Shown here: positions 1 to 64,000 of the stretch, one piece after another
Numbering within the stretch: the first letter of the stretch is position 1
How the letters are laid out: every line of letters begins with the position of its first letter
Assembly: GCA_002269645.1 (NCBI GenBank)
Contig: NIVC01001829.1
Span: 169,104-233,103, forward strand
Length of the DNA stretch: 64,000 bases
Source: Macrostomum lignano
Lineage: Eukaryota
Reading direction: 5' to 3'
Made by a program: the position numbers and the translations under genes
Notes under the pieces: generated by a model
Told to the model about the DNA's origin: nothing
Database searches by the model: none
The model's input: the letters and a program-made list of their open reading frames with translations, nothing else

Positions 1-152
1 GCTACAGAGGGTGAGACAAAGAGGCTACAGAGGATGAGATAAAGAGGCTACAGAGGGTGAGATAAAGAGGCTACAGAGGGTGAGATAAAAAGGCAACAGA
101 GGGTGACATAAAAAGGCTACAGAGGGGGAGATACGCTCGTAATGAGGCTACA
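1..152. repeat. 23-bp minisatellite (GCTACAGAGGGTGAGATAAAGAG), truncated by window edge
   Basis: GCTACAG recurs at positions 1, 24 and 47. Confidence 0.9.
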
Positions 153-1124
153 GAGGTTGAGACAGTATACAGAGGTTTTAGTAGTTTTAGAGAGAAAAAT
201 GAAGATGTGAATTGGACTGAGAAGAGAACCGGTGAACGTGATGACAATCAGGAGTCGCATACATAATACACCTTATGGTGAAATGCTACACATTAGTCCG
301 CTTGGAGTAAAGTATGCTGCAGGCGTGCAAAACCGAAGCTCAGCTTCCTGATTGAGACAATTATCTACGGCCTGCTTGCTCTCTTAATACAAGGCCTGCA
401 TGCGGTATGAGTTATTATATACAGGCGATATCCTTGTAGAAGCCTCGCAGAGGAAGTGTGACCAGGGGAAATTTTTAATCTATTATCAGCAGTGTCTTTC
501 AATCCCGTGGTACGTTAATTCCGCCGACTCAATTCCCCCTAGATGATGAGCGCTGAGCATGCAGTGGGCAGGGAAGCGGAGGCCTCGCCATTTCCGTTCA
601 TCCTTTTCTTATCTAATCCCAGGGCGTGTCGTTAATCTAATGCAGTTTCCTTGTTGCTGTGCTCACATCTTACGCGTATTACGTATCTACGAGCGTAGCT
701 CTACATACATAAAGTAAATTTAGTAGAACTTGTATAACTTCAGAAGCTTCGATCAGACTATGGACTTTTTCGTTTAGTGTTTCGACAAAACTCTTGCACA
801 ATAAATAAGCAATCAAATTGCTCACAGTATACACTGACTGGCACAATCACATTAATTCTGTTCATCTGAAAGCAGTCTAATTATTACATGTATTTATAGC
901 TATTCAAGTACACGCACGCCAACTTTAGTACTAAGGTACATACTGATTTTCAATAACGAACTTGACTAAAGCAAATTTGCAACTACGCTAGAAGTATCTG
1001 ATACACGTAGGTTGTAAGCTGTAATAACGTGCATGCAAATTATATAAATACAACATAAAGTTGTAGAGTGTACACGTTGTACACACACGCTTCTCAAAAA
1101 CCAACCCCACACCAACCCTCGGCA

Positions 1125-1545
1125 TCATGAGCCCTCTCACAAGCCCCTCAATGGCCAAACCCCCACGGCCCTCTCCAACAGCCAATGTACACACGCTCCT
1201 CAATGGCCAAACCCCCACCCCTCTCCAACAGCCAATGTACACACGCCCCTCAATGGCCAAATCCCCACCCCTCTCCAACAGCCAATGTACACACGCCCCT
1301 CAATGGCCAAACCCCCACGGCCCTCTCCAACAGCCAATGTACACACGCCCCTCAGTAGCCAAACCCCCATCCCTCTCAACAGCCAATGTACACACGCCCC
1401 TCAGTGGCCAAACCCCCACCCCTCTCCAACAGCCAATGTACACACGCCCCTCAGTGGCCAAACCCCCACCCCTCTCCAACAGCCAATGTACACCCGATCC
1501 TCGGTGACCAACCCTCACCCTCTCACAGCCAATGTACACACGCCT
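1125..1545. repeat. ~50-bp minisatellite
   Basis: CAATGGCCAA recurs at 1201, 1251 and 1301. This array explains the repetitive ORFs at 988-1653. Confidence 0.9.
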
Positions 1546-1903
1546 CTATTTAATTTAAATAAAATCAGAAAAATACACAAAGATGTACATATAGGGCGCT
1601 TTTTGTCACAAAAAATGAAACTAACATGCATTAGGAGTAGCAAAATGATTTGAACACACAATACAGAAAGAGAGCTATATGATGGTGACCATTACTACAG
1701 TGTATACGAGTTGAGTTGCATTAAGTTAATTGGAAATATCTTGCCTGAATGAATGTTTTAAAAACGTAGAATTTATGCACATAGACAGCTGGAGCAGAAG
1801 GTCGCTCTACTCAATCTTCTTTAATCTTCTTCAATACGCTCTCTTTAATATTTTCCTTCTGCTCCATTTGTCGATAAATTGAGTGATCTATAGCTATGAT
1901 TTA

Positions 1904-4688
1904 TTAAAATCTGTCATAACTCAATTGGATAAAAGCGACAATAGTCAAACTAATTGCCAGGGTGAATTTCGACACTGAGTTTGATGCCGAGTCTAAGGTG
2001 ACGCCGTCATCGCCCGAGACCAGCGGGTTGGCACTGCTTCCCGTTGTTGCACCTTCGCCTGAGTTGACAGTTTTGTCGTTTTGTAGCGACACCACGTACT
2101 TCTGAAGAAGAGTGAGACGGAGGGAGTAAATTTTAATTGAATTAGAATACTTCTATAATCGGAGATATGTGTCACAGGGTCATAGAGGGTGAGTGTCTCA
2201 ATGTCATAGAGGGTGGGTGTCTCAGGGTTATAGAATGTGGGTGTCTCAGGGTCATAGAGGGTGGGTGTCTCAGGGTTATAGAATGTGGATGTCTCAGGGT
2301 CATAGAAGGTGGGTGTCTCAGAGTCATACAGGGTGGGTGTCTCAGAGTCATACAGGGTGGGTGTCTCAGGGTCATAGAGGCTGGGTGTCTGAGGGTCATA
2401 CAGGGTAGATGTCTCATGGTCATAGAGGGTGGGTGTCTCAGAGTCTTAGAGGGTGGGTGTCTCACGGTCATCGAGGGTGGGTGTCTCAGATTCATAGAGG
2501 GTGGGTGTCTGAGGGTCATACAGGGTAGATGTCTCATGGTCATAGAGGGTGGGTGTCTCAGAGTCTTAGAGGGTGGGTGTCTCACGGTCATCGAGGGTGG
2601 GTGTCTCAGATTCATAGAGGGTGGGTGTCTGAGGGTCATACAGGGTAGATGTCTCAGGGTCATCGAGGGTGGATGTCTCAGAGTCATACAGGGTGGGTGT
2701 CTCAGAGTCATAGAGGCTGGGTGTCTGAGGGTCATACAGGGTAGATGTCTCAGGGTCATCGAGGGTGGATGTCTCAGAGTCATACAGGGTGGGTGTCTCA
2801 GAGTCATAGAGGCTGGGTGTCTGAGGGTCATACAGGGTAGATGTCTCATGGTCATAGAGGGTGGGTGTCTCACGTTCACAGAGGGTGGGTGTCTCAGGGG
2901 CATAGAGGCTGGGTGGCTGAGGGTCATGGTAGATGTCTCATGGTCATAGAGGGTGGGTGTCTCAGGGTCATAGAGGGTGGGTGTCTCAGGGTCATAGAGG
3001 GTGGATGTCTCATGGTCATAGAGGGTGGGTGTCTCAGAGTCATAGAGGGTGGGTGTCTCAGGGGCATAGAGGCTGGGTGGCTGAGGGTCATGGTAGATGT
3101 CTCATGGTCATAGAGGGTGGGTGTCTCAGGGTCATAGAGGGTGGGTGTCTCAGGGTCATAGAGGGTGGATGTCTCAGGGGCATAGAGGGTGCTGATATTT
3201 AGATGGGGACAGCTGCATCATCTTGAGTGCGCCACCCAATAGCAAAATCACACAGCACAGTCCAGTCACCATGAACTTGTTCGAAGTGCAGAAGGCCGCA
3301 GTTGGCACTGAGATTTCCAGCAGTGGTTCGACCAGCTTCACCGCCTCTTCCCCGCACATCGAGCCGATTTCCTTAGCAACGCAGTCGACTAGGGATCTGT
3401 ACTGCCTGAAAGACGGGAAGCAATTTTTGCGCCCATAATAATTGCTAAGGGATTTCGGGACAATCGGCATTGTTATTTCAATGCTAATGGACTGTTACTA
3501 AATTACCAGCTACATACTGGTAGGTAGACTTTTATCTTTGCCTACACAGGTAGGGCTTCCTCTAGGGAGAATTGAAGATGCCAGACAAGGAGAGAGACTT
3601 TGTGACACGGATTTTGGGACACGAATCGTATATAAGAAAACAGCTGAAAGTCTAAGAACGGGGGCACTTTGTTCAGCTAGAAACAGAGCCAGCTAGCTAC
3701 CAGCAACACTGCATTGTCTTGGACAGGGCATTTAACCCCAACATACCAGTTAAGACTTTTGTAGCCTTACTAATCGTTTCATCTGGATAACTATTTTCAT
3801 CATTTTTCGCTATACAGAACTGAATTCTGGACTAAAAAAATTCTGAACCCAATGTCTTCTTAAAGCTCTTTATGCTGAAATAGAGGCACAGCGCTTTTTT
3901 AGTTTGTTCCCAGCAGTGGGTATTGCTAAAACCGTCCCCTTACCAGTTTTAAATCTGAATTATTTTACAATTTTCGCCAGAATCTTGTCTATGGCGCTAA
4001 AATCTTGTCTGTGGCGCTAAAATCTTGTCTGTGGCGCTAAAATCTTGTCTGTGGCGCTAAAATCTTGTCTGTGGCGCTAAAATCTTGTCTGTGGCGCTAA
4101 AATCTAGTCTGTGGCGCTAAAATCTTGTCTGTGGCGCTAAAATCTTGTCTGTGGCGCTAAAATCTTGACTGTGGCGCTAAAATCTTGTCTGTGGCGCTAA
4201 AATCTAGTCTGTGGCGCTAAAATCTTGTCTGTGGCGCTAAAATCTTGTCTGTGGCGCTAAAATCTAGTCTGTGGCGCTAAAATCTTGTCTGTGGCGCTAA
4301 AATCTAGTCTGTGGCGCTAAAATTCTGTCTGCAGCCCTGAATCTTCTACGGGACTATGATTGTTGCCGCTCTGGCGCTGACTTCTAAATCCAATTGCTTA
4401 AGTAATATGTCCTTGAAAGGGTCAAACAGAATGTCACACGCGCGTGCACACACTTACAAAATAGTTTGAATAACATCCCCTCCTATCGTAGTTTCCCCCC
4501 ACAAAACCATCAATCTATTTCAACGCCTTGGAGGGTTAAAGGTATTTTGGCCCTTATAAGACTGTTCGTCGTTGTCGAAGAATCCTTGGGTTGTCCTTGG
4601 GTCAGGTATGCGAACACCTCGCTTGCTTGCTTATTTAGCTATCTGCCTGGATGAAGCTAGGATGCTGGCATTAAAGAAGCGACAACAG

Positions 4689-4738
<50 letters not shown>

Positions 4739-7700
4739 CGCACGCAGACCGAGTGTGAGATAGTGAGAAAGGTGTCAAGCCAATTGACAGATAAGCGCGT
4801 GGACTTCCTAAAATCCTCGCCCCTTTAGCCCGTGGTGGTGCGCGAGGACTTCTAATTTAGCCAACTGGAATGGAAGAGCCTTCAGTCTGAATTTATAAAT
4901 TCTGCGAAATACAGTCCTACCAAATTCAATTAAAAGCATTGAAATGGTTACTGTAATAATTAAGTTAGGAGCATAATTTTACGAGACTTAATTATGAAGT
5001 TTCAGCGACTAGTATTCTGTAAATTAGTGTTGATTGACACATTCTTGCTGTAGTTTTTTCTCTCCTTATCTAACAAACCTCAACATTCTGCCAAGTCACC
5101 TTTGTTTTTCAAGGTTAGTCCCGGCACTTCTTGTTGGTGCTGCTTTTTTTGTATGCCTAATTAAAAAGGTTTGAGGTTGCAATAACTTTCATCAGAAAGT
5201 CTAGTTAAGTTAAGTTTAGTTTAGCGCCAATCTGACAGATAGTTTAGCGCCAATCTGACAAATAGTTTAGCGCCAATCTGACAGCTAGTTTAGCGCCAAT
5301 CTGACAGCTAGTTTAGCGCCAATCTGACAGCTAGTTTAGCGCCAAATTGACAGCTAGTTTAGCGCCAATCTGACAGCTAGTTTAGCGCCAATCTGACAGC
5401 TAGTTTAGCGCCAATCTGACAGATAGTTTAGCGCCAATCTGACAGATAGTTTAGCGCCAATCTGACAGATAGTTTAGCGCCAATCTGACAGATAGTTTAG
5501 CGCCAATCTGACAGATAGTTTAGCATCAATCTGACAGCTAGTTTAGCATCAATCTGACAGCTAGTTTAGCACCAATCTGACAGCTAGTTTAGCGCCAATC
5601 TGACAGCTAGTTTAGCGCCAATCTGACAGATAGTTTAGCGCCAATCTGACAGATAGTTTAGCGCCAATCTGACAGATAGTTTAGCGCCAATCTGACAGAT
5701 AGTTTAGCGCCAATCTGACAGCTAGTTTAGCGCCAATCTGACAGCTAGTTTAGCGCCAATCTGACAGCTAGTTTAGCGCCAATCTGACAGCTAGTTTAGC
5801 GCCAATCTGACAGCTAGTTTAGCGCCAATCTGACAGCTAGTTTAGCGCCAATCTGACAGCTAGTTTAGCGCCAATCTGACAGATAGTTTAGCGCCAATCT
5901 GACAGCTAGTTTAGCGCCAAACTGACAATCTAACAACCTGAAAATCTGGCAACCTGACAACCTGACAACCTGACAATCTACCAACCTGACAACCTGACAA
6001 CATGACAACCTGACAGCCTGACAACCTGACAACCTGACAACCTGACAACCTGACAACCTTACAATCTGACAACCTGACAATCAATCACCTGCAGTCGTAG
6101 CCGCGCCTCAGAGCTGCTTGCTTGTCGGTGTTGAATCGAAATTTTTCGTAACAATCTGAAGTTCGCCTGCTTGCTGAGCGATAGCACAGGAACAGGGTCG
6201 GATAGTCTGAAATTGAAACGGAAAGTCTCATTCACCTTTTACTCCGAATCCGAAGTCCCAGTCCCAAAGTCCCAGAGTCCCAAAGTCCCAGAGTCCCAAA
6301 GTCCCAGAGTCCCAAAGTCCCAGAGTCCCAAAGTCCCAGAGTCCCAAAGTCCCAGAGTCCCAAAGTCCCAGAGTCCCAAAGTCCCAGAGTCCCAAAGTCC
6401 CAGAGTCCCAAAGTCCCAGAGTCCCAAAGTCCCAGAGTCCCAAAGTCCCAGAGTCCCAAAGTCCCAGAGTCCCAAAGTCCCAGAGTCCCAAAGTCCCAGA
6501 GTCCCAAAGTCCCAGAGTCCCAAAGTCCCAGAGTCCCAAAGTCCCAGAGTCCCAAAGTCCCAGAGTCCCAAAGTCCCAGAGTCCCAAAGTCCCAGAGTCC
6601 CAAAGTCCCAGAGTCCCAAAGTCCCAGAGTCCCAAAGTCCCAGAGTCCCAAAGTCCCAGAGTCCCAAAGTCCCAGAGTCCCAAAGTCCCAGAGTCCCAAA
6701 GTCCCAGAGTCCCAAAGTCCCAGAGTCCCAAAGTCCCAGAGTCCCAAAGTCCCAGAGTCCCAAAGTCCCAGAGTCCCAAAGTCCCAGAGTCCCAAAGTCC
6801 CAGAGTCCCAAAGTCCCAGAGTCCCAAAGTCCCAGAGTCCCAAAGTCCCAGAGTCCCAAAGTCCCAGAGTCCCAAAGTCCCAGAGTCCCAAAGTCCCAGA
6901 GTCCCAAAGTCCCAGAGTCCCAAAGTCCCAGAGTCCCAAAGTCCCAGAGTCCCAAAGTCCCAGAGTCCCAAAGTCCCAGAGTCACAAAGTCCCAGACTAC
7001 CAAACAAGTCGTGCATCGATCTACCGTTAAAAGCGCCGTTATAGCAAAAGTTCGCCAACGACATAAAGAAATAGTCTGTCGGCGGCGGCGTCGGTCGGAT
7101 TCGTCGACAAAAGCCGAGAGCATTGGTGTCGCAGGCCGAATAGTAGGTGATGATCCTGTGAGTGCGTTTGGGTGCAGATTTTTTCCTGTTTTTGAGTGAC
7201 GGTCAGCTATGGCTGATTGACAGAAATTTTCTCGATATTTTTACGCCACCTAACAGTAACATAAGCGCAATCGGACACATTGTCGGCGCCATCTGACCTT
7301 TATTTTAAGCGCTATCTGACACCAATTGTCGGCGCCGTATGACACCAATTGTCGGCGCCATCTGACACCAATTGTCGGCGCCGTATGACACCAATTGTCG
7401 GCGCTATCTGACATCAATTGTCTTCACCATCTGACAAAAATTTTCGGCGCCATCTGACACATATTGTCGGCGCCATCTGACCTTAATTTTAAGCGCTATC
7501 TGACACCAATTGTCGGCGGTATCTGACATCAATTGTCTTCGCCAACTGACACAAATTTTTGGCGCTATCTGAAACATATTGTCGGCGCCATCTGACTTTA
7601 ATTTTAAGCGCTATCTGACCCCAATTGTCGGCGCCGTATGACACCAATTGTCGGCGCTATCTGGCATCAATTGTCTTCACCATCTGACACAAATTTCGGC

Positions 7701-10700
7701 GCCATCTGACACATATTGTCGGCGCCATCTGACCTTAATTTTAAGCGCTATCTGACACCAATTGTCGGCGCCGTATGACACCAATTGTCGGCGCTATCTG
7801 ACATCAATTGTCTTCACCATCTGACACAAATTTTCGGCGCCATCTGACACATTGTCGGCGCTATCTGACACCAACTGTCGGCCCTTTAGGGTTTCATATC
7901 TCAGCATTAAAGGAGCGGGGTATTCAGAACTTTCCAATCGGGAAGTTCATATCGATGAGTCATAACACATTTTGATGGGCAGTTTAATTGAGCAAAATAG
8001 TTGACTAAAATACTTACACTCTGAAAATTCGATCCCTAATACTGACAATTATCTATCTATAATTAGCATCCCGCCAATTATGATGTATGAAAGCTAATTG
8101 TTCAATAATTTATATGAGAATATATAACTCACCTGCAGACTCTGCTAAGCTCTGTGGGCTGCATCACTCCGGTGTAAAATGCTCGACTTTGTGGCAGCCT
8201 GTTCACCAGCGAAGCATTGAGGCGGCTTTGGCATTCCTGCACCTTGAGCTCCTCTTCTTCTGGGCACACAGGCAGGGTCGGGGGGATTTTGCCTGGGGAA
8301 GAGATTGAGAGCAGTGCTCGGTTGATGCTGCTATCCTGTGTCTACTCATTCTCTACCCAATCTACTCCTGTGTCTACTCATTCTCTACCCAATCTACTCC
8401 TGTGTCTACTCATTCTCTACCCAATCTACTCCTGTGTCTACTCATTGTCTACCCAATCTACTCCTGTATCTACTCAATCCGCTTCAGTGTCTACTAATTG
8501 TCTACCCAATCTACCCCTGTGTCTACTCATTCTCTACCCAATCTATTCCTGTGGCTACTCATTCTCTACCCTATCTACTCCAGTGTCTAATCAATCTACT
8601 CATTGTCTACCTCTACTCTTCTACCCATTATCTAACTAATATCTCATTGTGTGCACCTTTATTCTAAATATTGAGATATTAATCATACACGAGCGTAGAA
8701 GAAGGGAAACCGCAAACATTCTACAAACTCAATAAAACGCAGTAAAACCTTCATACAAGTCTAATGCTGTAGCATTCCTTTCTACTCTATTTTTTTCACC
8801 AATACGAGAGTGAATTTACAAGCCACACAAGTGCTATTCACTCTATTCTGATTGCTACAGAATCCCACACATCCATCTGTGAAACCCTTAAGTGCTGGCT
8901 AGGTAGTATATACACTATACTCATAAATTTCTCTAACTGCAGCGTACCGTAAGGGGGTTCTGAATCCTCTCGCTTCGCTTAGTGAGTGGAAGTGGTCAAG
9001 CGTGAGTTTGCGATGGAGATTGGGATCATGTTTCTGCATGGATAAGTGCCTATTGGTGACTGCATGAGTTTAGTTGGCTTGGGGTTCGATAACTTGTAGG
9101 ATTTGAGCACTGAGTAGACTGCATAGAGAATTGGTAGATAGCAGTGCAGACGGGCAGATTAAGTAGATTTTAGGGTAGATTGGGTAGCTAATGGGTAAAA
9201 GCAGGGTAGGTCGGGTAAATAAAGGTAGATAGCATGTTAGATTAGATAGATACGAGTAGATAGCAGGGTAGATTAAGTAGATAATGGGTAGATAGCAGGG
9301 TAGGTTGGATTGATAATGGGTAGATAGCAGGGTAGATTGGTAGATAATGGGTAGATAGCAGGGTAGATTGGGTAGATAATGGGTAAATAGCAGGGTAGGT
9401 TGGATTGACAATGGGTAGATAGCAGGGTAGATTGGTAGATAATGGGTAGATAGCAGGGTAGATTGGGTAGATAATAGGTAGATAGCAGGGTAGGTTGGGT
9501 AGATAATGGGTAGATAGCAGGGTAGATTGGGTAGATAATGGGTAAATAGCAGGGTAGGTTGGATTGACAATGGGTAGATAGCAGGGTAGATTGGTAGATA
9601 ATGGGTAGATAGCAGGGTAGATTGGGTAGATAATAGGTAGATAGCAGGGTAGGTTGGGTAGATAATGGGTAGATAGCAGGGTAGATTGGTAGATAATGGG
9701 TAGATAGCAGGGTAGGTTGGATTGATAATGGGTAGATAGCAGGGTAGATTGGTAGATAATGGGTGGATAGCAGGGTAGATTGGGTAGATAATGGGTAGAT
9801 AGCAGGGTAGATTGTGCTGAGAATAATAGATGTTTGGGTAAAAATTCGTGAGTGTGATTGAGTGTGATTCTAGAAATGAGTATAATTTCCTATTCACAAC
9901 ATAATATTATATAATATTTCATATACTGTGGCGGAACCCAAACGCACATTACATATTTCTTAGAAGTTTCTGTCAGTTTGTAGCCCTGACCTAATTAACA
10001 CACCGGAGTTGGAAAGTCAAGAATCTGCAAGGTTGGGGAAAATTCTCCCTACAAAGTCATGCGGATCCCTCAGGCTTGGCTACGCTGTCTTTTCGCCCCC
10101 CCCCCCGGTGAAAGGTGTGTATCAACAAGTCTTGACCTGCGAACCCTGTGCTCCCGGACCCCCCGGGGCGTTTCTCTCGCTAATTAATTGTCCAGGCAAC
10201 TAACTACCTGTGGTTGGACTATGGTTGGCTGACTGCAGGCCGTAACTATAATAGCAGACAGACTGGTTGGTAATGGATCTGGATCTTCATATTGAGCGAT
10301 TTTTAGCCATACCTATAGGATATGCTTGGCACTAACCGTTGCATCAGGGTTGCAAATCTTTTTGACCCTTCCGAAAAAAATGGCTTTGATTTAGGTAACA
10401 CAGATCTTGGTGGACAGGTTAGCATGGGGGAATTGGTTGTAGTGGACAGGCTGGAGAGGACAGGCTGGAGAGGACAGGCTGGAGAGGACAGGCTGGAGAG
10501 GACAGGCTGGAGAGGACAGGCTGGAGAGGACAGGCTGGAGAGGACAGGCTGGAGAGGACAGGCTGGAGAGGACAGGCTGGAGAGGACAGGCTGGAGAGGA
10601 CAGGCTGGAGAGGACAGGCTGGAGAGGACAGGCTGGAGAGGACAGGCTGGAGAGGACAGGCTGGAGAGGACAGGCTGGAGAGGACAGGCTGGAGAGGACA

Positions 10701-12156
10701 GGCTGGAGAGGACAGGCTGGAGAGGACAGGCTGGAGAGGACAGGCTGGAGAGGACAGGCTGGAGAGGACAGGCTGGAGAGGACAGGCTGGAGAGGACAGG
10801 CTGGAGAGGACAGGCTGGAGAGGACAGGCTGGAGAGGACAGGCTGGAGAGGACAGGCTGGAGAGGACAGGCTGGAGAGGACAGGCTGGAGAGGACAGGCT
10901 GGAGAGGACAGGCTGGAGAGGACAGGCTGGAGAGGACAGGCTGGAGAGGACAGGCTGGAGAGGACAGGCTGGAGAGGACAGGCTGGAGAGGACAGGCTGG
11001 AGAGGACAGGCTAGAGAGGACAGGCTGGAGAGGACAGGCTGGAGAGGACGGGCTGGAGAGGACAGGCTGGAGAGGACAGGCTGGAGAGGACAGGCTGGAG
11101 AGGACAGGCTGGAGAGGACAGGCTGGAGAGGACAGGCTGGAGAGGACAGGCTGGAGAGGACAGGCTGTAGAGGACAGGCTGGAGAGGACAGGCTGGAGAG
11201 GACAGGCTGGAGAGGACAGGCTGGAGAGGACAGGCTGGAGAGGACAGGCTGGAGAGGACAGGCTGGAGAGGACAGGCTGGAGAGGACGGGCTGGAGAGGA
11301 CAGGCTGGAGAGAACAGGCTGGAGAGGACAGGCTGGAGAGGACAGGCTGTAGAGGACAGGCTGGAGAGGACAGGCTGGAGAGGACAGGCTGGAGAGGACA
11401 GGCTGGAGAGGACAGGCTGGAGAGGACAGGCTGGAGAGGACAGGCTGGAGAGGACAGGCTGGAGAGGACAGGCTGGAGAGGACAGGCTGGAGAGGACAGG
11501 CTGGAGAGGACAGGCTGCAGAGGACAGGCTGCAGAGGACAGGCCAGCAATGCCAAAAAACGCACAAAGTGCAGCCAATGTTAAAAAACTTTTCAACGTCA
11601 AACCCCCGAGTATCGTCCAGTTTTTTTGTCTTCTGTCAAAACTCTGACAGCATTTTGATTGTTCTCTTTGATCTTCTTTGAGCAGCGTTCCTGTCCCTCT
11701 ATTTCTGCTCTATTCGCTTAATTTGCTATTCTGTCCTGATGCCAGCAAGAAGTTTTATTTCATCTTGACGCATCGCAGCGGGAGGCTGTATAGCGCAATA
11801 TTTTATTCTATACCATTGAAGTTGAGACAGTAAAACCCGCGGGACCCCTGCGGCTGCGTGACAAGGAGAGAGAGAGAGACGATTAACTTGACAAGAAGAT
11901 ACCGCAAAGAGCGAACCTCGCTGTAACCATTTCTTTAGAATTTGAACTCAATTTTTAGCGAGCCAAAAAAGTCTTTCTTTTACACCTTACATGTGACAGG
12001 AGTTTCAATATATTAAGACAAGAAAGGCCAGAGAGGTTTTATATCGACGATGTAAAAAATATAAAATGGCAATAAAAGCAATAAAAGCTTTAGAAACTCA
12101 CCTTGTGCCAGCCGGCAGAGACAAAAGGCCATAACTGTTGCAAGACACTGCGCCAT
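1904..12156 (-). CDS. Secreted cysteine-rich protein (~265 aa) with probable GPI-anchor C-terminus; DUF19-like helical Cys pattern (family uncertain)
   Basis: Hand-built exons with GT-AG sites and consistent phases: 12156-12102 (MAQCLATVMAFCLCRLAQG, signal-like), 8292-8133 (KIPPTLPVCPEEEELKVQECQ...SRVCR), 7155-7025 (or 7001; IITYYSACDTNALGFC...FCYNGAFN), 6206-6089 (DYPTLFLCYRS...GYDCR), 3405-3270 (QYRSLVDCVAKEIGSMCGEEAVKL...FCTSNKFM) and 2101-1904 (S/G/T-rich stalk plus hydrophobic tail FTLAISLTIVAFIQL). The C..Y....C......CG..A spacing is typical of invertebrate Cys-rich helical domains. Confidence 0.7.
2167..3195. repeat. 24-bp minisatellite (GGGTGGGTGTCTCAGGGTCATAGA), intronic
   Basis: Visible tandem array; source of the GGCLRVIE ORFs. 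Confidence 0.95.
3985..4322. repeat. 20-bp minisatellite (AATCTTGTCTGTGGCGCTAA)
   Basis: Near-perfect tandem copies. Confidence 0.95.
4690..4733. repeat. (GA)n microsatellite
   Basis: Perfect dinucleotide run. Confidence 0.95.
5215..6080. repeat. 23-bp minisatellite (TAGTTTAGCGCCAATCTGACAGC) followed by 8-bp ACAACCTG array
   Basis: TTAGCGCC recurs at 5221 and 5244. The 8-bp array lies at ~5925-6080. Confidence 0.95.
6252..6996. repeat. 16-bp minisatellite (GTCCCAAAGTCCCAGA)
   Basis: Essentially perfect array; source of the SQSPKVPE/GTLGLWD ORFs. Confidence 0.97.
7275..7882. repeat. 23-bp minisatellite (GACACCAATTGTCGGCGCCATCT) with variant units
   Basis: ACCAATTG recurs at 7321 and 7344. 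Confidence 0.9.
8325..8640. repeat. 32-bp minisatellite (CTACTCCTGTGTCTACTCATTCTCTACCCAAT)
   Basis: TCTACTCATT recurs at 8341 and 8373. Confidence 0.9.
9170..9812. repeat. 31-32-bp G-rich minisatellite (GGGTAGATAGCAGGGTAGATTGGGTAGATAAT)
   Basis: Visible tandem array related to the 8325-8640 array in inverted orientation. Confidence 0.9.
10444..11543. repeat. 15-bp minisatellite (GGACAGGCTGGAGAG)
   Basis: Near-perfect array; source of the ACPLQPVLSSLSS ORFs. Confidence 0.97.
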
Positions 12157-12349
12157 GAAACGGTTAACTAGCAGGCGCATCACTGCAATTTAAAGTGCGT
12201 TTGCGAAACTTCCAAAGAGCTTCATTTTCTTATGCTTTTTGGCATCAAGAGCTTTGCTGTGCTTTTCTAGATTGTGGAATATTTACAGCGCCGAGTCAAA
12301 GGTAGCTCAAATGCCTCTGCATCTCGAGCTGTGTCTGCTGCTCTCTAAT

Positions 12350-14612
12350 CTGTTTCACTCTCTCACTCTCTCCCCTCTCCTATCTACCCTTCTCCTCTCT
12401 CCTCTTCCCTCGCCCCTCTCCTCTCTCTCCACTCCTATCTACTCTCTCCTCTCTCCCCACTCCAATCTACCCCTCTCCTCTCCCCCCCCTTCTGAAAGGG
12501 GAATATGAATCTTTTTCTCTATTCTCTCCTCTCATCTCTCCCCTCTCTACTATCCCCTCTCCCCTCTCCTCTCTCCTCTCTCCCCTCTCTACTATCCCCT
12601 CTCCCCTCTCCTCTCTCCTCTCTCCCCTCTCTACTCTCTCTTTGCTCGCCCACGAAAGACGGAGAAGTTTGAAGAGTGGAGAGAGCAGAGAGGAGAGTAG
12701 GGAGAGAAGATGAGATGAAAATGAGAAAAGAATATAAGAAAGAGGAGAGAAGGGAGAGGGGAGAGTAGGGAATGGGAAGAGGAGGGTGAGAGACGAGTAG
12801 GAAAGAGAGAGTAGAGAGGGGAGAGAGGAGAGAGGAGAGGGGAGAGGGGATAGTAGAGAGGGGAGAGAGGAGAGGAGAGAATAGAGAAAAAAGATTCATA
12901 TTCACTGTCTCCGGGCTCTTCTCTCTTTTAGCTCGTCTCTTTCCTTTCCTCTTACCTCTCATTGCTCCTTTCTCGTCTTCTCTTCCTCTCTTCTCCCCTT
13001 CGTATCTCTCCTCTCTCCGCTCAATACCCTCCCCTCTCCCCTAAATCTCTCTGATCCTCCAGTGTCTCCGTCGCTGCCCTACTCTACCCAGCTAAAGCTG
13101 GACAACCAGGCCCAGTTGAATCCAAAACACACACAGTACAACTTTTCCGGTGCCAACACAGACGACACTCTTAACTTGTGCACAAATATTGAAATATTAG
13201 CCAAGGGTTATAAATACAAGCATCTATAGATTCATAGATAGCCATGCATAGATTAGATCTAAAAGTTTACCGTCCTCTGTATCTGGACGGTAACCATCTT
13301 ATAATCAATATTTTACCTGGCTTTATAGCCATCCCGTAGAGATGAGCGGCCAAAGCCCCCCATCCGGGAATTACACTGCGGTTTCGCGTACAGTCATTAT
13401 CCAACTATATCCCCTTAGAAACAGGGACGAAACACTAAAGCAGATATTTTTAGAATTTTGAGTCAATATTTTTTTTAATTCGGTTAGCCAATCCTGAAAA
13501 GATTTAGTAGAATATATGAATGATAGTACGATTTTTCTGCAGAAAATCTACCAAAGAGAGACAGAGTGGAGAGTGATGAAGATTGACAGTTTCTCAGAAA
13601 TGTGCTTTACCGAGAGATGAAGCGGTCAGTGAAACATTTCTAGAGAAAAACTATTTTATAGGTTTGACTTTATAAAAAAATGACACGAAAGACGGAGAAG
13701 CTTGAAGAGTGGGGAGAGCAGAGAGGAGAGTAGGGAGAGAAGATGAGATGAAAATGAGAAAAGAAGATAAGAAAGTGGAGAGAAGGGAGAGGGGAGAGTA
13801 GGGAATGGGAAGAGGAGGGTGTAGAGACGAGTAGAAGAGAGAGAGTAGAGAGGGGAGAGAGGAGAGAGGAGAGGGGAGAGGGGAGAGGAGAGAGGGGAGA
13901 GGGAGAGGGGAGATGGGATACAGGGGACAGAGGAGAGAGTAGAGAAGAGAGAGTAGAGGGGAGAAAGGAGAGGAGAAACTAGAGAGGGGAGAGAGGAGAG
14001 AGGAGAGAATAGAGAAAAAGAGTAGAGAGAAGGAAGGAGAGGAGAGAGCAGAGGGGAGAGAAGATAGAGGAGAGAGGAGAGAGGAGAGAGGAGAGAGGAG
14101 AGAGGAGAGAGAAGAGAAGATAGATGAGAGAGGAGAGGAAAGAGTAAAGCGAGGAGAGGGGAGAGAAGAGAGTAGAGGAGAGAGAGGGAGAGGGGGGAGA
14201 AGAGAGGGGAGAGAAGTGAGTAGAGAGGGGAGAAGGGAGAGAGGTGAGGGGAGAGAAGATAGATGAGAGAGGAGAGGAAAGAGTAAAGAGAGGAGAGGGG
14301 AGAGAAGAGAGTAGAGGAGAGAGAGGGAGAGGGGAGAGGGGAGAGAAGAGAGTTGAGAGGGGAGAGGGGAGAGAGGAGAGGGGAGAGGAGAGCGTTGAGA
14401 GGGGAGAAGGGAGAGAGGAGAGGGAAGAGAGGAGAGGGGAGAGGAGAGAGTAGAGGGGAGAAGGGAGAGAGGAGAGGGGAGAGAAGAGAGTTGAGAGGGG
14501 AGACGGGAGAGAGGAGAGGGGAGAGGAGAGAGTTGAGAGGGGAGAGGGGAGAGAGGAGAGGGGAGAGGAGAGAGTTGAGAGGGGAGAGGGGAGAGAGGAG
14601 AGAGGAGAGTTG
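12350..14612. repeat. CT/GA low-complexity tracts including a ~170-bp direct duplication
   Basis: Pyrimidine and purine tracts at 12350-13040 and 13690-14612. The segment starting CACGAAAGACGGAGAAG occurs at both 12651 and 13684. Confidence 0.85.
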
Positions 14613-15475
14613 AGTGAATAGATGCATAGAGATACTAAAAATCGGTACAAATTAGAGAACAAGCATATAAGTCATAAAAAATTAGAATAAAAACTCATGC
14701 AGAAGCAGAACGGTGCTCAAACTCACCTAATAAACCAATAGGGTTTTGTAGCAATTGAACCTTAGAGTTTCAATAATAGTCGAACTTTCATCACTAAAGC
14801 TATAGATGATGCAGAATCCAGGCCCAGAGGAGGCTGGCTGAGTCATACCTCAGAGAAACGACAAGTAAAATTTCTAGAAGCAGAAGTTGCAACAATATAG
14901 GTCTGTTTGTCAGTTGGGCTTCAAGAAGAAAACAGATTTTCAACTGGTATAATTGCTTTAGCAGAACAGCTGTTTGTGCGGTGTGGCTAAAAAGAGTTGT
15001 TAGTTAACTGCAGCCATGGGTCCCTTTCGAAAGCGTGTTAAGCTACAGTGGTTTATATATATGCATTCTGGCAGCTTAATTCTAGCTGAATTCTTATTGG
15101 CTGACGAGCTGGCAGCTCTATTAAAAGCTCTGGCGGAAACTGCCCCCCCCCCCAAGCCAGAAGCTGCTTGTTGTTGACAGAGACTGGTTGGCGGTTGGCC
15201 CCGTACAAGTTGCCAACAAATCTTTCTGGATTGTAAAATATCGAATAAAAACCGCTAGAAAACACTTTTTTACCTTTTCTAAGAATCTTCGCGTGTTGCG
15301 ATGCCCTAATAAGCTTTTTGATGTTGTTGGCTATAAAATTGTGTTTTTCAAGTGTGCTATAGTCATTACGTTGAGCGGCGTGGACTTTTAAGGATCTGGA
15401 TTAGAAACCTATCTTCAGCGCGCTCTCTATTTCACTCCCCGGTTTTCTCCTAACTTCCTTCCTGTCATTCTAACT

Positions 15476-17130
15476 GTGTCACTCCCTATATCTCACTCGC
15501 TCTATGTTACTTTCTCTATGCCACTCTCCGTGGCACCCTTTTTGTGTCACTCTCTGTATGACACTCTTTCTATATCACTCTCTCTCTATGTCAATCTCTC
15601 TTTATCACTCTCTCCATGTCACTTTCTTCATGTCACTCTCTCCATGTCACTCTTTCCATGCCACTCTCACTATGTCATTCTCTCCATATCACTCTTTCCA
15701 TGCCACTCTCTCCATGTCACTCTATCCATGTCACTCTCTCTATGTCACTCTCTCTATGTCACTCTCTCCATGTCACTCTATCCATGTCACTCTCTCCATG
15801 TCACTCTTTCCATGTCACTCTCACTATGTCATTCTCTCCATATCACTCTTTCCATGCCACTCCCTCCATGTCACTCTATCCATGTCACTCTTTCCATGTC
15901 ACTCTCACTATGTCACTCTCTCCATATCACTCTTTCCATGCCACTCTCTCCATGCCACTCTATCCATGTCACTCTCTCTATGTCACTCTCTCTATGTCAC
16001 TCTCTCTATGTCACTCTATCCATGTCACTCTTTCCATGCCACTCTCTCCATGTCACTCTATCCATGTCACTCTCTCTATGTCACTCTCTCTATGTCACTC
16101 TCTCTATGTCACTCACTCTATGTCACTCTATCCATGCCACTCTCTCCATGTCACTCTTTCTATGTCACTCTCACTATGTCATTCTCTCCATATCACTCTT
16201 TCCATGCCACTCCCTCCATGTCACTCTATCCATGTCACTCTTTCCATGTCACTCTCACTATGTCATTCTCTCCATATCACTCGTTCCATGCCACTCTCTC
16301 CATGTCACTCTATCCATGTCACTCTCTCTATGTCACTCTCTCCATATCACTCTTTCCATGCCACTCTCTCCATGTCACTCTATCCATGTCACTCTCTCTA
16401 TGTCACTCTCTCTATGTCACTCTCTCTATGTCACTCTATCCATGTCACTCTTTCCATGTCACTCTAACTATGTCATTCTCTCCATATCACTCTTTCCATG
16501 CCACTCTCTCCATGTCACTCTATCCATGTCACTCTCTCTATGTCACTCTCTCCATATCACTCTTTCCATGCCACTCTCTCCATGTCACTCTATCCATGTC
16601 ACTCTCTCTATGTCACTCTCTCCATATCACTCTTTCCATGCCACTCTCTCCATGTCACTCTATCCATGTCACTCTCTCTATGTCACTCTCTCTATGTCAC
16701 TCTCTCTATGTCACTCTCTCTATGTCACTCTCTCTATGTCACTCTCTCCATATCACTCTTTCCATGTCACTCTTTCCATGCCACTCTCTCCATGTCACTC
16801 TATCCATGTCACTCTCTCTATGTCACTCTCTCCATGTCACTCTTTCCATGTCACTCTCACTATGTCATTCTCTCCATATAACTCTTTCCATGCCACTCTC
16901 TCCATGTCACTCTATCCATGTCACTCTCTCTATGTCACTCTCTCCATATCACTCTTTCCATGCCACTCTCTCCATGTCACTCTCTCTCTATGTCACTCTC
17001 TCTATGTCACTCTCTCCATGTCACTCTCTCCATGTCACTCTCTCTATGTCACTCTTTCTATATCACTCTCTCCATGTCACTCTCTCTCTCTCTCTATGTC
17101 TCTCTCTCACTCTATGTCACTTTTTCTGAC
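15476..17130. repeat. 14-bp minisatellite ((C/T)ATGTCACTCTCTC)
   Basis: TGTCAC recurs at 16681, 16695 and 16709; source of the 579-aa and 541-aa pseudo-ORFs. Confidence 0.95.
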
Positions 17131-17717
17131 TCCGTGTCACTCTCCAGCCTTCTTTACTTCACTCTCCGTATCTTTACCAGTCACTCTCTCCGCCATATTG
17201 TTGCCGGCCTCCTAAACTGCACTTGAAAATTTCTAACCACACAGAATCCACTACTTGGCCCACGGGAGGGCTTCTGAAATGTGCCAAAGTCTTTGATAGT
17301 GGCGGCTTAGGCTGAAATTCTAGTCCTAAAGATTTACGCCACCAAGAGGGGGTAGTCAAGAGGGGAGGCACTTAAAAGAAAGTTTTTAATGTCTTTTTCG
17401 CTCCTCCCTTGCAAGGGAAGCCTCCAAAACGACTTTAGATCCTGCCATTAAATGCAACAGCAGCTTCACCAAAGCAAGCGCTTTATTAGGCTAGTAAACG
17501 TCTTGAGAATCGTAAAACCTTAGCTAGCAGTTATTAAACTGAAGTTATGTCTATGGGCTGACTCTGGCGTCTGTTATTTCACTCATACAGTCGATGTTGA
17601 ACGCCTCTTAGCAGAAAATACTCAGTTCGGATTTTTGCTTGTTTAGACAACATCGAGTTGTTAAACTTCGCGCAGAAGTTTTACAAGTTCTGAACTAAAA
17701 ACAGGAACAAACAGACA

Positions 17718-19823
17718 ATGGCAAAGTCCAGCGCCAAAGGTGAGGAGGTGATGGAGCAGCTCTCGGTGCAGAAGCAGGTTGTCATAGCCGACTTCATCGC
17801 CAGGCAGGAGACGCTGCAACCGCCGATTTTCTTTGACATGCCGCGCACCGAGCAAGTGCAGTCTGCCGACGTTGGACACTCGCTCCGGGACATGATCAGC
17901 TGTCCTGAAGGCTTCTTCGGCATCGACCATCCCAACACGTCTTGGCTCATCAACCTGCTGAAGGACACTTCGGAGTGGCGGCTTCAGAAGGCGCTGCTGT
18001 CGCTTCGGACCAGGCCGCTGTTCGAGAGCAACAAATACTATCAGGTGATCGACCGGCCGAGCTACTACTGGGGCGAGGCCGCCTCCATGGACAAGCCAGT
18101 GTTCAACAACAAGGCAATGCTCTACCTGAACTCGTTCGGCGTCGCGCTGTACCTGAAAGCCGAGACTGGCTGTTTGAAACTCGCCTCGGCAAAGTCGGGC
18201 AAGAACTATCTAGTTAACGTGACCGCTCCGCAGTTTGCCTCGTTTGTGCACGACAGCGAGTACGACTTGGTGCGCTTCCAGTTTGACTTCCTCTGCATCA
18301 AGCGCGAGTACTATCAGGGCCTGCACTATCTGGCTCTGGCCGGTTGGAACCCGTCCAACACGACCCTGCTGACTTACCGGCGCAAGTACTACCAGTTCGG
18401 CGTGCCCTTCACCGACTGGATCGATGTGCTGCGCTACGTACTTGAGCGCAGGCCGTCCATCAACGTGGCTGGTCTTGTAGAGAAGATGTTCAACCTGCAG
18501 TACGTTGTCAGCCAGGCCTACAACTTCAACATGGGCCTGCTCAAAGAGGTCGGCAAAGTGATGATGGAATCATTCGAGCTAAAAGAGCTGACCAGACACA
18601 ATTTCAACAACCCTACCAAGCTGGGTAACTATGCCGGTCGGAAGGTACTGAAAAACAAAGACGTGCCGGTGCCGGATGAGTACGCTACAGTGTTCTCCGA
18701 CAAGGATGGCAAGCCGAAGAACCCCGTCCGACCCGTGGTGCCGAATATCATGTCGTACGTGCGCCGGCTGCTCACCTATCAGTACTACTTTGATGGCAAG
18801 CATCTGTTCGCCCTGCCGCAGATTCTCAGAGCCGTTCTCTGTTTCAAGCAGCACGACTTCTTCGTCATCTCACAGACGGTGAAGAGCTCGGCGGAGACCG
18901 ACTCGACTGGCATGCACCGGCTGTACATCGATCCCATCATCTTCCAGCTGAACTACTTCCTCAATCTGAAGTCGGACGGTATGTACCTGCGACACAAGCA
19001 GTGGTCCAGCCACGCCACCAGCGCAGAAAGCGACGGCATCACGGAAGAGGAGCGAGCCTGGGTCTACCGCTTCGACACCATCAACTGCCTCAGCCTGCTC
19101 ACCGGTCTGCTCCAGAACTGCCTCATCAAGAACATGTCCAGCGTCATTATTGAAGCCCTCTGCGACCTCATTGTTTTCATCATGGTTGACTCCGAGCTCA
19201 TCGAACCATTCTTCCGCTACTCCTACTATGACACCTACTTTGGCTTGACCAGCGTGATCAACTGCGTGCCGAACCTCATGTCCAAGACCGTCATGCGCCT
19301 GCTCAAGAAGGCTCCCATCACTTTGGTTAGCAACTTCGAGATCAGCCAAATCACCAGAATGTTCACCATGTCGTTCTGGAAGCTGACCCCAAATCAAATG
19401 GACGCGATTGTTGTGCCAAAGAATCTGGACGACATCACCGAATTCATCATCACTAAGAAGCGTCGGGTGAGCATGAAGATGGAAGGCCCGGCCACCGGCG
19501 AGGCCATGTCCGGTGCCAGCGCCGTGGGAGCGGCCGGTGGCATAACGATGTTCATCAGAAACTACGACGACATGACGGAGATCAGCGCGGCGGATGAGAA
19601 CGCCGAGCAGCCCGCCTCCGAGACCACGAAGAAGCAGGACGAGGAGCGCAAGCACGTGTACGAGTACAAGCACATGGAGATCGACGCCCGCTACAGTACC
19701 GTGTTCCCGCTGTACTTCGAGGGCCTCAACAAGGTGCAAATCAACTACGACGAGAACAAGATGTTCGACGACTGTGTGTTCGAATCCTACTCGCAGCACA
19801 TGCTGGCTCACCTGAAAAAGTGA
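17718..19823 (+). CDS. Intronless 701-aa protein of unknown function (no recognisable family)
   Basis: A 2.1-kb non-repetitive ATG-to-TGA ORF that is GC-richer than its AT-rich flanks. C/G-ending codons predominate (TTC, TAC, AAC, ATC, AAG, GAG) and the amino-acid composition is globular and aromatic-rich. A putative NLS (TKKRRV) is present. Polypyrimidine-AG acceptors lie upstream at ~17590 and ~17646. Confidence 0.85.
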   Translation: MAKSSAKGEEVMEQLSVQKQVVIADFIARQETLQPPIFFDMPRTEQVQSADVGHSLRDMISCPEGFFGIDHPNTSWLINLLKDTSEWRLQKALLSLRTRPLFESNKYYQVIDRPSYYWGEAASMDKPVFNNKAMLYLNSFGVALYLKAETGCLKLASAKSGKNYLVNVTAPQFASFVHDSEYDLVRFQFDFLCIKREYYQGLHYLALAGWNPSNTTLLTYRRKYYQFGVPFTDWIDVLRYVLERRPSINVAGLVEKMFNLQYVVSQAYNFNMGLLKEVGKVMMESFELKELTRHNFNNPTKLGNYAGRKVLKNKDVPVPDEYATVFSDKDGKPKNPVRPVVPNIMSYVRRLLTYQYYFDGKHLFALPQILRAVLCFKQHDFFVISQTVKSSAETDSTGMHRLYIDPIIFQLNYFLNLKSDGMYLRHKQWSSHATSAESDGITEEERAWVYRFDTINCLSLLTGLLQNCLIKNMSSVIIEALCDLIVFIMVDSELIEPFFRYSYYDTYFGLTSVINCVPNLMSKTVMRLLKKAPITLVSNFEISQITRMFTMSFWKLTPNQMDAIVVPKNLDDITEFIITKKRRVSMKMEGPATGEAMSGASAVGAAGGITMFIRNYDDMTEISAADENAEQPASETTKKQDEERKHVYEYKHMEIDARYSTVFPLYFEGLNKVQINYDENKMFDDCVFESYSQHMLAHLKK

Positions 19824-20249
19824 TTTTCACTCTTCATATTTATGGCCACCTCTCACCGGACACAGAAATATTTCTAATTTGAAAATTTACTTTTTCGCTA
19901 TTATTTTTCTCGAAGCTGCACCGGACTCTCCGGTTGGCAGCGGAAATACACACAGCTCAGCAACTCACCTCACTCGATCCGCGACCGGCAGGGATTGGCT
20001 TTCATTTTTCTCTCTCGCGTGAGCAAAGCGCGATAATAACAATACTCTTTGTTAAAAAGTTACTTTTTCACCGCACAATCCATCTTATTGTTTTGTGATA
20101 TGTACGGCCTATTTAACATACAAGTAGTTGCCTCCCTGTAAAATACTGTGCGAAACTTGCGAATAAACAGCTTTTTACTGTCTGAAACTGGTTTGAGTTG
20201 CGCGAAATTAATTCATCATTTACGAAGTAACAGGTAGGATGCTTCCAGG

Positions 20250-20527
20250 GGGCTGTAGCCTAGTGGTCAGAGCGTCGGACTCACGACTTGAAGGTCGGTG
20301 GGTTCGATTCCCGATCCAACTCGGAAAAATTTGTGTCCTTGAGCAAGACACTCAACTCTGCATTGCTTCAGTTCACCCATCTGTAAAATGGGTGCCAGCA
20401 TTAGCTGGGGTAATTGAGGGTGTGTGTGGCGAACCCCCAGTCCTTGGACTGAACAGCCGTACGCAGCCTTCAGATGCGCCGCGCAATAGCTGCGGCTGAG
20501 CTGTCAATTGTGTATCTGCCCATCATA
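20250..20527 (+). mobile_element. tRNA-derived CORE-type SINE with target-site duplication
   Basis: A box TAGCCTAGTGG and B box GGTTCGATTCC. The central TGTGTCCTTGAGCAAGACACTCAAC...GCTTCAGTTCACCCATCTGTAAAATGGG aligns with the MIR/CORE consensus as I recall it (TGTGACCTTGGGCAAGTCACTTAAC...GCCTCAGTTTCCTCATCTGTAAAATGGG). The direct repeat CTTCCAGG flanks the element at 20242-20249 and 20528-20535. Confidence 0.8.
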
Positions 20528-21234
20528 CTTCCAGGAAGTACTTCCAGCTTCCATTGGGAGCTTGACACCTATGAAACCCAGAGTCTATGGAACGGTACAC
20601 AACAAGTCCCAGAGTGTCGAATGTGTCTCAACTCTCACCTCTCGTTAATTAATTAATTTGGGGCTTGTGCACGAAACATAAATTCTCGTCAATTATAAAG
20701 ACCAACTCCAAGGCACAGTTACTTCAGTATGTGAATACCATGACATGTCGCCCTTTTGCGGGCAGTGCCCTAAGCCCCCGGCAAACTAACGAACTAAAAA
20801 CTATCAGGCAACCTCAACATCGACCAGTTTTCTGTAGTCCTGAAAATTCTCTCGAACCCAAATACAGATAGAAAAAATCCCTCCCCCCCAGAGGATTTTG
20901 ATGCCACCGACAAATAGAATGACGATCGGAGCAGCTGATGGACCAGCTGATCGAGTGTCGAGTTTGCCTCCAGGGGATGTGGGGAAAGGGGTCAGGAGAT
21001 GGGGGCCACTTCATTAGCTAATTGAAGGGATATCTTTGCCAGCTGGGCACACGCGGTACTGGGATGCCACAGTCGCCTCATCAAGTGGCCGCGAGGGTTG
21101 GGGCAGCTGGAACGACTGCGTACTGCAATACCTACACAGCTCGTGAATTCAAAGCGATGCCTGATATCTGTGTGCGCTCCATCAGTGGATCCACGTCTTG
21201 CATATGAGATCTTGAATTCCAGGATTGCTGTCTT

Positions 21235-22190
21235 ATTTCGAGATGTCTAATCTCATTCTTGAATGTCTAATCTTTTTCTTGGATGTTTAATCTCATTCCA
21301 GGATGTCTAATCTCCTTCTTGGATGTCTAATCTCATTCCTGGAGGTCTAACCTTATTCCTGCATGTCTAATCTCATTTCTGCATGTCTAATCTCATTCCT
21401 GGATGTCTAACCTCATTCCTGGATGTCTAATTTCATTCTTGGAAGTCTAATCTCATTCCTGCATGCTTAATCTCATTCCTGCATGTCTAGTCTCATTCCT
21501 GGATGTCTAATCATTCCTGGATACCTAATATCATTCCTGGATGTCTAACCTTATTCCTGCATGTCTAATCTCATTCCTGCTTGTATAATCTCATTCCTGC
21601 ATGTCTAATCTCATTCCTGCATGTCCAATCGCATTCCTAGATGTCTAATCATTCCTGGATGTCTCATCTTATTCCTGGTTGTCTAATCATTCCTGGATGT
21701 CTTATCTTATTCCTGGTTGTCTCATCTTATTCCTGGATGTCTCATCTTATTCCTGCATGTCTAATCTCATTCCTGCTTGTATAATCTCATTCCTGCATGT
21801 CTAATCTCATTCCTGAATGTCCAATCGCATTCCTAGATGTCTAATCATTCCTGGATGTCTCATCTTATTCCTGGTTGTCTCATCTTATTCCTGGATGTCT
21901 CATCTTATTCCTGCATGTCTAATCTCATTCCTGCTTGTATAATCTCATTCCTGCTTGTATAATCTCATTCCTGCATGTCCAATCGCATTCCTAGATGTCT
22001 AATCATTTCTGGATGTCTCATCTTATTCCTGGTTGTCTAATCATTCCTGGATGTCTCATCTTATTCCTGGATGCCTAATCTCATTCTTGTGTGTCTAATC
22101 TCAATCCTATGTATCCAATCTTATTCTGGCATGTCTCATCTCTTTTCTGGATGTCCAATCTCACTCTTCGATGTCTAATCTTTTTTATGA
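21235..22190. repeat. 20-bp minisatellite (GATGTCTAATCTCATTCCTG)
   Basis: Visible degenerate tandem array. Confidence 0.9.
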
Positions 22191-23549
22191 ACTCAAATAT
22201 TTTACCTGTATATACTGTACACGTATAATGTCATACCTGCATGTCTAATCTAGTTACTTATATTTGAAACTTAATTCCTCGTGATGTCTGAATCTCATTG
22301 ATGTTGAATTTCATTTTTGTATGTCTAATCTCATTATTGAATGTCTAATCTCATTCCTGGATGTCAACCTCATTCATTGATTTCCAATTTAATCCCTATT
22401 TCCACCATTCTCTTTATGCATGCCTCAACTCATTGTAATCAGTAGTATATTTTCCTCTAATCTAGTATCTCTCTCTCTCTCATCTCACCCTTGATCGTTA
22501 ATCTCTCACCATCTTCTTCTGCATGTGAAACTCATTCTCAATTTCAGCTTTTAAATCTAGAGATTTCATGTTGCTCAGTTTAAAATGAAATAGTCGGCCA
22601 TCAAATCTTAGTTTCTTGTACAGATACCTCTACTTACAAGTAGGCTGGTAAGAATCGTATGATTTATTTTTGGCTTAGATACAGAACTACTTATTAGTAA
22701 TGGGAAAATAAGAAGATCCGTGTATAGATAAGATTGATCAGGTAAAAATTGACAAAAGGGAATTAAAGATGTAGGAGGGCTCGAAATTAGTTTATTGTCA
22801 AGAAATGTCAGATTTTATACAAGGACTACCAGAGTAGGAAGGACAGGAAACCTCGTTTCTTGGAAAATCATTACACTACGGAAATAGGAAGTTTTTATCT
22901 TTCAGCACAAAAGCTGTTATTGCTTTCGATAGGAGGCAGATCTAATGTTCAACCTTTGATATGCTGTGCCTCTCTTATAGCTCAGCTATTGATAATTAAA
23001 GTTTTTCGTTCAGAAAGTTAGGGTTCCATGTTAATTTATTATTCAACGTACATTCCTTGTACTAAAAAATCATAAAAATGCATTGCACAGCTCGGCTTAT
23101 TGGTTTTATGAATCTATTTTATCATTTACTGTTGCACATATTGTTACACAGTCAGCTATAAGAATGATAAAATAGATTCCTAAAACCAATGAGTTGAGTC
23201 GTGCCATTTTAATGATTTTTAGGCACAGGCGATGTACAATTGTACGTAGGTAGATAGGATTTGTCGGTGATAAAGCAAAAATAGAGGCACAACATATCAA
23301 AAGATGAACATTGGGTCTGCTTTTTATCAAGAGCAATAACAATTTCCTATCTCCGTAGTGTAATGAAAAACTTGCCTACTAAAATTTTCCAAGGTTTTAC
23401 CTACGTCCTTCCTACTTGAGCAGGCCTTGATTTTATAATTACAAGCGTATAAAACGATTTTACGGTTTGGTTGAATCTTCAAACTGCTGTAACAGACTCC
23501 GGATAGAATTTAAAAGGTAATTAAACAAACTTTTTTAAACAGAATGACT

Positions 23550-24609
23550 TCAGGGAACTTGACTGAAGAAATATCGAATTTCGGTCAGCGACATGGAGTT
23601 GTTAGCGACTGCAACGGCTCTGACGATCCCTTCCATGAAGGAGTCCACTTTATTTTAGCAATTCGCGTGATGAGTTGTCCGCCTTCCGGTGACCGATTAG
23701 GAGTTTGAAGCAGTCCAACTGGGTAGACTGGCTCAGGTGGCCGCTGTAGCTGTTCAAGAAGTGGCCATCTACATAGAACTCGACCTGTTTTAGAGTGTTC
23801 GACAGCTGCAGATTGGCAGTCATGCCGACGTCCACCCATGCGGATGAGCTGTTCGGCAGGGCGCCCAAGTCAGTGCAGAACCACAGAAACGGCAGCGACT
23901 TTCCTCCGGTGTCGAAGAACAATCGATTAGCTTTATCAAATTCCCACAGGTGCGGCCCGAATTTTGTGAGATTGGCGCAATCGATGGCTTCCAGAAGTGG
24001 CTGCACTTTCGGAGTCCGTTTGAATCGAATCAGCCAGGTGAAGGAGGCGTTCGGGAGAATGAATCGACTGTCGTTTAGCAGAGCGTAGGATGTTCGGCCA
24101 TCGAATTTGGCGCCTTCGTCGGTCCACTTCAAGTTGATGCTCTCCAGTCGGTGATCTCGGACTCTCGCTGTGGTGTCATTCTGGCACACCAGGTTGCTGA
24201 ACCGGCTGCTCCCACCCGCCAGCCAGACTCCGATGAAACGATCGCTAAGCGATGATGCATCACAGCTCGCCAGAGCCTTGATGCGATAAATCAAGCACTG
24301 ATAGTTGTTCGAAGATTGCTTAGCAATGTCCCGACAGACAGCCTGATAGTGAAAGATGGAGCAGATGCTGGATTGTTTGCTCCATTGAGCAACCAAGTCG
24401 TCGTCTGGCGGCTCTCGACTGTGGATTCTGCGGTGCAGCTGCATTACACAGGCCGGCTCGCTTGCGACTGAGTACAGACGCTCGATGGCCCACTTCTCAT
24501 CGCTGCACTGGCTGGAGTACTTGCAGTACTTTAGTTTGCAGTTGGCGGTTGCCGATACCGACTGAACCGTTGTCAAAGTTGATAGAAAAAATAGAAATAT
24601 TAATAACAT
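23550..24609 (-). CDS. Secreted protein with a PAN/apple-like N-terminal region and a LamG/concanavalin-A-like (pentraxin-type) jelly-roll domain; 1-nt frameshift near the 3' end
   Basis: Signal peptide MLLIFLFFLSTLTTVQSVSA. LamG-like motifs include AKFDGRTSYALL, SFTWLIRFK, WVDVGMT, VEFYVDG and LLIG. Removing one T from the T4 run at 23653-23656 extends the ORF into NKVDSFMEGIVRAVAVANNSMSLTEIRYFFSQVP*, a typical LamG ending (F.G.I..V...N..LS..EI). Confidence 0.75.
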
Positions 24610-24785
24610 TTTCTATAGTTTTCCGAAGCATAAGCTATGTTCTTTGATCTGAACCCGAATCTTAGTCGTTTTTAAATTGAATTTTCTACTCCTTTAAGTC
24701 GCCATCGTAGTCAATATAACAAATATTTTAACGCAAACCTTCTCGGTGAAAATTTAAAATCCTCTCTCTTATCTCTTATCGAAAT

Positions 24786-24791
24786 CATTTG

Positions 24792-24861
<70 letters not shown>
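24786..24861. repeat. (CT)n microsatellite
   Basis: Perfect dinucleotide run. Confidence 0.95.
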
Positions 24862-24863
<2 letters not shown>

Positions 24864-25245
24864 AATGGGATTTTCATTTGTTTTCCGCCTTGATTGATTC
24901 GACGGGTGGATGACGCACGTGAAAAAGTGACGTTAATTTCAAAAAGCATTTTTGTTTTGTTTAAAATTGCATCCCTATCTCTCGAAACGCTTTCACGAGC
25001 TCGTTAGTGCTCAGCTTGCAGGCTGAAAGCTTTGTTAGTTTAAAACAGAAAATTGTACAACCATTCTAACGAAGCGACTGTTTCAATTTTCATCGATTGC
25101 ATTTGCATAAATGGATAAAACGATGACGAAGAAAAAAATAATTTTTTAATCCTTTTAAACAAACACCATTAAAAACATGAATTATAATTTGCGTTATCTA
25201 CCATCACCAACTCTCTTGAGTAATATCTGGTATTTTCGGCTCCGT

Positions 25246-28200
25246 TCATTGAATAGGCCATGCCAGCACGAGAACCTCGCAGAGTACCAGTGGAGCCATC
25301 GAACCATCGGGCCCATTGCTCACCCGGATCAGGTCGCCAATTTTGTTGCATTCAAACTCGGCGCCGCTGCCGCGGTGATGCGTTGAATGCATTCGACACG
25401 GCTGGTTGTTGACGGTAACGCGCAGGCGTTTCAGTGCCTTGGCTGACTGTAGAACTCTTCGAGACAGAGTTTGCTCCAGAGCCAGCACAACTGCGCCAAC
25501 TCGGTGGGATTTTATCCCACGCGGATGATGAAGCCCCGCCTGCCACCAGGCGCCTCTCTCAGCGGCAGTCTTTGCGCATCGTTTGCGACTGCCGTCAGTG
25601 GCGAGTCGACAGTGGCTGTCAGGGACGGAGGAGCTCTGCGAGCACCGCACCAGGATGGGTCGACGGTGCGGTCGGTGGGGATTGGGCCAATCTGGGAAAG
25701 GTTTTGAAAGCTTGGAGCTGCTGCAATGTGTCAGTCTGAGAGCTGGTTGGTCACACCTATGTGTCTTTGTAAGGCTGGTATCATCTATGTGTCTTTGTGA
25801 GGGCTGATGGTATCAATGTGTCCTTTTAAGGCTGGTAATCATCTATGGGTCTTTATGAGGGCTGCTAGCATTGTTGTGTCTGTGTGACGACTGCTATTAT
25901 CAACGTGTCTGTTCATGAGGTCTGGTAGCTCATAGTACTAATGTGTGTTTCCGCATAGTGAACACATAGTCTAAAGTCAGGAGACTTTGATGCATGTGCA
26001 GTTCACCACTATTGAGCTAAATTTACAATTTCTTACGATCAAAGTAGAGGCTAAGATGTGCTTTGAAAAGTGTCTTACGAGGTGAAAACACTTTTCTATG
26101 ATGATGTCCGCGTCCTTTTCGAATGCGTTTATGATGATGCTCTGGGTGCTCCGGCTCCAGGTACGCTCCCATGGCCTGCACCTCACAGATGGTCAACTCC
26201 GATGCGTGCAGATTCCGAATTGTAACACCTTGTCCTGTCGCATTGCAGAATAGGATGTACACCGAGCGTCCGCTCTCGAATGGCGTGCACTCCGTCCCGC
26301 TGACAGTCACCAGAGCTCGTTCGAGATCGTTCGGACCGCAGCCGCTCCCGGCGTTGGGCAGAAAAATTCGAACGAATTTCACCAGCACTCGTTGGCTGGT
26401 GCGTCCCTGCCACCAGCCGCGCTCGACGCGAGTTCGGGCGCACCTGGCGCACACCTGAGCGACGCTGCCGTCAAGAGCTTTGCGACATCGGCTGCCATTG
26501 ACCGAGGAGCTCTGGCTGCAGCTGGACAGATGAATCGGCACTGGCGGGATTCAATGGAGATGAAGGCGTGTCAACCCTGGTGCCAAGTTGCAGTACACAA
26601 TGGGGGAATGAATTCTGAGAGTTTGAGTTTGTTGAGCCAAGTTTGAGTGTCACTGAGCGCCAAGTTTGAGTGTCATTGAGCGCCAAGTTTTGGTGGCTTT
26701 GAGCGCCAAGTTTGGGTGTCATTGAGCGCCAAATTTGAGTGTCATTAAGCGCCAACTTGGATTTGTAACTGAGCGTCAAGTTTGGGTGTCATTGAACGCC
26801 AAATTTGAGTGTCATTAAGCGCCAACTTGGATTTGTAACTAAGCGTCAAGTTTGGGTGTCATTGACCGCCCAAGTTTGAGTGGCTTTGAGCGCCAAGTTT
26901 AGGTGTCACTGAGCGCCAAGTTTGGGTGTCACTGAGCGCCAAGTTTTGGTGGCTTTGAGCGCTAAGTTTGGGTGTCACTGAGCTCCAAGTTTGGGTGTCA
27001 CTGAGCGCCAAGTTTTGGTGGCTTTGAGCGCTAAGTTTGGGTGTCACTGAGCTCCAAGTTTGGGTGTCACTGAGCGCCAAGTTTTGGTGGCTTTGAGCGC
27101 TAAGTTTGGGTGTCACTGAACGCCAAGTTTGGGTGTCACTGAGCGCCAAGTTGTGGTGTCATTGAGCGCCCAAGTTTGAGTGTCATTGAGCGCCCAAGTT
27201 TGAGTGTCATTGAGCGCCCAAGTTTGGGTGTCACTGAGCGCCCAAGTTTGGGTGTCATTTAGCGCCAAATTTGGGTGTCATTGAGCGCCAAGGTTGAGTG
27301 TCACTGAGCTCCAAGTGGTGTGGTGTTGGGGAGCGTAAAGTTTGGGATGTAAACGCCCTGTAAGACAACGAGACAACAGAGCTAACAACTGAACTTGAAG
27401 ACAAAGACATTTTCACGTAAGAACACAGATCATCTAGCAGGAACTGACTCACCTCCATAGTCCACAGGAGTTCGCCTGCTGCCGAAGGCTTGCACCTCGC
27501 ACAGGAGGAGCTGACCAGTTTGCATCCGGTTGACAATTCGAATGTTTCGGCCTTTACGTTTGCATAGAAAATCTCTTGCGCTAAAGTATGCGCCTGAATA
27601 TGAGATGCAGTTGGAACCGTCTACTGACACAGAGAACTTGTAGGCGCTGTCCTGACAGCAGGTCATGGCCGAGTAGATTCTGACATACTTGATGAGGCTG
27701 GCCTTCTGCGTCTGAGCTTCCCACCAGCCGTTTTCAGGCACAGCGATGCAGCCAGTTCGTGTCCTGCCGTCTGTGGCTTTCTGGCACGTGGCTGAACTAC
27801 TGGGAGGCAGCTGAGAACAGTTTGACAGCTGCAGGAGGGGATCTGCAGAGTTAATGGGTATATAGTAACTAAGCTGGGTCCATAATCTGGAGTCCGCAGC
27901 GGTTGGTCTGATTCCCCTTGTGTCTTAATTCCCCTACTGGTATCTTGATTCCCCTCCTGGTGTCTTGATTCCCCTCCTGATGTCTTGATTCCCCTCCTGG
28001 TGTCTTGATTCCCCTCCTGATGTCTTGATTCCCCTCCTGGTGTCTTGATTCCCCTCCTGGTGTTTTGATTCGCCTACTGGTATCTTGATTCCCCTCCTGG
28101 TGTCTTAATTCCCCTCTTGGTGTCTTGATTCCCCTACTGGTATCTTGATTCCCCTCCTGGTGTCTTGATTCCCCTCCTTGTATCTTGATTCCCCTCCTGG

Positions 28201-29879
28201 TATCTTGATTCCCCTCCTCGTGTCTTGATTCCCCTCCTGGTATCTTGATTCCCCTCCTTGTATCTTGATTCCCCTCCTGGTATCTTGATTCCCTTCCTCG
28301 TGTCTTGATTCCCCTCCTGGTATCTTGATTCCCCTCCTGGTGTCTCGATTCCCCTCCTGGTATCTTGATTCCCCTCCTGGTGTCTTGATTCCCCTCCTGG
28401 TGTCTTGATTCCCTTTGTGTCTTGACTCCCCTCCTTTTGTCTTGATTCCCCTCCTGGTGTCTTGATTCCCCTCCTGGTATCTTGATTCCCCTCCTGGTGT
28501 CTTGATTCCCCTCCTGGTGTCTTGATTCCCCTCCTGGTGTCTTGATTCCCCTCTTGGTGTCTTGATTCCCCTCCTGGTGTCTTGATTCCCCTACTGGTAT
28601 CTTGATTCCCCTCCTGGTGTCTTGATTCCCCTCCTTGTATCTTGATTCCCCTCCTCGTGTCTTGATTCCCCTCCTGGTATCTTGATTCCCCTCCTGGTGT
28701 CTTGATTCCCCTCCTTGTATCTTGATTCCCCTCCTGGTATCTTGATTCCCTTCCTCGTGTCTTGATTCCCCTCCTGGTATCTTGATTCCCATCCTGGTGT
28801 CTCGATTCCCCTCCTGGTGTCTTGATTCCCCTCCTGGTGTCTTGATTCCCCTCCTGGTGTCTTGATTCCCCTCCTGGTGTCTTGATTCCCCTCCTGGTGT
28901 CTTGATTCTCCTATTGGACTAGCGCGGCGCTCTGATGTGCCAGCGGCCCAGGCTGGATTCCAAGGCAGTCACATTGATTTGGAGCTAAACTGGACTCTCG
29001 ACCGGCTTGACTCTGCTCGTGCAATTAATTAACGCCCTTGAGGGCCAATCCCTCAAGCCTCCCTATCACAATACAGCCTCCCTATCACGAATATAAAGTA
29101 CAATCATTGTGAACAGAAACCCAATTTACTTTAGTTTCTTTTAGAGCATATCCTAGGGTTACCATGGTACGTTTAGGGTTACTTTGGGATGTCAGGAACA
29201 CTTTAGAGCGTCCGGGTCACTCAGGAACAGATCGGTCAAAGCAGTCTATACTAAGTGTTGATTTCAAACTCACGATCTGCGTCAATATCAGCCAAGTTCT
29301 CAGCGAATACTTGAACCTGACAGACTGTGAGCGGCGTGTTCGGCAACTCGCTGGTCACCCGAACAGTCTGGCCAGTCCGGTTGCAGAAGAACACCTGTCG
29401 GGAGCGTTGCTGAAGCTTCAGGATGCGCAGCGGACAGTCGTTGCCATCAAGAGTGACTGTCAGTAGCGGTTTTGATGCGTTTTTGCAGCATCCTTTCAGC
29501 TGATGGACTTGCACGAAGGTGACGCGAGCTGCGGAGTTTGACGTCAGCTGCGCCTGCCACCATTCACTGTTACCATGTCGAGTCTGAGAGCAGGCCTTCG
29601 GGTTCGTGAAGCCTCCGGTGGGAAGACGATTGCTAATTGCTGACTGGCAGATGCTGCCTAGAGCCACCGAGCTCTGCCGACAGTTGCTAAGGCCTACCAG
29701 TGGGCCTGGAATGACATCAGACAATATATTTATTACAAGTGAATATCTCGAATGTACAAATTTCCCCAAAAACCCCAAGCAACCACCACACCTGGCAAGT
29801 TGAGGTCAGCTGAGGCAGACGCTTTGGTCAAAGCGACAATCAACAGGCAGGTATGCAACCAACACAGCAAGGAGCTCAT
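25246..29879 (-). CDS. Secreted F-type lectin (fucolectin/FTP, F5/8 type C-like) protein with four tandem domains, ~605 aa
   Basis: Exons 29879-29792 (signal MSSLLCWLHTCLLIVALTKASA), 29705-29274, 27842-27453, 26540-26079 and 25691-25246. All introns are phase 1 GT-AG, with one domain per exon. Each domain shows the FTP motifs C.QSS, A.DG (domains 2-4), WW.., V..V.I and L..C(E/Q)V.V. Confidence 0.85.
26620..27330. repeat. 23-bp minisatellite (GAGCGCCAAGTTTGGGTGTCACT), intronic
   Basis: GTTTGAG recurs at 26641 and 26664. Confidence 0.92.
27908..28912. repeat. 20-bp minisatellite (CTTGATTCCCCTCCTGGTGT), intronic
   Basis: Period 20; source of the 307-aa GGESRHQEG ORF. Confidence 0.95.
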
Positions 29880-31250
29880 GGTTTTTACAATATGATTGCA
29901 GTCGAGTCCTCACTGTTTAGACGGTAAGGTCGAGTCTATTAAATACCGTTTGTTGTAAGTGAAATAAATCATGTCAGATGCTTAATCTTCCAGCACCTGT
30001 TCTGCAGAGACGACAACATATGGAGGGCACGGGGAACGTGACTTTACTTGAAAACATTTGGTTAAAACGAACATAGAATGACAGAGAGCAATTTAATTTT
30101 AGGCCATGATTCTCAAGAGAATTTTACTGTAGACAAGGAGTAAATGTAGTTATGGCAAGGGCATAGCCAGCTTAGGAGGGCAAAGGGGGCTGGCCTACCC
30201 AAGAGGCAAAAACAATGGCCCCCTTGCGCGCTGATCTGGCGCTCCCTTGCGCGCTGATCTGGCGTTCCCTTGCGCGCTGATCTGGCGCCCCTGCTTGTCA
30301 GGTTTTGATGTCAATCTGTCCCGAATTTTCACGATTCCTTAACAAGCTACTGGCTCTCCTAAGATATGGCCCCCCAGCAAATAAACAATCTTAGCAACGC
30401 GTTTATAAGATTTATCAAGTTATTAAATTATATATACTACCGCTTTCACCATATCCACAGCAAGCAACGATAAATAAATCGTATAAATAGCTTGGTTGCA
30501 AGTGCAAAAAGCCCTCACTTAACGGATACTATATACATGTACATGTAAAACATCGTGGTTTGGCTAATGCAGCTTCTTCAACGCTTATAATAGTCTTTAC
30601 AAAGTCGAGAAGCATCGATCTGTTATATTTTTTCGCCTCGACGAAAATTCTAATGTTGTTTACTAAAGCAGATACATATATGTAGAACTTCCCTTGCTGT
30701 CAATTCTTTTAAGTGGGTGATTAAGCACATATGATCCCGTAAAGCCATTGTATCCAGAACATTAACCTTTATTTACATGCATGTACATGTCAGTCACATA
30801 CATGCTGCTTTCTAAACATACAAGACAGTACTCAGTTTCAGCTGTTTCCAGGTCTCTCATGTTAAGCAAATTGTTCAGTTATACATACATTTTACATGCA
30901 GATGTAGTAATAAATGTGTAAACGGTCAAAGTAAGTAGCGATGCATAACCCTCTCAGTCTTGACCCAATCCAAACCAGCGATTTGGAAGTATATATATAT
31001 TTGAAGTTATGACTCTTAAATATTTTCTAATAAATAAAAGCTATCATTAGACATCGTTACCGTTATAAATCGTTGAAACTGTAAATTTGTAATATTTAGT
31101 TGTTTTACCGAGTAAACTTCTATTCTGACGTGAGTCAGTCAGATTGTTTAGTTTCACGCGCGCTGAGTAAAAAGCGTAAGAGTTCGCTTAAGTAATTAAG
31201 TGATTAACTTCTAAAAAATCAGTTGTATAAGTTAAAGGCTTTCTCTTTAA

Positions 31251-34200
31251 ATGGCGGTTTCAGGTCAAAACCAGTTGCTCCGGGGTACCGTGAAGCTGGT
31301 ATGTAATTAATTTGTCAAACAATTCTGAATTATTTTGAATGATTATGAACTGACTTAATAACTTTATAATGAAGACACCAAGCTTTGTCGATATTATTGT
31401 GTAGGCTTACATAAAAACAGTGTTTTATTAGTTAATTTTATGTCTACAAATTGTTTAAACGACTTGCAAAAAACCTTTATTGGCCTTGCCAATAGTCAAT
31501 TCAATCTGGCATCATTGTTGATTGTTGGATGATGTTTTAAAGGTCCTTAGTTAGAGTTTTATCAGTTGGCATTTTTTATTTTAATAACTGCATTATTAAT
31601 ATTAACTGCATAACATTTTCTAGAAAAATTAATATTGATTTTATGCATGCAAGGAGGAACAAGGACAGAATAGGAGGAACAATCCAAATGTCAACACAAC
31701 AATTGCCATTTATGGGATTTGCAATTGAGCTGATACATAGAGTCTAAGCCTATTGAAAGACACACTTTTTAGTATTCAGTATGCAACTATACAAGTGAAT
31801 TGCATATAATTCAAGACATGAATGAGAAAACAAGACTTTTATTTTTTATTTTTTTATATTTTAATATTTTTTTAGTTCTAGCCACTGTCAAAAAGATGTC
31901 CAAAGTATGCCAGAGTTTTTTGGGCAAATTTTATGTGTATACCAAGTATGCCTTAAAGTAGGCCATGTCAAATTTTTTTTGTTTCTATTCCTACTACCTT
32001 TTAACTGCTTGCCTTTTTCTTTGAAGTGTTCTAGGCCCTTACCTTCTGTTACAGAAACAGGAAAATACTTTTTTCTACTTTTCAATATCTTTGTATATAT
32101 CTTTTTGTATGCCAAATGCAACTTTTTAAAATTCAAGCATCCCAAATATGCATGCCCATGAGCTATGAAGGGCTAATATATGCTAGAAAATTATGGCTTA
32201 TAGGATACTTTCTTGACTATAAAGTGCTAAGGGCCTAGTTGTTTTGTGACAAATCATTTTAATAACAAATAGTCATTTTGGTGACAGTTTCTTCTATAAT
32301 AGACACTTTACTTTTGGTGAAAAATGAAAGATTTGGTGATTATAGTCATTTTAATGATAAGAGACACTTCATAATATCAGTTCATAATTATTTAAATTAG
32401 ATTTATTTTATATATATTTGAAAATTCTGTTGAAAAGTATAATGATTTATAGCATTTTTCAAGCAAATTGAGCCTAGGAAGAAGCAATTTAATTTTTAAT
32501 AGGAGAATCAAGCTATTGAAGACTTGTTTTTCATTGTCTATGGCCTGAAAGAAGGGTCTATAGAGCAACCAATTTGAGAATTCAGGTGCACTATTAATCC
32601 TTTCCATAGTTGTATAAGCCTTAGACCATAGAAAATAATATATTTCATTAGACAAACATAGATATAGCCAATAAAGAATTTAGCAAGCAGAGCAATAACA
32701 AAAGTTTTGCTATAGCCCAAGATGCAGTGGATAAGCATTGTGAGAAACACAATTGTTCTTGGCTTATACTGTATGCTATAGTTTTGTCTGTTACTGTTTT
32801 GATTGGTTTGTCTAAAATCAAAAAGTTAATGTCAATCATTTTTTGATATGCCATCTATTTAGACATTACTTCAGTAAAGTTATCCATGAAAGATATTCAA
32901 GCACTCTGAAATTTTAATTGCTTGATTCTCCTAACAAGGATTCAATTGCTTGCTCCTAGGCTTAATGAGCTTAAAAAATGCTATATTAATATTTGTATTT
33001 GGGTAATTTGAAAAAAAATCAATCTAATAATATTGTTTTTGTGTAAATAATTTTGAATTTTCCTTGAATATTTAGACTTAAACCATAAACAAATAGACAA
33101 TCTTTATCACAAAATGCCAAATCACAAGAAGAACCAAATTTTTACCAGATTTGGAAAACATACAAATTTAAAATATTGCAACTATAACAGTAAATAAACA
33201 AAATTAAATGTAACGATACTTTACCATATAAGAAAATATCTAAACTTTTAGGCTCATAATTGAAAGGATGATTTTTCTATTTGTAACTACAATGGCTATT
33301 GCCAAATAGGTCTTTTTTATTGTCACCAAAATGATTTTAGACACAAAGTTTAAATATTAGACTCTAAAAAGCCTATGGCTATGTCCATTAGTTTTTTTGC
33401 TTATTTATTTATTTTATAATAGACCTATATATCACAGAACTTTTGGCAAAATATAGTAGATGTAAATAGGCTATAAGAAAGGTTTTGAGATATGGCTATG
33501 GATTTAATATTAATATAAAAAAAATTAGGTTATGGCAGAACTCTAATAATATAACATTTAAAATGATGCCTTTTGCCTGAGAATTCCAGCATATAGAAGC
33601 CTTATTAGTGCAGACAAAATGGTATGCAATACAGCATATCACATATACAGCATATACAGCAATACAGCATATTCTCTGGGTAGAGAATTGAACCCCCGAC
33701 CTCCCAGTCGAGACTTTGATGCTCTGACCACTAGGCTACAATCTTGCCACTTTAATCTGTGTCTGTGATATAATTACAACCCATATTTATCCCATTGCCC
33801 AATTAGATCCTATCAGGCGACTCCCTGATCATCAGGGACAGGCCTCGTGGCGGCCCGCCGCAGGAGTGGAACTGCGGCCTGACCAGTATTCAGGCGCCTC
33901 GACTTGGGCGACGTCTGGCTTCTGGTGAAGTGACCAAAGACGAGCCGTGGGCTTATGAGTCTAGGGAGTATCTGAGGCGCCTGGTTGGTAAAGAGGTGCT
34001 GTTCGCTTGCGAGACCATTGTTGGCGGCACTGGGAATAAGAAATATTATGGCGTGCTCTACGATAGGTGAGTCTGACTGATTGTTGAAAGTCTGGGCTTG
34101 TGTTATATTTCTAAAGCTATCGTATCTGCTCTTGAGGCCTTTTTATCCTGCATTTTCCTCCTATCTTCCTGAAGTTTCTCCTATCTCTCTGAAGTTTCCT

Positions 34201-37200
34201 CCTATCTCTCTGAAGCTTCCTCCTATCTTCCTGAAGTTTCTCCTATCTCTCTGAAGTTTCCTCCTATCTCTCTGAAGCTTCCTCCTATCTTCCTGAAGTT
34301 TCTCCTATCTCTCTGAAGTTTCCTCCTATCTCTCTGAAGTTTTCTCCTATCTTCCTGAAGTTTCCTCCTATCTCTCTGAATTTTCCTTCTATCTCTGAAG
34401 TTTCCTTCTATCTCTCTGAAGTTTCCTTCTATCTCTCTGAAGTTTCCTCCTATCTTCCTGAAGTTTCCTTCTATCTCTCTGAAGTTTCCTTCTATCTCTC
34501 TGAAGTTTCCTCCTATCTTCCTGAAGTTTCCTCCTATCTCTCTGAATTTTCCTTCTATCTCTCTGAAGTTTCCTTCTATCTCTCTGAAGTTTCCTTCTAT
34601 CTCTCTGAAGTTTCCTTCTATCTCTCTGAAGTTTCCTCCTATCTTCCTGAAGTTTCCTTCTATCTCTCTGAAGTTTCCTATCTTGCTGAAGTGTCCTCTT
34701 GTTTTTCAGAAGATTTTCTACCTTCTATCTGCCTGAAGTTTCTCTCCGTTTTCCTGAAGTACCTTCTACTCTCTGGACTGAAGACCTACCTTACTGACAG
34801 TAGTACATATAGTATTATTTAAAACTCACCCACAGAGTGGAACCAGAATCCGAGCGAGTGAACATGAACGAGGCTTTGGTTCGCGAAGGTCTTGCCGAAG
34901 TTCGCCGTACAGGCGGTGGCGGTGGCGGCGGCCCCTCAGGGTCTGACCAGATGAACCAGCTGGGGGCCCTGGAAGACCAGGCCAAAGCCGATGGCAAAGG
35001 CAAATGGAGCCAGACTGAACCAGCCGCAAATCATGTTCGAAACGTTGTCTGGAAGGTTGACAATCCCAGACTGTTTGTTGACTCGCACAAGCAGCGACCG
35101 TTGAATGCTATTATTGAGCACGTTCGCGATGCCTGCACATATCGGGTGTTGATCGCGCTGCCTGATGCCTACTATAGCGTCTCATTTATGCTCAGCGGTG
35201 TTAAATCGCCTACTTTTAAACAGCCGCAACAGCAGCAGCAGCAACAGCAGCAGCAAGATGATGGAAACACGGGAGATTCAGCCGAACCCGGAACTCAGCA
35301 ACAGCAACAGCAGCAACAGGCTCAACCAATCGCTGAACCCTACGCTGAGGAGGCCAAGTTTTTTGTTGAAGCTCGCCTGCTGCAGCGCAATGTCCGGCTA
35401 GTATTGGAGACTGTCTCGGGTCAGAGTGTGGTTGGCTCCGTGCTGCATACCAATGGCAACATTGCCGAGATTCTGGTGCAGGAGGGCCTGGCTCGGTGCG
35501 TAGACTGGAGTATGGGAGTTGTTAGCCAGCCAGGAGCGGCGGTAAAGCTCAGACAGGCTGAGAGAGATGCCAAGAAGGCTAGGAGGAGACTGTGGAAGGT
35601 AAGTTCGTTTTTTAGACTTACAGTTCCTTGAATCTTTTATCGAAATCTTATGATTCAATTTTAATCAGTAATCCAAATTCCTGTTAATAACTTTTAATCC
35701 TAATCGCTTGAATCGGTTCTGATTGCCATGACTCTACAATTTTAGTCATCATGACCCAAACCTGACCCCCCATGAGTCCCATGACCCAATCCTGATCCGC
35801 ATGACCTCATTCTGATCCCATGACCCAATTCTGATCCCCATGACCCAATTCTGATCCCCATAGCCCAATCCTGATCCCCCATGACCCAATCCTGATCCGC
35901 ATGACCTCATTCTGATCCCATGACCCAATTCTGATCCCCATGACCCAATTCTGATCCCCATAGCCCAATCCTGATCCGCATTACCTCATTCTGATCCCAT
36001 GACCCAATTCTGATCCCATAGCCCAATCCTGATCCCCATGACCAAATCCTGATCCCCATGACCTCATACTGATCCCCATGACCTAATCCTGATACCCATG
36101 ACCCGATTCTGATCCCCATGACCTAATCCTGATACCCATGACCCGATTCTGATCCCCATGACCTCATTTTGATCCCAATGACCCTATCGTGATCCCCATG
36201 ACCCGATTCTGATCCCCATGACCTCATTCTGATCCCTATGACCCAGTCCTGATCCCCATGACCCGATCCTGATCTCCATGACCCAGTCCTGATCCCTATG
36301 ACCCATTCCTGATCCCCATGACCCATTCCTGATCCCCATGACTCAGTCCTGATCTCCATGACTCAGTCCTGATCTCCATGACCCAATCCCGATCCCCATG
36401 ACCCAGTCCTGATCCCCATGACCCAGTCCTGATCCCCATGACCTCATTCTGATCCCTATGACCCAGTCCTGATCTCCATGAACCATTCTTGATCCCATGA
36501 CCCATTCCTGATCCCCATGACCCGATCCTGATCTTCATGACCCAATCCTGATCCCCATAACCTCATTCTGATCCCCATGACCCGATCCCGATCCCCATGA
36601 ATCGTGACTCAATCCTGATCCCAATGAGTCGTGACTCAATCCTTACTTATATGTTTCCATTGTTTAATCTTCACGAGTCCATAATTTCCAAACTCCCAAA
36701 CAGGACTACGTGGAAACGGCCGGCAGCGGGGGCGGCATCGGGCATAGCAACAAATCCGAGAAAGGTTTAAAATCTGGCGACAATATCGAAGGTCGCGTTG
36801 TAGAAGTTGGCAACGGCGATAGTTTAGTAGTGAAACGGCAGGACACAGGCGATTATGTGAAGCTGTTCTTGGCTTCCATTAGGCCGCCTCGAGCCAATGC
36901 TCCCGATGCTGATGGACAGAGGCCTAAGTAAGTCTTTTTTACGTTTCTTTATTAGAATATAATAATTTTGCCAATAGTGCCGGGACTATAGTAAATTAAA
37001 GATTGAAGAAATATCGTAAAGCAAAGGGTTTAATGGTTGGTTTCAAGGGTTGCTAGGGGTATATTTAAGGACATGGGTAGAGTAAGGTAGCAGGGGGTGA
37101 TTAAAGGACACTGGTATGGTAGGGTAGCAAGAGATAATTTAAGAACACTGGTAGAGTATGTTAGCAAGGGGTCAATTAAGTACACGAATAGGGTAGGGTA

Positions 37201-40200
37201 GCAAGGGATCATTTAAGGACACGGGAAGGGTAGGGTAGCAAGGGGTCATTTAAGGACACGGGAAGGGTAGGGTAGCAAGGGGTCATTTAAGGACACGGGA
37301 AGGGTAGGGTAGCAAGGGGTCATTTAAGGACACGGGAAGAGTAGGGTAGCAAGGGGTCATTTAAGGACACGGGAAGGGTAGGGTAGCAAGGGGTCATTTA
37401 AGGACACGGGAAGGGTAGGGTAGCAAGGGGTCATTTAAGGACACGGGAAGGGTAGGGTAGCAAGGGGTCATTTAAGGACACGGGAAGGGTAGGGTAGCAA
37501 GGTGTCATTTAAGGACACTGGTAGGGCAAGGGTAGCAAGGGGTCATTTAAGGACACTGGGATGGGCGTGGGAGCCAGGGGTCATTTAAGGACACTGGAAT
37601 AAGGTAGCCAGGGGTTCATCTAAGGACACTAGAGTATGGTAGGTATGTGCTTTATTTTGATTTAAAATTCGAAATCAGTTAGTGCGTGAATTATTTAACA
37701 CGTGTTTAAACATAATCAACCATTTTTGTGTCCAGGGTGTCCCGTCCACTCTATGACATTCCCTACATGTTCGAGGCTCGTGAATTTCTACGCAAGCGTT
37801 TAATTGGCAAACGCATCACCGCACGTGTGGACTATGTTCAACCGAAATCGCCGGAATTTCCCGAGAAAGTTGGCGCCACAGTTCTTGTTGGCGAGGTGAA
37901 CGTGGCGGAGGCTCTGGTGCAGAAGGGCCTCGGCTATGTGATCCGCTATCGCGCTGATGATGACAATCGGTCCTCTGCTTATGACGCTCTGCTGGCTGCC
38001 GAAGCTGTCGCTCAGAAAAAGGTTAGCCAGGCTGTTAATATTGTGGAGTTGTGGGGGTTACTTATACTCGTATATTGTCTAAGTAGATCCCGTGAATTTG
38101 TAGTTCAAGGTCGTACAGATTTGCGTAACATCCTGACCCCTTGGCTCATACATGTGCAACCTCCAAAATTCGGTCAGCCGTGCGACTTAGTTTTAACAAA
38201 AATGCGACGTAGTTTTTGGCCAAAAATGCGACTTACATATAAAAAAACCCGAAAGCAAAATTAACGCAACTTTGGGTAAACGGCAGGAGTAACTATGACT
38301 GTTTTATTAAGCTAAAATGCCTCGTCAGCTACTTAGTACTACTCTTCAGGTTATTTTTTGGGTGGGAATTTTTGCGACTTCCTTGATTGGCCGCCAAATC
38401 GGTCGGCCGGATCGGCCGACTCGGCCGACTGTTGCGCATGTATGCCTTGGCTTAATTTAATCTTGAGATAATCCCAACCCATAACTGTTAATCCCGACCC
38501 CATGGCTGTTAATCCCAACCCATGACTGTTAATCTCCCGATCCATGGCTGTTAATCCCGACCCCACGGCCGTTAATCCCACATCGCAGGCGGCCGGTGTG
38601 CACAGCAAGAAGGAGCCGCCGGCGCACAAGATCTCCGATCTGGCTGGCGACCCCAAGCGAGCCAAGCAGTTCCTGCCGTCGCTGCAGCGTAGCGGCAGAC
38701 AGGAAGCTCTCGTAGAATTCGTTGCCTCGGCTAATCGGTTCCGAGTCTACGTGCCTCGCAGCACCTGCCTGGTGACCCTGCTGCTGACCGGAGTGGAGTG
38801 CCCCAGGACTCCCAGACGACTGCCCAATGGGTCGGAGGAGCCCGGCGAACCATTCGGCGAGGAGGCCAGCCGATTCGTCAAGGAGCTCTGCCTTCAGCGC
38901 GAAGTCGAAGTCCTAGTTGAAGCCTGCGACCGCGGCGGCAACTTTATTGGTCATCTGTTTGTCGATGGCGAGAATCTGGCTGTTAGCCTGGTTGAGAAAG
39001 GCTACGGTAAAGTGCACTTCACGGCTGAGAAGTCCGACTATTATCCTGCATTGAGCAAAGCTGAGGAAAAGGCCAAAGCTGACAAGCTCAATGTCTGGAG
39101 TGTGGCCTCGACTACAGACAATGGCCGAGCCGAGTCTGCCGCTTCCGGGCCCGCATCCGGTCAAAGGAAGGACGCCGCTGGTGGTGGCGAAGATAGCGGA
39201 CCGCTGGAGTGCACCGTCACTGAGGTGAGCCTGCGGCCTGAGCAGCCTCCTTCGTCAGCATTCAATTAACTGCCGTTTTACCGTACCATGTTGCTGCTGT
39301 AGTCTAGGATTCTGCTGTTCTCCCTCTCTTCCCCCCCTCTGTCTCCCTCTGTCTCCCTCCCTGTCTCCCTCTGTGTCTCCTTCTGTCTCCCTCTGTCTCC
39401 CTGTGTCTCCCTCTTCCCTCTGTCTCCCTCTGTGTCTCCTTCTGTCTCCCTCTGTCTCCCTTCTGTGTCTCCCTCTGTCTCCCTCTGTCTCCCTCTCTGT
39501 TTCCCTGTGTCTCCCTCTGTTTCCCTCTGTTTCCCTCTGTTTCCCTCCCTGTCTACCTCCCGTCTCCTTCGTCTCCTCCTTAGTCTTGTCCTCAGTCTTA
39601 CCCCAATCGTTGTCTCTCCTAATCCTCAACCGCTGTCAGTCTATTTGAGTTTCTCCCATACAAATTAAATAATATCGCATGCGCACCCACCACTGCCCCT
39701 GTCGCCCAGATCCGGCCAGACCTGTCCTTCTGCGTCCAGCTGGCCGACGATGCTGAACGGCGCACCCGCCTCGCTGCCGCTCTTCGCGAAGAACTCGAAG
39801 AGCGGCGCCCGCCCGTGCCGGGTGCCTACGCGCCTCGCAAAGGCGACCTGTGCGCTGTTCGCTTCAACAGTGCATGGCAGCGTGCCAGGGTGCTGAAATC
39901 CGATTCCACAGGTAAAACTGTGAGCCTGATCGATCTGGGCTTGGAGAAGATCATTAACAATGTAGCCGATATTGCTCAGCTGCCGGACTCATTGCGTGCT
40001 CAAGCTCCGCTAGCTCGAGTCTGCCGACTGGCTTTCAGTCAGCCTCCGCCAGATGAAGAAGACATCCAACTGTCTGTTGAGCTCATGCTGGACACTGTGG
40101 CTAATAAACCCGCCACTGTTCGCCGAGTTTATGAGTCAGACGGGGTAGCCTACGTGCAGCTGGTTGAGAAGGCTAGCGGAGTTGATGTAGCTGAGCTGCT

Positions 40201-40363
40201 GCTGGAGAAAGGCCTGCTATTCATTGATCGCCGACCACCGATGGGCTCCAAATCCGGCAAAGGCGGCGAGCTGTACTCAAAGTATGCGGCCAAACAGGCG
40301 GTTGCTTTCAAAGCTAGATTGAACATCTGGCGATATGGCGACTTCCGAGATGATGACGATTGA
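31251..40363 (+). CDS. SND1: Tudor staphylococcal nuclease (Tudor-SN / SND1 / p100), ~956 aa
   Basis: Exons 31251-31298, 33807-34066, 34836-35598, 36704-36927, 37736-38021, 38589-39224 and 39710-40363, all GT-AG with matching phase. Motifs include [100 protein letters not shown] and the terminal [14 protein letters not shown]. Confidence 0.96.
33678..33745 (-). mobile_element. tRNA-like SINE head fragment (probably the same family as 20250)
   Basis: The minus strand reads TGTAGCCTAGTGGTCAGAGCATC...GGTCGGGGGTTCAATTC and shares TGTAGCCTAGTGGTCAGAGC with the SINE at 20250. Confidence 0.6.
34150..34760. repeat. ~21-bp minisatellite (CCTATCTCTCTGAAGTTTCCT), SND1 intron 2
   Basis: Visible tandem array. 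Confidence 0.92.
35745..36640. repeat. ~20-bp minisatellite (CATGACCCAATCCTGATCCC), SND1 intron 3
   Basis: Visible tandem array. Confidence 0.92.
37190..37625. repeat. 37-bp G-tract minisatellite, SND1 intron 4
   Basis: ATTTAAGG recurs at 37211 and 37248. Each unit carries four G3+ tracts. Confidence 0.92.
39320..39560. repeat. CT-rich ~10-bp repeat (TCTCCCTCTG), SND1 intron 6
   Basis: Visible low-complexity array. Confidence 0.85.
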
Positions 40364-40604
40364 ATGCCAGTAAGACTGATTGACAGGTTCCCATTAGTGT
40401 GATTGTTATTGGTGTTAGCTTATCTTGGAGATTCGTTAATCAAAATTTATTCATTTATTAAAAGTAATTCAACTTTACGGACTTTCTTTCTAAGAAAGAT
40501 TGGACAGTGGACACCCGAAACCCTGGTTGGTTCAAAATAAACGCGAATATCATATTTTAAAATGAAACATCACCCGAGAAAATCGGTTGAGAATTGCCTT
40601 AGAC

Positions 40605-41299
40605 CAGGGGTAGGCAAACTTCGGCCCGAGAAGAAGCCTCTCTATCCGGCACTCAGGTCCTTTGAAACTTCACAATAGCAATCCGGCTGGGTCAAGGTTT
40701 CTGTCTTTTCTCTCTTCTCTCTCCCCTCTCCTCTCTCCCCTCTCCTCTCTCCCCTCTCCTCTCTCCCCTCTCCTCTCTCCCCTCTCCTCTCTCCCCTCTC
40801 CTCTCTCCCCTCTCCTCTCTCCCCTCTCCTCTCTCCCCTCTCCTCTCTCCCCTCTCCTCTCTCCCCTCTCCTCTCTCCCCTCTCCTCTCTCCTCTCTCCC
40901 CTCTCCTCTCTCCCCTCTCCTCTCTCCCCTCTCCTCTCTCCCCTCTCCTCTCTCCCCTCTCCTCTCTCCCCTCTCCTCTCTCCCCTCTCCTCTCTCCCCT
41001 CTCCTCTCTCCCCTCTCCTCTCTCCCTTCTCCTCTCTCCCCTCTCCTCTCTCTTCTCTCCTCTCTCCTCTCTCTTCTCTTCCCTCTCCTCTCTCTCCTCT
41101 CCTCTCTCCCCTTTCCTCTCTCCCCTCTCCTCTCCCCCCTCTCCTCTCTCCCCTCTCCCCGATCTTCTCTCGTCTCTCTTATCTTATCTATTCACTCATC
41201 CTATTCCTCACCTCGTCTCTTCTCTCGTCTCTCATCTTCTATTCCTTCTCCTCTCCAGTCTCATCTAACCCGCGATGTAAAAAGTCTGCCTGCCCCCTG
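40605..41299. mobile_element. Non-autonomous hAT (Charlie-like) DNA transposon/MITE containing a CT-rich array
   Basis: Left end CAGGGGTAGGCAAACTT; the right end reverse-complemented is CAGGGGGCAGGCAGACTT. The 8-bp flanks CCTTAGAC (40597-40604) and CCATAGAC (41300-41307) match at 7 of 8 positions. An 8-bp TSD and CAGGGG termini are typical of hAT elements. Confidence 0.65.
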
Positions 41300-42539
41300 C
41301 CATAGACATAGAAAGAAGATGCTTTATAAAAATTAAAACTCATTTTGGCGTATTAAAACAAAATCTATCCAAAAAATGTGTTTTTTTTCTTCTTTCGAAT
41401 TTTTGACGTTTTGATAATCGGTACTTTTTTATTTGGTACTACTGTTGCTACACAAATACTACTTCCAAGTAGCATACGGTGGAACTATTATCTATGCATC
41501 ATTGCTAATAAATTATTTAATAAATCTTGTCAATCAGTGCACACAGATTAACAGCTTGTTAGTTGTGCCAACAAAAAATTTGATAAAAAGCACAAATCAA
41601 CAAGATAGAGAAGAACTTTAATTTATTTCTTAGAAAATTTGTTTGTTTTTTCTGTTTGTTAAATTAAATTAACGGAGCGCCTCGACTTTGTCATGAAATT
41701 TATTTGATAGCTAAAATTGTGTTTTTTTCGTTTTTTTTCACTCTTCCCATAATTTGGTTTATTTCATATTGTTTTTCTTTGTTGTTTATCTGTCTAATTT
41801 TTTGGTGTCCATACAAAATATTCTTGAGTCAATACAGTCACATTACAATTAGCGCATGGTTTAGGTGGTTGTGTGTGCGTCTTTGTTTAGTAGTCATTGT
41901 TGCCCTCTTGGTGTTTTTCATTGCTTTTTCCACTATTGTCTTCTGTGACCAAATAAATGCCTCTGTCTGTCTGTCTGTCTTGTTGCTTCAATATTAATGC
42001 CTATGGTAAATCTTGATTAACTTCTTTGAATTCTCTTTTTTCGACTAGCCATCACTATTCGAACTTATTGCCAAATGTTGTGCTTTTTGCGTGAACAGGT
42101 TAAGAAATGCTTGACGAAAAAATCAATAAATTAATAAAGCTCCGCTCTTGCAATTCTACTTACTAAATCGATATTGAACATTTAATTTATAATAGAATAT
42201 CACCGATGATTTCAAACGCTTGGCAAAGTGCTAAGGAGCTGGTTAATGAATGATAATTCATTTATTTTGGCAGTTGTGACAATAAATTCTGCAACGGCGT
42301 TGTGATTTTGTCTGTTTTTGCTTTGGAAGACGTGTCTAGACTTCTTTAATTAATATTTTGTTTGTTAATTAGGACTTACTTAACCCCTATAAACCAAAGT
42401 TTTGCTTCAAAATGGCTTTAGGATTTTTTTTACCTGAATTCCCTGCAGGAATCTTTTCCAATGAATGGTTCCTAAATTATACTTTATAAATTTTTCCTAA
42501 ATTTTCCCTAATGAATCTAAATTTCCTTAAGAAACTTGC

Positions 42540-43250
42540 CGAAATTCCCTAAGAATATTTTCTTAACCTCCCCTAGTATCTTTCCTAAATACCCCCAAGA
42601 ATTTTTTCTAAATTCCGTCAAGAATCTTTCCTAAATTCCCCCAAGAATTTTTCCCAAATTCCCTCAAGAATCTTTCCCTAATTCCCCCAAGAATCTTTCC
42701 CAAATTCCCCCAAGAATCTTTCCTAAACTCCCCCAAGAATCTTTCCTAAACTCCCCCAAGAATCTTTCCTAAATTTCCCCAAGAATCTTTCCTAAATTCC
42801 CCCAAGAATCTTTCCTAAACTCCCCCAAGAATCTTTCCTAAATTTCCCCAAGAATCTTTCCTAAACTCCCCCAAGAATCTTTCCTAAATTCCCCCAAGAA
42901 TCTTTCCTAAATTCCCCCAAGAATCTTTCCTAAATTCCCCCAATAATCTTTCCTAAATTTCCCCACGAATATTTCCTAAATACCCCCGAGAATCTTTCCT
43001 AAATTCCCTTGAGAAACTTTCCTAAATACCCCAGAGAATCTTTTCTAAATTCGCTTGAGAAATTTTCCTAAATGCCCCCAATAATCTTTCCTAAATTTCC
43101 CCACGAATATTTCCTAAATACCCCAGAGAATCTTTCCTAAATTCCCTTAAGAAACTTTCCTGAATTCCCCCAATAATTTTTCCTAAATTCCCTTGAGAAA
43201 CTTTCCTAAAGGCCCCCAAGAATCTTTCCAAAATTCCCCTAAAAATATTT
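42540..43250. repeat. 23-bp minisatellite (AAGAATCTTTCCTAAATTCCCCC) just upstream of AMPD
   Basis: TCCTAAA recurs at 42721, 42744 and 42767. Confidence 0.92.
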
Positions 43251-43362
43251 TCTAAATTCCCCTCCTGACAAACGGCTCAGACATATTACTATAGCAAAGT
43301 GTGCCAAAAAATCTCAAAGAGAATTCACATAAAAAATAATTTTTCTGAGCCCACACAAGAGC

Positions 43363-46300
43363 ATGAGTGCAACTGAGTTCAATTTGCCGTCTCCGAAACG
43401 CCGCAGGCTGACTGATGGCGGCGACAATCGCGATGCTGATGATCGGAAACAACAGCAGGCAACCAGTGATTCGAAAAAGTCTTCGGAATCGAGTTCGGAC
43501 CAGCAGCTGTACACCACCACTCTGCCGGTGCCTCCGCCGCCAGCTTCGCTGGAGTCTCTTGGCGCCGCAATTCTGCGCCGTGTGGCGAATGTGTCCGATT
43601 CCGGCGTCGGAGGTGCAGCAGCAGCAGCCGGAGACAGCGGCTCTGCACCTGATAGTCAGAACGACAGCGACGAACTGGCGGACGGCTCTGATCATTTCAA
43701 TGTGCCGAAATTTCCTATTCAACGTATTGAAAGTCAGCAGCACAAGTTGGAGCGCCAGCTCACTTTAGACACGCCTGCTCAAGCTCAACCGGTGCTTGTT
43801 GATGACATTGACAGTCACACCAGGTCGGTGCAGTTTCAACGGGTGATCATCTCTGGCGACTCAGATCTGGCTAGCAGCGCTGGAGTTGACGAGGATGTGA
43901 CTGAGTCCTGCTCGCATCTGGTTTGGGCTATGCACGTTCGGCAGAGGTATATGCGGTTGGCTGGGCAGGCCTTTTGCGCCACTACTGCTAGGTGAGTAGT
44001 AGGGGCAGTAGTAGTAGTAGTAACATTAGTAGTAATATTAGTATGAGGCGGAAGGCCTTATAGTTTCAATAGATGGAATGGCAGCGAAGATGTTGCACTG
44101 CATTGCGCGTATATTTATACAAGTGAAAACAGCGCGAGATTATTGAGGGGCCGAGGCAGGTGCGCACATGTGGCGTGGCGTGATTGGCTACGCCAACCCC
44201 CTTGGCTTAGCGAGCCGGCTAGCTTGGCGCGCACCCACCCCACCTCAGCTAGACAGAGGCGGGGGGGTTTCCAGTGCGGCTGCACTGGTGCTGCCGGTCG
44301 CGTAGTCTGGCCGCCACACAGCTCCCCCCAGCACCGAGCTAGGCCCCGAACGTCGGGTGGTAGCAGAGGCAGCGAGAGCGCCGAGGAGCGGGCGCCGAAG
44401 GCGGCAGGGGCGCGAGCCGGAGGCGGGCGCCGAAGGCGGCAGGGGCGTGAGGCGGAGGCGGGCGCCGCAGGCGGCAGGGGCGCGGAGGCGAGCGCCGATG
44501 AAGCAGGTCGCCGAGCGGGCGCCGATGGCAGCAGGTCGCCAAGCGTGCGCCGAAGGCAGCAGGTCGCCGAGCGGGCGCCGATGGCAGCAGGTCGCCAAGC
44601 GTGCGCCGAAGGCAGCAGGTCGCCGAGCGGGCGCCGATGGCAGCAGGTCGCCGAGCGGGCGCCGGGCGGGCGCCGAAGGCAGCAGCAGGGCGCCAGGCGG
44701 GCGCCGAAGGCAGCAGCAGGGCGCCAGGCGGGCGCCGAAGGCAGCAGCAGGGCGCCAGGCGGGCGCCGAAGGCAGCAGCAGGGCGCCAGGCGGGCGCCGA
44801 AGGCAGCAGCAGGGGTGCGCGGCCGGACCACACCAGAGGCAATCGACAGTCAGTTGCCGCCGTGAGCCGGGTCGATGCTCCTGCACAGAGGCTGGGGACG
44901 TTAGGCTAGCAACAGCGGTGCTAGCCTAGAATGAGCTGCAGCGTGTGGCGCTGGTTGGTCCAACGCGGGGGCCGAAAGGCGAGACCCCAGGAGCTACCGG
45001 GTAGCGGGCTGACTGGGCCGATTCGTGCTGCGGGCCGCGGGGTACTGCTGTGGCTGCTGGGCTGCTGGGCTGCGGTGTTGCAGGCTGCCGCTAGGCTGCT
45101 GGGCTGCTGGGCTGCGGTGCTGCAGGGCTGCTGCTGGGCTGCTGGGCTGCGGTGCTGCTGTGCTGCCATTGCAGTCGGCCAAGGCGGTTGGCTGCCAGGA
45201 CCGCACAGGGCCGACCAGGTAGGCCCAGCGTTCCGCGCTGGGAGTCGGGCTCACCAATGAGGCGGAAGGCCTTATAGTTTCAATAGATGGAATGGCAGCG
45301 AAGATGTTGCACTGCATTGCGCGTATATTTATACAAGTGAAAACAGCGCGAGATTATTGAGGGGCCGAGGCAGGTGCGCACATGTGGCGTGGCGTGATTG
45401 GCTACGCCAACCCCCTTGGCTTAGCGAGCCGGCTAGCTTGGCGCGCACCCACCCCACCTCAGCTAGACAGAGGCGGGGGGGGGGTTCCAGTGCGGCTGCA
45501 CTGGTGCTGCCGGTCGCGTAGTCTGGCCGCCACAAGTAGTAGTATAAGTAGTAGTAGTAGTAGTAGTAATAATAATAGTAGTAGCAGCAGTAGTAGTAGT
45601 AGTAATAGTAGTAACATTAGTAGTAGTAGTAGTAATAGTAGTAGTAATAGTAGTAACATTAGTAGTAGTAGTAGTAGTAGTAATAGTAGTAACATTAGTA
45701 GTAGTAGTAATAGTAGTAGTAGTAGTAGTAATAGTAATAACATTAGTAGTAGTAGTTGTAGTAGCAGTAGTAGTAGTAGTAGTATCATTAATAGTAGTAG
45801 TAGTAGTAGTAGCAGTAGTAGTAATAGTAGTAACAGTAATAGTAGTAGTAGTAGTAGCAATAGTTGTAGTTGTACTAGTATTAGTGATAGTAGTAGTACG
45901 TACTGATATTTAGTAGTTTAGCAGTATTTAGAAGCAGTGCACGGTCAGTCGCCATCAGAGTCCCAGAGTCACCTTAAAGTGAATAAAAATTCATGCATTA
46001 CAAATGACATGATCATCATTCTACTACAAACGCAATCACACTCAGGTACCTATGTCGAAGCACCAGCGGTGTCAACACGGCGGTGGCTACTACTGCTAGT
46101 AGTGCTAGCACTACCTTACAAGTTCCGCAGTCTTCTACTTCGGGAGCAGATGCGCCACCTTCAGATCACCTGTTGCAGCCTCCGCCTCAGCCTCATCACC
46201 ATCACCACCACCATCACCAGCCAGAGTACACTCTGGACAGTCTGCCTAAAGATTCTCTGCCAATCAATTTGTCAATCGAGTCTGGCGTGTTTCGTCTAAC

Positions 46301-49300
46301 CAACTGCCCAGCAACGGAGTCGCAATTTAATTGTTTGAAAATTCCCTACGTAGATAAGGACGCTTTTGTTACAGAGCACAAGATTCTGATTGCTCTGACA
46401 TCGAATGGTCCATTGAAAAGTTATTGCTTTCGTAGGCTGACTTGTCTGCAGTCCAAGTATCAGCTGCACAGCCTGTTGAACGAATTGACTGAGAGTGCCG
46501 AGCAGAAACTGGTGCCTCATAGGGATTTCTATAATATTCGCAAGGTGGACAATCACATTCACGCTTCTTCGGCTATGAACCAGAAACACCTGCTCAAGTT
46601 CATCAAGCGATCGCTTAAGAAACATCCGGATGAGAAGGTTGGAAATTTTGATTTATGATTTTGACTGACGATTTCTAGTTGGATTACTGAAGATTTCTGA
46701 GGTGGATTACTGAAGATTTCTAGTTGGATTACTGAAGATTTCTGAGGTGGATTACTGAAGATTTCTGAGGTGGATTACTGAAGATTTCTAGAGTGGATTA
46801 CTGAAGATTTCTGAGGTGGATTACTGAAGATTTCTGAGGTGGATTACTGAAGATTTCTAGAGTGGATTACTGAAGATTTCTGAGGTGGATTACTGAAGAT
46901 TTCTGAGGTGGATTACTGACGATTTCTGAGGTGGATTACTGAAGATTTCTAGAGTGGATTACTGAAGATTTCTGAGATGGATTACTGACGATTTCTGAGG
47001 TGGATTACTGAAGATTTCTAGAGTGGATTACTGAAGAGTTCTAGAGTGGATTACTGAAGATTTCTGAGGTGGATTACTGAAGATTTCTAGAGTGGATTAC
47101 TGAAGATTTCTGAGATGGATTACTGACGATTTCTGAGATGGATTACTGACGATTTCTAGAGTGGATTACTGACGATTTCTGAGGTGGATTACTGACGATT
47201 TCTGAGATGGATTACTGAAGATTTCTAGAGTGGATTACTGAAGATTTCTAGAGTGGATTACTGAAGATTTCTGAGGTGGATTACTGAAGATTTCTGAGGT
47301 GGATTACTGAAGATTTCTGAGGTGGATTACTGAAGATTTCTGAGGTGGATTACTGAAGATTTCTAGAGTGGATTACTGAAGATTTCTGAGGTGGATTACT
47401 GAAGATTTCTGAGGTGGATTACTGAAGATTTCTAGAGTGGATTACTGAAGATTTCTGAGGTGGATTACTGAAGATTTCTAGAGTGGATTACTGACGATTT
47501 CTGAGGTGGATTACTGACGATTTCTGAGGTGGATTACTGAAGATTTCTAGAGTGGATTACTGAAGATTTCTGAGGTGGATTACTGAAGATTTCTAGAGTG
47601 GATTACTGAAGATTTCTGAGGTGGATTACTGAAGATTTCTGAGATGGATTACTGACGATTTCTGAGATGGATTACTGAAGATTTCTGAGGTGGATTACTG
47701 AAGATTTCTGAGGTGGATTACTGAAGATTTCTGAGGTGGATTACTGAAGATTTCTAGAGTGGATTACTGAAGATTTCTAGAGTGGATTACTGAAGATTTC
47801 TGAGGTGGATTACTGAAGATTTCTGAGGTGGATTACTGAAGATTTCTGAGGTGGATTACTGAAGATTTCTAGAGTGGATTACTGAAGATTTCTGAGGTGG
47901 ATTACTGAAGATTTCTGAGGTGGATTACTGAAGATTTCTAGAGTGGATTACTGAAGATTTCTGAGGTGGATTACTGAAGATTTCTAGAGTGGATTACTGA
48001 AGATTTCTAGAGTGGATTACTGAAGATTTCTAGAGTGGATTACTGAAGATTTCTGAGGTGGATTACTGAAGATTTCTGAGATGGATTACTGACGATTTCT
48101 GAGATGGATTACTGAAGATTTCTAGAGTGGATTACTGAAGATTTCTGAGGTGGATTACTGAAGATTTCTAGAGTGGATTACTGAAGATTTCTGAGGTGGA
48201 TTACTGAAGATTTCTGAGGTGGATTACTGAAGATTTCTAGAGTGAATTACTGAAGATTTCTAGAGTGGATTACTGAAGATTTCTAGAGTGGATTACTGAA
48301 GATTTCTAGAGTGGATTACTGAAGATTTCTGAGGTGGATTACTGAAGATTTCTAGAGTGGATTACTGAAGATTTCTAGAGTGGATTACTGAAGATTTCTA
48401 GAGTGGATTACTGAAGATTTCTAGAGTGGATTACTGAAGATTTCTAGAGTGGATTACTGACGATTTCTGAGGTGGATTACTGAAGATTTCTGAGGTGGAT
48501 TACTGAAGATTTCTGAGGTGGATTACTGAAGATTTCTGAGGTGGATTACTGAAGATTTCTGAGGTGGATTACTGAAGATTTCTGAGAGTGGATTACTGAA
48601 GATTTCTGAGATGGATTACTGAAGATTTCTGAGGTGGATTACTGAAGATTTCTGAGGTGGATTACTGAAGATTTCTGAGAGTGGATTACTGAAGATTTCT
48701 AGAGTGGATTACTGAAGATTTCTAGAGTGGATTACTGAAGATTTCTGAGGTGGATTACTGAAGATTTCTGAGGTGGATTACTGAAGATTTCTGAGGTGGA
48801 TTACTGAAGATTTCTGAGGTGGATTACTGAAGATTTCTAGAGTGGATTACTGAAGATTTCTGAGGTGGATTACTGAAGATTTCTAGAGTGGATTACTGAC
48901 GATTTCTGAGGTGGATTACTGACGATTTCTGAGGTGGATTACTGAAGATTTCTAGAGTGGATTACTGAAGATTTCTGAGGTGGATTACTGAAGATTTCTA
49001 GAGTGGATTACTGAAGATTTCTGAGGTGGATTACTGAAGATTTCTGAGATGGATTACTGACGATTTCTGAGATGGATTACTGAAGATTTCTGAGGTGGAT
49101 TACTGAAGATTTCTGAGGTGGATTACTGAAGATTTCTGAGGTGGATTACTGAAGATTTCTAGAGTGGATTACTGAAGATTTCTAGAGTGGATTACTGAAG
49201 ATTTCTGAGGTGGATTACTGAAGATTTCTTAGGTGGATTACTGAAGATTTCTGAGGTGGATTACTGAAGATTTCTAGAGTGGATTACTGAAGATTTCTGA

Positions 49301-52300
49301 GGTGGATTACTGAAGATTTCTGAGGTGGATTACTGAAGATTTCTAGAGTGGATTACTGAAGATTTCTGAGGTGGATTACTGAAGATTTCTAGAGTGGATT
49401 ACTGAAGATTTCTGAGGTGGATTACTGAAGATTTCTGAGATGGATTACTGACGATTTCTGAGATGGATTACTGAAGATTTCTAGAGTGGATTACTGAAGA
49501 TTTCTGAGGTGGATTACTGAAGATTTCTGAGGTGGATTACTGAAGATTTCTAGAGTGAATTACTGAAGATTTCTAGAGTGGATTACTGAAGATTTCTAGA
49601 GTGGATTACTGAAGATTTCTAGAGTGGATTACTGAAGATTTCTGAGGTGGATTACTGAAGATTTCTAGAGTGGATTACTGAAGATTTCTAGAGTGGATTA
49701 CTGAAGATTTCTAGAGTGGATTACTGAAGATTTCTAGAGTGGATTACTGAAGATTTCTAGAGTGGATTACTGACGATTTCTGAGGTGGATTACTGAAGAT
49801 TTCTGAGGTGGATTACTGAAGATTTCTGAGGTGGATTACTGAAGATTTCTGAGGTGGATTACTGAAGATTTCTGAGGTGGATTACTGAAGATTTCTGAGA
49901 GTGGATTACTGAAGATTTCTGAGATGGATTACTGAAGATTTCTGAGGTGGATTACTGAAGATTTCTGAGGTGGATTACTGAAGATTTCTGAGAGTGGATT
50001 ACTGAAGATTTCTAGAGTGGATTACTGAAGATTTCTGAGGTGGATTACTGAAGATTTCTAGAGTGGATTACTGAAGATTTCTGAGATGGATTACTGAAGA
50101 TTTCTAGAGTGGATTTGTGAAGATTTCTGAGGTGGATTACTGAAGATTTCTAGAGTGGATTACTGAAGATTTCTGAGGTGGATTACTGAAGATTTCTAGA
50201 GTGGATTACTGAAGATTTCTGAGGTGGATTACTGAAGATTTCTGAGGTGGATTACTGAAGATTTCTAGAGTGGATTACTGAAGATTTCTGAGGTGAATTA
50301 CTGAAGATTTCTGAGGTGGATTACTGAAGATTTCTGAGGTGGATTACTGAAGATTTCTGAGGTGGATTACTGAAGATTTCTGAGATGGATTACTGAAGAT
50401 TTCTAGAGTGGATTTGTGAAGATTTCTGAGGTGGATTACTGAAGATTTCTAGAGTGGATTACTGAAGATTTCTGAGGTGGATTACTGAAGATTTCTAGAG
50501 TGGATTACTGAAGATTTCTAGAGTGGATTACTGAAGATTTCTGAGGTGGATTACTGAAGATTTCTGAGGTGGATTACTGAAGATTTCTGAGGTGGATTAC
50601 TGAAGATTTCTAGAGTGGATTACTGAAGATTTCTGAGGTGGATTACTGAAGATTTCTGAGGTGGATTACTGAAGATTTCTAGAGTGGATTACTGAAGATT
50701 TCTGAGGTGGATTACTGAAGATTTCTAGAGTGGATTACTGAAGATTTCTGAGGTGGATTACTGAAGATTTCTGAGGTGGATTACTGAAGATTTCTGAGGT
50801 GGATTACTGACGATTTCTGAGGTGGATTACTGAAGATTTCTGAGGTGGATTACTGAAGATTTCTGAGGTGGATTACTGAAGATTTCTGAGGTGGATTACT
50901 GAAGATTTCTAGAGTGGATTACTGAAGATTTCTAGAGTGGATTACTGAAGATTTCTAGAGTGGATTACTGAAGATTTCTAGAGTGGATTACTGAAGATTT
51001 CTAGAGTGGATTACTGAAGATTTCTAGAGTGGATTACTGACGATTTCTGAGGTGGATTACTGAAGATTTCTGAGGTGGATTACTGAAGATTTCTGAGGTG
51101 GATTACTGAAGATTTCTGAGGTGGATTACTGAAGATTTCTGAGGTGGATTACTGAAGATTTCTAGAGTGGATTACTGAAGATTTCTAAGGTGGATTACTG
51201 ACGATTTCTGAGGTGGATTACTGAAGATTTCTAGAGTGGATTACTGAAGATTTCTAGAGTGGATTACTGAAGATTTCTAGAGTGGATTACTGAAGATTTC
51301 TAGAGTGGATTACTGAAGATTTCTGAGGTGGATTACTGAAGATTTCTAGAGTGGATTACTGAAGATTTCTAGAGTGGATTACTGAAGATTTCTAGAGTGG
51401 ATTACTGACGATTTCTGAGGTGGATTACTGAAGATTTCTAGAGTGGATTACTGAAGATTTCTAGAGTGGATTACTGAAGATTTCTGAGGTGGATTACTGA
51501 AGATTTCTAGAGTGGATTACTGAAGATTTCTAGAGTGGATTACTGAAGATTTCTAGAGTGGATTACTGAAGATTTCTGAGGTGGATTACTGAAGATTTCT
51601 AGAGTGGATTACTGAAGATTTCTAGAGTGGATTACTGAAGATTTCTAGAGTGGATTACTGAAGATTTCTGAGGTGGATTACTGAAGATTTCTAGAGTGGA
51701 TTACTGAAGATTTCTGAGGTGGATTACTGAAGATTTCTAGAGTGGATTACTGACGATTTCTGAGGTGGATTACTGAAGATTTCTAGAGTGGATTACTGAA
51801 GATTTCTAGAGTGGATTACTGAAGATTTCTGAGGTGGATTACTGACGATTTCTGAGGTGGATTACTGACGATTTCTGAGGTGGATTACTGACGATTTCTG
51901 AGGTGGATTACTGAAGATTTCTAGAGTGGATTACTGACGATTTCTGAGGTGGATTACTGACGATTTCTGAGGTGGATTACTGAAGATTTCTAGAGTGGAT
52001 TACTGACGATTTCTGAGGTGGATTACTGAAGATTTCTGAGGTGGATTACTGAAGATTTCTAGAGTGGATTACTGAAGATTTCTAGAGTGGATTACTGAAG
52101 ATTTCTAGTTGGATTACTGAAGATTTCTAGAGTGGATTACTGAAGATTTCTAGTTGGATTACTGAAGATTTCTAGTTGGATTACTGAAGATTTCTAGTTG
52201 GATTACTGAAGATTTCTAGAGTGGATTACTGAAGATTTCTAGAGTGGATTACTGACGATTTCTGAGATGGATTACTGAAGATTTCTAGAGTGGATTACTG

Positions 52301-55300
52301 AAGTGGATTACCTGAGGATAGCTCCCTGAGGCACCTGAGGATATCTCACTGGGGCACCTGAGGATATCTCACTGAGGCACCTGAGGATATCTCACTGAAG
52401 CACCTGAGGATAGCTCACTGAAGCACCTGAGGATAGCTCACTGAGGCACCTGAGGATAGCTCACTGAGGCACCTGAGGATAGCTCACTGAGGCACCTAAA
52501 GAAATCTCACTGAGGCACCTGAGGATAGCTCACTGAGGCACCTGAGGATAGCTCCCTGAGGCACCTGAGGATAGCTCACTGAGGCACCTGAGGATAGCTC
52601 ACTGAGGCACCTGAGGATAGCTCACTGAGGCACCTGAGGATAGCTCCCTGAGGCACCTGAGGATATCTCACTGAGGCACCTGAGGATAGCTCACTGAGGC
52701 ACCTGAGGATATCTCACTGAGGCACCTGAGAATATCTCACTGATGCACCTGAGGATAGCTCACTGAGGCACCTGAGGATATCTCACTGAGGCACCTGAGA
52801 ATATCTCACTGAGGCACCTGAGGATAGCTCACTGAGGCACCTGAGGATAGCTCACTGAGGCACCTGAGGATAGCTCACTGAGGCACCTGAGGATAGCTCC
52901 CTGAGGCACCTGAGGATATCTCACTGAGGCACCTGAGGATAGCTCACTGAGGCACCTGAGGATAGCTCACTAAATGTCTCTAAAGAATGTGAAAAGCAGT
53001 TAATCATTAAAAATCGCAATATTTGTTAATCCCAGGTGTACGTAGACCGCAGCGGCGAGCTCCTATCGCTCAAGCAGATTTTCGAAGCCATGAAGATCAC
53101 GGACTACGATCTGAACATCGACATGCTGGATGTTCACGCCGATAGGCACACTTTCCAACGATTTGACAAATTCAATTCCAAGTACAACCCGCTGGGTAGG
53201 AACCACCTGAGGGAGGTGTTCCTAAAGACTGACAATCATATTGGCGGCAGGTTCTTTGCCGAGATCCTGCGCGAGGTGATGAACGACCTGAAGGAGTCGC
53301 GCTATCAGAATGCCGAGCTGAGGCTGTCAATCTACGGTAGGTCTGCCGACGAATGGGACAAATTGGCTCAGTGGGCACTGCACCACGGCCTGACCGAGTT
53401 CAACGACAATGTCCGCTGGATGATCCAGATTCCCCGCCTGTTCGATGTGTACCGTCGTCACGGCCAGTTGGACAATTTCCAGACATTTCTGGACAATTTA
53501 TTCCGGCCGCTGTTTGAGGCCACTATCGATCCGAGCTCGCATCCGCATCTGTTCGTGTTTATGCAGTCGGTCAGTTCACTGCTCCCGTGTTTTTATTCCG
53601 TGATGTGTATTTTCTAATCTCTGAAGTGAATTCTCAATCCCAGTGGGGAAATCCCAATTTCTGTTTAGAAATCCCAATTGCTATGGGGAAATCCCAGTTG
53701 CTTTAGGAAATCCCAATTACTGTGGGGAAACCCCAGTTACTGTGGGTGTGGGGAAATCCCTATTACTTTTGGGAAATCCATACTACTGTAGGGAAATCCC
53801 TGTTGCTGTGAGGAAATCCCTATTACTGTGGGAAATCCCTTTTTTCGTGGGGAAGTCTCTATTACCATGGGAAATTCCTTTTCTGTGGAGAAATCCCTAA
53901 TATTGTCGGAAAATCCCTATTACTGTGGGGAAATCCCGATTGCTGTGGGGAATTTCCTATTTCTGTCGAAATCCCTTTTGGTGTGAGGAAATCCCTATTG
54001 CTATGGGGAAATGCCAATTGATGTAGGTAGATCCCAATTACTTACTGTGGGTGAGAAAGTCCTTATTCTAAGTGGGAAATCCGAATCACTGAGTTGAAAA
54101 ATGCGAAACCATAAATTAAAGTGACAATCCATCTCTCATGCTATACCATCCGGGTTAACACGTGAATAAAATGAAAGCAACGTAGTAATCGCAGATTCCT
54201 GGCTAAATCGTAATCTTAAGCCAAACAAGCTGAACTGCAATACACTGCATTGTTTTGGCAGGTTGTCGCATTCGACTCAGTAGATGACGAGTCCAAGTCA
54301 GAGTCCGTGGTGTTCGATCACGATTCCCCGGAACCGGCAGAATGGACGGAGAGTCAGCGCAACCCGCCGTACGCTTACTACCTGTACTACCTGTACGCTA
54401 ACCTGGTGCCGCTGAACGCTCTGAGACGGGAGCGAGGCCTGCAACCGATCGTTCTCAGGCCGCACTGTGGCGAGGCTGGACCTGTGCATCATCTGGCAAC
54501 CGCCTTCTTGCTGGCTGACAATATTAGCCACGGCCTGCTGCTCAGAAAGGTAGCTCTGTTGCTTCTCAGTTGCTGGGCCAGCTTCCCAGATCCTCAGTTG
54601 CTGGGCCAGCCTCCCAGATCCCCAGTTGCTGGGCCAGCTTCCCAGATCCCCAGTTAATTGGCCAGCCTCCCAGATCCTCAGTTGGTGGGCCAGCCTCCCA
54701 GATCCCCAGTTGGTGGGCCAGCCTCCCAGATCCCCAGTTGCTGGGCCAGCCTCCCAGATCCCCAGTTGCTGGGCCAGCCTCCCAGATCCCCAGTTGCTGG
54801 GCCAGCCTCCTAGATCCCCAGTTGCTTGGCCAGCCTCCCAGATCTTCCAGTTGCTGGCCCACCAACCTCCCAGATCCTCAGTTGCTGGGCCAGCCTCCCA
54901 GATCCCCAGTTGCTGGGCCAGCCTCCCAGATCCCCAGTTGCTGGGCCAGCCTCCCAGATCCCCAGTTGCTGGGCCAGCCTCCTAGATCCCCAGTTGCTTG
55001 GCCAGCCTCTCAGATCTTCCAGTTGCTGGGCCAGCCTCCCAGATCTTCCAGTTGCTGGGCCACCAACCTCCCAGATCCTCAGTTGGTGGGCCACCAGCCT
55101 CCCAGATCCTCAGTTGCTGGGCCACCAGCCTCCCAGATCCTCAGTTGCTGGGCCACCAGCCTCCCAGATCCTCAGTTGCTGGGCCACCAGCCTCCCAGAT
55201 CCTCAGTTGCTGGGCCACCAGCCTCCTAGATCCTCAGTTGCTGGGCCAACAGCCTCCCAGATCCTCACTTGCTGGGCCACCAGCCTCCCAGATTCTCAGT

Positions 55301-57349
55301 TGCTGGGCCAGCCTCCCAGATCCCCAGTTGCTGGGCCAGCCTCCCAGATCCTCAGTTGCTGGTCCAGCCTCCCAGATCCCCAGTTGCTTGGCCAGCCTCC
55401 CAGATCCCCAGTTGCTGGGCCAGCCTCCCAGATCCCCAGTTGCTGGCCAGCCTCCCAGATCCCCAGTTTCTGGGCCAGCCCCCAGATCCCCAGTTGCTTG
55501 GCCAGCCTCCCAGATCTTCCAGTTGCTGGGCCACCAGCCTCCCAGATCCCCAGTTGCTGGGCCAGCCTTCCAGATCCCCAGTTGCTTGGCCAGCCTCCCA
55601 GATCTTCCAGTTGCTGGGCCACCAGCCTCCCAGATCCCCAGTTGCTGGGCCAGCCTCCCAAATCCCCAGTTGCTGGGCCAGCCTCCCAGATCCCCAGTTG
55701 CTGGGCCAGCCTCCCAGATCCCCAGTTGCTGGGCCAGCCTCCCAGATCCCCAGTTGCTGGGCCAGCCTCCCAGATCCCCAGTTGCTTGGCCAGCCTCCCA
55801 GATCTTCCAGTTGCTGGGCCACCAACCTCCCAGATCCTCAGTTGGTGGGCCACCAGCTTCCCAGATCCTCAGTTGCTGGGCCAGCCTTCCAGATCCTCAG
55901 TTGCTGGGCCACCAGCCTCCTAGATCCTCAGTTTCTGGGCCACCAGCCTGCCAGATCCTCAGTTGGTGGGCCACCAGCTTCCCAGATCTTCAGTTGCTGT
56001 GCCAGCCTCCCAGATCCTCGGTTGCTGCTCCATCACAACTTGTCCCTCACTGCACAGCGCAATGATATTCCCACGTTACAATTTTTACCCCCCTCTCGCC
56101 CGCAGGCACCGGTGCTGCAGTACCTGTACTACCTGGCCCAGGTGCCCATGGCCATGTCGCCGCTCTCCAACAACAGCCTGTTCCTGCCCTACAGCCGCAG
56201 TCCCTTGCCAGACTTTCACGCCAAAGGCCTGTGCGTGACGCTGAGCACGGATGATCCGCTGATGTTCCACTTCACCAAGGAGCCGCTGATGGAAGAGTAC
56301 TCTATCGCGGCCCAGGTGTGGAAGCTCACCAACACAGACATGTGCGAGCTGGCCAGGAACTCTGTAATCATGTCCGGATTTCCTCACGAAGTGAAGAAGC
56401 GTTGGCTCGGCCCGGCCTATCAACACGAAGGCGTCCTTGGCAACGATATTCGTTATACTAATCTGCCTAACGTTCGAGTGGCGTTTCGTTTCGAGAATCT
56501 GCTGCACGAATTGGCCCTGGTTACCACCGCTAATCCGAGGTCGAGAGCTCACAGCGGGCACAGCGGCTTGTCGGGTGGGTCCTGTGGCTGTTTGGGAAGA
56601 ATCAAGATGGGATGGGATGGGAAGAATCGGGATGGGATGGGAGGGGAAGAATCGGGATGGGATGTGAAGAATCTGGATGGGATGGGATGGGAAGAATCGG
56701 GATGGGATGGGATGGTAAGAATCGGGATGGGATGGGATAGGAAGAATCGGGATGGGATGGGATGGGAAGAATCGGGATGGAATGGGATGGTAAGAATCGG
56801 GATGGGATGGGAAGAATCGGGATGGGATGGGATGGGAGCGGAAGAATCAGGATGGGATGGGATGGGAATAATCAGGATGGGATGGGAAGAATCAGGATGG
56901 GGTGGGGTGGGAAGAATCAGGATGGGGTGGGAAGAATCAGGATGGGGTAGGAAGAATCAGGATGGGATGGGAAGAATCAGGATGGGATGGGAAGAATCAG
57001 GATGGGATGGGAAGAATCAGGATGGGGTGGGAAGAATCAGGATGGGATGGGAAGAATCAGGATGGGATAGAGAGAATCGGGATGGGATGGGAGGGGAAGA
57101 ATCAAGATGGGATAGAATGGGATGGGAAGAATCAGGATGGGATAGAGAGAATCGGGATGGGAGGGGATGGGAAGAATCAGGATGGGATGGAAAGAATCAG
57201 GATGGTGGGAAGAATCAGGTGAGATAGTAATCACTATTTTGAAGGCCTATGACTTAATTACATTCATCCCCATTTGCCAATCCGCAGTGCCAGCCGCAAT
57301 GTCCACAAGGACAAAGTCAATGAGCGTGCTGTTCGAGGATGAGGGATAA
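43363..57349 (+). CDS. AMPD: AMP deaminase (AMPD2-like), ~857 aa
   Basis: Exons 43363-43991, 46046-46637, 53036-53569, 54262-54549, 56106-56574 and 57288-57349, all GT-AG with matching phase. Motifs include [26 protein letters not shown] (Zn-binding HxH), [77 protein letters not shown] and [10 protein letters not shown]. The last short exon is less certain. Confidence 0.96.
44044..45534 (-). mobile_element. Non-autonomous LTR retroelement (TRIM-like), 1.49 kb, in AMPD intron 1
   Basis: The LTRs at 44044-44318 and 45258-45534 have TG...CA ends and are identical except for a G/T homopolymer. On the minus strand, a PBS-like TGGTGAGCCCGAC (45256-45244) lies 1 nt after the 5' LTR, a PPT-like GGGGGGAG precedes the 3' LTR, and TATAAATA lies inside the LTR. 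AGTA flanks both sides. The GC-rich repetitive interior has no recognisable retroviral protein. Confidence 0.85.
45535..45902. repeat. (AGT)n microsatellite, interrupted by the LTR element (left remnant ~44005-44043)
   Basis: Trinucleotide run giving the poly-S and poly-L pseudo-ORFs. Confidence 0.95.
46660..52310. repeat. 5.6-kb 23-bp satellite (CTGAG/CTAGA + GTGGATTACTGAAGATTT), AMPD intron 2
   Basis: About 245 units of two interspersed main variants. Confidence 0.98.
52310..52972. repeat. 23-bp minisatellite (CTGAGGCACCTGAGGATAGCTCA), AMPD intron 2
   Basis: CTGAGGCACC recurs at 52441 and 52464. Confidence 0.95.
53640..54060. repeat. Degenerate GGGAAATCCC-containing repeat, AMPD intron 3
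   Basis: Recurring GGGAAATCCC(T/A)ATT motif. Confidence 0.75.
54565..56030. repeat. ~28-bp minisatellite (GCCTCCCAGATCCCCAGTTGCTGGGCCA), AMPD intron 4
   Basis: GCCTCCC recurs at 54721 and 54749; source of the PASQIPSCW ORFs. Confidence 0.95.
56598..57220. repeat. 20-bp purine-rich minisatellite (GATGGGATGGGAAGAATCAG), AMPD intron 5
   Basis: Visible tandem array. Confidence 0.92.
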
Positions 57350-57949
57350 GTCCTTAATTAACCTGAGATGTGCTTAAATCTGATTGAAGTACTTCGTAAA
57401 CAAAGCATGCTTTATTATAGCTTTAATGTCAGCATTAATAGATTAGATGATTTCAAATCAGCTCTCGTGTTTGTTTTAATGATTCCATTCGATTTTTGGA
57501 CTTCTTCACATGCCTAATTATAAAATTTTTTTATTATTGATATAGTCACCACCTTAAATACTTATTTCGCATTACAATTTTTTATTAATATATAGTACTC
57601 TCCAAAAGCTTGCTGTGTTTTTTAAACATTTTATTCACTATTTACATCAATATATTGGTTATATTTTATTTTGTAGTAATCATGCATAATTATTATAGTT
57701 AGTTGTCACTATAGCCCCGATTTTTCGGCGAAGTTCTTTTTTATTCTACATACGAGTACACGCTACGTGCACAAGAATCTTCAGTAGGTGTTTAGTTATA
57801 ATTTGTATACCGTCAAATATATTATAGTGTGGAATCGTGGATGTTTTAATTGGAATATCCAGAAACTACTAAAAGTAGCCTGTTCTGTTTTTTTATTTCT
57901 TTTTTTCATATCTGAAATTTTTATGTGCAATGCTTGAAATCTCTTAAGG

Positions 57950-58762
57950 GCTCCAGCTACAGAGGTGGGCGCCAGCTACAGAGGTGGGCGCCAGCTACAT
58001 GAGGGGGCGCCAGCTACATGAGGGGCGCCAGCTACATGAGAGGGCGTCATTTACAGAGGGGGCGCCAGCTACAGAGAGGGGGCGCCAGCTACAGATAAGG
58101 GTACACCAGCTACAGAGGGGGCGCCAGCTACAGATAAGGGTACGCCAGCTACATGAGGGGGCGCCAGCTACAGATAAGGGTACGCCAGCTACAGAGGCGG
58201 CGCCATCTACAGATAAGGGTACGCCAGCTACATGAGGGGGCGCCAGCTACAGATAAGGGTACGCCAGCTACAGAGGGGGCGCCAGCTACAGATAAGGGTA
58301 CGCCAGCTACAGAGGGGGCGCCAGCTACAGATAAGGGTACGCCAGCTACAGATAAGGGTACGCCAGCTACAGATAAGGGTACGCCACCTACAGAGGGGCG
58401 CCAGCTACAGATAAGGGTACGCCAGCTACAGAGGGGGCGCCAGCTACAGATAAGGGTACGCCAGCTACAGAGGGGCGCCAGCTACAGATAAGGGTACGCC
58501 AGCCACAGAGGGGGCGCCAGCTACAGATAAGGGTACGCCAGCTACAGAGGGGCGCCAGCTACAGATAAGGGTACGCCAGCTACAGAGGGGCGCCAGCTAC
58601 AGATAAGGGTACGCCAGCTACATGAGGGGGCGCCAGCTACAGATAAGGGTACGCCACCTACAGAGGGGGCGCCAGCTACAGATAAGGGTACGCTGCAGCT
58701 ACAGAGGGGGCGCCAGCTACAGATAAGGGTACGCCAGCTACAGAGGGGCGCCAGCTACAGAG
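57950..58762. repeat. Composite ~39-bp minisatellite (GCCAGCTACAGAGGGGGC + GCCAGCTACAGATAAGGGTAC)
   Basis: The unit recurs at 58261 and 58300. Confidence 0.93.
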
Positions 58763-59242
58763 TACACCACTGTGTCATGTAAGATCGTGAATCCCTGGTG
58801 TAATCAGTAAATATTCGCCCGCTTATTGTACATGTACGATCAGCCACTCTCTGATCCTCACCAGCTCAAGCTGGGGTCTTCTGTGACGCGGTTTTAATTG
58901 CGTCACCTGAGGGCTGATGAAGGTCTGAGAAAAGTTTACCGCACGTTTCGGGGTGCAGGAAATTTGAAATTTTTGCTGAGTTTATTGCATGTATATGCTC
59001 AGAGTCCAGAGGAATGGGCAAAACTGACTCAGTGCTCAGGGCAGAGTCCAGAGCGATAAATTCTTTAGTTTATATTTTCGGCTCCAGTTTTTTAGTTAGT
59101 CAGCAAAATAGAATTGTTTAATTCAATGTGGCGACACGCATGCTAATCGAACAGAGATCTTCGATCTGATCTGTGGATATTGAGCTTTGTAACCATTGTC
59201 TTTGCCTAAAGCTCCTAATTCCGCAAGCACATAATCCTATAG

Positions 59243-59282
59243 TGCTTCAGCTCACCCTTGTGTGTAAAAATGGGCACTGAGG
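59243..59282 (+). mobile_element. Degraded CORE-SINE fragment
   Basis: GCTTCAGCTCACCC...TGTAAAAATGGGCAC resembles GCTTCAGTTCACCCATCTGTAAAATGGGTGCC of the SINE at 20250. Confidence 0.4.
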
Positions 59283-60464
59283 GCGTACATTTTTTGGGCG
59301 TTGTAGGACACTTACCCCTCCCTATATTGATTATTTTAAACTCAATTTTAAACTATATGTATATATTGAAGGAAAATGCTAGAACTAACGCAGGATCTGA
59401 TCAAGACAAGGCTAGACTTGTTCAACATACTTAAAAACTACAGTACAACAGATTGTGAGTTCACTTGCGCCTACTGAACAGTGAGCGGTAAGTTTTTGAA
59501 CTTGATAATTTTTCAAAAATGTCATCTCGAGCTACCTACTTTTGTTTTAATTGTGCTAGCCAAAGAGGTCTATTTTATGATTGATGTAAGAGAAACTTAG
59601 GGGTCAAAAAATTTTTTGTGTTTATTCAATTTAGCCAATTAACTAGCTCCATATTTTATCTACAATTCGAACAAGATGAATGAGGCAGTCAAAAATAATC
59701 AGTCTTTCGCTCCTTTTTTGAGCGTTCCCGATGACTCTTTCCGTGACATGGGGGATACAGATCAGATATGTTTTATCTTGTTTAAAGTTACTTTTACTAT
59801 AGTGCCAAACAAATGATTTGGCACTATAGTAAAAGTAATTTTCATTTATCATTTTAATACTTTTTACTTTTTAAAACAGACAATTTTTAGTATTTAAGAG
59901 TTACGTTTTTTTGGTACGTCATAGTAACGTATAAAGTTGGAGTAAAAGTCACGTAGCTTCTTCTTTAAAGTTTATTTAAAAAATTGATTGAAAAGATAGT
60001 TTATCATGGCAACAGGGGACAAGTCTCAAAAAATACTTTTTGTTGACACAAAAAATAGTTTAGGTATCAGAGTTAAAAAATAATTAATTTCTCCGATTCT
60101 CTGTTGTAACCTGTGTTACATGTTCCTCACTTCTTTTTGAATTCTTACACTTACTTGAGTAGCTAAAATCTACGATGCCATGTACAGCTCAAAATTATTT
60201 ACTTGGAACATATAACATGTCTATATACAGTATAGATACATTTATAACAGAACGAGTCGAACTCCTCCTTTGGAGGAAAAAGGGGAAGAACTTCCATCAC
60301 CGGAATTCTATTCCCTGAAATTCATCGGCTGAAATTCCATGTCTTGAACCCCATCTTCCTAATTGTCTCCAAATTCTTTACAAAACCTTTCAAATATATT
60401 GTCCATATATTGTTTTCCCTGTTTGCAAAAACTGACTACTATTGTCCAGACTCAGACTCTCTAG

Positions 60465-61322
60465 TCTCCTTTCTCCTTTCTTCTCTCTCATCTCTCCCCT
60501 TTCATATCTCATCTCTTCTCACTTATCTATGGTCTCTCCTCTACCCTCTCAGTCTTCTCTTTTCTGCCTCCGATACACTCTGACCCTCTCCTTTCTTATC
60601 TCCTATCCCATCCCATCTTTCTTCCCTCCTTTCTACCATCTCCTGTCTCCTCTGTTCTCTCTTTTCTCTCCTTTTCATTTTCTCTTCTCTCTTCTCCTTT
60701 CTCCTCTCATTTTCCGTCTTTTCTATAATCTCTAATCTTTTCTCTCTCTTTTCTCACTCATTTCTTTTCTCATTGCATATCTAGTCTCTCCTCTCTGCAC
60801 TCTCATCTTTATCCTCTTCTTTCTCCTCAGTGCTTTCTTCTCTAAATCTCTTAACTCTCTCATCTCTGATCTTTTAATCTCTCTTCTCTGTCCTTTCTCC
60901 CTTCCCCTCTCGCTTCTCTCACCTCTCTCCCCTCTCATCTCTACTACCTTATTTATATATTCTCCCTTGTCTTACGTCGTTACTCTCTACTCTTTATTAC
61001 TCTTTACTCTCGCATCTTGCATCTCTCATCTCTCATCTTTTTTCTCTCCTATACTCTCTCCTCGCTTCTATTTCCTCTGTACGCTCTTATCCATCCTCTC
61101 TTTTCTTTCCTCTCATCTCTCCTGTCTCCTCTCTGCTATCTCATATCTCCCCTCTCATCTCCTCTCTCCTCCTCTCTCCCTCTTCATTCCCGCCTCCTCC
61201 CTCCCCTCCCCTTTTCTCTCATCCCCCTTTCTCACCTATCTGTCATCTCTAATCCGTCCTCTCTCATATCTGCTTTCTTTTCTATCATCTCTCCTCTCTT
61301 CTCTTTACTCTCTTCTCTGACT
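60465..61322. repeat. CT-rich low-complexity tract
   Basis: Pyrimidine-rich degenerate sequence. Confidence 0.85.
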
Positions 61323-61430
61323 GATTTAATGTGCCAAATCAATCAAAATCCTCTTCGTGAAACAGAACTCCATCAAATTCTCTTCATAAGACTTGTTGGC
61401 CGTACACCGTTTAACTCTCTGACCCTCGAG

Positions 61431-64000
61431 TGTACAATGCCTGCCCCCGTCGCTCTGCAGCCAATCAGCTTGCACGCTTCTTGTTTATCAGGCGCAACTC
61501 CACCCCACGCAAATATCGATTTCTAAATATATATATTGGCGCTCAAGGCCTCGCAGTGGCCAAGCCTTTTCTTACCCTAAAACAAATCTACATTGGCATC
61601 GCTAGCAGGAATGTCTGTGCCTCTACAACTGCCCCCGCCTGAGCCTTTCGATACTCAGAAAGAGCCACACAACCTCTCAGCACGGTGGGCAGAATGGGCC
61701 AACCGATTCAAGTGCTTTGTGACTGCAAGCGGCATAACAGATGCAAGTCAACAACGAGAGATTCTACTTTACGTCGGCGGCAAACAGGTGGCTGAAGCGT
61801 ACGCAGAACTCACGAGGCCAGGCAAGACCCTCGAAGAGCTCCTGGACGCCCTCAAAGAGTACTTCAAGAGCAGACAACCCGGTATTCGTGCGATATGAAT
61901 TCCGGCACTGCACGCAGCAGCCCGGCGAAGCCATCAACGCCTGGGTGCAACGGCTGTTCAAGGCTGCAGAAGGATGTGAATTCGAGACTCAGCGGGATCT
62001 CATCATCCGAGACCAAATTGTCGCCGGCTGCCAGTCAGACCAGCTCCGGCGCAGGTTGCTGCAGACACCCAATATCCAGCTCAAAGAAGCGCTGCAGCAA
62101 GCCAGGGCATTCGAGGCGGCCGACCTTCAATCTGCAGTTATCGAAGCGCGAAGAGCGAGTCTGTGAACGCAATGCGGCGTATCGAAAAGCCAGACCGACC
62201 GGAGCGAACCAGAACAAAGTGCATCCGCTGTGGAGAGTCGGGCCACCGAACGTGCGAGGCGGCCAGAGGAAAGACGTGTCGGAACTGCAACAAGGTCGGC
62301 CACCTGGCAAAAGCGTGCTTGTCCAAACCCGCAAGCTCCAGAAAGGTGCACGCCATTGCCGAGGAGCAGCCGAGTGATCAGCAACAGCGAGACAGCGACA
62401 GCAGCTGCGAGGTGTTCTGCCTGACGCCACAACGTAAGCGACTGCCGCTCGTTAAAGCAGACATCAACGGCCACGCCACAGACCTGCTAATCGATAGCGG
62501 CGCAAGCTGCAATCTAATGGACTCAAAAACATTCAAGGCCATCGGAGGCACGGCAGACGACCTTCGCGAGTCAAAGCAGCGGATCTTCCCGTTCGGCTCC
62601 AGTGAATCCCTCACCACTCTTGGCAAAGCGACCCTCCGGACCGCCGTTTATGACGTCAGCGCCAGCATTAGCTACATCATTGTCAAGGAGACGGGCACGA
62701 CGATCGTGGGCCGCGAAACCAGCGAGAAGCTGGGAATCCTACGCATCGGACCAAGCAATCCCAGCGTCTGTCATCTGAAAGACTCTGGTGAGCTCCATGA
62801 GCCACTCAGCGCTGCATTGGCGGCCGCAGCGACGGAGGCAGACGATCAGGCAATGCCACAGCACGAGCGCCTCAGCAACATTATCAAGACTTTCAGGCAG
62901 CGATTTGTGGGAATTGGGTGCGTCAAGGACGTTGAAGTTGGCATCCACCTGCAAGACGGAGCCGTGCCGGTCTGCCATCCGCCAAGTCGCATCCCCGTGC
63001 ATCTGCGAGAGGCTGCGCAGCGCGAGCTCGACGATCAACTGCAGGCTGGAATAATCGAGAAAGTGACCGGACCGTCCGAATGGGTGGCACGAATAGTTGT
63101 TGTCCCGAAGTCGCAGCCTGGCCAAGTGCGCATTACCCAAGATCTGCGAGATGTGAACAAGTTCGTATGCCCGAGAAACAGCCATACCAACTTTGAAGAG
63201 GTCACTGATGAAATGGCCGGTGCGCGCTACTTCACGAGTTGGACATCAACAAGGCGTTTCACCAGATCCGCGTCCGAGAAGACTCGCGCCAGCTGACATT
63301 TTCGACGCCGAAGGGTCTCATGAGACTGACGCGCCTGTGCATGGGCTTTACGTCAGGTCTGAGATTCTACAACGAGTCATGACCAGCGTGCTCGGCGGGC
63401 TTCCAGGAGTCCGCTGGGTACATGACGACATTATCATCTATGCAAGCTCCATCATTGAGCACAACCAGCGGCTAGCGGCAACCTTGCAAAGGCTAGAAGA
63501 GCACAACATCACCTTAAATCCGGCAAGTGCAAGTTCGCCGTCAAGGAGGCCAAGTTTCTCGCTATGCGCCTGTCCGAGAAGGGCATCCAACCGACAGACG
63601 AGAAGGTGAGCGCTGTGAAAGCATTCAGAGCACCGAAAAACGCGTCCGAAGTGAGGTCCTTTCTCGGCCTTGTGGCTTTTGTCAGTCGCTTTATCCCAGC
63701 CCTGTCAGACAGGACTGCCAAGCCCCTGCGAGATCTGACCAGAAAGGATGCGCCGTGGTCCTGGGGAGCAGCTGAGGAGACTGCCTTTCAGCGCCATCAA
63801 GAACTCGATCTCCGCGAGAGCACACTGGCATTCTTTGACAAGCGCAACCCACAGAAGTGATCGTGGATGCCAGCCGACGGGACTCGGAGCGATCCTCAGC
63901 CAACAGCAGCCAGACGGCAGCTTGCGACCGATCGCCTACGCAAGCCGCGCACTGTCAGCGTGAGACGCGCTATCTCAGACGGAAAGAGAAGCCCTCGCCG
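61431..64000 (+). mobile_element. Ty3/gypsy LTR retrotransposon (Mag-like), gag-PR-RT-RNase H, multiply frameshifted and truncated by the window edge
   Basis: Gag (RWAEWANRF, FRHCTQQPGEAINAWVQRL, IIRDQIVAG), two zinc knuckles (CIRCGESGH and CRNCNKVGHLAKAC), protease LLIDSGASCNLM, RT (WVARIVVVPK, DLRDVNK, VHDDIII, EVRSFLGLVAF) and RNase H start VIVDA. A candidate 5' LTR at 61431-61592 (TG...CA) is followed by PBS-like TGGCATCGCTAGCAGGA at 61594; the LTR limits are uncertain. Confidence 0.92.

Follow-up and report, generated by a model that had tools for sequence, protein, structure and literature searches.

A single-exon gene of Macrostomum lignano from a so far flatworm-only multigene family, previously considered a possible viral or transferred gene

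The Mlig-sperm1 (Mlig020950) family of free-living flatworms comprises 35 genes in 14 clusters, with a 635-aa protein (Grudniewska et al. 2018, PMC5816591). Its conserved first domain has been described as one beta sheet and several helices, and the family is absent from parasitic flatworms according to the same study (PMC5816591). Here we analyzed a 701-aa protein, P0001, encoded in a 64-kb stretch of M. lignano DNA (assembly GCA_002269645.1; hereafter, the window). Like Mlig-sperm1, P0001 belongs to a flatworm-restricted multigene family, and the two families are similar in M. lignano family size and protein length. In both, conservation lies mainly in the first domain, much of the protein is disordered, no Pfam match is found, and members are enriched in germline or irradiation-sensitive cells. 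Unlike Mlig-sperm1, the P0001 family has a monogenean member. None of the 16 Mlig-sperm1 genes listed in PMC5816591 coincides by gene number with the P0001 family; membership by that listing (BLASTP E ≤ 1e-15, Supplementary Table 4) was accordingly rejected, and no Mlig-sperm1 gene appeared in the exhaustive phmmer results of P0001.

Ankyrin repeats offer a second comparison. Two segments of the P0001 N-terminal domain, LYLTPLGxAIYLK...LL and IAxRRExF...LLxxGWxP, resemble TPLHxAxxxG...LLxxGA, and each maps to a strand plus a helix pair in the P0001 model. The modeled domain, however, is of alpha/beta type and contains a sheet; it is not a solenoid. We rejected membership, as no Ank-family Pfam match was obtained at E ≤ 5 in 22 members and no significant Foldseek match to PDB ankyrins was found.

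The reading frame and its transcript signals

An uninterrupted, non-repetitive ORF of 2.1 kb had been reported in the initial annotation, and its coordinates proved to be exact (Table 1). Tandem Repeats Finder (TRF; score ≥30) detected just one 19-nt trace within the 701 codons, versus about 18 large minisatellite arrays elsewhere in the window. Chance would by no means account for an open frame of this length outside repeats. Because an in-frame stop lies at 17691, the ATG at 17718 (context ACAATGG) is the only possible start. Codon-position GC is 0.51 (GC1), 0.34 (GC2), and 0.82 (GC3), in agreement with the C/G third-position bias noted previously, and GC3 exceeds that of the surrounding DNA. 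The protein is rich in Tyr (5.4%) and Phe (5.8%), as had been described, and the KKRRV motif was located at aa 580-584. P0001 is encoded identically on three host contigs (982, 233, and 184 kb), which share the same order over 22 kb and show 1-4% divergence in the flanks; no Logan contig carries it.

The 313-aa antisense frame mentioned in the annotation also exists exactly as given. Its codons are in register with those of the sense ORF, in which TTA, CTA, and TCA occur only four times. The longest antisense run was 317, versus 309±78 in synonymous-codon shuffles, 38% of which equaled or exceeded the observed value, and the antisense run of the paralogue P0002 is open for 103 only. We therefore rejected this frame as a gene and regard it as a by-product of codon bias.

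Table 1. Coordinates of features in and around the P0001 gene
Feature	Position in the window	Strand	Remark
Candidate 3' splice acceptor	17632..17646	+	Polypyrimidine tract and AG, TTTTTGCTTGTTTAG; cis- or SL-trans-splice
Putative 5' UTR	17647..17717	+	71 nt if spliced at 17646; without upstream ATG
Single-exon CDS, P0001	17718..19823	+	701 aa, ATG start; member of a flatworm-restricted multigene family
N-terminal alpha/beta domain	17898..18503	+	aa ~61-262; family-defining
Low-confidence linker	18504..18734	+	aa ~263-339; pLDDT <50; conserved within the full-length subfamily only (alignment A1)
Helical middle domain	18735..19457	+	aa ~340-580; second collinear HMM block
Antisense ORF, 313 aa	18870..19811	-	Codon-bias by-product; rejected as gene
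C-terminal tail	19458..19820	+	aa 581-701; full-length subfamily only; mostly pLDDT <50
Putative 3' UTR	19824..20167	+	Ends at AATAAA signal; 96-99% identity among the three copies

Both flanking signals proposed from the letters alone were recovered: the polypyrimidine-AG sequence near 17646 and the AATAAA near 20162, the latter spanning 20162-20167. From the acceptor tract through the ATG, all three locus copies are 100% identical, and differences begin just upstream. In P0002, the paralogue, a corresponding YTTTAG acceptor (TGCCATCTCTTTAG) precedes the ATG by 67 nt, compared with 71 nt for P0001. Because the site is invariant in the three copies and the paralogue has one at a similar distance, the alignments make the candidate acceptor plausible as a cis- or trans-splice site. 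About 30% of M. lignano genes undergo spliced-leader (SL) trans-splicing (PMC8629364). P0001 probably has a promoter of its own, and the conserved acceptor may serve for cis-splicing or SL-trans-splicing of the mRNA. We searched three transcript-like contigs (L006, L007, and L013) with the 35-nt SL given in PMC8629364, and found no SL suffix of at least 10 nt. A candidate tRNA at 20250-20322 was rejected: ARAGORN detected no tRNA there, and the match to the Rfam tRNA model, at 22.5 bits, fell short of the gathering score.

Relatives of P0001

The gene had been called an orphan, which did not hold: it has a paralogue with 78% identity and about 20 remoter relatives. An exhaustive phmmer search over 1.84e9 representative proteins recovered 23 relatives; the species-named hits are all from flatworms, either M. 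lignano or, for one relative, the monogenean Protopolystoma xenopodis. With an N-domain common to these proteins, the lineage-specific gene family listed among the earlier candidates is the reading that was borne out. On the evidence of the species-named hits, the family appears so far to be restricted to Platyhelminthes, some Logan/ENA hits carrying no species label. A relative, Mlig032244, has a Smes homologue at E=1e-20 (PMC5816591 Supplementary Table 2), and a literature search on the planarian homologue dd_Smes_v1_1986 returned nothing relevant.

M. lignano has about 14 paralogue groups of the family. Counting of genome copies, as the annotation had advised, gave the three collinear host copies of P0001 and, for each paralogue, one fixed locus with 2-4 homeologous copies, as expected of a polyploid genome; the window contains no second family copy. 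P0001 carries the family motif set VPxFF..HPNTxWL, YFQIxDxP, LYLTPLGxAIYLK, GD...F, YRR, and FxDWLD (alignments A3 and A4).

The closest paralogue, P0002, is BOX15_Mlig028329 (PAA60666.1/PAA80552.1), annotated as 'hypothetical protein'. It resembles P0001 over its full length, with the same architecture, a single exon, and the equivalent acceptor described above; it differs in residing at another locus (Ank/SAM gene, PRA1, X, ETF-alpha) and in its GC3 of 0.69, which is below that of P0001. P0002 has an orthologue, P0052, in a second species, from which P0052 and P0003 are known on ORF-centered transcript-like contigs of 2.2-2.5 kb.

P0001 had no match in Pfam, PHROGs (0 hits), or NCBIfam. Single-protein and profile queries against PDB sequences gave only noise at E>0.2, and the weak Pfam matches across 22 members included no recurrent family. 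Several domain names attached to paralogue models in UniProt were also examined. The automatic name of one model, Mab-21/cGAS-like nucleotidyltransferase, was rejected, as P0004 and P0025 had no Mab-21 match at E ≤ 1; likewise, none of the names ORF12, MPN, Bromo, Integrase catalytic, Sm, TPR, Fungal_trans, and ANK_REP could be recovered with Pfam at E ≤ 1. Among these older models, the sole real Pfam match is to part of Exo70, in a gene model that is a fusion.

Protein architecture and possible function

We modeled P0001 with AF2 (pTM 0.67). The N-domain, which was predicted confidently (pLDDT 81-96), is common to all of the ~20 distant relatives, with HMM E-values from 1e-14 to 1e-38. An earlier AF2 model, built from an alignment of only seven sequences, reached a mean pLDDT of 41 and was kept out of the fold search. 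Foldseek returned nothing significant against PDB or BFVD; the best BFVD match had E 0.069 and TM (TMq) 0.08. YeaZ-type and LtpM glycosyltransferase hits were recurrent but very weak (E 2-5) and were rejected as not significant. The family thus outlined is flatworm-wide and previously uncharacterized, and its N-domain is unmatched in PDB or BFVD.

Near-invariant residues of the N-domain include D112, D183, and D233 at strand edges, as well as Q109, P114, and Y145. The three aspartates would probably build a metal- or ligand-binding, possibly catalytic, pocket; they could instead be structural. In the middle domain, pLDDT is 75-92 over aa 340-390 and 440-500, and the core (about aa 440-500, W..R.D..NC.SLL...QN) is collinear in many distant relatives. 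Since neither a signal peptide nor a convincing transmembrane segment is present, P0001 is probably an intracellular protein. A hydrophobic helix at aa 472-490 (KD 1.95) might nevertheless allow a membrane association.

The tail contains a conserved RRxS in KKRRVS, the motif GEAMSGxSAxGAxG, an acidic patch, and a terminal helix, EER.HV..YK..E.D.RY. Strong matches to the C-terminal HMM were confined to P0001, P0002, P0003, P0025, P0026, P0027, and P0028. The initial annotation had described a low-complexity Gly/Ala and acidic linker here. Disorder is indeed predicted for this segment (about aa 589-640), yet GEAMSGxSAxGAxG...EI..DE is conserved in ~38%-identical paralogues; judged from these alignments, the segment is a conserved motif, not a loose low-complexity linker. 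The tail probably bears regulatory or docking motifs, and its RRxS basic site would suit a nuclear localization signal no better than it suits a basophilic-kinase consensus.

Expression records are available for two distant paralogues. For the relative Mlig032244.g1, the entries are 'Neoblast, stringent', 'flatworms', and TRANSSPLICED (PMC5816591 Supplementary Table 2), and a gene model containing Mlig021828g3/g4 is among the testes-specific DEGs (PMC12896417 Table S10). Neither the P0001 gene nor Mlig028329 was found, by gene ID or by scaffold, among the rows searched in expression supplements of three papers. By analogy with the two paralogues, whose expression need not predict that of P0001 itself, the gene would most likely act in proliferating or germline cells. 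Families of this kind (cf. Mlig-sperm1) are a likely seat of flatworm-specific stem-cell and reproductive biology. A more speculative and, in our view, unlikely reading is that the N-domain is an undescribed alpha/beta fold with an invariant three-aspartate pocket. It would then serve stem and germ cells as an enzyme or metal-binding module peculiar to flatworms, and the family might be a distant sister of Mlig-sperm1. If so, this module, conserved into the parasitic Neodermata, would represent a lineage-restricted molecular function absent from hosts. Family members that are conserved in parasites and absent from vertebrates are also of general interest to parasitology.

Selection and origin

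All 11 substitutions among the three P0001 copies are synonymous (P ~5e-8 under neutrality). We also computed the dN/dS recommended in the annotation: it was 0.068 between P0001 and P0002, with dS saturated, and 0.04-0.12 when the second-species orthologue P0052 was included. These substitution patterns show that P0001 is under strong purifying selection, on both recent and long timescales. Taken with the family data, we regard the locus, at a probability of roughly 0.85, as a functional single-exon nuclear protein-coding gene of M. lignano in a so-far flatworm-only multigene family. The P0001 gene thereby leaves the list of candidate viral or horizontally transferred genes and becomes an ordinary, vertically inherited, lineage-restricted host gene.

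How the single exon arose is a separate matter. The P0001/P0002 branch might be an ancient retrogene, reverse-transcribed from the spliced mRNA of a family member with introns, then duplicated and kept functional; this proposal bears solely on ancestry and does not conflict with the host-gene reading. P0001, P0002, and the second-species orthologue are all single-exon or ORF-continuous, and homology between the P0001 and P0002 loci is confined to the CDS, ending at the stop codon. The nearest distinct full-length paralogue, Mlig004562, is interrupted by three introns, each 89-90 nt long with canonical GT-AG ends, and further introns are found in Mlig011744; M. lignano genes have 4-5 introns on average (PMC5816591 Supplementary Table 1). 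On the other side, we found no terminal repeats or poly(A) remnant around the gene, no A-run of at least 8 nt, and no flanking direct repeats or target-site duplication beyond chance 8-11-mers, although such marks are expected to have decayed at saturated dS. The distant member Mlig014962 and the unrelated neighbor PRA1 are single-exon as well, and intron loss, or gain in the other branch, explains the pattern equally well. We consider a retrogene origin possible, if on the unlikely side.

A viral source, raised in the annotation as an endogenous or domesticated viral gene, fared worse. No viral relative was detected by sequence, profile, or fold: PHROGs and IMG/VR contigs gave no match and BFVD structures no significant one, and 0 of the 107 pattern matches in the IMG/VR scan were confirmed by tblastn. 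In another form of this reading, the whole family would go back to a viral or transposon gene domesticated very long ago from a donor lineage not yet sampled, so that its homologues would escape detection today. Very old captures should indeed lack both a known fold and cellular homologues outside flatworms, as this family does. Capsid, polymerase, integrase, and transposase domains, however, occur in 0 family members, the neighbors on the collinear contigs are host genes, and the paralogues sit at fixed loci, with introns present in the family. In addition, the spread over Macrostomorpha, Tricladida, and Monogenea implies vertical descent. We judge such a capture to be quite improbable. A transposable-element ORF in the usual sense was rejected, given the lack of a transposase, RT, or integrase domain, terminal repeats, target-site duplication, or many dispersed copies.

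It is very unlikely that the frame is non-functional and survived by chance or codon bias, for example as a decaying duplicate, since 701 codons are open in three copies and two paralogues, and since no nonsynonymous substitution and only low dN/dS values were observed. The horizontal transfer that the annotation had entertained, here recent acquisition from bacteria or archaea or assembly contamination, could appeal to the single exon and the elevated GC3 but has a negligible chance of being correct, because no prokaryotic relative exists among the 1.84e9 representative proteins, 185,579 prokaryotic genomes, or NCBIfam. Moreover, the gene has eukaryotic neighbors on long host contigs, with collinearity in three copies; it shows a eukaryotic Kozak context, AATAAA, and a candidate splice acceptor; and paralogues carry spliceosomal introns.

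Elsewhere in the window, we observed an SNase-domain exon and an AMP-deaminase exon, as well as two annotated neighbors of the gene. The window also contains a retroelement gag/protease-like ORF, 42 kb from P0001, which shows only that such elements occur in this genome.

The ORF and its conservation

The 701-aa ORF lies exactly where the initial annotation had placed it, the ORF antisense to it has the stated 313 aa, and the polypyrimidine-AG and AATAAA pointed out on either side are present. Because of an in-frame stop upstream, the ATG of the ORF is the sole possible start, and its context, ACAATGG, is favourable. The ORF is non-repetitive, as had been claimed, though the window is crowded with 14-39-nt minisatellites. 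Its GC3 of 0.82 agrees with the proposed third-position bias, and Tyr and Phe make up 11.2% of its protein (P0001), which had been described as rich in both.

Features of the 701-aa gene and its surroundings (window coordinates)
Feature	Position	Strand	Remark
701-aa ORF	17718-19823	+	ATG start
Antisense ORF	18870-19811		313 aa
Polypyrimidine-AG	17632-17646		candidate acceptor at 17646
In-frame stop	17691		upstream of ORF
AATAAA	20162-20167		downstream of ORF
14-nt minisatellite array	15477-17086		115 copies; adjoins upstream region of gene
23-nt minisatellite array	46664-52303		245 copies, 5.6 kb
tRNA-like sequence	20250-20322	+	73 nt; just 3' of the gene's AATAAA
Inverted second copy of tRNA-like sequence	33677-33740	-	82% identical, 13 kb away
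zf-CCHC and retroviral-type aspartyl protease signature ORF	62163-63296	+	
Staphylococcal-nuclease (SNase) domain exon	34837-35631	+	host gene; E 3e-17
AMP deaminase C-terminal (last) exon	56031-57227	+	host gene; E 4e-70
319-aa ATG-initiated ORF	23650-24609	-	outside tandem arrays; no Pfam match

The same protein, identical in every residue, is encoded on three M. lignano contigs (982, 233 and 184 kb; GCA_002269645.1), and the two other contigs are collinear with NIVC01001829.1, to which the window is identical, over the 22 kb compared, at 92-96% overall identity. These long collinear host contigs rule out the contamination or misassembly that had been held possible; the three fit homeologous or allelic copies, such as a hidden polyploid would have. 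Pairwise, their coding sequences differ by 6, 11 and 5 nt, corresponding to 11 inferred substitutions. All 11 are synonymous, a pattern with a neutral probability of about 5e-8 given that 78% of sites are nonsynonymous. Unique flanking DNA differs by roughly 1-4% among the copies.

Comparison of P0001 with its paralogue P0002 gave a dN of 0.136, a dS of about 2 (saturated) and a dN/dS of 0.068; across all pairs, including the second-species protein P0052, dN/dS was 0.04-0.12. P0052 (Logan contig, SRR30276804) shares 88.6% identity with P0002 and 79.0% with P0001, indicating that the duplication is older than that species split. The codons of the antisense ORF are in register with those of the sense frame, and it is open because TTA, CTA and TCA codons are scarce there: synonymous shuffles gave open runs of 309+-78 codons versus 317 observed, and the run in the paralogue spans only 103 codons.

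A flatworm-restricted family

A word-index search returned one relative only, P0002 (BOX15_Mlig028329, "hypothetical protein"), at 78% identity. An exhaustive phmmer search of 1.84 billion representative proteins matched 23 proteins, so the gene is not the orphan it had been called. Three more full-length lineages were found at 32-39% identity (Mlig004562, Mlig021828 and P0003, from Logan), and about 18 relatives align to residues ~60-260 only. With one exception, from the monogenean Protopolystoma xenopodis, all named matches come from M. lignano, bearing out the earlier suggestion of a lineage-specific family. Moreover, the member Mlig032244 is recorded as having a Schmidtea homologue (E=1e-20) and is classed as conserved at the "flatworms" level (PMC5816591 Supplementary Table 2). 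A second species, presumably another Macrostomum (Logan SRR30276804 / SRR30276815; L006, L007, L013), has the P0003 lineage as well as a P0002 orthologue, but these sequences yielded no orthologue of P0001 itself.

Using domain-wise HMMs and local iteration, we found the N-terminal domain throughout the family, the helical middle region as a collinear block common to many distant members, and the C-terminal tail in the full-length subfamily only. Pfam gave no supported domain for any member. The UniProt automatic names of older gene models (P0004, P0028, P0032, P0035, P0042, P0044, P0045, P0009 and P0015), namely Mab-21, ORF12, MPN, Bromo, Integrase catalytic, TPR, Fungal_trans, ANK_REP and Sm, find no support in Pfam, not even at E<=1. 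Fusion with adjacent genes was seen in several models (P0007, P0018, P0023 and P0045).

The nearest described analogue is the Mlig-sperm1 family, which is likewise flatworm-restricted, with about 14 clusters, a conserved first alpha/beta domain, no Pfam match and germline enrichment (PMC5816591). However, its gene list has no overlap with the present family, and it is reported absent from parasites (PMC5816591), whereas the present family has a monogenean member. On these grounds the two are, as far as BLAST-level sequence comparison goes, separate families. What is new in the family is its defining domain without a known fold match, together with an invariant acidic triad (near-invariant on mapping); otherwise, the significance of the finding is modest.

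Origin and expression

Three canonical introns of 89-90 nt interrupt Mlig004562, the nearest distinct full-length paralogue (donors GTGAGT, GTGGGT and GTAAGT; acceptors CAG, TAG and CAG), and Mlig011744 also has introns, indicating an ordinary host family bearing spliceosomal introns. The single-exon branch could stem from an old retroposition or, alternatively, from intron loss; no poly(A) or TSD remnant was found at the 701-aa gene, and single-exon genes are not rare locally (PRA1, Mlig014962). A TE ORF was ruled out, since neither a TE domain nor terminal repeats were found and each paralogue sits at a fixed locus in 2-4 copies, the number expected of the M. lignano genome; no second family copy was found within the window. 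The proposed horizontal transfer found no prokaryotic relative in the exhaustive phmmer search, 185,579 prokaryotic genomes or NCBIfam. Nor did the viral candidate hold: there was no PHROG match, no confirmed IMG/VR relative, no significant BFVD fold match (Foldseek best E 0.069), and neither viral neighbours nor terminal repeats, the annotated neighbours being host genes. We conclude that the 701-aa gene is a genuine host gene, under constraint and inherited vertically, that belongs to a flatworm-restricted family; it is neither an endogenous viral gene nor a horizontal transfer nor a TE ORF.

P0002 lies at a separate locus between PRA1 and ETF-alpha, and at the DNA level this locus resembles that of the 701-aa gene only within the coding sequence, up to the stop codon. 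At the P0002 locus (L001/L002, 7897-16764), a single-exon PRA1 lies about 1.5 kb upstream and, in L001, ETF-alpha about 0.85 kb downstream, both on the same strand, a spacing that could fit an SL-resolved gene cluster. SL-trans-splicing affects about 30% of M. lignano genes (PMC8629364). The candidate acceptor of the 701-aa gene and all sequence from it to the ATG are invariant among the three locus copies, and in P0002 an equivalent YTTTAG precedes the ATG by 67 nt.

Among family members, Mlig032244.g1 is listed under stringent neoblast genes, with trans-splicing and strong sensitivity to irradiation recorded for it (PMC5816591 Supplementary Table 2), and a gene model with Mlig021828g3/g4 is listed among testes-specific DEGs (PMC12896417); among the expression-table entries listed, none is for the 701-aa gene itself. 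The second-species contigs of P0003 and P0052 are ORF-centred and 2.2-2.5 kb long, which suggests that they are assembled transcripts.

Predicted structure and genomic surroundings

AlphaFold2, run with a 21-sequence trimmed family alignment, gave a model of P0001 with a pTM of 0.67. The N-terminal domain (residues ~61-260) is modelled with confidence (pLDDT 81-96) as an alpha/beta unit of six short strands and roughly eight helices. For the helical middle domain, confidence is reasonable at residues 340-390, 440-500 and 520-555, and residues 264-339 and 582-640 are predicted to be disordered. Foldseek found no significant match in the PDB (best E 0.49). When conservation was mapped on the model, D112, D183 and D233, each at a strand edge, were near-invariant, as were Q109, P114 and Y145, suggesting that the domain may hold a pocket that binds a metal or ligand and is possibly catalytic. 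P0001 has no signal peptide, and its sole hydrophobic segment (residues 472-490; KD 1.95) falls within the predicted helical bundle, so it is most likely an intracellular soluble protein.

The "NLS-like" KKRRV, present as annotated and placed at residues 580-584, belongs to a conserved R-R-x-S motif. The supposed low-complexity linker proved to be conserved, as GEAMSGxSAxGAxG, among 38%-identical paralogues, as are the acidic patch and the terminal helix of the tail; judged from this sequence conservation, the tail probably carries docking or regulatory motifs.

Minisatellites with 14-39-nt units are unusually abundant in the window, with about 16 arrays besides the two tabulated; the 14-nt array yields spurious ORFs of 500+ aa, up to 579 aa, directly upstream of the gene. 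At the tRNA-like sequence beside the gene, ARAGORN called no tRNA and the Rfam tRNA score was 22.5 bits, against a gathering score of 29; the sequence probably represents the head of a tRNA-derived SINE. The zf-CCHC ORF near the window end is a retroelement gag/protease-like segment unrelated to the 701-aa gene.
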